A stretch of DNA of 64,000 nt from Yuukianura sp. NJ FZ-2021 (lineage: Eukaryota): assembly GCA_046563655.1 (NCBI GenBank), contig CM102284.1, positions 5,022,001 through 5,086,000 of the forward strand, written 5' to 3'. The notes under the pieces were generated by a model. That model saw only the letters and a program-made list of their open reading frames with translations, was not told where the DNA came from and did no database searches. Every line of letters starts with the position of its first letter. The first letter of the stretch is position 1. Position numbers and translations under genes: made by a program. Below are positions 1-64,000 of the stretch, piece by piece.

Positions 1-3000
1 CTCCTCTAGTTCTAAGAATTAACTTAAAAAGTTGATTTTTAACAAAAATTTTGCTGACAAAGGTTGCTGCTCATCACTAATTTTATTCCTGTGCAAATCT
101 GCATCTTGATTTATGTTTGATCTGGGCATGTCATTTTCAATGTCACTCAAAACTGCAAGTGAAAAGTGCAACTTAGAATTTTAGAAGTGAAAATAGATCA
201 TAGCGTCAGCACGAGCGATTCCTCTTCTCAATTCAAAAAATTCAAAACAAGGTCAAGTCAGAAACACTAAAAAGCTTAGCTCAAATAAATTGCAAAAATT
301 GCTAAAGAAGGAAGTTTGCATTAGGCTTACTAGTAGATTTGTTGAATCGAATTAGTCACGTCCAAACAGAAAAAGAATTTGCAGATTCTATCAAATTAAG
401 GTGAGTTCTAACTGTATAAAAATTGACTGTTGTGTCATAGGATGCCACTTGACATTGACACTTCAAAGGTGTAGGTCATGAGAAATCATACGCAGATAAA
501 CACAGGCATTAGCATGTGGGAAACTGAATTTTTTTTAATCAGGTCACCTTTCTCTCTGCCTGTGATGACACATAAGTACTGAAAATGAGCAGCACAGAGT
601 GATATTGATATTATGTTTGGACTTTCGACTTGACTTTTACTTAAGGTTGTAAACTTTTAGGACAATTAATCAGTGATAGCTTGATTAGTTTAAGTTTAAG
701 TAGAACCTAATCATTCTTCTAGTCGACATAAGTGGGTAACCTTCAAACTAGTTCCTAAAAAAACTAAAACTAAAAAAGAACTTAATCTTTCCCCCTTTGA
801 CATCACAGATTTTACTCTTGGAAACTCTGACATTGACAGATGCTAGTTCTGGATGACACACTAAGCATATCCGTGTCTTGACACTTTCTGGAAGATCCAA
901 CCAACTTCGATTCGATTTATGACTTGACTAGTAATTGCTCGTGTTCAGGGCTAGGTTTAACATTAGGCTCAAACCACTTAAATTTAGGCTAGGTTAGGGC
1001 ATTGCAGCTTCGTTTTCATTTCCAGACATCCAGTTTCACCTGAATTTTGATTTGATTTTGACAAATTTTGATCAAAACGAAACTGACTCAAATTCATTCA
1101 GAATTCAACATTTTACTGTAAAAGTTAAACAGCGGACCGGACTGAGGAAAGTGTAAGTAAAAGCAAAAGCAAAGGTGAAAGTAGGAAAAATTCAAAAGTT
1201 TAGTTAAAAATTGTTCATTCCAACAAATTCGCAGCATGATTCTATGTGTTTTGGTCCATAAGTCTAGTTTGATCCATGTATTTTTTGAAGTTGATCTGAA
1301 GACACGGTGTCCATGAAGCTGTTTTTCAGAACTCCTAGGTGGAACATCACCTGAAGAATAATTAATTGAAAGTTAAGTCTTGGTATTAAATTACATAACT
1401 TCCCTCGAGGGGACAGACATCAAGAGAAGCTCCAGCATGAAGATCAAGTTTTAATTCTTATAAGAGAACAACCCACTTCTGGATAAATTGAATCTTCCAA
1501 CATAAGCAAAAGGGAATTTTTGTTTTCTATTATTCTGATTCGTCTGTTGTCTGTCTTTTAGTACAAGGTTTTCCATTTCTCCTTGTGCAAACTGCGAACC
1601 ATCAACTGCAACAACAGAATTTCCAGCAATTATTTAAATAATACGTTCCAGTTCTCCTGTTTCCAAGAATTATTTATTAAGTTGATCTGGGTGCTATGCA
1701 TTGAGCTGCAAAGTGGCAGCCATGTTCGTTTTTCAGGGGGACGACTGCTAGGTAGTCGATAAACCAAAAAGCTTCAAGGGATTTGTGTGTCTGACAGAGA
1801 TTGGCCAAGGGGTGGTTACCGTACAGGCCCAGTATGACCAAAAAGGGACGGTCTTTGGGGGGTCACTTTTGCCAATTTCGCTAAATTTGAAATTTGCAAA
1901 TAAGCGCCAACTTAACACTTTTTGCAATTTTACCGTCACCCGTCCACAAGTGACGCTCATGGCATACCTCCTCAACCAACTTTTTAGTAGATTTATAAGA
2001 TAATCCCCCAAGATCCCGGATCTTGATAAAGAAGCGTCTAAATTTTCATAGCGAATGTCTAGCTATTAATTTCCAGTTTTGTAAAGTGATAAAAGTACCT
2101 CAAACTAAGTTGCTAGCCAAAAAAAAGCAATTGTCAATTGACAGTTGTAGCATGCTGTTAAATAGCATTATTAGACGCATTGACGTAATTTGTGAACTGA
2201 AGGTGGCTGGGAAACTACAGCAGGAAAAAGTTAAGTTTATAGCATGATTTTCTACTGAAATGATTCACAATCTGGCAAATTTGACAAACTGCAAAAAAGC
2301 AAATTAGAAGCGTGTGAATTAATCAACACCTTGGTCTTAATTGCTTGTAGTTGGGGTTGGGCATGGAAAACTGCGGGTTTCCGAGTACGTTATACTACGT
2401 CAATGGAAACTGAAGTTGTTGGTGTTGGTATTTCCCAAACTGCATTTGACTTGTCAATGACAAGTTGTCATCTCGTGATCAATAGAATAGTAAAAGAGCA
2501 CCAAGAAATTGGACTTGTTCTGGACAAAACATTGTTTTTTGTTAGATTTAATGTAAAACTGATCATAACAAATGTGGATTTTGGGTGGAGGAAAGTGGAT
2601 AACCCTGACACCAAAAACTACCCATCCATTGTCTGACAGATCAAAAAAAGAAGATCTTAGGCAGCATCCAGGCATAAGACAAAAAAAAAACTTCAACTTA
2701 ATCTTCATCCCTCTTGTATGCTGGACCAACTGGTTTGAAGGTAGTAAAAATCTGCATAGTAAACACACCCTCACACGCATCATCCAGTTGATCTATAACT
2801 TACGGAGCAGTCTGGAAGGATCCCTCTTGGATATACACTTGTTTCAAGTTTTAGTTGGAGAAAGTTAACTTTCACCAAAGATTAATCCAACCATTAGTGT
2901 AGCTTTAACTCAGAAGTTAGGATTTTGATTTTTGTGGTTGATTTTAGACTTTTCAAAGACGTTAGTCGTTACTCTCTTAAACTTCCAAAGTTGTTTCATA

Positions 3001-3844
3001 AAAAGACTAACATAATTTCTCAAATTCAACTTTCCTGTGATCTATTTTTGGAAATGATGCATTGATTTTTTTTTGTAACTAGTAATTTGTAATCTAATTG
3101 CATCTTTGGTTCTGTCTGAGATTCTGAAATTTAATTGAAACCACTTGTAATTGCTCAGGTGTTGGCTCAATTTTAGCTTTTGGTTTAAATCATCTAGGTG
3201 TGTCCATTTTTTTTTCGTATTTTCAATCATGAGAACTTTGTCTAAAAATTGCTTGACTGTTAATTTGAAACAACTGAACCAACTTTATACATAGAGATGA
3301 AATCAGAATTTATTACAGACTTGCTCCACAAAAGTTATAGTTTTTACATCTTCATAATTTCAAGCGTGGTTACTTTGTTCGCCTACACTATTTAATTAGA
3401 ATACGTGTTGGGGTTTATTAAATTGCATATTTAGTACTCAAAGGTTATCGGGTGGTTACAGCTGCTAGACAATTTTTGAATTTCATAATTTCAACATAAT
3501 TTTGAAATCCAAAAGCCCTGAGATTAGGCCAAATGCAAATCTAAACGAAAATAGGTCTTGCAAGACGTAAATTTTCAAATTTTTGAAAGATGACTCTGCG
3601 CTATGCACAAAACTTTAAACTTTTAGACTGAGAATTTTGTATTTGCAATTTGGGAATTATTTCGTCCGGTGTCAAATTATAACAAAATTGAAAAGTTGGA
3701 GTTTGAATTTCGAAACATGAAAGATTTTGAAAGAAGTAGCGTTGGTTTGGCGGAAGGGATTCCATATTTTTTGTTGTTCGTATTAAATAACGCTAACGTT
3801 CAATTTGTCCTTGTAATTCAAGGCTGGAAGGATCTAAAAAGAAG

Positions 3845-4255
3845 GAGAGGACTTGGAAGGGCCCTGCAAACAACAAAGCAAAGGCTGCGCCAAGGCTACC
3901 TGGCCCTGGCCAAACAATACAACGGAGACTTGGAGGGATATATTTTTTGTGAAAACAAAGGGACCCCAGGACGGGTTCAATAGTCAATCTTCTTGGTCGA
4001 GACAGGCTGAGCCCTTGGAACAAACAGCCCCTACGACCACGGTCGGATCCTTCCTGAATTGTGTCAGGTCCAAGGGAAAGGGAGGAGCCCTTAGGAAGGC
4101 CTTAATTCCCGAGAACTGGGCCCTTTCCAACTGCTCTTGCCCAACAAAGGGCCTTCATCATCCCAGGCCCAAGAGAGATCCCAGAAGGCCTTGTCAAGGG
4201 CTAAAAATAGAAAGCGTTCTATGGCAAAAATGGAGCCCTTGACTTGGCCCTGAAA
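3845..4255. repeat. GC-rich degenerate repeat patch
   Basis: Recurring motifs acttgga(a)ggg, aacaaaggg, gagccctt and ggccct in otherwise AT-rich DNA; overlapping ORFs are not protein-like. Confidence 0.35.
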
Positions 4256-4298
4256 GGAAAGCGTCGTCCCTTAAACATTGGGTCACTTCGGGTTCCCG

Positions 4299-4757
4299 GA
4301 GTTTTCTGAACGGTGACTCACGGACGACTCCGGACATTGTCATCACGATTCCATTTCCAGGAGGTGACAAGGTTGCTCAAATCCAAATGTTGATTTTGTT
4401 CTTAACAGGTTATACCATAACTTCATTTTTTCTAATTTTCAAATTTTCGAAACGCACATCTGATGCGGCTCTGCTGTGTTAGCAATGCGAACTCAAAAAA
4501 CTATGGCTCAGCAACATTAAAATTTAAAAAGTTCAAAAGATTATTGCGAAAATCAAGAAAATTGGTACAAAATTGCTACTACAAAAGTTATTTTTTCGTG
4601 TTTTTGAAAAAAATGGGGGTTAGGGCATAACCTGTCAGGGCATTTGTGTAAATGGGCGCTACAGAAACCTTGAGGAGGTCACGTCACGTACCAGCTCGGA
4701 CCGTCCAGAAATGTCAGTCGTTAGCGATTCGTCCTTGAGTGACCATCCAGAAAAGTC
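4299..4757. repeat. Imperfect inverted repeat (32-nt arms) upstream of PAIP1
   Basis: Reverse complement of 4299-4330 (gagtcgtccgtgagtcaccgttcagaaaactc) matches 4726-4757 (gattcgtccttgagtgaccatccagaaaagtc) at 26/32 positions. Confidence 0.55.
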
Positions 4758-6875
4758 GTTCGAAGTGCATTGGTTCTCGAGTGAGCGTCCGGAAGTGTCC
4801 GGTTACCAAGGGATTAAGTCCCTCTCCCCCCAGCATACCCTGCCCCCCGCCCCCATTCGTTTTCTATTGTTCTCCTTTTCCCGGGCTCTTTTGGCAGAGA
4901 GATGCTGAAGATGAAGGGAGCAGAGGGGGATGTTTTCGGTGAAAAGAGGACCGTTAGGCTTCCTTTGGCTTGAAGGATCTCGGGAGACAGATGCGGAATC
5001 AAATGCCTCCCTCCCTTCCTTCCCCAAAAACGCTTCCCTTCTCTCCCTTGTTCAAACGCTTTCAGTTTCTAAAAATGTTCGTTTGGAATGCTTCACAAGT
5101 TGAACAAAAAAGCCCTCCCTGCTGCTTCCTAGTCCTAATCACTTTCAGTTCTCCCTTTCGCTTTCACTGCGAAACAAAGTTGGAAGCTTTTGCGGGATCT
5201 CGGTGGTAGCGTCACTTCTTTCCCTCCCTTGTGCCAGGGAAGGTTTCAGTTCAATTTGGAATTGACACTAGACTGGGTCGGTTATTCTTTAAGTTGGCTC
5301 TTGTTTTTGCAAATTTTTGTACTCTTTGTCCTATTTTGGTTTAAAGTTGACTAAAACTGAGGTTATGATTTCCAGAAAGTTTGTTAAAAGAATTAATCTT
5401 TGTAGGATTGTGTTTCTGGATTTTTGAAATTTAGAAAAGTGGTTTGGGGAATTGAACGCTGAGAAGCATCGGAGGGGGAAGAAGAAATCGATCACAAAGA
5501 ATCCGGGATTCGAATTTGACGAGAAATAGCCCAGACAGAATCGCTATTTTATCTGTGTGCTTTAGATTGTTTTTGAAAGCGTCTAGCACCAGATGAAATC
5601 AGTGCTTCAAGTCTTTGGGCAAACCAGCAACCTAAAAACTAAATGTTCACAATTAATCTAAAAATGACTGTTTTAGAATTCCTAAGTGTCTGTCTATGAA
5701 AGCGTCGATGTAGAAAGCGTGTTACATTTAGATAAAGATACATTTAGATTTCGTACACTTCCAACGTTGACATATATTTTCAATGTATTTTTATAAGTTT
5801 CATTCTAAATTCCATTTGTAATAGTTCTAGGTTGAGAATTTTGTAGGTTAGACTCGAGATTCTGTTTAGCTTCGTTTAGTTTGACATCAAATAAAACCTA
5901 ATTTTAGTAACAAAAATTGTTGCTAATAATAAATTGTTTATTTTTGAGCCTTTGTTCGGGATTAAGAATTTTAACGGAACTTTGCGTCAAGGTGTTTGGT
6001 GGAGGGTGAAATTTTGAAAGGAAAGTTGGCGACCTAACGGTCAATATTTTTTTTTAGATTTTTTGAACAAAGGAATTGGGTATGGTACGATACTCGGTTG
6101 TTTGCTGATGCTGGCGTTGGTTGAGGGATGAAATTTTAAGGGCAGGAGCCCTTCAATCCCCTTATGAAATGCGTTGCATGGCGTTTTTTCATTTTTGTTG
6201 TTTCATCCCCCTACCCTCTGCATCTGCAATTTGTTTTGTAAAGAAAGAAAGCGAAGGGGGATGATTTTCTTGAAAAAGTGAACTGCAGTACACTCTGCTG
6301 GCCAAAGTACAAAACCACTGTGATGTTTTGTGCCAATTGCAAAAAAAATTACAGGTTCAATTGCTTCTTTTGCAAATTTCGTCTCCTCTCATTTCAATTT
6401 ACAAATTGCATTCATATTCACATGGAGTAAATACATTCACATTCATCGTTCAAAGTTCATCATCTCACACTTACTAATATTTCATTCAGAGAATTTGGTA
6501 AGTTTTTTGGCAATTTTTTGTAGACTAAAACATGTTGTGTGTGTTTTTTCTTTCTAACATTAAAGGCGTCACTTACAGGTTAACGGTATACGGTACGTCG
6601 TAGGAGGACGGATCAGCTGATTGATAACTCAAATATTTCTATTGGATTCTGGAAAACTACAGTTGGACGTTTGGTTTGTCATAATCAACTGGAACTGGAG
6701 TATTACTGGACAAAGTGAGAAGTGACCGATCAAGGTGTTAATTTAGGTAAAAGGTAAAGGTTCATTACAAACGAAGTATAAAATCCTCGCTTCGCTTCTA
6801 TTTGCTTTGGTATGTGCATTGGTTTTGTTTTGTTTTTCAATAGGAAAGTTACAACCACGAGAAACACCACGGGTC

Positions 6876-8998
6876 ATGTCGAATTTTTCGAACATGGAAA
6901 ACAATCATCAGCATGATCTTGACCACGACGCAATGTATACTTCTTCTGAGCAGTTACTTGCTAGCCTAGGTGAAACAACTCTGGGTGCTCCGTGTTTCCC
7001 AAATCCGGTAGACAATTTTGCAACGTCGTCCTTTCACAATGCTGGAAATGGACCAGGCATGCTCGACTGGAACTATGGAACTGAAGGCTTACTAGAACCA
7101 CTACGACGACCAGAACCAGGTCAAATGCCACCTGAAGTGTTGGCATCCCTGTTCAAGACTGGAAGATTTTCGGAAATTCTGAACGTCAACAATCCTGGTG
7201 GACAGTATGAAAATAATATATCACAACCTGGAATTGGACACGGGCAAAGTCAACCGCAGAGCAATTTTTCTCCGCATGGTTCTGACTGGGCATCTTCACA
7301 GAATTCCAATCAATCACCTAATTACTCACCACAAGCGATGTCATCAGGCGGTACGCCAAGTCCTCAGATTGGTCTTAATCATTTCTCATCTCCTAACACT
7401 GTCAGGACAATACTTCAACCTCAGCAAGAAAATCCCTTCGTCCACTCGAACCTGTCTCCACTGGCTCGTGAGTTTGTACCAAGACAATATCCAACTCAAC
7501 ATCAGCTACAACAGGCTGCAGGTCCGACGGAACATGACATGACCATGCTAACTATGGCAATTGCCGAATTAAACCAAACTTCAAACTATCAACCACGAAG
7601 CCCGGCCGGAATTCCTCTACAATTTAGTCCGCAACAACAGCAACAATATCACCGGTTTCAACAACCTGCTGGTCAACCTTTTACACCGCGCGGACCAGCA
7701 ATGCGTCAGCAACGTCATGTTTCACCGAGAAGCCATACTCCTCCAACGCGCCATCATCACCGTCAACAATTTAGGCCTCAGCAGCAACCTTTACAAGACT
7801 TTTCCGCAAACGACTTCGACTCAAACGCTGATCGTGTTCTGACGTTTGTCGTCGACACAATTACGTATTTGACGCATGACCCAGCCAACTTCAATTCCTC
7901 AATGAAAAAAATTCTCAGAGTACTCAACGAGTCATTGACAGATTCTGACACTTTGGAGATTACGGTTACTCTTATAGTTGAACAGGTGAGTATTTTCAAA
8001 TGCAGCAGCATCAGCAGTTATGCGTGAAAATGTAATTTTATATTTCAGAGTGTTACCAACAAGAACTTCTTCTCAACTGGAGCCAGAATGTGTCAGTTTT
8101 TGGTTGAAAACAAAATCAAAGCCGGTCAGCTATCTGCTCAGAATTGCATTGTGAAACAGTAAGTTTTACGAGAAATTTTTAATTTATCGTTGAATTGCAT
8201 TGTAGAATACTTAAGAAAAACTTGGAATTTAACATTCTGTTTTTTATGTCAGGGTACACGAAGTTTTTACCAGTGCCATACAGAAGATGCCGGCCAACTC
8301 CGACGCCCTCAGGGAACGACACATTGGAACACTGATGTTCTTAAGCGAGTTATTTGTTCGCTACAAAACCGACGGGAAGTTACTGTTTGTTTTCGGAGTA
8401 GCAGTGGCCGAAATGATTCCGAAGTTCCTTGAATGTGGGCCCACGGAAACTCCGAAACACGAACACGTTAGAGTCGTTTTGAACGTTTTGAAGGTGCGTT
8501 TTGTTAAAATTTTTCAAAATATTGCCAGTTTTTTAATTTTGTCTATCCTTCGTAGTTGGCCGGTTGGGAACTGGATCAGCATGCTCATCCCCAAGTCAAG
8601 GAATTTGTGGAAAAGATGTACAATGGTCTGTCAGAACTGTTAGATAAACCGGATTTGCCAGCCAACACGAAAGCTTTAGTCGAGAAAATCTTCGAACTGA
8701 GGAAAATCAATTGGGGTAGAGTGGATCCAGAACCCACAGCGACTCCACCTCCGTCAACTGACGAAGCCAAGTCTGAAAGTCCGCCGTCTTCTTCCTTCGT
8801 TTATGGTGGAAAAGAACATGAGGCTGTTTATGAAGCACCTTCAACGTAAGTTCTTTGATAAAGTTACTCATCATTTTTAAATGTGTAACTGTTTGGTTTC
8901 GTTATTTCAGTGACGAGGAAGAAGAAGAAGTCTATTTGGACGAGGAAGCTGAAAAGTGTTTTGAGCAATTCCTAAGCGAAACCCAATCTCAAGGTTGA
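6876..8998 (+). CDS. PAIP1: Polyadenylate-binding protein-interacting protein 1 (PAM2 + MIF4G + acidic tail); exons 6876-7985, 8049-8158, 8253-8493, 8556-8845, 8911-8998
   Basis: PAM2 motif SNLSPLAREFVP (7446-7481); MIF4G signatures NFFSTGARMCQFL, LMFLSELF, LKLAGWELD; acidic C-terminus DEEEEEVYLDEEAEKCFEQF. All introns are GT-AG and keep frame. Confidence 0.88.
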
Positions 8999-9631
8999 CG
9001 AATCATGAACTCGAGGTTGAAAGTTTTTCCATCTTAGGAAAAGACAAAATAACGTTAGTACTTCTTTCTTTACTAACGCTAAATCGTGGTAGTCGTTTAA
9101 CAGAAATAGCACACAAGTTTTTTAACTTTAAAATATTGCACGTAAAACTCCCTCTTATGATTTTAACCAACGCAAAAATGAAGGTTTTCCGTAAGTTTTG
9201 GTTATCAGATGAATCATGTCAAAAAAACATAATCTCGCAATATAATTTTTTATATTAATAATTGTGACATCATCGTACGAATTTGAATTTTCTCTAGAAA
9301 TTCAAAAATTGCATGCTTTGCTTGGTTAGTTTAAAACTTTAATAAGAGTAATAAGAATGTAACTAACTTTTAATTTATTGTAATAATTACATAAATTTTG
9401 CACTTTGTGTGTTTCCCCTTTTAGAAAGAGAACAAGTTTCATTTCTATTTTAAATACTTAGTAAATGGGCTAATTAAAACAAGTTTATTTGGGTTATAAT
9501 AAAAATATACCGGTAAAAATTGAACTGTACACAATGTTATTGTAAAAGGGAGGTTAGAATTAACCAAGTAGCCAAAAATTAGCCATGACCTTTGACCTGA
9601 ATTAGCAGAATCATCGACCTAGCAACCTTAG

Positions 9632-11410
9632 ATGCTGGACGCTTTGAATTCATGGTAAATTGTTTATGACGCGGAGTATATTCAAGGTCAACGGATTGGA
9701 TTATTGTTGAAGATATACTCAGACTTTTTTAATACTAATTAGAAATACCGATTAATCTAACTTAATTGATTGCTATAATTGTAGCATCATTCCGATAACA
9801 TTGAACGAAGTTATGAAGAAAAAGACCAAAGAATGGATCCTGACTGACACCGATTCCTCCTGTAGCCTCAGTTCCGAAAGTGAAGATGGAAAACGCAAGA
9901 AATCACGACTGCGCCGTCGTCGTCGCCGGAGCAAGCTGAAGAGAACCAAGTTTTTTCAGAGTAATTTTGAAGAAGACCGTTACGACACTGAATCATTTGA
10001 CGACGAAGTACCACTGAAGCCACCGCACTTCAAGACAGTTCCAGGATTCTACTCCAGGAAGCTTGGACCAATGGACATCTCATTGCCGGATTGTTTTGAA
10101 GCGGAAGACATTAAATCTCAAAGACGGGCAGAACTGGAATTCGAGTACGCGCGAATTGGCGAGGGAGGTGAAAGTCGAACTCCATTTGAAGACAGTTTCT
10201 TCTTCGACAACTTTCTCAACGACTTTCTCGGTGGACCTATCAAGAAATATAAGCCAATTAGATCTTCACGGTAAACATGAAAACGTTAATCTACATGCAA
10301 GCATTTGGTAACGTGATACTTTGTGTTTATTTTAGGGACAAAGTTGAACTGGAGCCACTGAGCACCGATGCATTCCCACCACTGAAGCCCTACAAGCCAA
10401 TTCTCACTGAAATTGAATGTCCTAATGGCAAAATCATCAATGTCCAGCGTGTGTATGGTTATCGCGAAATCATGGAGAAGCGGGCCCGCGTCCAGCATTT
10501 TAAATGGATAGAAGCCGAGAGAAAGTTCTTTGCCAAACTAAATCGTGCTCGGAGTATCGGAAAGCCTAGAATGGTGAAATTGCAGCAAAAGCAAAAGCGT
10601 CGACGCTTTCCAGCATCCGGACCAAAAATTAAGGAACCTCAAGCCAAAACCAATGCAAGTTGTCAGTGCATTGCAAAGGACTCGTCGAACGCAATCAGCG
10701 ACACTGAGGCGACCACTCTGTCGGTGTCTGTCACATCGTCCGACGCAGAAGACTCTGAAAAAGACGATTGGTCTCTACCTATTCAAGATTATGCCAACTC
10801 TTACTTCAGCTTTAGCAATACCATGGGGCTCGGATTCGGTTATCCATTTCAAACTGTTCTCGTTGGCGGAGGCGACGATGATGAAACAGAAGCTAAAGAG
10901 GCTAAAGAGGACGAAGGTAAATCAACTGCAGCAAGCACTGCCAAAACCGACACAGCTAAAACCGAAGAAGCCAGCACTAAATCCAAAACCGAACCAGCCA
11001 GTAAAACGGACACAGCTAAAACCGAAGCAACCACCACTCAACCCGACACGGACAAAGATGAACCCACGGACAAAGATGAACCCGAAGAGGCTGACGCTAA
11101 GGAAGACGAAACCGAACAAGGTCCGGTTAAAGCCAAAGGTGGGGCTGCCAAAATAATTGTGGATGACGATGAAAATACTTCAGATCCTGGTGACGAAGAT
11201 GACGATGAAAAAGAGCAAGAAGAGGCAGAATATGAAGATACTAGTCATGTTTATGACATGGATGACGAGGAAATCGATGAAGAGACAATCATGGCCACCA
11301 TCAACCTTGTGCCAGAAAAAGACAATGAGTGGCTTCAGCTCTCCTCCAGCGATAGCGAAGAAGTCTTTTTCCAATTTGAAACTGTTGGAAAACGAAAAAA
11401 AGAATGGTAA
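9632..11410 (+). CDS. Uncharacterised low-complexity protein with basic N-terminal patches and acidic/Thr-Lys repeats; exons 9632-9654, 9785-10270, 10336-11410
   Basis: Two long ORFs join in frame across a GT-AG intron (cg|gtaaac...tttag|g). Contains RRRRRR, repeated KTDTAKTE and TDKDEP, and an E/D-rich C-terminus. Confidence 0.7.
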
Positions 11411-11419
11411 ACCAACAGA

Positions 11420-11612
11420 TTTTCAGTTTTTACGAAACAAATGAAAACAGTGAAACGTTTTTTGGTTTTTATGAAACAATTCGATTCCATGAAGATTTTT
11501 TCGGTTTTTATGAAACAATTCGAAATCGAATTGTTTCAGGGAATCGAAATCGATTCCATGAAACAATTTTCGGTTTTTACGAAACAAACGAAACATTTTT
11601 CGGTTTTTTTTT
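11420..11612. repeat. Degenerate minisatellite (ttt(c)ggtttttat/cgaaacaa units) with an internal palindrome
   Basis: About 5 related units; 11511-11538 reads tgaaacaattcga-aa-tcgaattgtttca, a perfect 13-bp inverted repeat. Confidence 0.8.
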
Positions 11613-11617
11613 CCAGG

Positions 11618-13748
11618 ATGAATGAAGATACGAGCTACGAAAGTCAAAACTTCGCTAGGGGCCTTAAGTGCTTCATGTGCTTCCTGTGTCTTCTAGGTCG
11701 TCTTCCATTTTTTAGACGTCAAGACAAAGCTGTCGGTCTAAGCTTGTTTTCGACTGGACGAGTCACTGGATTTCCATACCGCGTTACGTCAACTGCCGTT
11801 TGGATCGTATTTGTCATCTCGGCTCTATCCATCCTTGACCTCCTTTACAGCACGGAGGACCAAACACTTCAGTTAGTAAATCCGGAACATTTTTCGAATT
11901 CAATGTTTAAAATGCATTGCTCTTTGTACTTAGACAACTCGAATCGCTGGAAATGGAACAGAACAAAGTCATCGTCATGGGCATGTTTATAAGTTTGAGC
12001 TTCGTGGGGGTAGTGAGCATGACGTTTATACTCAGAGACAACTTCCATACTTGCCAGTATATGAACTACTTCGCAGCATCTATTACCAAAATGGAGATTT
12101 CAGCAACACGGGGATTTGGGAGAGCAATCTTCGTCGACATGGCTCTGACTGTTGGGTACTGCGCAGTTATGACTCTGTTTTTTTACCGTGGCGAACCGCA
12201 ACTGTTGAGGTGAGATGAGCTAACAAGATTTGTCTACAAAACCTTAACTGATGTTGCGCTTTTATTTGTTTTAACAGAGGGTCACAAGCATTCCTGGCGA
12301 TGCTTGTCTTCAGACCGTTCAAATACCGAATTCGGAAGTTTGCCGGAGAGCGTATGTTTTTCTTCGAAGTATTTGGACTTGTTCTTCATTTGTTTTGCTA
12401 CGTTTCTTTTCGTCTGCTCTTCACGCATATGCATCTACTGGGTACTAAAAACTAGAAAAGCTACAAGATTTTTCGAAATTTCAGATTGCTCAATGCTTTA
12501 CTTACGATTTTCGTGTTTAGCGTCATAATTGCTTTGCTTTTGTCATTCTAGCTGTCGTCATTGGAAATCTTGCGAAAAATTGGAACTTCCGGTTTGGACT
12601 TTGCTTTGCTCAATGTAAAGACTATCAAAATTTGAATTCAAGTTGAAAAGTTTTCATAAAATTGTCTTTTTTCCGTAAATTTCGTTTTGTATTTAATATT
12701 TTCCTTTTAGTTGGGACGCACCAAAGAGGTCATGCTTGTCGCCTGCACTCAGGTCAATCCCTCATCAAACTTTTTACACACCATCGCTTGATTAGTGGCC
12801 TGACACACTTCTATGGATCCATCTTTTCAATTCCAATTATTGTATACTATGTCCAACAGGTACGTTTTTACTAAAATGTGTCTAGAGCTATCACAGAAAG
12901 TTTAGGTTTGACCTTTGACCTTTGTAGATCGCAGTGGTCTCAACACTCCTCATCGTCTTCTTTTTTCAACTTTATGCAGTTGAAACGGCAAATGTCGTAG
13001 TCAACGTCCCCGGAACGAATTACAACGTCACAGTAATCACTTAGTGCCTTGCGTTTGTGATATTTTTAAAACGCATTTTTAAAGAGATGTTGAAACTGCG
13101 TTTTCAGCTCAATTCAAAATTTGACAACCTCTTCAGCTGTACTTTTGTACTGGGCCATTTCATTTTTGAATTTGTGTATGTGTCTGAAGTCATTTCTAGA
13201 GCTGCATCTCCAGTAAGTTTTTTCAACGAAAGTTTGGAAAAGAACTAAAATTTTAAAAATTGATTTCGTTTTTTGAATTCAAAACGTTAGGTGATGTGTG
13301 GATTTGAGTTCGTAAGAAGAAATGGACTTCTACGGTGCAGAAATACACATGAAGTTCGCTTGGTACGAACCAAGTCTTCAAAAATGTTTAAATGCTGAAC
13401 TTTAAAGTTAACATTGACTTTTTTTAGCTTATGAGTTTGCAATGGAGCATGTCTGAGAAAAACCCAGCGTTGATCAATGTCAACGACTTTTTCTACGTCA
13501 ATCGTCCAGGGATTCTAGCGGTCAGTATTTTTCTAAAAGTCAATTTGACCTGTGACCTTTTTGAGCAAAAACAGTCTAAAAGTTGTGATGAAATAACTTT
13601 TTAGAGTCTTGGATTCAGCATCGTCATTGTCTCTCTTGTGATTCAGTTGAAGCAAGTGCTTATGGCGACGTTGATATTGAAGTGCACTGAAGGGCTCAAC
13701 ATTACGAAAGATTACAAGTTCGAAACCTGTCGTCAAATCAGACTGTGA
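11618..13748 (+). CDS. Gustatory-receptor-like 7TM chemoreceptor (about 10 exons; middle exons unresolved)
   Basis: Multiple hydrophobic exons; GR-type segments LFTHHRLISGLTHFYGSIFSIPII, INVNDFFYVNRPGILA and TM7-like IVIVSLVIQL; phase-0 introns clustered at the C-terminus as in arthropod GRs. Last exon 13605-13748. Confidence 0.7.
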
Positions 13749-15163
13749 GTCTCCTCAACACATTTCGCTTTTGAAGTTTTTGAAAATTCAGGCAGCTTTG
13801 TTCTTTACTGTTTCAATTTTGAAAATTTAGAGTAACAGAGCCTGAAGCGGAAAGATCTTTTCAAGAAAACGAAGACCTGATTGAAAACCTCATTCACCAA
13901 CTTGGGAACCAATCATTCCTCATCACCTGAAATTAGACCACACTAAACACATTGAAAAGTTGATATAACTTACTAATGAATAATTTACTGATGAAGTAGC
14001 TAATGATGAGCTGCACGGTTAATTTTGAAAGAAATTGCTTGGTGGTTTTTAGTTTCATTAACATTTAAGAGTACTTAAGTGTTTAGGGTTTAAAAGAGAT
14101 TGACTTGTTAAGTGTGTTTGGAGGAGCGTTGTCACTTGTAATCCGGGTAGATGGATATGAAAGATGAAAGGAACAAAGAAATCCCAGTGCTTATGATGTT
14201 GAATTTAATTTGATTCGAGGTGACTAAGATGAGTTTATGCTTAAGGTTTGGCCTAGAGAGAAAGCTTGAGTTATGGATTGCAAAAGTTTAGAGATGATGG
14301 CAAAAAGCTTAGGCTTTCTCTTATCTCACGGAACAGATAAGCACCGGAGAGTTTTCCAGGAGAAAGTTCTCGGTTAGGTTGTGCACTCATGGTAAGCAAT
14401 ATTTTAGGTCAACTACAATTTGACCTAAACGTGAAGAGGGTAAACCATGAAGTCTAAAAACATGATTTCAGTCGTTGGTTAGGTTAAGCAACCTAATTAA
14501 CCTAACATTCATCCCACCATAGCGTACTTGAATTGCTCATCATTACATAACCTAATCATTTCATCTTATACTGTATTTGTGTTTGTCTTTTGCGAATTGG
14601 TTACAAAAAAATAACATTTCTTAGGGTGCAGGATTGAAAAATAAAACATTGGAGATGAGGGTTTCTTGAATTTCTAGTGATTTCTGTTGAACTTTTTGCG
14701 TTTTGAGCGTTTTGCATGTATATCCAGTGGTTGAGGATACTAAATGCTACGTTTTAGTTGTAAGTTTTCTGGCGTCCTCTCGGATCTCACTGGCAGTTTC
14801 CTGGTCTCCGCTGATCTGGAACCTGTAGAAACCTCAAGAGCGGAGCTGGAGCTGGAGCTCAAGCAGTAGAAGTAAAAGGCACGGAATTTTATAAACTCCA
14901 GAATTTTCTCCAGCGTTTTCTTTTATCGCAAGCGCTTTTGCCCTCTTACAAAGTTTTTCTTCCTGGGCACTATACCACCAACCACAGTTCGTCCTGCGGC
15001 ATTGAAGGATCAATGACTACCGTTTTGTACTCCTGTCAGCCTCCATTAACGTCTCCTCATCATCTGAAAGTGGACAATAGTAGTAGGACGCCTACGCAGC
15101 TCAAGTGATCACCTTGCCCTATTTGTATCTTCTACTGTTCAAACCATTCACAAAATCCAGTTG

Positions 15164-16647
15164 ATGACAAAAATGGAACTCGTGATAGAAAAAATTGAAA
15201 TTTATAGACTATTGAAACCATCGTGTCGAGATTCAATCTCAAGAGAAAGTTCTTCATCAAACAAAAGTTCATCGAAAGTTCTCCAGCAACATCATCGCTT
15301 CTCCGGTTTCCATTTCCAGCGTTCTCTTCTTCTATTCCTATCATGGATTCTATTTGCAAAAGTATTTGAAGGACAGAGTCATCCAATTCCTCTCGCTTCG
15401 TCGCTTCCTCCTGTTGGCATCAAAGGTGAAAGTGAAAAGTTTACTTTAGTAAACTTCCAATCTAAATCAGAGCAGACGGTAGCTACAGTTACGGGGACCT
15501 CAAATGCTGAAGCCAAAGCTGTAGAAGTGACGGTGAGTTTAGAAGAGAATGAGCGCAGAGCTATGAATAATTCAAGCCCTTTCTCTACCATTTCCGGCGA
15601 AACGGAAAGATTTGATGGTGAAAGTCGTCTAAGCAGAAGGCAGGCTGCCTCCTACGGTAGTCACGGTGGAAATTACGTAGGATCTTCCAACAGGAAAAGC
15701 AGGGACATCCGAATGCCTAGGAAAACGAATGGGGGCAGGCGGAGGCGTGGGTTCTTTGACAAAGGACAGGAGAAACAGCGCCTCGAGGAAGAATATGACA
15801 GATCATTTCGGTAAAGCACCTCTACGTCCTACCTAACCTAACTCTTCAGCCTAACTAACCTAATCTTATAGTCTGAAAACCTACAAAGTATAAATCTAAC
15901 TTAGCCTGACGCTTTAATAATTGAGGATTAATTGCTCAAAGCTTTCTCTTGTAAGCCTGAAGTCCCATTATAGTACCAAAGGATTCGACTTATTTACGAG
16001 GTGAAAGTTAACTTTTTTAATTAATGCTTCTTTAATTGAAATTATAGCCTATTTTGGTTCCTGGGCGGAGTTGCCATTGTCTTCTTTATCCTCATCTTCA
16101 TTTTGACGCTGCTTTGTTTCTGTTGTCCGAATTTGTGTAAGGACAAAAAAGGACGGAAGCCTTCCACCTCTGCGTCCATTCCTAGGATTTCCATTCCCAC
16201 GGTCGATGGACTGGACATGGACGGAGTGGGCCTTGCTTACCAGCGTCAGTTTTACTTTTTCAAAATCCAAAATTCGAAATTTTACTTTTTCAACATTTTG
16301 AATCCAATGACGCTTTTTTGAATTTTGGACAGCATCTCCTAGTCGTCTGGACGTTGAAATGCGCATGAGGTCACCATCAGTAATTTCTGCCAGTGGACAT
16401 GCTTACATACCCCATCATCGCCTGAGCCAAGAACAGGTCAATGCCATTCAACTCCAGAGCCAAGTTCGTCGAAATTCGGCTCTCCCGTCAACTTCACAAG
16501 GTCATTGACCCTGATTGCAAATGACCTCAACAGGTCAAAGGTCATTTCCGATCTAATGCACTTTGTTACCTTGCAGGTTTACTCCCTGCCAGTGGCGGAT
16601 TGATGGACGTTAACGTAATTCAAGAGTATCGACCTGACGTATCGTGA
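15164..16647 (+). CDS. Shisa-like single-pass membrane protein; exons 15164-15810, 16048-16244, 16333-16500, 16577-16647
   Basis: Signal-like segment LLLFLSWILFAKVFEG; TM LFWFLGGVAIVFFILIFILTLL followed by CFCCPNLC and a basic patch; all junctions in frame. Confidence 0.7.
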
Positions 16648-18106
16648 ACACACGGAAGGTCAAAGGTCATCTACTGTTGTTTTTCCAGAATCAAAGTTAG
16701 CTGGAAGCTGGCACCTCCTCTACTCATGATTCATCATTACTCAGAAACATATCAGAAGCTTCTTTATAAACTTTTTGAAAGTAGAAATTGGGCCCTGGCT
16801 CTGGAACTTCCTCTTTCTAAAACATTTCCATTTCACGGTTAGGTTAGGCGCCTATCCTAACATTTTGGGCGTCTAACCTAACCTTTTAAACCTAACATTT
16901 TCTCCTGTCACTTTCTCTTTCATTCAACAAAGTTTCTGTTGCTGGTTGAACAGAACTCAAACACAGTTGTACATGTTCTACTAACTACAAAACTTTTTGC
17001 TCAATTTACTTCCTTGTCAATGCACCACCCCTGTGATCCTTCCACAAAATCTACACAAAGTGAGACCAATTTTTAATTTTTTACAAACTAGATTTTTAGA
17101 AAAACCTAAACTTTGCACAATCCTGTAACCTGAATCTACCTGTCAAAGCATGACAATGGTTTTTCCTAGAAAGACGAGCTTAAATTCATAGTCCATTGAA
17201 TCCTACTGAAATACTACAACGAAGTGATCTCCTTTGTTGAAATCTAAAATTGACAACCAAATTTTGAAAAAAAGAAGAACGTAGTGATTCGATATTATTT
17301 GCTCATTGGTTTAAAATTTAGCGTTAAAATATAAATAGAAGTACTAAATAATTTACTGAATAATACTCAAAGCACGTTTAGAAGTATTCACGGACTTGTA
17401 ATTTTAAAACTTGTGTAATAAAATATCAAGATTGCAATACCTTTCCACAGGAATACTTATTTCAAAATTTTGAATTCTAAATTTATTTTTTTAGTTTCTC
17501 TGTAAAGCAATTGCAGTTAAGATTTAGTTTGCAACATTTTCGAATCGATCGTCTGCGTTATTTGAGTGCGAAATGGAAGCGTTGTTCGCTCTAATAATTA
17601 TGAAATCGATTCACATTCACAACATGTCTGAATTCACATTAAATATTTTTGTATTGTATAAATGTGACAATTGACAAAAGAAAATAGTCGATTTTACCTT
17701 AGCGTAGGCGTCTGTATTTGACAAGACACAAAAGCTCCCACATCCTAGGGATTAATCATGCTCATTTTGCGTATGCAAATCTATTGTTTATACAGTATGT
17801 AAGTTGCCATTTTACCCGGGTACACCCTGTCATTTCCAAATGTTTCATGCATTACAATTTTTCCAAATTATTTCGGAACAATGATTTGCGAACGCTACGG
17901 GAGTTCAGTAAATTGATTTTGATACAAACTGGGTTTTAAAATGGGATTTCGTGAAAGTATAAAAACCAGCAAAGTCCGCTGAATCTGTCTTCACTTTTCA
18001 CTGCGATTTTGATTTGATCCATTCTTTATCTAAATAGTCTCGGCTAGAAATTCGTTCTAGAAAGTGTTTTCAAAAGTTTGAGATTTCTGAAAATTCTTTG
18101 AAAAAA

Positions 18107-18507
18107 ATGGCAGATCATTTCATTTTTTCCAAAATCTTTTTTGTGCTGATCGCCTCGCTTGTCTTGGTCAGCACTCGTACAATAGGGGCTGATTTTTCGC
18201 ACGGTTTGCAAGAATTTGGCAGCGGTGAAAATCCAGCAGACGAGGTAAAAAAAGTACAATTGGAAAATTGAGATAAATTGAAATTATTTTTGAAATTTGA
18301 TATTTTATAAAAATTGAATTGCCAATTGTATAGACTCTGCCGGACTTTTTGGAATTGATGCGTCATATTTCACGTCCTGAAACTTTCAGTCCTTTCAATT
18401 TCTTTTATCCGCCTGGTGGTGGTCGTATTCCTGCCAAAAGAAATTCTGAATTGATCAACAGTCTTCTCGGCTTACCAAAAAGTATGAACGATGCTGGGAA
18501 AAAGTAG
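18107..18507 (+). CDS. Pdf: Pigment-dispersing factor/hormone precursor; exons 18107-18244, 18334-18507
   Basis: Signal peptide MADHFIFSKIFFVLIASLVLVST, precursor-related peptide, KR site, mature NSELINSLLGLPKSMNDA (18442-18495), amidation/cleavage signal GKK then stop. Confidence 0.96.
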
Positions 18508-19259
18508 GACGAAAAACTGCGACGAATTTCAACAAGAAAAAAATTCGACTCCTCTTGTGTTCCTCTTACGACAAACATTTAAAAAATTTTTGATTCAAAA
18601 TCCGAACCTGTAAAAATTACAAAATCAAAATCAAAATAAAACCAAAATTGTAATTCTCAACGAAAATTTTCAAATTGTTATTCCCGAGTCTAAAATTTAC
18701 AAAATTGCCAACAATAAAAAAAAAAGCTTGACCTACCGCATAAGGTTTGTAAGTGTTATAATCGTGAAAGGGAATAGATTTTATTAGCTGTGTGAAAAAT
18801 ATGACTGTTATTGCACATAAAATGAGAATATCCACAAAGGAGAATTCGCATTCGCATTTCGAGTGTTTTTTCCCACGAAATTCTGTTTATAAACTTTTTG
18901 CAATCTTCTCAGCTTTTGGTTTTCATTTGTCCTTCAAATTGTAAACAACTTGTGCGAATGATGATAGGTCACGTAGATTCTAAACTAGGAAATTGCTGTA
19001 GTCAAGTACTTCAAAGTTAGATTAAAATTGTGAACATTTGTAGAAAACTTTTTACAACGACAAAGCCCCATTGTCACTCTAAACTTTTGGAATGGTCATT
19101 TCGTCCAGACATTTATTAGGTGATATCATTTTTGAAATAGAAGAACCATATTGTTTTAGTTGATTTTGGAACTGGACCACCTCACATTTCAGATTCAGAA
19201 CTGATTTGTCATCACACAAAACTACACCAACTGCTTAGCCTGCCTTCAATTGATGCACG

Positions 19260-20987
19260 ATGGCTGTAAGTTCATATTTTGCTCTTGGGTAGATGCCACT
19301 TGACCTCTGACCTTTACCTGACATAATGTCTAAACTGTACTAGGCATTACAAAATACGAAAATTTATCATTTTTATTGTTATATTTAGACAATCAAACCA
19401 TGGTCTTCGTTTAACGCCTCCAACGATGCAAACGACTTGCAAAAGGCAATGAAGGGAATGGGGACTGATGGTAAGTACTCCCAAAATTTTATTTTGTGAT
19501 GTAAAATGTTCTGTAAAACATATTTTCTATGCTTGTGTGTTTTAAATTGTCGTTTTTGATTTAAAGAGGATACCGTTATCAAAATTTTGACAAAGAGGAC
19601 ACTGAAGGAACGTCTTGAAATACAGAAAGTCTACGCACAGCAATTTGGCAGGGTGAATTAATTTTTGTCACTTTATCATACGTTATCATTAGTTTTTGCA
19701 AAATGTGATTTTGAAAAATGAAATTTTGAAAATGTGTAGGAATTGCTAGCTGATTTGAAGTCCGAACTGGGTGGAAAATTTGAGAAATTGATTTTGTCTC
19801 TGCTGGACACAATTCCAGACTTGCTGGCCAGGGAGCTCAATAAAGCCATTGTGGGATTTGGTACTGACGATTCTGAACTGAAATGGGTATACGCTTTACT
19901 GACATAGTTTTTACATAAAGTTTGAACTTTGGCCTCAAAACTCATTTTGACCTTTGACCTTCGAAGATCATTTGTACCTTGTCTCCCACGGAGATTCCGC
20001 TAGTGAAAGCATCCTATGAAAAACTGTTCGGCGTTTCCCTGGAGTCAGCTGTTGCTGGAGACACTTCTGGAGACTACAAAGATTTCCTACTTGCTCTTCT
20101 CACCGTAAAATTCAACAAGTGGAGAATTTTCGAAAAAAAATTGCATTTTTTTTAAAACATGTTTTTACAAATTAGGTTCCGAGGAAGACTAGCGTTGATC
20201 ATCAAGCGGCAGTTGAAGCTGCAAAGGCTTTGTACAACGCTGGAGAAAACAGACTCGGAACAGACGAAAGTGCCTTCATTCGGATTCTCTCGGAAAATTC
20301 TTTCAAACAACTCAAAATTACTTTTGATGAGTACGAAAAAATTTCTGGAAAAATATTTCTTCAAGCCGGTAAACTTTTGTACTAAAGAAAAAGTTTTGAG
20401 TTTTGAAATTCAAAATTTCGAAGATTTTTTACAAGTGATTTTTTTTTGTAAACAGTTGATGATGAAATGAGCAGCAGTTTGAAGAAAGCAGTCAAAACAT
20501 TTGGTAAAGTTTAGCACCTCGTATTAAATTAAATTCTCATGAAATGTCTAATATTTTGAAAAGTTTTTCAGTTTTGACAATTGTGATTTTTGAAAACTTT
20601 TTTGAAAAATATTGGATTTTCATAATTTTAATTCAATTGCAGTCAAGTCAGTAACAAACTTGCCAAAAGTATTTGCGGAGCAAATGCGGTCGGCAATGCA
20701 CGGTGCTGGTACGAACGGTGAGTTTAGAGTAACATGCTACTCGTATTGATATAAAGACTATAAATTCAGCAAGAGTGATTTATTATAATATAAAAATTTT
20801 GATCCTATTCACAGATTCGGCTCTGATTCGCATAATTGTGTGGCGATCGGAATTGGATTTGGATTTGATTAAATCCGAGTATTCCGAACACTATGGAGAA
20901 GGACTAGCCACTTCAATTCGCGAAGAGACTTCTGGCGACTATGAATCGGCTTTAATTTCCATGATTGAAGGCAACCACAACCACTAG
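19260..20987 (+). CDS. Annexin (four annexin repeats, minimal N-terminus; 9 coding exons)
   Basis: Repeat signatures KAMKGMGTDE, KSELGGKFE, IVGFGTDD, GDTSGDY, AGENRLGTDE, AMHGAGTND, IVWRSELDL and EETSGDY, joined across GT-AG introns. Confidence 0.93.
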
Positions 20988-22374
20988 CCACCGCTGCTGC
21001 CAAAGTTTCGCAATTTACAATTTATCCTAAAATTCCAAAATTTGAATTGCTAAATATTTTGCAATTCCAAGCAAAGTTGCTAAGCCTTACATACAAGTAG
21101 AAGCGAATAGCGCCCCATTTTGGAGCAACTGTCAATCAAACCCTGCTTTTTTTGTAATATTTAATTCTTCTTCTTTCCATTTTTCTTACTATTTCAACAA
21201 TAAAAGTTAAAACCAAAAAAAAATTTGGATCAGATTTTTGTTTTAAAATTTCACATCCACGACAAAATTTTCTTTCCAATTCTCAATCCAAAACTCCAAA
21301 AATTAAAGTTTTGCTGAATTCTGCAGCTTCAGCAGCGATACTTTTGTGTTAAAATTTTGTTGTGTTTCATCAGCCTTGGGCTACAAGTCCTTCAAGGGCT
21401 CATTTCCTCCTTCGAAACACAGATTTTGAATCTCTGGGAGCCTTGGTCTTTCGAACTTGAAAAAATTTGGAACGAGAGTAGATGCAGAGAGCTATGAATA
21501 TAGTATACCACCCCAAACATACTCAGCAAGAGATTTGTTTGTGTGGGTAGATATTTAGGAATGAAGCTGAAAGTACTTCTTGTGGACATATGAAACGAAA
21601 TGGGACTTGGAAGATCTCACTCCGTTTCTTTGTCACCTTTAATTGAATTTTTGGTCAATAGCTATTGAATAACACAAGTCAATCGATTGACGTCAGGCGG
21701 AGGATTCACCTCGTCGCATTGCTTCAGTTGAACTGTCGTAACACAAACACAAAGACAAAAGGATTTAAGTGAGTCTGTTAGAATTTCCAAATGAATTAAG
21801 TACTTTCCCAACACAGGGAATTACTACTCTGAGTTACTCATTAACTTTCACTTACTTTGATTAAATAGGCTAAACAACATCCGTGATTAGCTTTCCAATG
21901 TCATCTCTATTGCTCGGCGGGATACCTTCGCTGGAATTCTGGACGAAGCTCTAAGGTCAAACTGATTCCAGTTTGCAACGACTTCTCATTAAGATCTAAA
22001 TCGAAAACTGTAAGTTCAAGTAATGCCCACACAAAGTTAAATTTTCATCAAAAATTTTTGGAAGTTGATCTGTTTTTGAAATTTTGTGAAATTATTTGAT
22101 AGAATTACGCTTGAACTAGGATTTCCACTGAAAAAAATGGCTGTTCAAAAGATTTTGGCTAAAGACAACAGCAATACTTAGCGTACAGGTCAAAGGTCAA
22201 CTTCTGAAACACTTTCATTTGCATAATACTTTTAACTTTCTCTTAGAAGATTATGCTGGATCCTGTGCATAGATCTTCCTAACATCTACTGATCTGTCTT
22301 TGTTTTTGGTTGTGCTTTTGACTTTATAATCACAAAATTTTTGAATTGATTTCATTTTTTTCAGAATTTCGAAA

Positions 22375-23562
22375 ATGTGCAGCACGAATATTCTTAAGCG
22401 CAGACTGACTAAACCAAAGGCTGAGAACCACTGCCCGTCACTTCCTGTACTACTGATTACACTTTGTATTTGGACAACTACTGTTTCTCCAGTTCCAATT
22501 ACAAATACAAATTACTTCAGCATTGACCGACTGAGGTCATTGAGCGAGGTCACGCATCCGCAACCGCCGTACCCTGACTGGTCACCAGTCTGGCAAACTA
22601 CTAAACCAACGTTACGATTCCAGCCAAGGGACATAGTGATTAACAGAGACAAATTATTTAAATCTGCTATTAACACCAGGAAAGACGATCTTGCAGGATG
22701 GAACTGGGATAAGGATCACAGACTGGGCACGGATAATGTGGACATGACTACTTCGTAAGAATTTGCCAAAAATTAAAAAAAGTCTAAATTTTTAAAAACT
22801 TAATATTATTGGATTATCCAGTTTGGCTTGTTTCAACAGAGTTGTGGAAGTCCTTGTGTACATTGTCATTGTACTGGTGATCCTCAGCTTTGTGTCTTTC
22901 GTCGTCTGTATCTGCTGTCCCATTTGCGTATTTGCCAAAATTGGACAAAGGAGACGCGGTCTCCGGTATGTTTATACAAGACGTAAGTCCAAATTGTTTA
23001 TTTGCAGAATTGAAAAATACCAGATTTTTGCCAATTTTCAGTACTCTCAGTTGGAATTTGTTTTACATGTTTTCTTTATTTAGACCGCGGTGTCTCCATT
23101 GCTGGAGCTCCTTCTCCGCCTAATATAAATCCAGCAGCACCCGTACTATCTGCAGCAGCAGCATCTCAAGTAATTGCAGTTCCCAATCCTAGGTCAAATG
23201 CGCCTTACCCAGTTCAGGAAACGGCTACCGTAATTCCAGTGGTTTCGCCGCAGGGAGTACCGAACAATGCAATTAACTGTTCAGAAGTTCGAAATTTTGG
23301 AACTAAGCCACCGCCGTATCTTCCAGGTGACAACTGCATCACTCCAATCAGTGCCAATGGTAAGCTTTTGCAACTTCAAAAATTGCAAATTCCCCAATTT
23401 GCAAAAATGATTTTTTACAAATATCTAGAACTACCACCGCCGTATCCAGGACTTCCGACGTCCCTTGAACCAAATATGCAACAACAACCATACAATCCAT
23501 ACTTCCCGGAACAAAATGGTCCACCGCCACAATCGCCAACTCAACAATACAACAATAAGTGA
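22375..23562 (+). CDS. Shisa-like TM-Cys-PPxY protein A; exons 22375-22754, about 22822-22982, 23084-23359, 23429-23562
   Basis: Signal-like segment, TM VLVYIVIVLVILSFVSFVV, then CICCPIC, RRR, and a Pro-rich tail with PPPYL, PPPYP and QPYNPY. Confidence 0.8.
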
Positions 23563-24131
23563 CAAATATATATATAAATAAAGTATAATGTTAATTTTGG
23601 AAAAAAGTATTCAAAACTATTGAAAATTTTGAAATTTAAAACAAATTATCTCGAGTTATGTATTTGCCACATAACCCAACCTCTCATGATACTTATATGC
23701 CTCGACGGTGTACGTCAAACATAAGAAACTCGTGTAAATTATTTCAGTTTTGTAGCGTGTTTTAATTTATCAAGGTCAAAATTTGCGTTTTAACTTTGTA
23801 AAAATAAACGGAAAGGTCAAATTGAGTAGAAGTGAAAAAATATCAATAGTTTTTGAGAAAATCGAAAAAGTTCTCTATCTCTTTTAAAATGGACATGAAA
23901 ATTTCTAAACACGGACATGCAAAGTTTGTCTAAAATGTCTTCCAAGGTTGAGTCACACGCGAACTACACACGCCAGTATTCTAAAAACTTTTCAGAAATT
24001 TGTTTTATTAGAAAAAAAAGCTTTCTATTTTCTCCTTGCCAGACGCCTGGAAGTTGTGGTTTCTCTTCCTCTGAAACCTTTTTCTACATTGAATTTTCAA
24101 AAGTAATCCAGTTTCCATTTTCCTGGAGGCG

Positions 24132-25075
24132 ATGACGGCAGGACTATTTGGACGTACGACAGCATTTATTTTTGCAATATCGCTGGAATGCGTGATCGCC
24201 GGAGACGATATTTACAATGCTGTTGGACTTTCACCAAAAACGGCGGAACAATTTAATGCCAATTCTGGCTCATTCAAAGATTTTGGAGAAACGCATGACA
24301 AGTTCTCCAATGATTTTCAAGAAACGCATGACAAGTTCTCCAAAAATTTTGAAGAAACGCAAGACAAGTAAACAATTGCAAAAAATGTTTGAACGAAACA
24401 ACTTATTGAATTGACTACTACTTTAAATATCTTATTGAAATTTTAGGGTATTCTGGATTATTGGTGGGATCGCGGTTTTTATAGGCTGTAGTTGCTGCAT
24501 TGGCATACTTTGTTGCCTCTTCGTTCCTGCTTGTTTCTGGGCAAAGTCAAGATCTCGAAGACGCCAACAGCAAGGTCAAGTCCCAGGACGTAAGTTTTCA
24601 AATTAAATATAACTTTTGAATTAACTTATAATAATTCTACCCATAATTTAACTTATCGTCAGAACCTGGAACATATGGGAGCGTGACAAATGGGCAACTG
24701 GGTAACCCCATGAACAGTTACAACACAGCGCCACAAGGAAGTTACCCGGGTCAAAATCAGCAACCGGGAAACGCATCAACTGCTGCACCTAGCAACCCTT
24801 ACTACACAACCACCAGCAATCAGCAATTGAATAGTTTTGGAGGGCAGCAACCATTGGCTGCCGGTAACCTCATGCCGAAACAGCCACCATCTCTGTATCC
24901 CTCAGCAGCAAGCGTCGGCAACGCAACGATTAACGTCAGTCCTGAGGGAAATGGACAACCACCGTTTAATCCTTACGTTAGTCCCAACGGAGCAAACGCA
25001 CCACCGCCTGCATCGACATCAGCATACCCAAATGCTGGATACCCCGACAAACCACCGCCTTACCCAGCAATGTAA
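24132..25075 (+). CDS. Shisa-like TM-Cys-PPxY protein B (3 exons)
   Basis: Signal peptide; 11-aa tandem ectodomain repeat; TM VFWIIGGIAVFIGCSCCIGILCCLFVPACFW; RSRRR; P/Q/Y tail with PPFNPY and C-terminal KPPPYPAM. Confidence 0.82.
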
Positions 25076-25555
25076 GATACTATTGTGTTGCCATCAATTG
25101 CTGTAAATATACACAACATTTTTAGGGGTAAACGCACCATTGCTGTCAAAAACTTATTAGTTGTAGTGTTTGGAATAAATAAACTTTATTTATTTCGGCC
25201 TGTACGATTTCCCGGCGTCGGTGTCACTTTAACCTTTGACATTTGAAGAAAGTAGGTGAAAGGTGGAAGCTTATGTGAGATGCAGATGCGCTGCGCGCCT
25301 TTCCGGAAGAACATAAAAGACTTTCCTGGATGAAATCTTGGCATGGAAAACTTGTTTTACGCCGTAACTTTCTTCAAAGAGAAAGCCAGACGAGGAAAAG
25401 CACAGAAATAATCATAGCAGAATCAGATAAGCAAAGGAAATATTATACCAGATTTGACGGAAAGATGACGACGGGTACATCAAAGTTAACCACAAAATCA
25501 AAATTTTGAGACAAAATTGAAACAAAACTGTGAAAAATCTGTCAAAGTTTTCGAA

Positions 25556-26068
25556 ATGGTGCAAGTAGCGTCCCTTGGCGGCGGAAAGAATTCACAACTG
25601 ACACCAGGTCAAGCAGATGCCATTAATCACATTAACTACGAACTGGATCTTAGTTTTGAGTAAAAAATTAAATCAAATTAATCAAGTACTTAGTTAATTG
25701 GTATTTCTACTAACATTAATTTTGGATTTAATCAACAGAGTCCTTGTGATTTGCTTCATTGGACTCCTTCTGATCATCGTCACTTGTGTCGGAGTTTTTG
25801 TTTGTCGATGCTGTCCAACATGGTTACCTGAGAATGTCCGCAACTTTCGCTCATTCATTTACAAGAGTAAGGCCAATGTCATACTTTAGCGGGTCAATTG
25901 ATCCAAAATTTCGAAAATGGAGACTTTATGTTACACTTTGGCATTTTAGGTGAAGGTACCCAGAGAAAGTTCCCGTTGCGTCAACATCACCGAACGTCCG
26001 ACGACGAATTCTTTTTCCGAAGTTCATTTTCACACTACAATGCTGGTCCCGATTCTTCTGTCATTTGA
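25556..26068 (+). CDS. Small TM-Cys protein C; exons 25556-25659, 25739-about 25867, about 25950-26068
   Basis: Reads MVQVASLGGG...SFE|VLVICFIGLLLIIVTCVGVFVCRCCPTW...|EGTQRK...DSSVI*; junctions in frame; no PPxY. Confidence 0.65.
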
Positions 26069-26466
26069 AACACGCTCATGTCATCCGGATGACCTTTGAC
26101 CTCGCCACTCAAGAATCTCTCATGTTACGTTAGGCTCTCAGTAAGGCTTTGTTTAAATTGCAATTGTGTAAACATTGTGTAAACAAACATTTCGTGAGTA
26201 AAATACAAAATTCAACAGAAGCTATGTCCATCGTTGGGTTTGTGGTTTTCTTTTTCTAAAAACGCAGCGGAAGTAACTGATATGCAAAACAATTTCAGCG
26301 AAAACGAAAACCACAGTTTTAGTTACAAGTAAATTCGTATGTACTAATTTTCGGAAACGTTTGAGGAAAAGTCAATAGCTTTGTATTTTTCACTTTGACT
26401 CCTGCAATTCATTGAATTGGCCACCATCAATCTTATAAAGCAATCTACAACAAAAGGAATCAAACT

Positions 26467-26682
26467 ATGAGGGACTTGGATTACGAAGTTACGTTAATTT
26501 CACTAGGTGTGTGTTTAGTAGTTGCCATCTTTTACTACTTCTGTATCCGACCAAGACAACATCAAGCTGGAACTGTCTTTCAAGTGGCGTCATCAGAACC
26601 AGTTGAAGATTCCAACATAATAAGCACTGCTGGTATGCATAGTAGTACTAGTAGCAATAGCAATCCTGTCCAAAAAGTATGA
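26467..26682 (+). CDS. Small TM microprotein D, paralog of the variable exons at 29.1-30.6 kb
   Basis: MRDLDYEVTLISLGVCLVVAIFYYFCIRPRQHQAGTVFQVA shares the YY-C...R...AGTV-QV pattern with exon 29118-29238. Confidence 0.6.
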   Translation: MRDLDYEVTLISLGVCLVVAIFYYFCIRPRQHQAGTVFQVASSEPVEDSNIISTAGMHSSTSSNSNPVQKV

Positions 26683-26849
26683 AATAAAGTAATTTTCTGT
26701 GCAATTTAGCATACTAACCTGTATAAATTTTCAATTCAAGTGACCCATGCCCTTGTACCCACGCCCACCCACTTCTCTTTCCACATCAACATTTTTATTA
26801 TACTTTCATTACTTTTATTACATTTTCATGACTTTTGGTATGCTGTTAA

Positions 26850-27771
26850 TTAGTTTTGTTGGATGGGGAGTGTGTTGCTGCCGTCGAAATTGCTCATGTT
26901 GTGCGTGAGTGACTGTTCCACAATGTCGTTCATGTCTGGAATGTACATTCTGATGTGAGGCTGCTCAGCAAAACTCACTTCTCGGTGGATCTGGTGTTGG
27001 CGTCGCTTTGGTCGTTCATGTGGTCGCCAAATGTGAGGGAGGGGAGGGGCGAGTGGGGTGGAGGGTGGGGCGGGGGGTTGCGGTGGGTCCAGCACATCAT
27101 CGGCCTCAAACTCACTGCGCATGAGGTGGCGGTAGACCTGGATGGCCTGGGAGTAGTACTTGGCCCTTAGAAGCTGCTGGAGGTTCCAGCAGTCTTTGTA
27201 CGCAACTCCAACCTAAAAACAGGACTTTAGACTGACAATGAGTGAGTGTGAAGGTGAGAGGTCGTACCTCTCGTTTGAGCTTGTCAACTTGTTTGTTGAG
27301 GAGGGGGACTGTGGGGTGCCCTGGGTAGAGGTCAGCCACCATCTCCAGAAAAAGCTCAGTGGGACGGCGGGGCGAGCCACCAGAGCGGTAGGTGGCGTAC
27401 ATCTTCTTGAGTGCGTCTCTGAGAAGGAGCAGAACTCCGTTTCTGTGGAGGAACTGCATGAGCTGAGTCCCTGTCTTGTCCGGAGTGTCACGAGGGTACT
27501 CCGTCAGTCTCTGGAATAAAACAATGAAAGTTCATTTGACCTTTGACCTTGTGAGCGGTGAGGGTGTGTTTACGGGTGGGAGTCCAATGTACTCCGTCCT
27601 GGACTCCTTGATCATCGGTTTGAGCCCCTCCGTGTGGAATCCAGTCGTCACACTGTAGCGCGGAGTGACACGACGCAGATGCCGGAAGTGCGGATGTGCC
27701 TGTGGCGAATCTTGTCCAATCGTGGGGTCGTACACGTAAGTACCGATGTTCTTCGAATCTCCGGACGCCAT
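26850..27771 (-). CDS. 267-aa protein with an MYCBP/AMY-1-like helical domain, Pro-rich linker and RVxF-like motif; exons 27771-27574, 27510-27268, 27212-26850
   Basis: Three exons joined by phase-0 GT-AG introns into one ORF. QFLHRNGVLLLLRDALKKMY...PRRPTELFLE...QVDKLKREV resembles MYCBP as recalled (YLEKSGVLDTLTKVLVALYEEPEKP..ALDF plus coiled coil). REVSFAE lies near the C-terminus. Confidence 0.65.
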
Positions 27772-28392
27772 TTCAAAGGCAGAGAACTCAAACTGTCCCA
27801 AAACGTCAGAAGTGGAAGTTTTTCGTCAAAAACGTTGAGGAAGTCAAAATGTAGTAAGACTGATGATGCATGGATGGATGATGATGCGATGCACCTAAAT
27901 TAGTGGAAGTTGGAGTGGCAACACAACTTTCATTTGTTACAACTAAGTTGTTGGTAACCATGACATTGCAGAGTGTTTTAACAGTAAAAGAATGAAATGG
28001 TGACAGAGTTGTATTGGTTTTCTAATAAAAAAAAAAGCTGAATTTGTAGTAAAAGAAGCTTTTATTTTTTTGAAGATTCTAACTTTAATTTAATGTGGAC
28101 TACATTTATTAAGAAAAGTGTGTGTCCGTAGCACAGAAGTAAGCAACACAACTTATAATGCAGAGCCTTCTACTTGTGGTACATCTCTAAAGTAATTACA
28201 ATTTATTTCTATATAATCCTATATATAATTATAACAATATATATAAAAATAATTCTATAAAAATATAACTCTTTTATTTTGTACATTATTGGTCTGGGTC
28301 GTACATGAGGACAGCACTCGTCATGTCCATTGCCTCCACCACAACCGTCATCCATCACTGTAACATGTAACATGTATGGACACAGTATTTAA

Positions 28393-28621
28393 TGTAATCC
28401 GACCAAAGCGACATCAAGTTGGATTGGAACTGTCGTTCAAGTAAGTGGCGGCATCAGAACCAGTTGCCGCATCCAACATAATAAGCACTGTTCGATTCAT
28501 GATCATGACGGTATTAGCAATCCTGTCCAAAAAGTATGAAATATAATAAATATTTTTGAGCAATTTAGCAAACTAGAACTGTTATTATTTAGTTATATTG
28601 TTCAATTCAAGTGACTCATGC
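28393..28621 (+). pseudogene. 5'-truncated duplicate of gene D (matches 26542-26750)
   Basis: Shared atccgacca..catcaag..ggaactgtc..catcagaaccagttg..tccaacataataagcactg..agcaatcctgtccaaaaagtatgaaata..ttcaattcaagtgac; lacks the ATG and TM segment and carries small insertions. Confidence 0.75.
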
Positions 28622-28887
28622 TTAACATTAGTTTTTAAAAATTATGGGAATCTTGTGTCATGTAATACTAGGACGCCACACGCCAGCATTGTGAGAGTGC
28701 TGATGACGTTTATTGTTTTTGCAAGAATCATTTGCGAAAGGAAGGCGGGGTAAGGAGTAACGTATTTGAGAAAAAAAACACAAACTAACTGGATTGAGAT
28801 TGAGAATGATGACGTAAATGTCATACTCATACTCATACTCACCACCACCATTCAATTCATTTTTAGTATCCTTGAGTTAAATTTAAC

Positions 28888-28939
28888 AAGGAAAGTTGAA
28901 GACACTCCTTTTGTCTTTATCCTTTTCCCATGTGATCTG
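28888..28939 (+). promoter_or_regulatory. Duplicated upstream element, copy 1 (230 nt before the ATG at 29118)
   Basis: The 20-mer aaggaaagttgaagacactc is identical to 29503-29522, and both copies continue into a pyrimidine tract ending gtgatctg. Confidence 0.45.
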
Positions 28940-29117
28940 CTTAGTACATAGTATTTGGTGATTCCGTGTATTTGAATTATCAAAGCATACGATTTTACAA
29001 TTATCAAGAGACACAAACTCATAACCTTTAACAGTTACATCGTTTTCGCCCATCTGATTAAGTTCGAGGAAGATTAAACACGAAGTAGCGGAGTACTTAG
29101 TTTACTAATTAGTGACA

Positions 29118-29238
29118 ATGGGCAAGTTTTCTGGAGCGTTTGTGTCCATTGTGGGAATTGGCATAGTGGCCTTCATTGTTTACTACTGCTGCCTTCGACG
29201 AAAACGTCAACGGGCTGGAACAGTCATTCAAGTTACAA
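29118..29238 (+). CDS. Candidate variable first exon V1 (TM + Cys + basic patch, phase-1 donor)
   Basis: MGKFSGAFVSIVGIGIVAFIVYYCCLRRKRQRAGTVIQVT a|gtaag; 121 nt. Confidence 0.7.
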
Positions 29239-29502
29239 GTAAGTTTAATTAGGAATGCGTTGCGAATGCGAAAAACGATTGGTTGAGAAGAGGTAATCTA
29301 CGGAACATGTTATATACGGAACCCATTGTCTTCAGTGACGACGACTCGTCACTCATTTGAATTTTTCGATTCGTTCCATTGTCGGCATCCATTTTTGTCA
29401 CCAATGTTGCGAAATTTTGTTGAGCATGCCTTCCCGGTAGCGCCCATAAAAGACCATATTTCGGAGTCAATTTTTTGTTATTATCTGGAGATTTTGGCTA
29501 GA

Positions 29503-29552
29503 AAGGAAAGTTGAAGACACTCATTTGCCATTTCTTTTCTCCAGGTGATCTG
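29503..29552 (+). promoter_or_regulatory. Duplicated upstream element, copy 2 (270 nt before the ATG at 29773)
   Basis: Matches 28888-28939, including the identical 20-mer aaggaaagttgaagacactc. Confidence 0.45.
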
Positions 29553-29772
29553 TTTTCTTATAAGAGTTATTCCCAATACCAGAGTTATTGAAGTAAAACC
29601 ATGTTTTCAAGAATTTTAAAACTAGCAAATTCAATTTCTTACTAAGTTAATAATTTCTTACTTAAGTAAGAAATAAACATCTATGTAAGTCAATACGATT
29701 GAAAAATTGAAATCGCGGGGTACTCAACTCCAGCACATTACTACTGGGAGATCAGTGCTTGCTAAGCCGGCT

Positions 29773-29890
29773 ATGGCATTGCTCGAGTTTTATGGAGTGT
29801 TTCTGATGATTTTGTTAATTGGCGCAGCAGCCTGGCTTACTTACTATTCCTGTCTTATTTGCCGGTCTGAACCAGCAATTCAAGGTGCAA
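29773..29890 (+). CDS. Candidate variable first exon V2 (TM + Cys, phase-1 donor)
   Basis: MALLEFYGVFLMILLIGAAAWLTYYSCLICRSEPAIQGA a|gtaag; 118 nt. Confidence 0.65.
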
Positions 29891-30520
29891 GTAAGTTTAG
29901 TTTGATATGATTGAATTCGCCAATTCGAAAGAAAAAATACTGCATAAAGTGCCGGATTGTTTCCCCAATTACCTCTCTTCAATCTCTATCAGTATAATAC
30001 AATACATATTGCATTTAAGATCTAGAAAGCGTAATATAGTGCAAGGTTACACAAAAGGTTAACGGAGGTCATGGACATTGTAAACTTTTCCAGCAAATTA
30101 GCACATGCATCCCAATTTTCAAAATATCTGGTGGTCCTGTTCCAATAGTAAGTTGCCGAAAGGTAGGCTGCAGTTTGGCAGCATAACTGACCATAATGTG
30201 GGTGCATTCAGGAAGACCAACCATGTCGCACGTAACCTAAATGTTAAATTCAGAATTTATAAGTTAGTCACTCATTGATCTTTCACAATAAATCAACACG
30301 GAAAACCGAGTGGATCTAACCAATTCATACGTAGTGGTACTCCGTCATCGCTTTTCATAAGTTATTTCCTCTCCCCAAACCTAGTACTGGAAAGTAAAAA
30401 GACTAGCAAAAACAGATCATCACCTATTTTGTCTAGTCATCATCGCTATCGCTATCCAGGCAGGCATTTCGTCTTTAATCGTCTGATCTGATTTAAATTG
30501 AAAGAACCAACAAGCAGATC

Positions 30521-31249
30521 ATGTCGGACGTACCGGGGGTTGTATTTTTATTAGGAGTTGGATTCCTTATGATGGCTCTAATTGTTTGGGTCTGTTGTTG
30601 TCGCCAAAAACGACGACCTGGAAGAGTTATTCAAGTCGCAAGTAAGCTGAATACTTTAAGATTTTAGGGAAGTGAACGCAAAGCCATTTGTTTCGTATTG
30701 CGCAAACTCACTTCGATTTCTTCCATTTACAAATCGAATTCTACGAAGTTTGTAAGCTAAAATGCTGCCGCAAAATATTAAATGTTGTCAGGTTGATGTG
30801 ATGATCATGATTTGATAATGCTGGACACGAAAGAATCCGGGATGCAGTAATTGATTGATTCTGATTTGTTTCTTACAGCTACCAGAGTACCGCCAGCTAC
30901 CCCAAATGTTATGCCGTATAATCCGAATCCGGTAGGTCAATACGGAGGATACCCACCAGCCGGTACTAATTACGTCGGTAGTCAACAATATCCCGGTCAG
31001 CAGAATATGTCATCTTACCCAATCTATGCTCCGCCTTCTGGTCAACAAATGCCTATGCCTATGCCACCACAAGAAAGTGCTTTACATGTACAAGGAAATG
31101 CTCCCTATCCAATTGGTAATTGCCCACATTTTAATTCCTGTGTTAAGGTCGTACCGAAAACGATTACTAACGATTTACGTTTATGTTTAGCTCCTCAGAT
31201 GCCATATGAAGACTTACCTCCTCCTTACTCGGATGTGACCAAGCGGTAA
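30521..31249 (+). CDS. TM-Cys-PPxY protein: first exon V3 30521-30641 plus tail exons 30879-31115 and 31191-31249
   Basis: MSDVPGVVFLLGVGFLMMALIVWVCCCRQKRRPGRVIQVA a|gtaag joins a phase-1 acceptor; P/Y/Q-rich tail ends EDLPPPYSDVTKR. Confidence 0.82.
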
Positions 31250-31721
31250 CATGTGTACGCTGCAATTGTCTTGCTAAAGTTCGATCGCCATTTTTGCAAT
31301 TTCATAAGGAGAGCTTGATTTGCGGGTCTTTTCGTACCGGAAAGAGTTAAATTTCAAGAAAAAGTTGCAAAAAGGACTTAAGAAAGTTTCCACGCTCATA
31401 AAACGTACTACTTACGCTTACATTATTTAATTAGTACACTTCGTCGTTAGCCTTTAGATGTAAACGTAATTCAAATCTTCCATTTTTATACAAAGCTTCG
31501 TTAGTCTACTAGATTAAGTGTGTAAGATAACTTTAAATGGATCTGACAAGATTTCTTCATGTTTCTTAAGGACGAAGACGAAGCGTCTCTCACCTCACAA
31601 TAAGTCGATAAACACTTGATTTTGCTAAAAATGTTCTACGAAACTTGAAATTTCACTTCTTCAGTCTATTTTATTTTACGTAAAAATATTGTAACACACC
31701 ACTTACCAAATAACAACTTGA

Positions 31722-33279
31722 TTACAGCATTCCATCAACTAAGATTTCATCTTGCGTGACACCTCCGTCCGGTTTGGGATTTGGGATATCATCCAGCGCT
31801 TCTTTGGGAATCGCTGAATTTTCGAGAAATGCTGGTTCAGTCTCGGGCTGCTTAAGATCAATATCCTGTCGATGTGGTGTTCCAGTGCTAATGATTGGAG
31901 GAACTCCTTCGCTGCCTGTTTCGTGATTGGTGGATTCTGGCATCTGTGCGGAAGGCGTATTCGACGGAGCGTCAGTATCCAGTGGCTGCTGGATTTGAGT
32001 TTCGAAACTTTCGTCTGGGATCTCCGTCGCTTTCCAAATTTCACCGCCAGAGTCAGTTCCAAATTCAGTTGCAAGTTGACCTCCATCTTGAGTTTGTTCG
32101 TGTCCGTCATTTGGACCAGCGTCATGAACGTCGTTACTGCGTTCAGCTTCTTTGACCAAATCCAGTATTTGTTCAGTTGGAGTTTCGATTACTGCAGGCG
32201 GGTCGACCCAGTTTCCGATTTCCTCTGACGGATTCATGGATTCACTGGCACCAGCTTCGGCTTGCTCCGACGAAGCGTCTAAGCGATGAAACGATTCTTC
32301 TGCACCTCCTACAGTTTCCTCTGAATGCTTTGAAGCCTCCTCAGTATCAGCTCCAAGTTGGCTTTTTATGTTCGAGCCTTCAGTTTCGTCTACTTGAGCA
32401 TCTTCGGACGGATTCGGAGACTCGGGGGCTGGTGGAGACTCAATGATTGACTCTGTGTCATACCCGTTACCAGCATTATCAACTGCCCAGGACAAGAAAA
32501 ACAAGAGTTCCTTATTCCTTAACCTGTCAAATATAAATTTCACCGAACCTTCTAGGAAATCATGAATAAGTCCCCCAATAGTATCAAACAAGCTCGATAC
32601 TCCGTCGTCTCGCTCCGGAATTTCTTCCAGCACGTCGCCTTTGTCATCTTCCAAATGCTGTCCTCCGGGCGGCCACATTTGATTGACCTCTGGAGCTGCC
32701 ATGGATATTGACACGGGTTCATCATGAACTTCAGCTGAAGAGTCCAATCCAGTATTTTGGTCAATCACTTCCCCTGGACTTGGATTGTCAACCAATAGCA
32801 GTCCAAGTGCAACTCCAAGTACAACCAGCAGTGCAAACAAAAAGATTTTGTAAGTCATGCCTGGACTGGAGTCTGCTGGCTCTTCCCGACTTTCTTCCTC
32901 TTCTTCACTGTTGCTATTGCTATAGTCCAAATCTAAAATAGTCCAAACGAGATTTTCAATTTTAAAAATTTCAAAACCATCCAGATTCATGGTTGCATCA
33001 AACTACGTTTTACCGCTGGCATTCGGTCCTGGGTCGAGGCAGATATGATGCGATTCAGGCACCTCGTCTTGCTCAGCGTCCTCTGATCCGTATAATATTT
33101 TCCCCTCATTCCATTCCTCTTTTCCCAATCGAGCTAGGGAAAAGCAATTAATTACGAATTACGAATTACATTACTACGAACTTAACATTCTATGAAATTA
33201 AACTAAAATGTATTAAATTTTAAGTACCTTTCCGTTTCTTCCTATCCCTTCTACGTCTTGGTTGTACTTCTCCCGACAT
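31722..33279 (-). CDS. ASPH N-terminus-like (humbug/junctate-like) type II membrane protein with acidic luminal domain; exons 33279-33228, 33133-33014, 32932-31722
   Basis: N-terminus MSGEVQPRRRRDRKKRK and TM KIFLFALLVVLGVALGLLLVDN resemble insect Asph N-termini as recalled (MSGDVQPRKRKDKKRK...KIIFFAL...GLII.EN). About 350-aa E/D-rich region; no hydroxylase domain seen. Confidence 0.6.
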
Positions 33280-33719
33280 GGCGAAAATTAGTAACAAGAT
33301 CTTTTTCTGTTTTCTAAAGGATGAAAATCTCCTTTTGTTTTTTTTACTCTAAGATTTTTATTTTTAGAATCCGAATCTTTAGATTCCTAGCGTTAGCAAG
33401 AAACTTTTTATTTTTAGGATCTTCTAGGTCTCTTCTTCGCTTTAATGCGTCGTTTTTAACGTTTCGGTTTGTCTCTCCACAAGATTTTGGCATAAGTCAC
33501 TTTTCAAAAAAAACTGAACTTTCATTGCTTCAACGCGACGTTAAGATTAATTTTTTTCTTTCATAGTTTTTAAAGCAAACGTGACAACTCGAAAACGCAG
33601 AAACATTTATACGCTGTAAAGATCCAAAAATAAAGAAAAGAATTTTTTTTTAATTTACAAAAATTACAAAATTTTACCAATCAAAGGATTTTTTTATTCC
33701 CAAAAAAATTGAAGGTTTT

Positions 33720-34560
33720 TCTGAATTTTTTTGCACTGAATTACGCGAGATGCTATTCTGCAATGTAAGCGGACCAATGGGACGATAGAAATCGCTTCAA
33801 ATCAGAATTTCTGCAACTTTTGTATGAACGAAAAATCTTTGAAGATTCAAATTTCAATAGTTTTCAGAGATTTTTTTTTAGAATTTGACGAAATTTCGAG
33901 CGTGCGTTTCTTACAAAATTTTTGCCCTTAAGTTATGTAAAAAGATGTTTTGCAACTTGAATCGAGCGATGGAATTGCAGAAATTGCTTGCACCAGAGTT
34001 CAAAATTTTCAGAGTTTTCTAAAATGGGAATTGTTCTTGTATTTTTGAAACTTTCTGAAGAGTCTTTTGCATAGGAGGCTTTTGTGAGAGGAGAAAAGTA
34101 GACAGGGGATTATACGAAGCGAAGAGGCAGATAGCCTCTCTCTGCTTTTGGGATTTTTGTATGGTGAGGCCGCCAGCGGGAAAACAGTTGAGGAAGAAGG
34201 AGAGGAGCCTTTTTGAGTCGCCTAATCTCCGCATAGCTCCGGTCAGTTTTTCATAGGAGCCTTCCGCTTCTCAATGTTAAATCTCTTTCAAAAAATTCAG
34301 AAAATTGAAAAACTTTAAAAATTCATATCTCTGGAACGGAGTGCAATAAATTGCCAATTTCTGCGCGACTCAATTCAGAATGAACGGAAGAATATTTTAG
34401 GTCCATAAACTAGAAATGGAAACTTTGCAACTTTTGCAAAAACTTGTGAAAGCGTCATATCTCAGGAACGGATTTTAATAAATTGCTAAATTCTTTCACT
34501 TTACGGAACATCGTTCCGAAAATCCCTGCGAATTTTTAGACCGCAACCGCAGTGACTCCA
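33720..34560. mobile_element. Dispersed composite repeat, copy 1 (probable non-autonomous element)
   Basis: Core 34105-34400 (ggggattatacgaagcgaagaggc...tttttgtatgg..ggccgccagcgggaaaa...gcctaatctccgcatagctcc...aaaaattcatatctc) recurs at 44412 and about 45320; boundaries approximate. Confidence 0.75.
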
Positions 34561-35219
34561 AATCATGTAAAATGTAATAAGAAGTCAAATTGTGTGTATC
34601 TTCTTTTTATTAATTAAGTTTACTTACAATGAAAAACAATACACCATTATTTCATGAATTTGAGGAAAGAAACTCATCATGGACTCTGATTGTCATGATG
34701 AAGTGGAAACACTACAAAATCTTATCTATTTCTTAACTCAGCCATTTCCAGCCCAACTTTTATAGTGTTTTGACCCATTATTCTTACCCTGAAAACAATT
34801 CGAAAAACCTATAACCACAAAATTTTAACGAAACTTATAACTATTACGAAACTTTTACACCAAGTATTGAAAATAAACTAAAGTTCAACAAAATATTCGC
34901 TTAATTTAGAGTTTAACTCAAATTTTAAAATGCGCCATTACCGAAAACACAAATTCGCTTGAACATAAAGTTGGAAAAATATAATAATATAAAGCTAATG
35001 TTCTTACGACATTAGTGGTCGTAAACGTCAATTTATCAATGCTACTTAATGTTCTCGCAAAAAAAAAAGTGTTTGCATGGAAATGATGATGTTGTAGTAA
35101 AAAAAAGGAAGGCGTTGGTTCGAATCCGTCATTCCTTCTCCGTGTGTTAATCTTAAACGATCTCTATCCGGGTATGTTAGTTGCTAATGAATCCGAATAA
35201 CGTAGTCTTCAGCACGACT

Positions 35220-38200
35220 TCACTCTGACGGTTCACTCGTCTAATTCAAAGTAAAAAAAAAGTTGATTAAAACTAACTATTTTGATAATTTAACTTAATT
35301 GCAGAAAGTTGAGTTACACACTTACCTTGACTTCCGTCGATGTAGAAGATGGTTGTACTTGTACATTGGCATCCATCGGGGTTTGGATTATTTCTTTTCC
35401 TGCTCCTTGATCTAAACACAGATTACAATTATATATTACAATTAAATTACACAGAAAACGCAATGTTTCTATTAGGTGTTAGTTTCGGTAAAATACCTGT
35501 GACAGCATGCGTTGTACAGTTCCGGAGCGGATTGGCTTTCTTTGGTGACCTTGACCTTGAAGAATCCGACTCTGAATCACCGGCCAAATCTATTAGTTCA
35601 ATTTCTTCTTCTTCGAAAGCACTGCCAGTGTCTTCGCCCTCCTCTTCCCTGTCTTCGTCAGAACATTCTTCATGTTCATCATATCTGTTTGTACCTTCAG
35701 AGGACTCTGACATTTGAGACGACATGGAATGAGTTGAGTTGGCCCTTGCCGACATATAAGTTGAACTGACGTTGCTCTCGCCACTTTCTTTGTCATAATA
35801 TTCACCTTCACTGGCTCCACTGACATCTTTCTGGGATGAAATCTCGTTAGGAAACTGTTGTTGTTGGGAATCTGGAAAATATGATGCTGGAAGACAATTT
35901 GAAGATACTCCGTCTGACAATAGGTCCATGTCCGAGATCGTATTTACTATTGAAATTTTTGATTTTGAGGGGTAAACGGTGGATTCGTATCCTCCATATT
36001 CTTGTCCAGGAGTTCCAGAATCCTCGTCTTCAACTTCCGCCGCAAGTGGTGAGTTCTCTAACACTTCGTTGGACAGTAGAGAGTTCGCAAGGTCTCCTTC
36101 ACTAGCAGTATCCGTTGAACTATTATTGCTGTTAAGAGAGGTATTGATACCAGTGTGCTTCCTACTAAAATCGTTTCCAGTTTCACTTTCGTGGTTTTGA
36201 GATGAAGGCACAGTGATTTCCGAGGTATTGGAGGTGTTTTGAACTTGAAGTTGATGTGGGTTATTGGCAGACGTTGTTACTGCCGCTGGGTTCAGCTCGG
36301 AAGAAAACTTTGCTGAAGCTGAGAACAGAACGTTATCAACCATTTTAAGTTTATAGAACTAAACAGAATTAAATAACAATTTAAATTGCAATTACCAGCT
36401 GAAGGGACATCTTGACGAATAGATAATTCAGGCCGATTTTGATTCTGAGTAAAAGAAGAATTAAAATCTTTGGTCTGAACTGACGTAGACAATCCAGCTC
36501 CAGACGTGAGTGATGGAGGTAGTCCAGTTGGTTTCGCTGATGCTGAAATCACAGTTGGCATTGTGGCACTGAAAGGCGTCGACACCTTTGACATCTCCGG
36601 TGTTGTATAAGTCACCTTATTACTTGATTGTGATAACGGTGTATTGGCGGTAACGGGTTTTCCAAGCTTCGCGATCGCAAGAGCTTCAAAAAATATTGAA
36701 AATTAAGATCTCACAATTCTAAAGTAAACAACTTTTAGCAACTTCTCCTTACAATTGAGGTGTTTATTGGTTTGGGCTAGTTGAGAAGATGAAGAATTTG
36801 CTACAGCCGTTTGATTCTTCTGGACTTCAAGGATCATCAAATTGCTCTAAAAGTAAAGTTGACGACATTGAAATAGTAATGTTAATTACAATTAATAAAA
36901 ATTTTGAAGTAAATATGGTTTTTTACATTGTTGGCCCTGCGAAGGATCACGGCTTTTCCAGGAGCTCTTACCTAGATTTAAAGTATAAATTAGATTCATT
37001 GTTAAATTGGACTAAAACTTGAAAATGTTTAGAATCATTGTTGAATTTGACTAACAATTCCTCCAGGGGATTGCCCAGCAGGAGTAGATATCACGGGTCC
37101 TGGAAGGACATTTGGAGAGCTTTTTTGAACAAATATGATATTAGCACTTGGAGTTCTTGCACCCGCGGTTGTAGTAGTAGGCGGCAGAGCAGGGACGGCC
37201 TTTTCCGTTCCCACAACAGTCGACGTCGCAGTGGTTAGATTCGGTTTCTGCAGTGTTGAAACTGGAGTCTGGAGCGACGGTAGTGCCGGCACATTCACCC
37301 CTACTGACGTAGCAGTTGTGGGAATCGTAGAATTCAAAGAGGTGGTAGGGGTAAGCGGTGTGGCGGCGTTCCCTTGACTAGAAGTTGGGACGTTGCTAAT
37401 GGCGTTGGCAGAACTTCTATGTAATTTGGATGCGGCAAGTATATGTGGTTGGACTTTTCTTTGGTGAACGCCTGTAACTGGTGAAGGAGGCGCTGGTAGT
37501 GGTTGAAAAAACCTATTGACGGTTGACGACCCTGGTGGAAGAGTACTACTTGGAGCAGATGGAGGTGCTGGCAGTGTGGACTTAATTTCATAGGAATTCG
37601 GTCGTATCCGACCAGCTAGAGAAGATGCTGTGGCAGCCGATGTTGGAATAGTTCCAGGAACGGATGATATTGGTCCCGTACTTTGATTTAGAAGTTGTGA
37701 TGATTGGGTGAAATCTGGATTGGTAGTAGAATTTGACGAGTACGAGTTCGAGTAGTACTCAGGTTGCGGTGTATATGTCGCCGTTGCAGCCAAGTTTTGA
37801 GTTCGTTTCTTAGGAGTTGTGTTATTAGAAATGATTGGGGAATTGAATGATGCTGAGTGTAATGGAAAGTGATGAGGGGATTCATGGTAACCTTTTGAAG
37901 GAGAATTATGGTTTCCTATGATCTTTGAATTGGGAGCAATATTTACTTGTGTCCTTGGAATTCCACCAGGATTGATAATCTTGATTGGCGAACTGGCTGG
38001 AGGAGTGGGATATACAGGAGCTCGCACAATGACAGAACTAAAAGACGACGGAGCAGTAGTGCTGGATGGAATGGAGTATCGAAGATTTGATTCGTTATGG
38101 TCTGAATACACAGCGTTTTTAGGAGTTCCGGGAATTGACTCGTGGGGGTCTTCAATTATAATTGTATGCTTCGTCTTCTGCCGATTTTTAGAAGGAGGTT

Positions 38201-40110
38201 CTAGATATTGATGCTGTGGTATATACGGCGTTCGAGATGTAAAATTCGGAGGAGTGTAGGAGTGCCCTTGACCGTGTCCGTGACGCATTTCAGGATTATA
38301 AGTATCGTAGAATTGATTCTCCCGGTGAAACATCTGATCAACTGGAGAACTATGTTTGCCTTGTATTTGGAATTGAGCTTCATGAGGACTCATCTGTTTC
38401 TGCTGAGTGTCCTTGAGGACGTCGGGTGACGTTTCATTAAAATTTCGGTCCACCGAGAATTGTGTCTGAAAGTTTGTTTTCTTCCGTTTCGTCGTAACAT
38501 TATTCGACTCGTCTCCCTTCGCTTTTGACTTCGGTGTTCGTCTGATTTTCGGTTTTGTCACAATTGCGGGACTTATATCTTCAGACGGAGGTTGAGGGAA
38601 ACCTTCTGGAACTTCGGAAGACAACTGGGTTGTATTTTCGTTGGCTAAACTTAGGCTTGGTCTTCCGCGACCTCTACCTCGACCCCTACCCGCTCCTCTC
38701 GTTGTGGTCTGTGTCCTTCCTCTTACGCGCGACAGCCCTCTCGTTGATCTCGGCGTTGGAATGGGATTTGTTGGAAGTGTAGCATTGTAGGAATTAGGGA
38801 AATCAATTGGAGCGAAACATGATGAAGCTACAGAAACTTCTCTAGCCTGTCGATCATCTTCTGATGTTACATCCGGAACTGATGAAGGTATTTGACCTTT
38901 CCTACCTCCTCGTCCCCTGCCACGTCCTCTTCCTCTGCCAACTGCCTTCTGTACTAAGGCTCGAGCTCTCTGTGCTTTCAGTCTTGCACGCCTCATATCG
39001 TGCCTATTTGTGTGACCAAGCCGAGACTTGAGGTTATTCAGTGATAAACTTTTTCTTGCTGCGGCCGACAACGTGGTAATGTCCGGTGACAGGTCCCTGT
39101 TCACGGCAGAATCTTCTTCCTCCAGATTACTTGCAAACTGCAACTGTGAAAACTCCGTCATTTCCGTTTTAATTTCTGGTTTGATATTTGGAATGAAACA
39201 TTCGTCCTGTTTTAGCAGTTTTGCTGCTTTCAAGATTGGGTCATCCTCAGCAAATCCTGTAGAATTGATGTCCTTTTTCTCGTCCTTGACCTTGACATCT
39301 TCGTCCACAACGCCACATTGTCTGAGTCGCCTTTCCACTATTTGCTCAACAAGTTCTTGTTGAGTAATAATCGGCTTTATCATACATGTCGCAGCAATTG
39401 TTTCACAGTAGCCTTCTTCTATCCATCCCTGTGTCGTCAAATCTCCCGACAACCTATAAAGTGGAACAAGGGGCATTTTGTACTTTTTCCGTGTTAGCTA
39501 ACAGTCGCGAATTTAAATTTGCAAGTTGTTACATACGTGTCAGCGATTACTTCCATCCGTTCATCTGAAGCAACTCGCCTAACTTCGGCTTTGTGTCGAG
39601 ATTCCGGTATGTGGAACCAGTTCCTGATGGACTCGATTATCTTCCGTTTCGGCCCATCCAGTGCCCCAGACATCCTCATAGCACTCATGAATTCACAGTA
39701 AGCGCTCAATTCTGAAAATCAAACACAAGTTAGCACATATTAATTTTGGTTCCTTTTTTAAGTCATCCCATTCAACCTATCAATAGAAATCCTTAAAACA
39801 AACGATTATTCTTTGACATTCTAATCGTCGTAAGAAATGGCTGAGTGGCTGGATGAAACTAAAGAGGTCCGTCATCATCATCCATTCGATTCTGCCCGAT
39901 CATCCTAGTGGTAGGTAGAGACAAAGTACCTACTAAACAGTTCATGCTGCAACCTATTACATTCTCATTCTCAGCAATAAAATTAGAATTGTTTCATTTA
40001 GATTTAGCAAATTAACCAAACCGAACATCACCTTGCGCTCGTAGAAGTCGCTGACATTCAGTACGGAGGTCCTCGCAGAAAATCATTCTTTTTATTTTGT
40101 CGTTCTCCAT
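35220..40110 (-). CDS. EMSY: EMSY-like ENT-domain protein with RG repeats and long S/T/P-rich disordered region (about 9 exons)
   Basis: Spliced ECQRLLRAQ|ELSAYCEFMSAMRMSGALDGPKRKII...HIPESRHKAEVRRVASDERMEVIADT|LSG...W..EG matches the EMSY ENT domain (exons 40110-40032, 39711-39537, 39453 onward). Ends ...TEVK|TSEPSE*. Confidence 0.8.
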
Positions 40111-41122
40111 CTTGGTTTCCGTCGGACTGCTCTCCTCTCCTGCAACGTACTAAGAGAAGGAACAACAAGAACAACCGTCCGGTAAGGCTTTTTCCTAGTT
40201 ACAACTCAATTATTTGACAGTTCCTCACGAATTTCACGGTCCGGGGGAATTTTCAGTGATGACAACTGTATTTTGAAGGGATCCCATTTCACAATTCACA
40301 TTTTAGCGCAACGATTTAGCAGATTACCTTAATTTTAAATACGAATAACAACCATAGCTCTAAAGGGTAAAACACAAACACTTTTATAAAGTTTGAGTTT
40401 TGCTTTCATTCGGTCAATTTTTTTTATATGTATTCTTCATCCCAAGTGATAAAAAAAATCAAAAATGTAAAATTGATATTTTTCCACCACAAAATTAAAC
40501 GCCGTTCGTCAAAAAATCTCTATCCAGTTTACTTTCTCCCACCTTTGGCGGGCATCAAAACATAATTTTTAACTACATTGTATTTAATCTAATGTAGCAA
40601 AGTTAATTCAGAACATAATGGGTTTCACTCTTTCACTTTTTAATTGATAAATTTTATATGTCAATATATTCGTCATTTATTTAGCGTTTTACCACGCTTT
40701 TTTGCGAACAAAGTGGCGCAGGGCGTGTAGTGTAGTTAGCTGCTACTCCAGTCCTTTAAATTTTACTAAAATTAAATTCTCCGCGTCAAAACTAGAGCGG
40801 GAGTTCAATTAACTCAAAGTTTTGATTGATGTTTCCATTTTAATAACCGGTAGATGACGCTCTTACTTGTGTCCTTATACCAACGAAACTGACAAAGTAG
40901 GTCGTTGACCTGATGTACACTTCCTGAGGTCACAGAGGTCACGGTCTATCACATCATAATTCACATTTTCACTGCCGTTCTACAAGACGCTTTCAACTTT
41001 TAAGTAAACAGTAACTTTAGATGATAGGATACAATTTGGAAAAGAAAGGAATTCAAGTTAATTCAAAAGTCGAAGTTCAGGGAGCTATATTTTGATTTTT
41101 CATTTAAAAAATTGTGAAAATT

Positions 41123-42294
41123 TTAATTTTCGTTGGATTGGCCGCCTTCTTCCGAAGATTCGTCGTCATGCTCATCTTTAGTCAAATTTTGTTCAAAAGT
41201 AGCCAGGGCCCTTGCAACAGAATTGTCAAGTACTTCACAAAGAAAGTTCTGGGCTTGTGAACATGGAGCTCCCTTGAAGTAGAAACTGTTCAAACGAATT
41301 GAGTAGGACAGTTTAAGGCATCCTGGAGAATTGCTACTGTTGTCATTTTCATTCCAGAAACGTTTGTCCAGGTCCACTTGTGTTCCAGATTCAGACCAAA
41401 TCCAAATCAAGCCTGGATTAAGTCCACCAGTCCAGTAGTCCGTTGACGCTGAATTTCTGTTTGTATAAATTCAAAACTGCAGGGTTTGACATTTCAAACA
41501 ATTTTTCAAGCTCTTTCTACCTGACATTTGTGTATTTTGCCAAATATGTTGAAATTCTGTGATAGTCGGAGTAGGTCAACGTTTCAGCTAGTCGTCCACC
41601 GAATTTGGCGCATTCGCTGGCAGCAGTTTTCCAGTCTGCCACAGTTCCAGCTTTTTCAAACGAACTGATGTGGTAACACTTCCCGCGAATTCCATCAATC
41701 TGTACAAATTTTTCTGGACAATTTCCTGTTAAAGAAAAAATTGCAACGTACAGTACCCCCTTACATAAGAATTACATTTCAAAAAGGTCAAAGGTCAAGC
41801 AAAAGCGACTGACCTCTTATGATTCCAGTTCCTTGAGTTGGTTTGTCCTTTCCAGTTAGAAAGTGAACAATACTTTCCAGCGTCTTGACTCTATTTTCCA
41901 GTGCATCCATTCTTCCCACCAGTTTCTCCATTGCATTTAGCAGTTGCATGTCAATTGCTGAAATTGATGGATGGTTCTGTGTAGACTGCGGCGGTGTACC
42001 GCTTCCCTGGCTCTGCAGGTCACCGTAGTGGTCATTTGTTCCAGAACCAGGCAAGTATACTGGTGGCCTTGGGCGTACCGGTGGTCCTGACAATATTTTA
42101 CTAGTTTTATTTAAAACCACGATTGGCGTATCCTCATGGTCAAAGGTCATTGGGGCACGAACTGATTCTGAACTCGTTTCGACTGCGTAGTCCGGATTTG
42201 CTAAAATTCTCAATTGCGGATTTACTGTCAACACGAATTCAACACCGCAACACACTAAAACAATTAAAACTGAAAACTTTCTAGAAAATTTCAT
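41123..42294 (-). CDS. Secreted C-type lectin domain protein with coiled-coil neck; exons 42294-41814, 41725-about 41521, about 41457-41123
   Basis: Signal peptide; heptad LLNAMEKLVGRMDALENRVKTLE; CTLD motifs CPEKF..KCY, DWKTAASEC..GGRLAE, YWTGGLNPGLIWIW, CLKL, C..AQNFLCE. Confidence 0.88.
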
Positions 42295-42914
42295 TGCTTA
42301 ACAAACTTTTTTTAGGAACTACGAATAAGCAAATTGTTGAATTGATGAATGACAGATGAGCTATGAAAAATACAAGCAAATTCTGACTTTGTTGTAGTAC
42401 ATCAGGAAACAGTGAACTGAGCAATGGTGTTTGTGTTGCAACAATGGAAGTTCCGTTTCATTTGACTATTTTGGTGATGCACCAACTACTAATGGTAATG
42501 CAATAGGGGAAAGTAAAAGTGGGTTTGCCCTTTGATGGCATCATTTAGAAATTCCATCCATTGACACATTTCCAACTAAAAGTTACCATTTTTGGGAAAT
42601 AGAAATGAGTTCCCAGAGGCATGATAACCGAGATGCAACTGCGCTAAGCTTTACTTTTTGGAAAAAATGACAAAATAAAACCAATGTGACATGAACGGAA
42701 TAATTTTGCCATAGTTTATATGCCGGAAGATGGAAAAAAGATTCTTTTTATTGTTGGAAGCAGACGCCGCATTAAAATTAATTCCTTTCTTCCTTGGTTT
42801 TAAACAAAAAATACCCTTTCTCGAATGAAAAAAAAATTATTCGGCGTTAGGGTTCAATTATAATCAAATTATTTTTTCAATTTTTTTCTATTTCCAAAAA
42901 AATTGGTTCTTTCG

Positions 42915-43120
42915 AAAAATGTGTGCGCCAAATTATGTAAAATGCTGTTTCGCAATATAAGCTGGTGGTGGGGTCACATAAATCACTACAGAGTGGAACT
43001 GCCTACAAGATTGCAAAAACTTTGAAAATTCACATTCGAAGTCGGAGCGATATCTAGGGAAATCCACGCGACACTTAACTGAAACTATTTTTTTAAACTG
43101 TAAAAACTTCGAAAACAAGT
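42915..43120. repeat. Partial copy (AT-rich subunit) of the dispersed repeat family
   Basis: ccaaattatgtaaaatgct..t.gcaatataag...cacataaatc...gtggaa...caaaaactttgaaaatt matches about 44826-44945. Confidence 0.65.
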
Positions 43121-44254
43121 TTAGTATACAACTATTTACTCCGCTTTGCACAGAACTTACGACTGATTTTGTATATTCAGCGAACGCTAATTAACGCCTC
43201 CTGATTGAAAACTAATCCTATTGGTTAATTAACTTATTTAATTAAGTGTTTTAAGTTTGTGGTTTTACTTTTACTATTATTTCTACATTTAGTTGAACTA
43301 ACACTTCGTTGCTACTAAAATTTCGTTGATTTACGATTAACTAAACTGCGAAAGTTATTAATTAATTAGCAGAAGTGTTTTAATAAGCCAGGGAAGTTAG
43401 TTTTTTTTATTATAATTTTATCTATCCCAAAATAAATAGTTTTTTTTGTAGGGTCAAGATTATTATAATTTTTTTCAGAATTTAAAAAATTTATTATTAC
43501 ACTATTATCAGGGGTGTTTTCTCGAAATTTTTGTATTGAGGTATGCATCGGTGTTCTGTTTGTAGCATCTTTAGCATAAAATCATGTAGTATTTTTAGAA
43601 ATTTTGATCGCTGGAAAGTTGATATTTTCTAAAAATTTGTTGAAAAAAAACTTCTGGAAGTTTTTATTTTGGTTAAGTTAGACGCCAGTTAAAATTAAAA
43701 ATATGTCAGCCTTTGCATTTTAGTTTTTATTTCTAGGTCAGGAATTTTTAATTTTTCAGGTGGAATGAAATTTCAACATTTTCTAAAAAGTTTCCTTGAA
43801 AATTGCAGGCCATGTTTCAGCGTTGAATCTCCAGTGGGATATAAATGGACATGTGAATCTTTGTCACGAGAAAAGGGATTTGACGCGAATCGAGCCGTTT
43901 GTACATCAGCGACTGCGTACCAAGCGATTTGTAACCTCTCCGGAGCTCCTATCGAAGACTCAGAACAATGCGTCAGCCGTTGAGTTTTGACGCTAAAATC
44001 GTTTTTCTATTTTACATCAAAGGATTGAGAATTGACTTGGTTAATTGTGATGTCTAAATCTGATTAATTGTTTAGAACTTAATTTAATTTAGCTCCCTCT
44101 ACTCAGTTCCACCTTTCATAAAAATCTGAGTGGTTATTTTAAGAATTTAGCATTGAATCTGCATTAAATAAACGAATATTTAATTTACTTTGTTTTTTTA
44201 AATCTAATCTATGAATTTATTCAAAATTTGCAAAAATTTTGATCGTCGGGGTGC

Positions 44255-45620
44255 ATTTTGTAAAAAAATTGCACAGAATTATGCGAAATAATATTCTGCA
44301 ACTGGAACCGGCCGATGTAGTCGCAGAAGTTGCAAAAAAGTTGAAATTATTACGAATTTTGTGATTTGAGAAACTGAAAAGTGTACGGACTGAATTTGGT
44401 CGATTTGAGATAGGGGATTATACGAAGGGAAGAGGCAGGTAGCCCCTCTCTGCTTTTGGGATTTTTGTATGGGAAGGCCGCCAGCGGGAAAAAAGTGGAG
44501 GAAGGAGAGGAGCCTTTCTGACTCGCCTAATCTCCGCATAGCTCCGGACAGTTTCCAAGCCGTGCCTACCCTTTCACAATGTAAAATCTCTTTCCAAAAT
44601 TTCAGAAAATTCAAAAACTTTAAAAATTCATATCTCTGGAATGGAATGCAATAAATTGCTAATCTCTTCACGCCTAAACTCAGAATGATCAGAAGAATTT
44701 TTTAAACCCAAAAAATCGAAATCGAAATTTTGATTGATTTTTACCAAAATCCCTGAACTATAGTCCAGGGATTTTTGCAAAATTTGGCAAAATTTTGAAC
44801 GTGCGGTTTTTGGACAATGTTTGCACCAAATTATGTAAAATGCTATTTTGCAATATAAGTTAGGCCGGTGGAGCCACATAAATCTTTGCAAAGTGGAATT
44901 TTTGCAACTCCTGGCAAAATTCCAAAAACTTTGAAAATTGATATTCGGGGTGGGACGAAGCGGTGTCATGAGGCAATCTGAACTTAGTGACGACAGTGAA
45001 CTCAAAGTGCTAAGCATTTTTTTAATTTTTAAAAACTTGCAAAAAACTTTTGGATGATATTTTTTTGAAAACATCCCTACATCATAGTAGTGCCAGGTTT
45101 TTTTTTTTGGCAAAATTTCAAAGGCACGTTTTTTGCAAAATCTTCGCAAAAAATTTGCGGAAATATGTGTGCAAGTTGAGTTGAGCGATAGAGTCTAAGA
45201 AATAAGTTGCAACTTAAATTTTTAAAAAGTTTTCTAAAGCGGGGAATGGTGCTTGTGTTTTTGAAATTTTGTAAAGAGTCTTTAACATAAGAGGCCTTCA
45301 AGAGAGCAGAAAAGTTGACAGGGAATCATACGAAGCGAAGAGGCGAGATAGGTCTTTTGGTCTTGTGTGCTTTTTGTATGGGAAGGCCGCCAGCGGGAAA
45401 AAAGGTGAGGAAGGAGAGGAACCTTTTTCGGTCGCCTAATCCCCGTATAGCTCCTGTCACTTTTTCAGAGGAACGCTCAGCCTCGCCAGATCATATATCT
45501 TTCCAAAATTTGAGAAAATTATGTAACTTTAAAAATTCATATCTCACGAACGTAATGCAATAAATTGTTAATTTTTTCACAATTCATTTCACTATGATCT
45601 GACGATATTTTTGAACTATG
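44255..45620. mobile_element. Two tandem copies of the dispersed composite repeat
   Basis: Cores at 44412-44700 and 45303-45612, separated by AT-rich subunits related to 33738-34000 and 42915-43120. Confidence 0.75.
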
Positions 45621-46131
45621 CACTACATAATAAGTTCCATTTTGGCATTTCTTGCAGCATTGACTAAAGGTAATTTTATTGTGACTTCTTCAGTTCAAAA
45701 TTAAGTAAATTACTGGCAGTTGTACTATTTTTTTTTTTTGGTTTTTCGCTCTATATTTTATATCTGCAAATAAATATGCTAGTCATCTAATTCGAAAGAA
45801 TCTTAGAACTTAATGCGGCTAGAGTTTGAGCGTGACTTAGGTTTTCAAAGAAACAAATTGGACAAAATGGTTTGAAATGGTGATCTTTCCTGGACTGGCC
45901 GAAGGGTGTCAAAGGTCACGGGTCAAAGGTGTAACAACATTTTTTTTTATATAAAAAAAAAGTACTACTGGCATCAGCTTGTTCGTGGGTTACTACTGGT
46001 TCTTCGATTAAGTTTTAGAGTTCTTTCGAAATTCATTCAAGTACGATATCAGAAATCTTTTGAAATCTGCAACAAACTTCGTAAAGCTTGCGTTCAAAAT
46101 AATCACTGGGGAATTCAATAATTTATGATTG

Positions 46132-49100
46132 CTAGGTTCCGCTAACGAGTTTGAATCTTCCAAGACCAAGTCCAACTGGATGATGTTGATTGACCATGCT
46201 ACACATGCTTCTGGATTTGGCAGTCACAGGAGGGTATCGCCTAGGATTCGGTTCGGGTTCGTCAATTTGGTCATCCGAAGAGCTCATTGCTGTCAGAAGT
46301 GAAAGCAAATTGGAAGTTGTTGTCTCTGGTTGTCTCTTAGGTCCATGTTTCGACCCAGTTGTCACCTATGAGGCGAAGAAACATAAGGTAATTGCAATTT
46401 GAAGTTTTAATTATTGAAATTAGCTGCACTTAAGCTAACCTTAGCAAAATGTGATCCTTGGCTCTGGAAGGAGTTGACTTCCGGCATGTCCGTGGCCGTT
46501 GACCATTGACTAATGTTGTCCTCCAAGCCAACATGATGCTTTCTCCACACGTCACGAGATCCGCGACTAGTTTGAGGCTTCTGAGCTACCCAAGATTTCT
46601 TTTGAACCCTGAAAAAAGTGAAACAGTTTCGCTAGTTTAAAATTACAGTAATTGGATTCCGGAAAAGCGATTTGCAACAGAAATTTTATGTTAGGTTAAC
46701 GTTAGATTTGTAACTTACATTGGAGAGTTTTCGTAGGACTTGGAAATAATTTCAGCGACTTCCATTCCACCCGAAGACACTTCACCATCTTCAGACAAGT
46801 CGTTGTCCGCGGAGTGGGATTGTACATAAGTTATTCGTTTCTTTATGACCGGAATTGGTTTTGAAACAGGAACATTACCGTACGGACTACCGATACTGGC
46901 AGTACTTCCATTCGTCATTGGAAAAGCATTCGTAGAGTGATTTCGAAACAGAGGATACGCTGTTGCTAACTTATCGTAGCTTCTTGTGGTATCATGCTGA
47001 AGTGGCGGGGCATTGAAGTAGTTAAGGCTGCTGCTGGATCCGGATCCTCTGCTGTGTGTCGGATGTCGCATTTTCTGAAACGAATATTGATAATTCGTCA
47101 TTCTGGATTGATCGGAAGAGTCAACGGAGTCGACGCTACGTTCTCGACATCGTGGACCTGGAACAGCCTCTGTTTCAATTGGTTTGACGCGAACGATTGA
47201 CGGTACAGACGTAAGTCTATTGAACATTTGCACACGATCGTGAAGACTGAGCTTCGACGGTTCAGAAGACGACATTCCATTGGCCGTCAATAAATTCAGT
47301 TTCGTTTTTGGCGTGTTGCGGTGTATCGGCGCAGACTTGAATCGGTCCTTGTCTTCAACGGGACTAAATTGATGCTCAAACTTGTCTGGCAGTTTCAACT
47401 GTGACCTTGGACTTGAAAGTGGGGAAAATGCTTGTCCCTTTACAGGCGAGGGAAGCCCAAGATCATTACCCACCACCGAACGATTCGCTGGTTCAATTTT
47501 GTTATCATTGGTGTCCAAATTCCTCCATTTGCTAAATCGTTGCTTGTGTTCCAGCTTCATAAAGTGTGTCGCCTTTTGTGCAACTGTCATGGACAAAATC
47601 GGTTCCGATTCAGGTTCAGGTGCGATCAGACTCCTCATAACTGGATCAGGCTTGTCTTCAGATTCGCTGTTGGTCAGTGAAGAATTGGACGTGGGATTTG
47701 AAGGATTGACTTTCTCAAAAAATCTTTTCAAAAACGATGGCTGATTTGAAGAAATTCTAGACCAGTATGATGGAAGTGTTCCGGTGGATGGACTTTTCTT
47801 GACTCCTTTACTACTTGTCGCTTCTTCTTCTTTTGCAGTCACTTTTTTCGCTGAATTCCCTGAAGTTTCGCGCATCAAAAGTCGCCTTAGTCCACTCATT
47901 CCTCCAATTGTTGGCGATTCTTTTTCTTTGGGCGGATCGGCTACAGTTGGGGACGACGATGTAATTTTATTGGCTGGTGACGCTCGGGTAACGCCCTCGT
48001 TAGAATGCCGAGGCGGAGATAGTAGTTGACCTCCTTTGACCTATGACATTTCAATTCCAGTTTATTTTTTTGGGCAAAATTGACACTTCTACGTAGGAAG
48101 TTGTCAAGTTGTTTGAAATAGTAAAAAGTTTAATTTAAAATCAAACCTCCGCAATTTTCGTTTTTGTCGACGAAGGAATTTCATTTGAAGTGTCCAAGGA
48201 GCTTTGATTTTGGCGAAGTTGCCAGGATGGCATGCAGTTGCTTGTACTTCCACATCCAGTTTTGACATTATTCCCATTTTTCGGTGTCATTCCACGAGTT
48301 CGGGCAGAAGGAATTGGCGAAAGACCTAAAGTGAAAAATAAACAGTCAAGAAGTAATCATTTTGATTTAAGAGACATATTTGCTCAAATGTCAAAGGTCA
48401 AACGCTTTACCTTTCAAATCGGCGTTGTAACTGATGTGTATTGTTGGAATTTCAATATTTTTATGAAAAATGGGCTTTGTAGCAGCATTAAGTTTCAAAA
48501 ATAAAACTAGGGATTTTGGAGTTAGAGATCTTCAGAATTTTGAATTTTTGTTATTCAGACAGAAACACGACACGCCACTCTCTAAAAACCTAAGGAAAAA
48601 GACAACAACTCAAGGTCAAAGGTCAAATTAATAAAAAGTAAACGTTTTATTAGCCATTTTGGTGCAGCTATCAAGCTATAAGGCCAATCATTCGTGCAAA
48701 AGCGATTTACATTTCTCTAAGAAATCTACATAAACTGAATTGTCTATAACAAAAATGTAGTAATATCAGAATGTCTTTTCATAATTTCTTTTTAATAATT
48801 ATGATTTAAGGTTAACTTTTTAGTGACCAAACGACAAATTTTAATTTTCCTCTAAAACAGAACTACGAATTTGATAGCAATTTTTCATACTTTATGCCTG
48901 TTTGATTTTAATTAGGTATTTTTTTTTCGAAGGTTTAGTACCTGTGATTAAAACTATCTTTTTTTTGGTCGGTGGTTATGGTTGTAAAATTGGGTTTCAA
49001 CTTTTCAAAAAAGAAAAGAGTTTTTTGTGCTTCCACGCGCTAAAAACAGAAATGAATTTTTGAAAATGTAAATCCAGCGATCAACCTCCTGTGAGGATGA

Positions 49101-52100
49101 CAGATACAAATGGATTGAGCTGCTAAAAGATTATGTCAGATCGTGAATCATAAATCTTCTCAAATTTTTCTAAACTGAGGGAATTCAGTTTATTTTTAGT
49201 TTTCAAATCCCAAAGTGCTTTTTCATTTACCCAAAGCAGCATTGCGCGTGTGCGGTGCCTGCGGTTTTGTGTGCAGCGGTGCGCAGGATTCATGAAAAGC
49301 TTGTAGCAACGAACACAAACACAGCCAAAATAATTCCAAAAATAGGAATTAGCTCAAAATGGGTGACAACGGTTTGGATCAAAGCGAGGCAGTAGCATGC
49401 AACGACCAACAGCTCACTCCAACAACAGCCAATGGCTAAAGCTGATGTCGTAGGCTCACCTTGGGATGGTCCTTTGTTCTTAAGGATTCCGCGGGGGTGC
49501 CCTTGAGACGAGCCCTTGGTGTCCATTCCGCTGGGACCGGTCGGAGGTGGTTCAGAAGTAGCTTTTTTCCAAACTCTGGGCGCTGATTGGTCAGAAGTTT
49601 GGGGATCCACGGCTTCCGCTTCAACGTCAATGTGTTTCTCCTGTTCCAAACCGGAAGCGACTTCAGTTTCGTCAGATTTTTTCGGATCTGTCCGCCTCCA
49701 TGATTTGGCAGAATCTGCTGGCGGAGTGACCGGAGTTGGCGATTCCAGCTCGGCAATGGCTGCTTGCCACTTTGTCTCCTTCTGGGATGGTCTGGACGGT
49801 CGCTTTTTACGAACTTGCGGAATCGGCTCATTGGTGGAAACGCCTGGAGCAGAAACGTCGTCGTCACCGCAATTATCTGCGTCTTTTACAAGTGCATCGA
49901 TTAAATCATTCAGTTCTTGCTCACTCTGAGACGGATGTTCTGGAACTGATCCACCTCCAGAAAATCCTTCCAAACTGATTTGTCTGATTCTACGCGGAGT
50001 TGGCAGAGGATGGAAGACCATAGGCTTAGAATTTCCAGCTATCGCTTCATGAGCACGTTGAAGCGAATCGAATTGTTTGGGAACTTCAGACCAACTCCGT
50101 CGTTTTGGTCCTTCAGTCTGACTCGGCCCGAGACTAGATGACCTTGGATCGGCGTAACTTCCTGGTCGTTGATTTTGCCCTGGCGGGAGCCCAAATGTAG
50201 CAAAATAGTCATCAATTTCTGCCAGATGAAGTGGAGCTTGTGCTTTTAGTTCGTCGATTGGTGGAGAATTAGATGGTGTTGTCGGCAGAGCGTCAACAAA
50301 AACGTCATTGTCTTCTTCTGACACTGGGGTTCTAACAGCAGCCACAGGGTCAACTTTAGCCTGTTTTGGTTCATCATGGTCTTCAAAACTTTGCAGAATT
50401 AGGTCAGTCCAAGGTCGTCTAGGAGCGTTCGGATCTACTGGAGGTGGGGCAGGCTTTACCGGCGGTTTCAGCAGCTTGAACTTCTTTTTGATGGTGGATT
50501 GGGGTGAAGGTGGACGGTAAACAGTGTCCGGAGCTCCATATTCCTCCAGGTTTGCCTGCTCAACCCAACTGGCTTGACGGAAGCTTGATCTCGACGGGGT
50601 CAGTGACCTTGAAGATCGTTGACCTTGCCCAGCTAGATCGCTGTAGGAATTCCACTTGCCAATTTCTTGTCTGAGAGATGAAGAGGGATTTGGAGGATTG
50701 ACGATATGCGAAATGTTGGCTGAAAGGGATCGAACAGCTCTCAGTTTCTTGTTTCCAGCGCCAGCGTTCAAGTCCGGTTGAATGTTGTAGTTGAATACAG
50801 AATCGCTGCTGCCGTTTCCGGGTGTCTGTTGAGGACTAAACAGCCTTGGTGTCCAATTTCTGTTCAAATTATTTTCTTGACTCAAATCTTTCCGCAAATT
50901 TCGAAACGCTTGATCGTCCTTGACAATATCAGGATTCTTGACATGGCGGAATAATGGTCGAAACTTTTCTTTGGGCGTGGCATGAAGGTAGTCACTCGGA
51001 GGAGCTTTTGTGATTGGTCCCAGGGGAACGCCAAAAAGTGGTTGCGGCTCTTCAATAATTCGAATCGCATTGGCGTCTCGAATACTCCGGACTGCGACGT
51101 CGTCAACAACAACGTCTGGTTCGATTCGTTTCCGACTACTGTAAGGGCTTGGAGACGGAGGCGGTTGTTCTTCTGGACATGGCGACACTGGAGGAGAAAA
51201 AGCTGGTGAAAAAGCCAAGTAGGATCCAGTTTGGCCCATGACTTCCCTTGTATCCGTGACCTTTGAACTTTCTCTAGAATCGTATTTCCGCTTGGCCATA
51301 TCGTCATTGACCCGGTCTGGAACACCTGAAATAACGTATACCTCAACTTTAAATGAAAATCTTATAAATTGTATAAAAATAAACAAAATGTATAAAAATG
51401 ATTTTTTTTTAAATTTAAATTTTTTTAAGATTGTTTGAAATTCTGGTTTCAAAACAATTGTAATTTGAATTTTTGACAAATTGTTCATAAATTTCTGCGA
51501 AAATTGCGGAAAAAAAGGGGGAGTGGCCTACGATATATCTCAAAATTCAAAAATTCACGTCCACCAAGTCCAGAGACCACGTTCCAGAGTTCCGCTCCGA
51601 AACGAAACAGCAAAAAACACACTAAACCGAATTTTAACATAAAGGAAAGAGAAAGACATTCCGGGAAACGAAAGTAAGAGTAAAAGAGTAAGTTAAGTTA
51701 CCTTAAATTAGAAATTATTAGTTAAACTAAAATTAATCGTTTCTAATCCAGACTTTCTCGGGAAACAGGCAAACGACAAGCGATGGAAGTGGAAGTCGCA
51801 CAGACACAAGTGATTGAAAGTGAACAGGATAAGAATAAGGACTCAGCAGCACCAGTGTCAAGGTCACCTGCTACTGCACCAAAAACCGAGGAGGTAAGAT
51901 AAGAATGTGAGTAATTAGCAATTGAAATTAATACTTTAATTGGGTGACATGACCAGTCGATTTGTTAAAAGTAACAAGCTTGTGCTGTCTATAGTCATTC
52001 AAAGCGTCGTGTAGTATTCTGATTTCTGATTGATGTACTGTCAACTCTGAGGGGAAATCTCATTCGAAAACTTAGGAATATTTTTATGAATGTATAAAAT

Positions 52101-55100
52101 CATACTTCGTTTTTATGAACTTTACACATTACATATTTCTTGTAACTTTAATGTTTGTAGAACGTGTCCGAAACAACACTTCGCAACCGGAGATGGAGAC
52201 GTGAAGAAAAAGAGAAACGCAAGGGGATTGTTGGGAAACTGGAAACAGCTTTAGAAAATGCTGCTTGGAAAGAAAGACGACTGGCAAAGAAGAAGCGGAA
52301 AAAGGAAATGAAGGAGGAGAACATGAAGCAGGCTAAATTAGCAAGACGAGAAAGATGGATTGAAAGAGTTGAACAATTCTATGGCCTTAACCAACAACCG
52401 AGTAACTCTAAATAAGTTTACTTAAAGTAGAACTACAGTACACCACAAGCAGGTTAGTTCAGAAAATTAAATTAAAGATTCAAAGTTGCTGAGGAAATTA
52501 TCGTATCACCCTCCATACTTTCTTGTACTCTTTACGGAAATATATAATGTAATTTGTAACTCCGATTTATCAATCCTCACCTGATCTCCTCAGTGGCGGA
52601 GCTCTAACACGTCGACGTGATCCATCCGTACTTCCACTTCCAGAAGTAGTTGCAACCGACTCGAGTGATCCCGAACCCAAGGAAGATGCAAATCGAAAGT
52701 ATCTCGGAGTTGAATACGGCACAGGATCCTTCTCACGCAGCTCTTGATGAGGTGTCGGAAGATCTCGACGTTCAGCTCTGTCCAACAAATCTTCATCTGA
52801 CAGTCGCAGACTCTTGTACATGTCTTCAAGTTCATTCAGTGCATCTTCTAGGTTCTTTCCTGGACTTTTTCTGGAAGAAGCCTTCTGCTCCTTCGCAGTA
52901 GGTTGTGCCACTTCTGCTTGGACCGGCGCAACTTTCTTTGCCGATGGCAACGTAGGAGGTGGTGACGGCGTGTAACCCTTGACATTGAGTCGTTCACAAG
53001 CTGACTTTGATTCTCCTGATTGGCTGGGAGTGGGCGTTGTGATTTTGAATTCCGAAGACTTGATTCTTCTGGATCGATGATGATGAGCTGAACCGGGATG
53101 AACTTTTGTTGAAGGAATTTTTGCTGAGCTATTTTTAGCTGATCCAAAAATATTTGGACTTGGAGTTTCAGCTGAGAAGGAACTTAGAGAGCTAATGGAT
53201 TCATTGGAACGGAGCATTCCGATTGGTGGAGTTGACAGAGTAGGTTCTGTTGGTGGTGGTGAATAGATTTTGGCATGTTTTGGCACTGGAACTGGTGAGC
53301 TGTCAGCAGATCGAATTCGAGCTCGAGTCAGAGGAGACTGTTCTCTTCTAAAATTTTCAAAATTGGAATTTTCTCGTTTCAAATTTTGTAAAGTTGGACT
53401 TTGTTGTTGATGAAGTGACCGGCCTAGCCTGTCTGACTTTGGCCAAGATCCTTCTCCACTCGATTGTTGCAATTTTCGAACAGGAAATCCCATTTTAGAA
53501 ATTGGCAAATTTTGATTCACTTCCTCATTTTTCATGCTCAGTGGAGACGCTAAGTGTTTTCTGACTCTTGGCTCATGTTGTTGATCATAAGTGGAGCCAG
53601 GGTATGGATAATCCTGTTGTGGTGTCCACCTTCCTTGTTGCAAATTGTTGTTACCGTAAATTGTTGGAGTATTGGACCGAAACTGATTATTGTTAGACCA
53701 CTGATGTTGCTGATTATAGCCATGGTGGCCAAATTTGGGCACGGGAGACCTACCCTGGTCGCCAATATTTCGCTGATCCTCAAAAAAGTATGACGCAGGA
53801 TGGTAAACATGCGAAGCCAAATTTTGATTCTGAGGTGTACGCGAATGCCCGCGGTTTTCAGGCGAAGGTGTGTAGTATACGTCGCGTAGAGTTTGTGGCG
53901 GCCCAAAATTTTCTGTTGGTTGATTATGTCGACGCAAGTTGGCATAAATCGGTTCCGTTTTGGGGTAAGACGAAGAAAAATTAGCAGGAAGACGCAAACC
54001 GGCTGTAATATCTTTGTCATCAGAAGCTGTTTCAGTGGTAATGAATTGCCGGTTCCCATTAGAGTCTCTTGTATGAGGTGATAATCGCTGTTTGGGAAGA
54101 CGGACAAAAACGGGTGCATCTTCTGGAAGAGTCTCCTGGGTATAAACAATTCGAGCTTCCCACCTCGGCTGCTGTCTTCCAGGCCCCTCAGCTCCACCCC
54201 CACCACCATAAATATTTGGACTAGAATTTGAAACTTGGTGGTGCGGTGAACTCTGAAGACCACGAGTTTTGGTTGCAGGACTGACTCGAGCTGGAGTTCG
54301 TCTATTTTGTCTTCCGGTAAGTGACGAGTGAGATCCGCCGTGACCTGCCATGACCTCAAGTTCGTCTTCTCCATCTTCACCCGAAGAAGTGTCGATTAGA
54401 ATTGATTCTCGACGGGCTTCAGCTCGAGCCTTGACGGCTTCCTTGGCAGCGGCCCTTGACCCACGTGACAGCGACGAACTCCCTTCAAGGGATAGGCTGA
54501 GGGAACCACTGCTGGAGTAATTGGCGTTTCCTGGATTTAAAAGATTCGGCGGAGCCAATTTGGTTGTTTCCCAACTCTGTACAGCTTCCGGTATACTTCT
54601 GCGATGCTGAACCGGATGACTCGGTACTTTGAGAAAACCTTCCACCGGTTTCGATCCGTCACCGGTTTTCGGTTTCTTCTTTTTCTTGGATAGACGACGT
54701 AGAAAGTTTGTCCTTGGCTCACTTTCAGGACTTGACTCTGAATCGGGCGACTGAAGAGTACCGACTACTGCCGGAGGCTGTTCGGCCGGATCGAATTGAA
54801 TTGGAACTGGAATTGCAGAGTTGTTGGCTGCAGGACTCTTGCCTTTTTCTTTCCGCTTGAAAAGTGCGCCAAATGACCAACGTTTTGTATTTTCTTTTCC
54901 ATCGGGAGTGTGACCGGGTGAGGACAGTTGAGTAGCAAAAGTAGGACTGAGAGACTGGCGCGGGTGACTCGGCATTTCCGAACCGGATCCGATTTCTGGA
55001 TAGGATTCAATCAGGTCCAAGTCTTGGTTTTTCGGCTGAACGGAAAGTGTGGTTGGGCGCACTGCTAGACCAGGTCGTCGCCAGTGTACCGTCGTCAATT

Positions 55101-55284
55101 CATCTTGGATGTCCGCGGGTGATGCTTCAACGTGATGCTGCTGATTTCGCCAATGAAGGCCAGCTTGGTTCTCAGCCGACGGAGATCGGTGAAACGGTAC
55201 AAAATTTCGGTTTGACGTAGGCGACGTAGGTGTTGCACTACCAGGCCAGTAAAGATCAGCAAGGCGTTCCGGTGGTTCAGAAGT
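46132..55284 (-). CDS. Very large (>2000 aa) low-complexity protein, 5' end not located; exons 55284-52581, 51325-49460, 48325-48147, 48040-46719, 46608-46440, 46365-46132
   Basis: All six exons join in frame through GT-AG introns. Conserved-looking islands: LEDALNELEDMYKSLRLSDEDLLDRAERRD, RRSG|VPDRVNDDMAKR, PDIVKDDQAFRNLRKD, LSMTVAQKATHF, KLSLHDRVQMFNRL. Confidence 0.8.
51783..52415 (+). CDS. Small nested antisense gene encoding a 121-aa basic coiled-coil protein; exons 51783-51893, 52161-52415
   Basis: ATG exon with donor gag|gtaaga and acceptor tttgtag|aac join in phase 0; K/R/E-rich helix; lies wholly inside intron 52580-51326 of the - strand gene. Confidence 0.55.
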
Positions 55285-58200
55285 CTAGAAATAAAAAAAA
55301 ATTAAAAATTACAATTTCAAAACATTTTGCACCCAACAAGGTCTAGTCGAAATTCAAAATTTCAGAAAATTTAGTTTCGCTTGACCTAAAGATTTGACCT
55401 CTCGAGTTGGAGTTTGGAACGTGACTTTTACTTCCAACTCCTCAAATTTTCGCACTCAGGAGAAAGGTTTTGAATTTTTAAAATGAATTTTGGGAATTTT
55501 TTCTTTCGAAAGCACTTTTCGTTCAAATGTATCCAAAAGTGAAAGTGTAGCAATCTTTTTCTACTTTGCGGAAGAAGCTGAAACGTGAGTCTCTTATGGA
55601 GGTCTAAACTGAGACTGAGAAGCCTCAAGCCAAAAAAGTCCTTCCAAAACGCACAAGCCGAAATCCGAAAACCCTCAGCAGAAGAACATTAGAACAGCGC
55701 TACGCTTTTTAGAAAAAAAAACTAACTCAGAAAAAATTACATTTACCCTGGCACCGTTTCTAATCTTGTCACATACTACTTTAAACCGTAAGAAGTTGCG
55801 AGTTCTAAGCTTTTAAGAAAAAGTAATCTTCCTTCCAAGAACTTTTTAAGAAAACAAAACTATCCGCATCCATTTCAAACGTAATAACAATTTTCAAAAG
55901 TTTTTTTTAAGAAGTTAAAAACTGAAGTTTCAAAAAGCTGGAAATGATATTGGAAACTATTGAAGTGGAAAACGAGAAATGAATGGAAAGCACATGTGAA
56001 AGTGAAACTGTAAAAAAAAGATGGGACTGGATAAGAATGGACCGGATGTTGAAACCGGAAGTCGGAAGTTTTGAAACGGTAAAATTCGGTGAAACCGGTT
56101 TTAAAAACACGTTTTCTACAATTTGGAAAAAAACATCACTTTCTTTGCGGTTTTTAACCCGAAACGAATAAAAATTAGGCTTGTTTTGGTAAAGTGTCAA
56201 TATTTTGTGGTTATAAAATTAAAAATAAGAAACTCCGCTATTACATTTTTCTAAATTTCCTCCTCCCGCCTGCTGTCTAACTTTTCTAAACAAGTTTTCT
56301 GGCATCTTGACAGTGTTTTTTCCTTGTCCCCGTGTCACTAATTTTATGAGGCGAGTCAAAAATTTTCAAAAAAGCTTAACATGAAAGGATCTTTTCATTT
56401 TCGTTGTTTTTAGCATAAGCTACAGCCGCTTGCAGCGTTTTCTCCGAATCTCGGAACGCTGAAAGATCCAAATCCTAAAGGACTCGTCACTTCTCTCCAA
56501 TTTGGCACCCCTACCCAAATCCTATTTAGAAAAATTCTTGTTTAAAAAAAAAGTTTCTTGATCATTCTGGATCGAGTCCAAATGATCTTGACATGACACA
56601 CCAACCAATAACACTTTACTCATACTAAACTATCCTACACACCACCACGAATGCTGCCATCGGCACGGTGCCATACAGTCCACCGTGCCTGCTAATACTA
56701 TTTGCTTATTTTTGTCCCTAGAGAACAATGCTCTTACGTTCAGGAATGTCCACGATTTGCCAAAAAGTATTTTTTGCCAAATAGTTTTAGTCAACCCCAC
56801 CCCCAAAAAGTCACAAACGGTTAAAAAATGGGACAAAAAAAATCCGTTTTCACCGAAACATTTTCAAATTCATTCGGTTTTTCAAAAAATTTGAACTTAC
56901 GCGCCCTGTCGCCATGTTTTCTTCCTGAAAAAGGCGTTCCCTTCCAGGAAAAGCGGTACACTGACAGTACTTCTTCCAGAAAAACTTGTCGATCAAAATT
57001 TACAACAGTATCAGTGGATCAAATTTGTTTCAAGTGTAAAACAAATCGAAAAAAGCTCTTGAAAATGAATTTAGTCTACTCTAGATAACCAAAACTGCAC
57101 AAAATTAGGCTAAAACTGAAACAATGGGAAAGTTTAACTCTAAAAATGGAATGGCGATTTAGGCGTGGTTGGAACGTTGCAGAACTGTGTCATGCTGCTA
57201 CCAGAAGAAGGAGCGATAGATCAACTAATGGATATTTGCTGTATCCAATCGAAACTGCAGAGACAAGTGTAGTTGGAGATGTTTCATACTTAAATTGGGA
57301 TGAGTTACAAGGACCTAACTAAAAAGTTACACGCCAAAACATATTCAATTCTAACTCAACTTTATATCACCACAACTAGGATTCTAGACTAAAAGTATTA
57401 ACTAGGATAGTAAAAACGAGGAAATAGAATACTGCACTGTTGGTTGGCTCTACTAAAGTGCAAGTGACGATAGGTATAACGGTGTTTTTCGAGCACTAGA
57501 AGGGGGAGGATTCATCTGTTTATTTAACTAAATGGGCACATTAAACAGACGCCGAAATGATTCTGAAAAAGATTTTACTACTTTTTCCATTTAAAACTCC
57601 AACTATTACTGCACAGCAATTGTTCATGTGCAAGCAAACCAGAAACCAGCTTTGAGCCATGCATGCCCCTGAATACTCCGTTCTTTCAAATTCAATTCAA
57701 TTTTATGAAAAGTTTCAAAAATTGTGCAAATGAAATACGATTCATAAAGCTGCGTAACAAAAGAGTTCATAATGAAAATTATATCAAAACGTACAAAAAA
57801 AAACGCACAATAAACCACAAATTGCAGCTCGCGGAGTTCCGCTATGCGCCAGGCTTAACCTAAACTCTGCTTCTCTACTTTTTTTGAAAAAAAAAAGTTA
57901 GTATAATATCGTCAGTGCTTTTCACTGATTTAGAAAATTGCAATTTCAGGATCCTGAAGCGTTAACACTTAACAAAACGTGTGTTTTTCAGTGGAAATTG
58001 AAGCTTATGCGGCAAAAGATTGTAAGTTGCGATTAGTAAATCAAAATTACACCTTGTGCGCAAAGTGTAATTAGTAGTGTACTCCATAGTTTACCTTTTA
58101 TCTTTTCTAGGAAGTAACTCTCAAAGGTACTTCCAAATGAGATCACAACATGAAAAAAACATTTGAACTTTGACCTTACCAAAAATTAGTTCAGCGAACT

Positions 58201-61200
58201 CATATCCGTAACTCCTTGGAATTATCAACACCTTCAACTGAAATTCCTTCTTGTTTAAACACAGTATTTGAACAGCAAACAAACTTTGAAATAAACGTCA
58301 AAAACTTTTTAAGAGCACAGGAAAAAACTTTGGAATTAAGCTCTGCAAATAGGTTAGCTTAAGAATAGTAGGTGTTCTGCTCTAGACTAGTTTTTGTGCT
58401 GGAGTAAAAGTTAATGTTGCAAAAAAACGGAAGTTGTGCAAATATTTGCGCAATCAAACTTCCAACTTTGGCGTAGGTAAAATAGAACCAGTTTCTGCTT
58501 CTGTTTCAGTGGAATAGTCACCCTCTGCTAAATTTTTTGTTTGCGAAATTAATGCAAGGACACCTTTTTTCAGTAGAATTTGAACAATAAAATCCTCCCC
58601 ATGATTTTAGCACGCAGTAGTGGGAAGCAACTGCAGTAAAAACTAAAAGACACCCTAACTAACCATATACTAACTAAAAGTGTTGCTGCACTGAAGCGAA
58701 AAACATGAAAGTGGTGACGAAGAGTCCAAAGACAACAATGGTAAACTTTAAATGAAGTTTTTTCCAAATAATTACATTCAACAGCCTCAATTTATAGTCC
58801 ATTGTCTTTTTACTCTTTCAAAAGAACTTGTAACAATTGGAAAATTCAATTGTGTCAAATTGGAAAAACGGAAAGACGATAGAAACTAGGTGAAAATAAT
58901 TTTGAGACGAAAAGACTGGTCTTAGTGCTTGAAAACTTTTTCATTCTAAAATATGACAACTGTAACGACTCACATTTTTTTAAGAATTTTGACAAATTGG
59001 AACCGGAAAACCGCACCGCTAGAACTAATTTGTAAAAACTTGCAAGGTTGACTCGGCTTGAACAGAACACACCAAGCGTAGTAGTTGAAGGTGTCAAAAT
59101 GTCTTAATTGACCACTTAACGCTTCAACAAGATGAGAAACGTCTGGATTATAGTCTGTCAAGGACGTTCAACATTTTGTGTTCCTTTGTGTTCGAATTCT
59201 GTTCTATTAAAACTACAGTTAACGTTAAACCATTAGCTTCTGCTGAGCTCAAAAGCTAAACTGTGCCAAGGTGAACATTTTTCCAAACAAAAGGAACAAA
59301 AAGAAGCCATTTCAATTTCCGATTGTAATTTTCAGGTGATTTTTGGCCAATTTCCTTTTGTTTACCCGTTCGTTCCAATTTTTTGCCTCATCACTTTTGT
59401 ATTTTTTTTGAAAACCCATTTTCACGCAGACAAAAAAGTGTTGGGACGCTTTGGTATAAAATCCCAACCTCAAATTTTTGAAAACTTGTAAAAACTTGGC
59501 CATCAAATTGTCAAAATGCAATTCCTCGGTATACAATTTCCAATGAAAGTTTGTTTAGCAAACGCGCAATAACGAAAGCTACGGAAATTAAAGGCTGAGC
59601 TGAAAAAGCTTTGACAAAAGTTTAAGCTGACTTGGAATCATGAAAATTCCAAAATCAAAACTACACAGCATGAAAATGCTTGGTGCAAAATAAATTTTGA
59701 ACACAGAAGCCGAGCTGAAATGCTTTCTGTGTTGGAAAACGTGCCAATTTGTTTAAGGGGTTGTGTCACAGTTCAAGGGATTGCAGAAAGTTGGTGCCAA
59801 AGCTCCAGCCACGCGTGACCTACATAACTGCAACTGCTGTTTGACCTCTCTTTGTTTACAATAAACACCCAGATGACTCCTCGTTTCTTTTCCGGATTCA
59901 ACACCAATTGGCAGACTTCAACGCATCAACATTAATCTTACAGCAGCCTAATGTTTAGCCATGCGGTCCAATGTTAGTGTTCTCCTGTTCAATCAACGCC
60001 AGATAAACCTCTCCGAAAAAACACAAAAACTTTTAGCACAACTGTTCCACAGGTTTTTACAAACCGATGATGTTTTCGCAAATTGTTCAAAAAACAGAAG
60101 AAAATTGAAGAAAAAACAACTGAACTTTTGAAATGAATTCTAAAAAGCATTAGAAATATTAAATCAGGAACATTTCAAACAATTGAATAATTCAGAATTC
60201 ATGTTATTCTCAGCACATATTTCATTTTCTACGGACACAAAATTACTATCACAGCTTTTTTCTAACAAAAAAATTTTCAAACACTTTTAACTCCAACTCC
60301 ACCACACACTTTGCTCCGCAGAATACAAAATTTGTACTGTTTCCCATTTTTCCTCATTGTCAAAAACAAAAAGTTTTTATGATGAGTCAATTTCATTTCA
60401 AAAAATTGTGTCCACAATATTTTTTGAAGTCAAGTCACACATTCTACGTGCCTATTTCCTCACAAAAATTTTATGACATGATTGTATCTCTGTTGTAGAA
60501 TAGAGTCATAAGGACCCGTTTAGAACAAGTTTAGAATTGGAAAAAGAGTCCGCTGTGTCAACAGAGATGATGCAAAGTGCCCTGCCCTTTCCTGTTTTAA
60601 AAAGTACACAGAGAGATACTTCCTATGCGAGTTCCTAAACACTAAAGTTCCTATTTGCTTTCCTTTGTCGTGTCATGTCGTGTCATAAAGAGAAATGTTG
60701 GTCTGCATGTCAATGTAAAGGGGCTGGGACTTCAATTCCATTGTTTGTCTAAATGTTAATTGTTCTCTTAAGTCTGAGACTTGTTTCAGAACAACCAAAA
60801 AATCAAGGCTTGGACATAATATGTGAGCGGCTTGGTTTGGTCATTGTCGGTTGGCATAAGAAACTAAATGAACAAAAGTGTTCCACTGCCCCACAAAATC
60901 AAAACTTGAATTTTTGAGAACCAACGACCCATGCACTTGTCAGAATGAAAATATGTACTCCGGAGCCTACAAGAAAGAAATCATGTGTTGGAACTCATTA
61001 ACTCTCAAGAATCAGTTTAGTCACTTCATTGTTGAAATAAAAACCAGAACTTGTATAACTGTAATCATTAAGTACGATGAGAGTCCAAATGTCATTCATT
61101 TTGTTACATAAAGTGTTACAAAAACTAATCATGCATGGATAATTGAATTTTATGAAGTAATCGATTGAGCTCTGATCTTCCTCGAAACACGACACGAGCT

Positions 61201-64000
61201 TGAGCTTTGAACAAAAAAATAAGGCTTTCTCGGATTTGAAATTCCCAATTTTTCTCAACTGGCGTCAAACCATACTAATCATTGTCAAAAAAGATTAATT
61301 TTTAAGTTAAATTTTTGTAAATTTGACATAGGAAATCACACGAATTTGCTTCCAAAAAAGAAGGAAATTTTGAAAACAAACAACAATCAAGGTGAATGGA
61401 AGGTGAGGTCAAATGGTCAAGTGCAAGGGACAATGACTATACTACGTCATACTCGTAATGAAGCAACCTTTGTTTGTTTTTTGGTAATTTCCAATTCTAA
61501 GGTTTCAAAAAATCAAAAATGGTAAATGTACTTCTTGAATTGAATTTTAATTTCTCTTTTGTGTGATAATTAACCGGACTTGTCAAAAACGTAAATTTTC
61601 AATTTTATTTTGTTTGGTCGATCAACCCACAACAATGTGCAAAGGAAATGGAAACAAAATCCATAGCTAGACATCTTTAGAAAAAAGAGAAAGAAAAAGT
61701 TTGTCACAACGGGAGTGGAATAATTAGAAAACCAAAATTTTAGAACAAGCTCAAAAAAGTGGAGAAAACGGAATTCTATGTTCCAGGAATAGTGTTCCGT
61801 GCGTAATAAATTATTGCAACTCTAGAAATCTTTCCGATACATCTAATTTTAGGCCAAAACAACAAAAACAAAAATAGAACAAAAAAACAGGACAAAAGTT
61901 TCCTTTTGGAAAATTCACTTGCCCCGTTCTGCTTTCACCTGTGCTTTCACTTTCATTTCAGAAAAAAAAGCAAACGTCAAAATAGATACATTTTTGTAGC
62001 CTAAATTACATTCCTGCACGATTCTCCTACTTTCACTCAAACCAAAATTAGTCTCATATTTTGTCAACAAAATCGACCCTCGGTTGAGGTTGACCTGCTT
62101 CCGAATTTAGTTCACAAAAAACACAATCATAAGGAATTTCGATTTCGACTTTTAAGAAAATTACTTTTTGTATTCAGAATTAGAAATCAGAAAACAATTT
62201 TTTGTACGGAGATTTTTTTCTCGCAAAATTAAATAAGCCTCATCAATCATGGTCAATTCTTCTCAGATGGAAATTGCCAATTGATTCTCAAAATTTCATT
62301 TCGATTTTGGTTAACAAAGAATTTCCCCGCAGAGAAGAACAACGAACGCCAGAAAGCCTAAAAATCAATTCTGTCTGCACTCGGCGACTAAAATGCTGTC
62401 CACCCTACCTTATTTTCTTTTCGTAACCTACATTATGGCTAAGGTGAAAGTAAACCTGCGGCGATGTAATACGCTTTGAAGTTGATAGGAATCAATGATT
62501 AATGGACCTTGTTTATTCAACTAAAAATTTACGTTAAGGGCCTGTTCACATATTACGTGCCCCCTTTTTCCGTTTCCGTCTTTTAAAATTGCGGGAAAGT
62601 TTGAATGAGGGGTTTTCCTCGCTAGCTCTCTTGGAGGTCAAAGGTGTGTGATCCTGTGACCTCCTGTTATTATTGTTATGTTGTGTGAAAATAACAATGG
62701 AAGAGGAGAAAATCAAGTGGTTTTGGTTTGGTTAAGGGTGGAACAATGTCGAACATGATCCATGGACTCTAATGATACACTTCTTACCTACATAACCATC
62801 CTAACCTGTTCAAATAACAATGGGAATCATTATGATTGTTACGCATCCTACGCAAAACAACAAAAGAAACATCAAAATTACAATCACGTCAAAGTGCCAA
62901 CTTTTTCCTCATTTTATAGGTTTTGGCAGTTCAGATGATGGTTTTATGAGTGTGAGCCAAGTATATAGAGGGTCACTGCAACCAATGACCTCGTGAATTG
63001 ACCCCTGCCATGCCCTTAAGTGAGAATTCAGGATTCAGTTTGCAATAAATGTGGGAAACTAAAAAATAAAAAAATTTGGCTGAGAACTTGCTGCCAATTA
63101 AGAAAAACGGACGAGAGGATGAAATGGAAACTGAAAAATGCAACAGAAACAACAAAATTCTGAGCACGACATTGCCAAATGTCGAAAAAAAAAGACAAGG
63201 CACGGCAAACTAAAAAATATTGAAAACAAAAAAAAAATTTTTTTAAATTTGCACATTTTGCAGGAGACGTTGCAGTTTATGGGCGGAGGAAGAAACTTTA
63301 TGCGAATTAAAATCTGTAGGAAGCAAATAAATCGAGAAAACAAGATGAAAACGTGATTGTTTTAATTTGGATTGTGCGAAAAACACGTTTGCCAAAATTT
63401 TCAATTAAAATACATTTCGTCATAACCATCTTTGCATTCAAAGTAATTGAAATACTTTTTTTTGGCAGGGCCAATTACTGCTGTAATTGGATTGCACTAC
63501 AATCAATCGAACCAAGTATTCAAATCTCGAAATTTCATAATTTCAAAATCCATCACTTTTTCCTTTTCAAAGGCTAATCAAATAAAAGTTAGTGTTATTA
63601 GATACGTTATGCAGTTGAAACAAAAACATTTTTTGTGTGAATTTAAAATTATGGATTTACGATTCGAAGCAAGTAAAAATTGCAGTCATTTTTTTCGTTT
63701 AGTTTCACAACGTTAGCAAAAACGGATCTGTCAGAAGTAATAAGTTCGTTTTAGGGAATCGTGAGAAAAATGTGCCGAATACTATTGCAAATTTAATTGC
63801 ACGTTACGTGAGCTAGTAAGGGAAACAGCCAACAGGCAAAGAAGAACTTTTGCTTGATTTCATGTTACGCCAAAAGATTTGCCTGATTTCTGCTGCAGGA
63901 GCGAATTCTGATTGCAAAATCTACCTGCTGATGTACCTACCTAGTCCAACTGTACAAGATTTACAATGTTTCGAATTTTATGAATGAAAATCCCATTTGC

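Follow-up and report, generated by a model that had tools for sequence, protein, structure and literature searches.

A single proline- and tyrosine-rich tail in the analyzed window (a stretch of 64,000 nucleotides of genomic DNA) is preceded by three paralogous exons, here denoted V1, V2 and V3, each of which encodes a membrane helix. Judging from the sequence, it is fairly probable that these are alternative 5' coding exons on the one tail, and for V1 and V3 this status is likely. As regards splicing, we consider it rather probable that at least two of the V exons are in use and lean slightly against the use of all three. Under the proposed scenario, the segment with the first coding exon would have been duplicated in tandem in this genome, with an older duplication giving rise to V3 and a later one, in which the V1 unit was copied along with its 5' flank, giving rise to V2, the result being three alternative helix exons 5' of a single tail. 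Because the V exons possess their own ATG and a common phase-1 donor and have no convincing in-frame acceptor of their own, a transcript starting at, or selecting, one V exon would be joined to the tail at position 30879, and the products would have the same ligase-docking tail combined with a different helix and juxtamembrane segment.

Three helix-coding exons and a constant tail

The earlier note described three exons that start with ATG, each with a membrane helix and a Cys patch, with a basic patch in V1 and V3 and with I-Q-(V/G)-(T/A) ends at one common phase-1 donor, and all these features are seen on the plus strand of the window. V1 (29118..29238, 121 nt), a first coding exon whose type is the ancestral one, has an M-G-K-x-S-G start followed by the helix, CC, a basic patch and I-Q-V-T, with the donor CAA|GTAAGT. 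V2 (29773..29890, 118 nt), which derives from the V1 unit by duplication and has diverged from it, encodes the helix, two Cys and I-Q-G-A, without a basic patch, and has the donor CAA|GTAAGT. V3 (30521..30641, 121 nt), the diverged first coding exon that adjoins the tail, encodes the helix, CCC, a basic patch and I-Q-V-A, with the donor CAA|GTAAGC. Each of the three starts at its ATG and ends with CAA|GTAAG, leaving over one base (phase 1). The 19-residue Kyte-Doolittle means are 2.46 for V1, 2.18 for V2 and 2.77 for V3; Cys residues follow each helix, and the segment that precedes it, at most 8 residues in all three, contains no Cys. A search of the whole 64 kb, on both strands, for an ATG combined with an early hydrophobic helix and a GTRAG donor produced three matches, namely V1, V2 and V3, and the donor regions form a three-copy repeat family of 47 nt with 70-77% identity.

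A fourth V-like exon, D (26467..26682, plus strand), is located upstream of V1, from which it is separated by a region with minus-strand ORFs. This exon runs on into a Ser-rich end without a GTAAG donor, shows 36% amino acid identity to V1, and is aligned by residues 10-43 of the homologous protein P0001 (see below) at an E value of 0.023 (tblastn). D probably does not belong to the cassette. It sits beside other genes with PY tails; both D and the ancestral status of V1 had been overlooked in the earlier note.

The tail is encoded in two exons on the plus strand. Tail exon 1 (30879..31115), which is rich in P, Y, Q and G, begins at a phase-1 acceptor (ttctgatttgtttcttacag|CT) that, as previously claimed, joins in frame with V1, V2 and V3. 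This acceptor contains 11 pyrimidines in 15 positions, compared with 8-12/15 in the 7 other inferred acceptors of the window. The intron between V3 and the tail spans 30642..30878 (237 nt), and the respective introns of V1 and V2 would begin at 29239 and 29891 and also end at 30878. Tail exon 2 (31191..31249) contains LPPPY at 31214-31228 and a stop codon at 31247-31249 and is separated from tail exon 1 by a 75-nt intron (31116..31190) that is in frame and stop-free. The removal of 31116-31190 as an intron is supported by the alignments with P0001, from which this segment is missing, and with L001, a genomic contig of a relative that has an intron at the equal place. The claim that the tail ends at LPPPY has to be amended: with this intron removed, the protein runs six residues beyond the motif. 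When the tail peptides were compared with the whole window using tblastn, the self-match alone fell below E 0.5 (the next best match had an E value of 0.50), in agreement with the claim of a single P/Y-rich tail, and no relic tails were found after V1 or V2. The TTCAATTCA motif occurs 5 times, compared with 2.8 expected, and was rejected as an enriched element because at least 5 occurrences were reached in 15/100 shuffles.

The predicted protein has an outside end of at most 8 residues, no signal peptide, and one helix with a mid-helix Gly, followed by juxtamembrane Cys, a basic stop-transfer patch and a putatively disordered, P/Y/Q-rich cytosolic tail of ~95 residues with LPPPY near its end. 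The positive-inside rule suggests an N-out/C-in topology, with 5 basic residues after the helix. The juxtamembrane Cys are putative palmitoylation sites, LPPPY is the predicted docking motif for the WW domains of Nedd4-family ligases, and the helix might set the partner or the compartment.

Homologues and constraint on the V exons

The M-G-K-x-S-G start, the helix, CC, the basic patch and the PY tail characterize a family of small animal proteins without a curated model. In particular, no Pfam family was reached at the cut-off by the tail, the V exons, the neighboring genes, the intervening frames or the long ORFs of the window, and with 9 stretches of the window and 4 database proteins compared, the best match was CYYR1 on the V3 helix (13.6 bits vs a cut-off of 31, E 0.094). 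The Rfam search of 26000-32000 gave no match at E up to 1. At E values of 0.001 or lower, 7 matching proteins were obtained from a representative library; P0004 and P0006 were set aside as repeat or low-complexity matches (the sequence was read for P0006 only). The metagenome scan yielded 6 loci, among which the whole protein is covered by L001 alone, and L002-L006 were dropped since they matched 17-28 low-complexity residues. The viral scan detected no homologous locus, and 4 Actinomycetota matches from the prokaryote genome scan were dropped as low-complexity. Searches with the window tail and with P0001 gave 1 match among 2 candidates and 2 matches among 41 candidates, respectively.

In P0001 (155 aa), a V1-type start, 71% identical to V1, is fused to the tail, and both introns are absent; the contiguous frame could represent an intronless gene copy instead of an mRNA. 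In L001, a phase-1 intron of 105 nt separates a V1-type exon from the tail exon, and a further intron precedes the final exon, which has the same end motif. Tail exon 1 of the window aligns to residues 40-155 of P0001 and to the tail exon of L001, with the latter having the same intron position and phase, and the last 11 residues of the tail are identical in P0001 and differ in one residue in L001. P0005 is a distant homologue with the same layout and with PPSY in place of LPPPY, whereas LPPPY is retained in the window, L001 and P0001, a pattern that fits the earlier assignment of the tail to the PY-adaptor type. Another protein, P0007, matches the helix and the tail (E 7e-5) and carries a Cys/Tyr-rich ectodomain. 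From these comparisons, V1 is the ancestral exon type, and the normal product of the family seems to combine an exon of this type with the tail. L001 has no extra V exon between the first exon and the tail, and the contig holds 297 nt upstream only, so the array is seen in this genome alone.

The comparison of V1 with exon 1 of L001 (pN 0.16, pS 0.70, ratio 0.23, 95% interval 0.11-0.39) shows that V1 is under purifying selection; for tail exon 1 compared with L001, pN is 0.30 and pS is 0.72. V3 is likewise constrained, with pN/pS of 0.52 (0.33-0.80) relative to V1 and an excess of differences in the third codon position (13/12/23). For V2 the situation is less clear: with pN/pS of 0.94 relative to V1 (95% interval 0.54-1.98) and differences by codon position of 14/15/11, the amino acids appear to drift at about the neutral rate, yet the start, frame, helix and donor are retained. 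The alignments of both exons with V1 stand out from shuffled sequences (z 14.8 for V2 and 10.4 for V3). The nucleotide identity between the V2 and V1 exons is 64%, or 67% in the alignments that give 72% for the 5' flank, so the exon is not better preserved. However, the V2 exon contains one 9-nt internal gap relative to V1 (+6 and -9 in an alternative alignment), whereas the equally old 5' flank contains 17 gaps in 217 bases, and this paucity of indels was counted in favor of V2 retention. When neutral drift from V1 was simulated (40000 runs each, with uniform rates and with features picked after the data had been seen), the ATG, open frame and GT survived in 2.4% of the runs at the V2 divergence and in 1.5% at the V3 divergence, and all scored features survived in 0.02% and 0.0025%, respectively.

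The constraint on V1 and V3 would be hard to explain unless each of them is joined to the sole tail. The inference in the earlier note of a cassette of variable helices on a constant tail is thus indirectly sustained with regard to the single tail, its PY type, the constraint on V1 and V3 and the existence of a relative with a V1-type exon and tail; V2 is a weaker member than had been assumed, given its near neutral ratio and lack of the basic patch. It is distinctly unlikely that V1 and the tail make up the sole working gene, as in the relatives, with V2 and V3 being decaying copies within its long first intron. This possibility is consistent with the conserved type of V1, the near neutral rate of V2 and its loss of the basic patch, the single exon before the tail in L001, and the lack of V3-type proteins elsewhere (none among the 9 candidates obtained when the V3 exon was compared with longer proteins). 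However, it is at odds with the pN/pS and third-position excess of V3, with the similarity between V3 and V1 being confined to the exon, the flanks being no longer recognizable as related, and with the retention of the ATG, frame, helix, Cys and GTAAG in V2 and V3 in the face of the low survival in the neutral runs; furthermore, selection would be expected to act against live donors within an intron.

Duplicated flank, splice routes and exon choice

The upstream element that V1 and V2 were said to share is present as an 18-nt identical core at 28890 and 29505 (chance expectation 0.17 with up to 3 mismatches) and is part of a longer duplication. In the V1 unit, the element occupies 28852..28942 on the plus strand, with a core (28888-28911) that is a direct repeat of 29503-29526 at 96% identity, and in the V2 unit, it occupies 29467..29555 on the same strand (core 29503-29526) and holds an acceptor-like site with the first exon base at 29545. 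In blastn, 28852-28942 pairs with 29467-29555 at 74%. The element is the best-preserved stretch of a duplicated flank of ~270 nt, in which the 217 aligned bases are 72% identical (z 15.2) and the gaps are of mixed length, and it may represent a promoter, 5'UTR or splice element. V3 has no copy of this flank, and its flanks show no alignment to those of V1 (z -0.5 and 0.3).

The routes from V1 and V2 to the tail are longer than the one from V3. The intron between V1 and the tail would be 1640 nt, which is long compared with the 70-240-nt introns inferred in the window, and the 6 acceptor-like sites that precede 30879 downstream of the V1 donor all lead to stops within 1-35 codons in phase 1, whereas the 30879 acceptor opens 123 codons. 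The earlier report that the acceptors tested after V2 run into stops was confirmed, with 5/5 sites up to 30879 stopping within 1-35 codons and a longest open frame of 43 codons after any following AG. The site at 29545 (13/15 pyrimidines, CAG|G) is the strongest-looking acceptor of the interval, and a V1 transcript joined to it would stop after 15 codons; because it lies between V1 and V2 and would give V1 a premature stop, it is a competitor for splicing of V1 to the tail. That V1 transcripts might be diverted to this site had been overlooked previously. The short distance of 237 nt between V3 and the tail and the clean signals of V3, together with the 6 acceptor-like sites that V1 must skip across its long intron, are compatible with V3, the nearest exon, and the tail being the sole working gene, with V1 and V2 representing dead or silent upstream duplicates. 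We consider this highly improbable because V1 is the best conserved of the three exons relative to the homologues (71% identity to P0001), and a dead V1 is untenable given its ratio of 0.23 while synonymous sites are near saturation.

When the frames are read through the donors of the V exons, they end after 4 to 8 codons, and for V1, after 4, so that the preserved V1 exon needs the tail. The same short read-through frames, along with the acceptor at 29336, which is followed by 59 further open codons, and the nearby paralogue D, which has its own short end and no donor, might be taken to indicate that V1, V2 or both constitute small genes of their own that encode unspliced helix-only micro-proteins (~44-45 residues) or use local 3' exons (29336, 29545). 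This interpretation is very unlikely, considering that the V1-type exon bears a PY tail in three relatives and that the phase-1 donor is retained in V1, V2 and V3. In addition, the 29336 site is under the threshold of 10/15 pyrimidines, and no Pfam family is matched by the frames located at 29287-29511 and on the opposite strand, which are also not rich in P and Y.

The manner in which one V exon would be chosen bears on another alternative, which we regard as somewhat unlikely, namely, that the V exons are internal and mutually exclusive and are spliced from one upstream non-coding leader, with the same products but a different mechanism of selection. Several observations are compatible with such a leader: AG dinucleotides are located 3 to 12 nt 5' of each V ATG; acceptor-like sites are present upstream of V2 (29545) and V3 (30385, 30437 and 30460); a pyrimidine-rich ...ccaccttag is found 8 nt 5' of the ATG in L001; and inclusion of two V exons together breaks the frame, as in arrays that are policed by mRNA decay. 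Conversely, no leader exon was identified, the AG found in the V2 copy of the element is missing from the V1 copy, the sequence directly before the V3 ATG is purine-rich, and no inverted repeat suggestive of docking/selector pairing involves the upstream element common to V1 and V2. A palindromic core underlies the other inverted repeats, which lie near 30798-30817. The fullest version of the alternative first-exon reading, in which all three V exons would be expressed from their own promoters in different cells or conditions and the helix with the juxtamembrane segment, the mid-helix Gly being kept, would pick clients or the compartment for the Nedd4-docking tail, is unlikely.

Comparison with membrane adaptors and alternative-exon systems

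Membrane adaptors with PY motifs, such as Ndfip, Comm, PRRG4, CYYR1 and the Shisa-like proteins, choose the membrane targets of Nedd4-family ligases. To our knowledge, how these adaptors choose their clients is poorly understood. Should the proposed reading hold, a module of ~40 residues with the helix would be swapped on a constant tail, so that the contribution of the membrane helix would be isolated in a three-way comparison within one organism.

The Shisa-like proteins (STMC6, including Shisa, CYYR1, WBP1/WBP1L, VOPP1 and TMEM92) are described as short proteins that span the membrane once, with Cys within or beside the helix and a Pro-rich PPxY tail, and their hallmark is a Cys-rich ectodomain of the C*C*CC*CC pattern preceded by a signal peptide (PMC5578492); CYYR1 has been reported to bind WWP1/2 through PPxY (PMC11399591). 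The protein encoded in the window resembles this group in its single membrane helix and in the Pro-rich, PY-bearing tail after it but has neither the signal peptide nor the Cys-rich ectodomain and reaches none of the Shisa_N, CYYR1, WBP-1 and VOPP1 models. The look-alikes that a language model gives for P0001 are arthropod clusters with the name shisa-5-like (0.93, 192/256 features), and those for P0007 are shisa-4/5-like, CYYR1 and WBP1-like proteins at 0.88-0.89; both results are considered leads only. Our searches of open-access text found no helix-swapping isoforms of Shisa-like proteins and no description of a PY tail with first exons that exchange the helix.

PMEPA1/TMEPAI is described as spanning the membrane once in type Ib orientation (N-out, without a signal peptide), with PPPY/PPTY motifs in the tail and with isoforms that have different N-termini (PMC7565192). 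As far as described there, it shares with the window protein the N-out orientation without a signal peptide, the PY tail and the N-terminal isoforms; however, the PMEPA1 isoforms vary in the luminal end with a constant helix, whereas in the window locus the helix itself would be exchanged. No sequence relationship to PMEPA1 was found (no Pfam match). Commissureless and PRRG4 are described as short membrane proteins without a signal peptide that sort a client receptor by means of PY motifs and Nedd4-family ligases (PMC5578492, PMC12101832). Comm differs from the window protein by its long luminal part and LPSY-type motifs, and no similarity between the two was detected. We know of no exon array at Comm.

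The locus is a compact case of the way in which isoform diversity can arise when a first exon is duplicated in tandem, V1 being frozen and the other copies free to diverge. If all three exons are expressed from their own promoters, it would represent a minimal, ectodomain-free diversified ubiquitin-ligase adaptor, a three-unit cluster in the style of protocadherins, whereas if V2 and V3 are silent, it would amount to an ordinary lineage-specific duplication. In UGT1A, paralogous 5' exons, each with its own start, are joined to common exons. Tandem paralogous 5' coding exons with their own starts and common downstream exons are also described for sDscam of chelicerates and the clustered protocadherins (PMC4835542). 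The window locus is similar to these systems in the possession of tandem paralogous 5' coding exons with compatible phase-1 donors, one acceptor and one tail, but differs in that it consists of three units only, with ~120 coding nt each, the variable part being a bare helix with a juxtamembrane segment and no ectodomain; in the window, a promoter for each unit and cis-splicing are putative. A swap of the membrane segment itself occurs in Dscam1, where exon 17 is represented by two internal mutually exclusive exons in a large receptor and the choice between them alters placement in the cell. Like these alternative membrane-segment exons (PMC2566808), the V exons would exchange the membrane segment of an otherwise constant protein; the Dscam1 exons, however, are internal, whereas those in the window are first coding exons of a 138-residue adaptor.

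Three helix exons and a single tail

This eukaryotic region, whose GT-AG introns measure about 70 to 240 nt, contains three paralogous plus-strand exons, V1 (29118-29238), V2 (29773-29890) and V3 (30521-30641), each with an ATG start, a helix and a phase-1 donor. The outside end before the helix comprises at most 8 residues in all three, the 19-residue Kyte-Doolittle means of the helices are 2.46, 2.18 and 2.77, respectively, and the inner helix end carries Cys residues (two in V2), followed in V1 and V3 by a basic run. Each exon closes with I-Q-(V/G)-(T/A), one base being left over before CAA/GTAAG. Past the donor, every V frame meets a stop after 4 to 8 codons, and the acceptor at 30879 carries all three on into a P/Y/Q/G-rich tail. 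The last tail exon (31191-31249, +) encodes LPPPY (31214-31228) six residues before the protein end, and the predicted products have 137 or 138 residues. From the positive-inside rule, we assume an N-out topology with a cytosolic tail; the Cys patch is presumably palmitoylated, and LPPPY is taken to be a putative docking site for WW domains.

The second tail intron (31116-31190, +; 75 nt) is in frame and stop-free, and its retention would add 25 residues ahead of the PY motif. This open frame is probably due to chance because the matching intron of L001, a genomic contig of a relative, contains a stop.

The earlier note described three V exons upstream of one tail, and this core observation is confirmed. 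The combination of ATG, early helix and GTRAG donor, sought on both strands of the whole window, occurs at V1, V2 and V3 alone (3/3 matches), a 47-nt repeat at the V donors is present in three copies (70-77% identity), and no second tail was detected in the window, where the tail peptides match only themselves (next best E 0.50). Against shuffled controls, the V1 exon aligns with V2 at z 14.8 and with V3 at z 10.4. The upstream element that had been reported for V1 and V2 is also borne out, with an 18-nt core that is identical at 28890 and 29505 (0.17 matches expected with up to 3 mismatches allowed). This element is simply the best-preserved piece of a duplicated V1/V2 5' flank (72% identity across 217 aligned bases, z 15.2); the V3 and V1 flanks show no likeness (z -0.5 and 0.3).

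Among the available explanations, the sequence is best accounted for by a cassette in which the V exons would be alternative 5' coding exons, each joined to the one tail; judged from the genomic sequence, this reading is well supported for V1 and V3 and may extend to V2.

Relatives, constraint and exon choice

The search with the tail identified P0001, a metagenome-derived protein of 155 aa (E 2e-8; one match among two candidates), in which residues 1-41 belong to the V1 type (71% identity to V1) and pass directly into the tail. Both introns are absent from P0001, which fits an mRNA-derived contig; it may also represent an intronless copy. A metagenome scan yielded six loci, and only L001 (2873 nt) covers the protein, with a V1-type exon (298-424), a 105-nt phase-1 intron, a tail exon (530-808), a second intron where that of the window sits and a last exon that closes with the same motif. 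The downstream, opposite-strand neighbour in L001 (about 1450-2710, -) matches the window gene at 31722-33002 (-), so synteny holds; the product of the latter is acidic and of low complexity, has a single helix and matches no Pfam family. In L001, exon 1 is followed by the tail with no additional V exon in between, and the contig's upstream sequence is limited to 297 nt.

With P0001 as query, 1.84 billion representatives were searched without a profile; seven proteins, P0001 itself among them, had E values of 0.001 or lower. P0002 (from L001) and P0003 (from another relative) are tail frames on genomic contigs, P0005 (159 aa), a distant full-length homologue, is laid out alike and has a PPSY motif, and in P0007 (277 aa) a signal peptide and a Cys/Tyr-rich ectodomain accompany a CC-bearing helix, a basic run and a PPPY tail. 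Two further matches were set aside as repeat proteins. An M-G-K-x-S-G start (window 29118-29135; L001 298-315) is common to V1, L001, P0001 and P0005 and is absent from V2, V3 and exon D, a fourth V-like exon. We take it to resemble an N-myristoylation start, which would conflict with the N-out topology implied by the post-helix basic patch.

Selection was gauged from Nei-Gojobori counts, with 95% bootstrap intervals for the exon comparisons. For V1 versus L001 exon 1, pN is 0.16 and pS 0.70, and this low ratio (0.23, interval 0.11-0.39) marks V1 as a working exon; it most likely uses the window's tail because a stop follows four codons beyond its donor and the window holds a single tail. The tail itself, window versus L001, gives 0.30, 0.72 and a ratio of 0.41. 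V3 is also under constraint (versus V1: pN 0.33, pS 0.64, ratio 0.52, interval 0.33-0.80; differences by codon position 13/12/23). For V2 versus V1 (pN 0.36, pS 0.38, ratio 0.94, interval 0.54-1.98), the 14/15/11 pattern puts residue changes at roughly the pace of silent-site changes.

Despite these near-neutral residues, V2 retains its ATG, open frame, hydrophobic helix, two Cys and full GTAAGT donor. The V2 exon has one internal gap of 9 nt (+6 and -9 in another alignment), and the 5' flank, which is of equal age, shows 17 gaps of varied length in 217 aligned bases, a density at which a Poisson estimate predicts ~9 gaps in the exon (P(<=2) below 0.01). In neutral substitution simulations started from V1 (40000 runs at each divergence), the ATG, open frame and GT survive in 2.4% of the runs that match the divergence of V2 and in 1.5% of those that match V3, and all scored features in 0.02% and 0.0025%, respectively, figures that are guides rather than tests because the features were picked post hoc and uniform rates were assumed.

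With acceptor-like sites defined as YAG with at least 10/15 pyrimidines, all six between the V1 donor and 30879 lead to a stop within 1 to 35 phase-1 codons, and 30879 yields 123 codons. One of these, 29545 (13/15 pyrimidines, CAG/G), looks on a par with any real acceptor in the window; it lies within the V2 copy of the shared upstream element (the V1 copy has no AG at that position), and a V1 transcript joined there would gain 15 Tyr/Ser/Gln-rich codons before a stop. This site would be a real competitor for V1 transcripts and counts against smooth V1-to-tail splicing. Because AG dinucleotides occur shortly upstream of all three V ATGs and the ATG of L001 is preceded, at 8 nt, by a pyrimidine-rich acceptor-like site, the V exons may be chosen by splicing from a common leader, on an equal footing with promoter choice.

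Between V1 and V2, both strands are open over the same 250 nt, with frames of 75 codons (29287-29514, +; reached from V1 via the weak acceptor 29336) and 82 codons (29249-29497, -), neither of which has a Pfam match.

Duplication history and gene neighbourhood

V1 and V2 share 64% exon identity as well as their flank, and V1 and V3 share 59% over the exon only. The simplest account of the array would be an older duplication of the first-exon segment that gave rise to V3 and a later duplication of the V1 unit that produced V2, with V1 remaining near the ancestral sequence and the copies diverging.

Exon D (26467-26682, +), 2.4 kb upstream, matches V1 at 36% amino-acid identity. Its GTAAG donor is lost, the frame runs on into a short Ser-rich end of its own (71 residues in all), and between D and V1 lies a stretch with frames on the minus strand. 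We do not count D in the cassette and regard it as an independent micro-gene or else a relic. A segment of about 60 nt that follows D (26690-26750) recurs before V1 (28561-28621; core identical at 20/21 positions), and the two copies flank this 1.8-kb stretch (minus-strand frames at 26850-28021), without which the distance from D to V1 would be ~780 nt, near the V-unit spacing. Together, the repeats and the residual spacing suggest an insertion into an older four-unit array.

Further upstream, three small single-pass genes are arranged in tandem (22375-26070, +), none with a Pfam match: gene A (22375-23562, +; three exons, Cys in the helix, PPPY at 23308 and 23434), gene B (24132-25075, +; three exons, a Cys-rich helix, the tail end P-P-P-Y-P-A-M and, following a basic run, the phase-1 junction seen in the V exons) and gene C (25557-26070, +; a helix but no PY). 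From 22 to 31 kb, the window as a whole is a nest of PY-tail membrane genes. Elsewhere in the window, five very long open frames (6747-8027, 37035-39497, 46715-48040, 49290-51527 and 52570-55284; 426-904 codons) code for Ser/Pro/Gln-rich proteins of low complexity; none of the four scanned (all except 37035-39497) matched Pfam at an E threshold of 0.001.

Comparison with known systems

Neither the gene, in any of its parts, nor P0001, P0005 or P0007 reaches a Pfam model; the best sub-threshold match is CYYR1 on V3 (13.6 bits, cut-off 31). By language-model similarity, which gives leads rather than tests, P0001 resembles arthropod clusters named shisa-5-like (0.93, 192/256 features common), a cluster with Shisa5_N in 40% of its members (0.90) and VOPP1 (0.75), and P0007 resembles shisa-4/5-like, CYYR1 and WBP1-like proteins (0.88-0.89). 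Shisa-like (STMC6) proteins are described as short and single-pass, with a Cys-rich ectodomain and PY-bearing tails, and as acting in trafficking and degradation (PMC5578492). The window protein shares the helix and the PY tail with them but lacks the ectodomain. CYYR1 binds WWP1 and WWP2 via PPxY motifs (PMC11399591). By analogy, the window protein is predicted to work like Shisa-like/CYYR1 PY adaptors, without being classed as a member.

The architecture would combine two known kinds, a variable 5' exon array (PMC4835542) and a PY-tail membrane adaptor; no description of such an array on a PY-tail adaptor was found in the open-access text searched. The nearest PY protein with N-terminal isoforms is PMEPA1, the helix of which is constant across isoforms (PMC7565192), unlike that of the predicted V-exon products.
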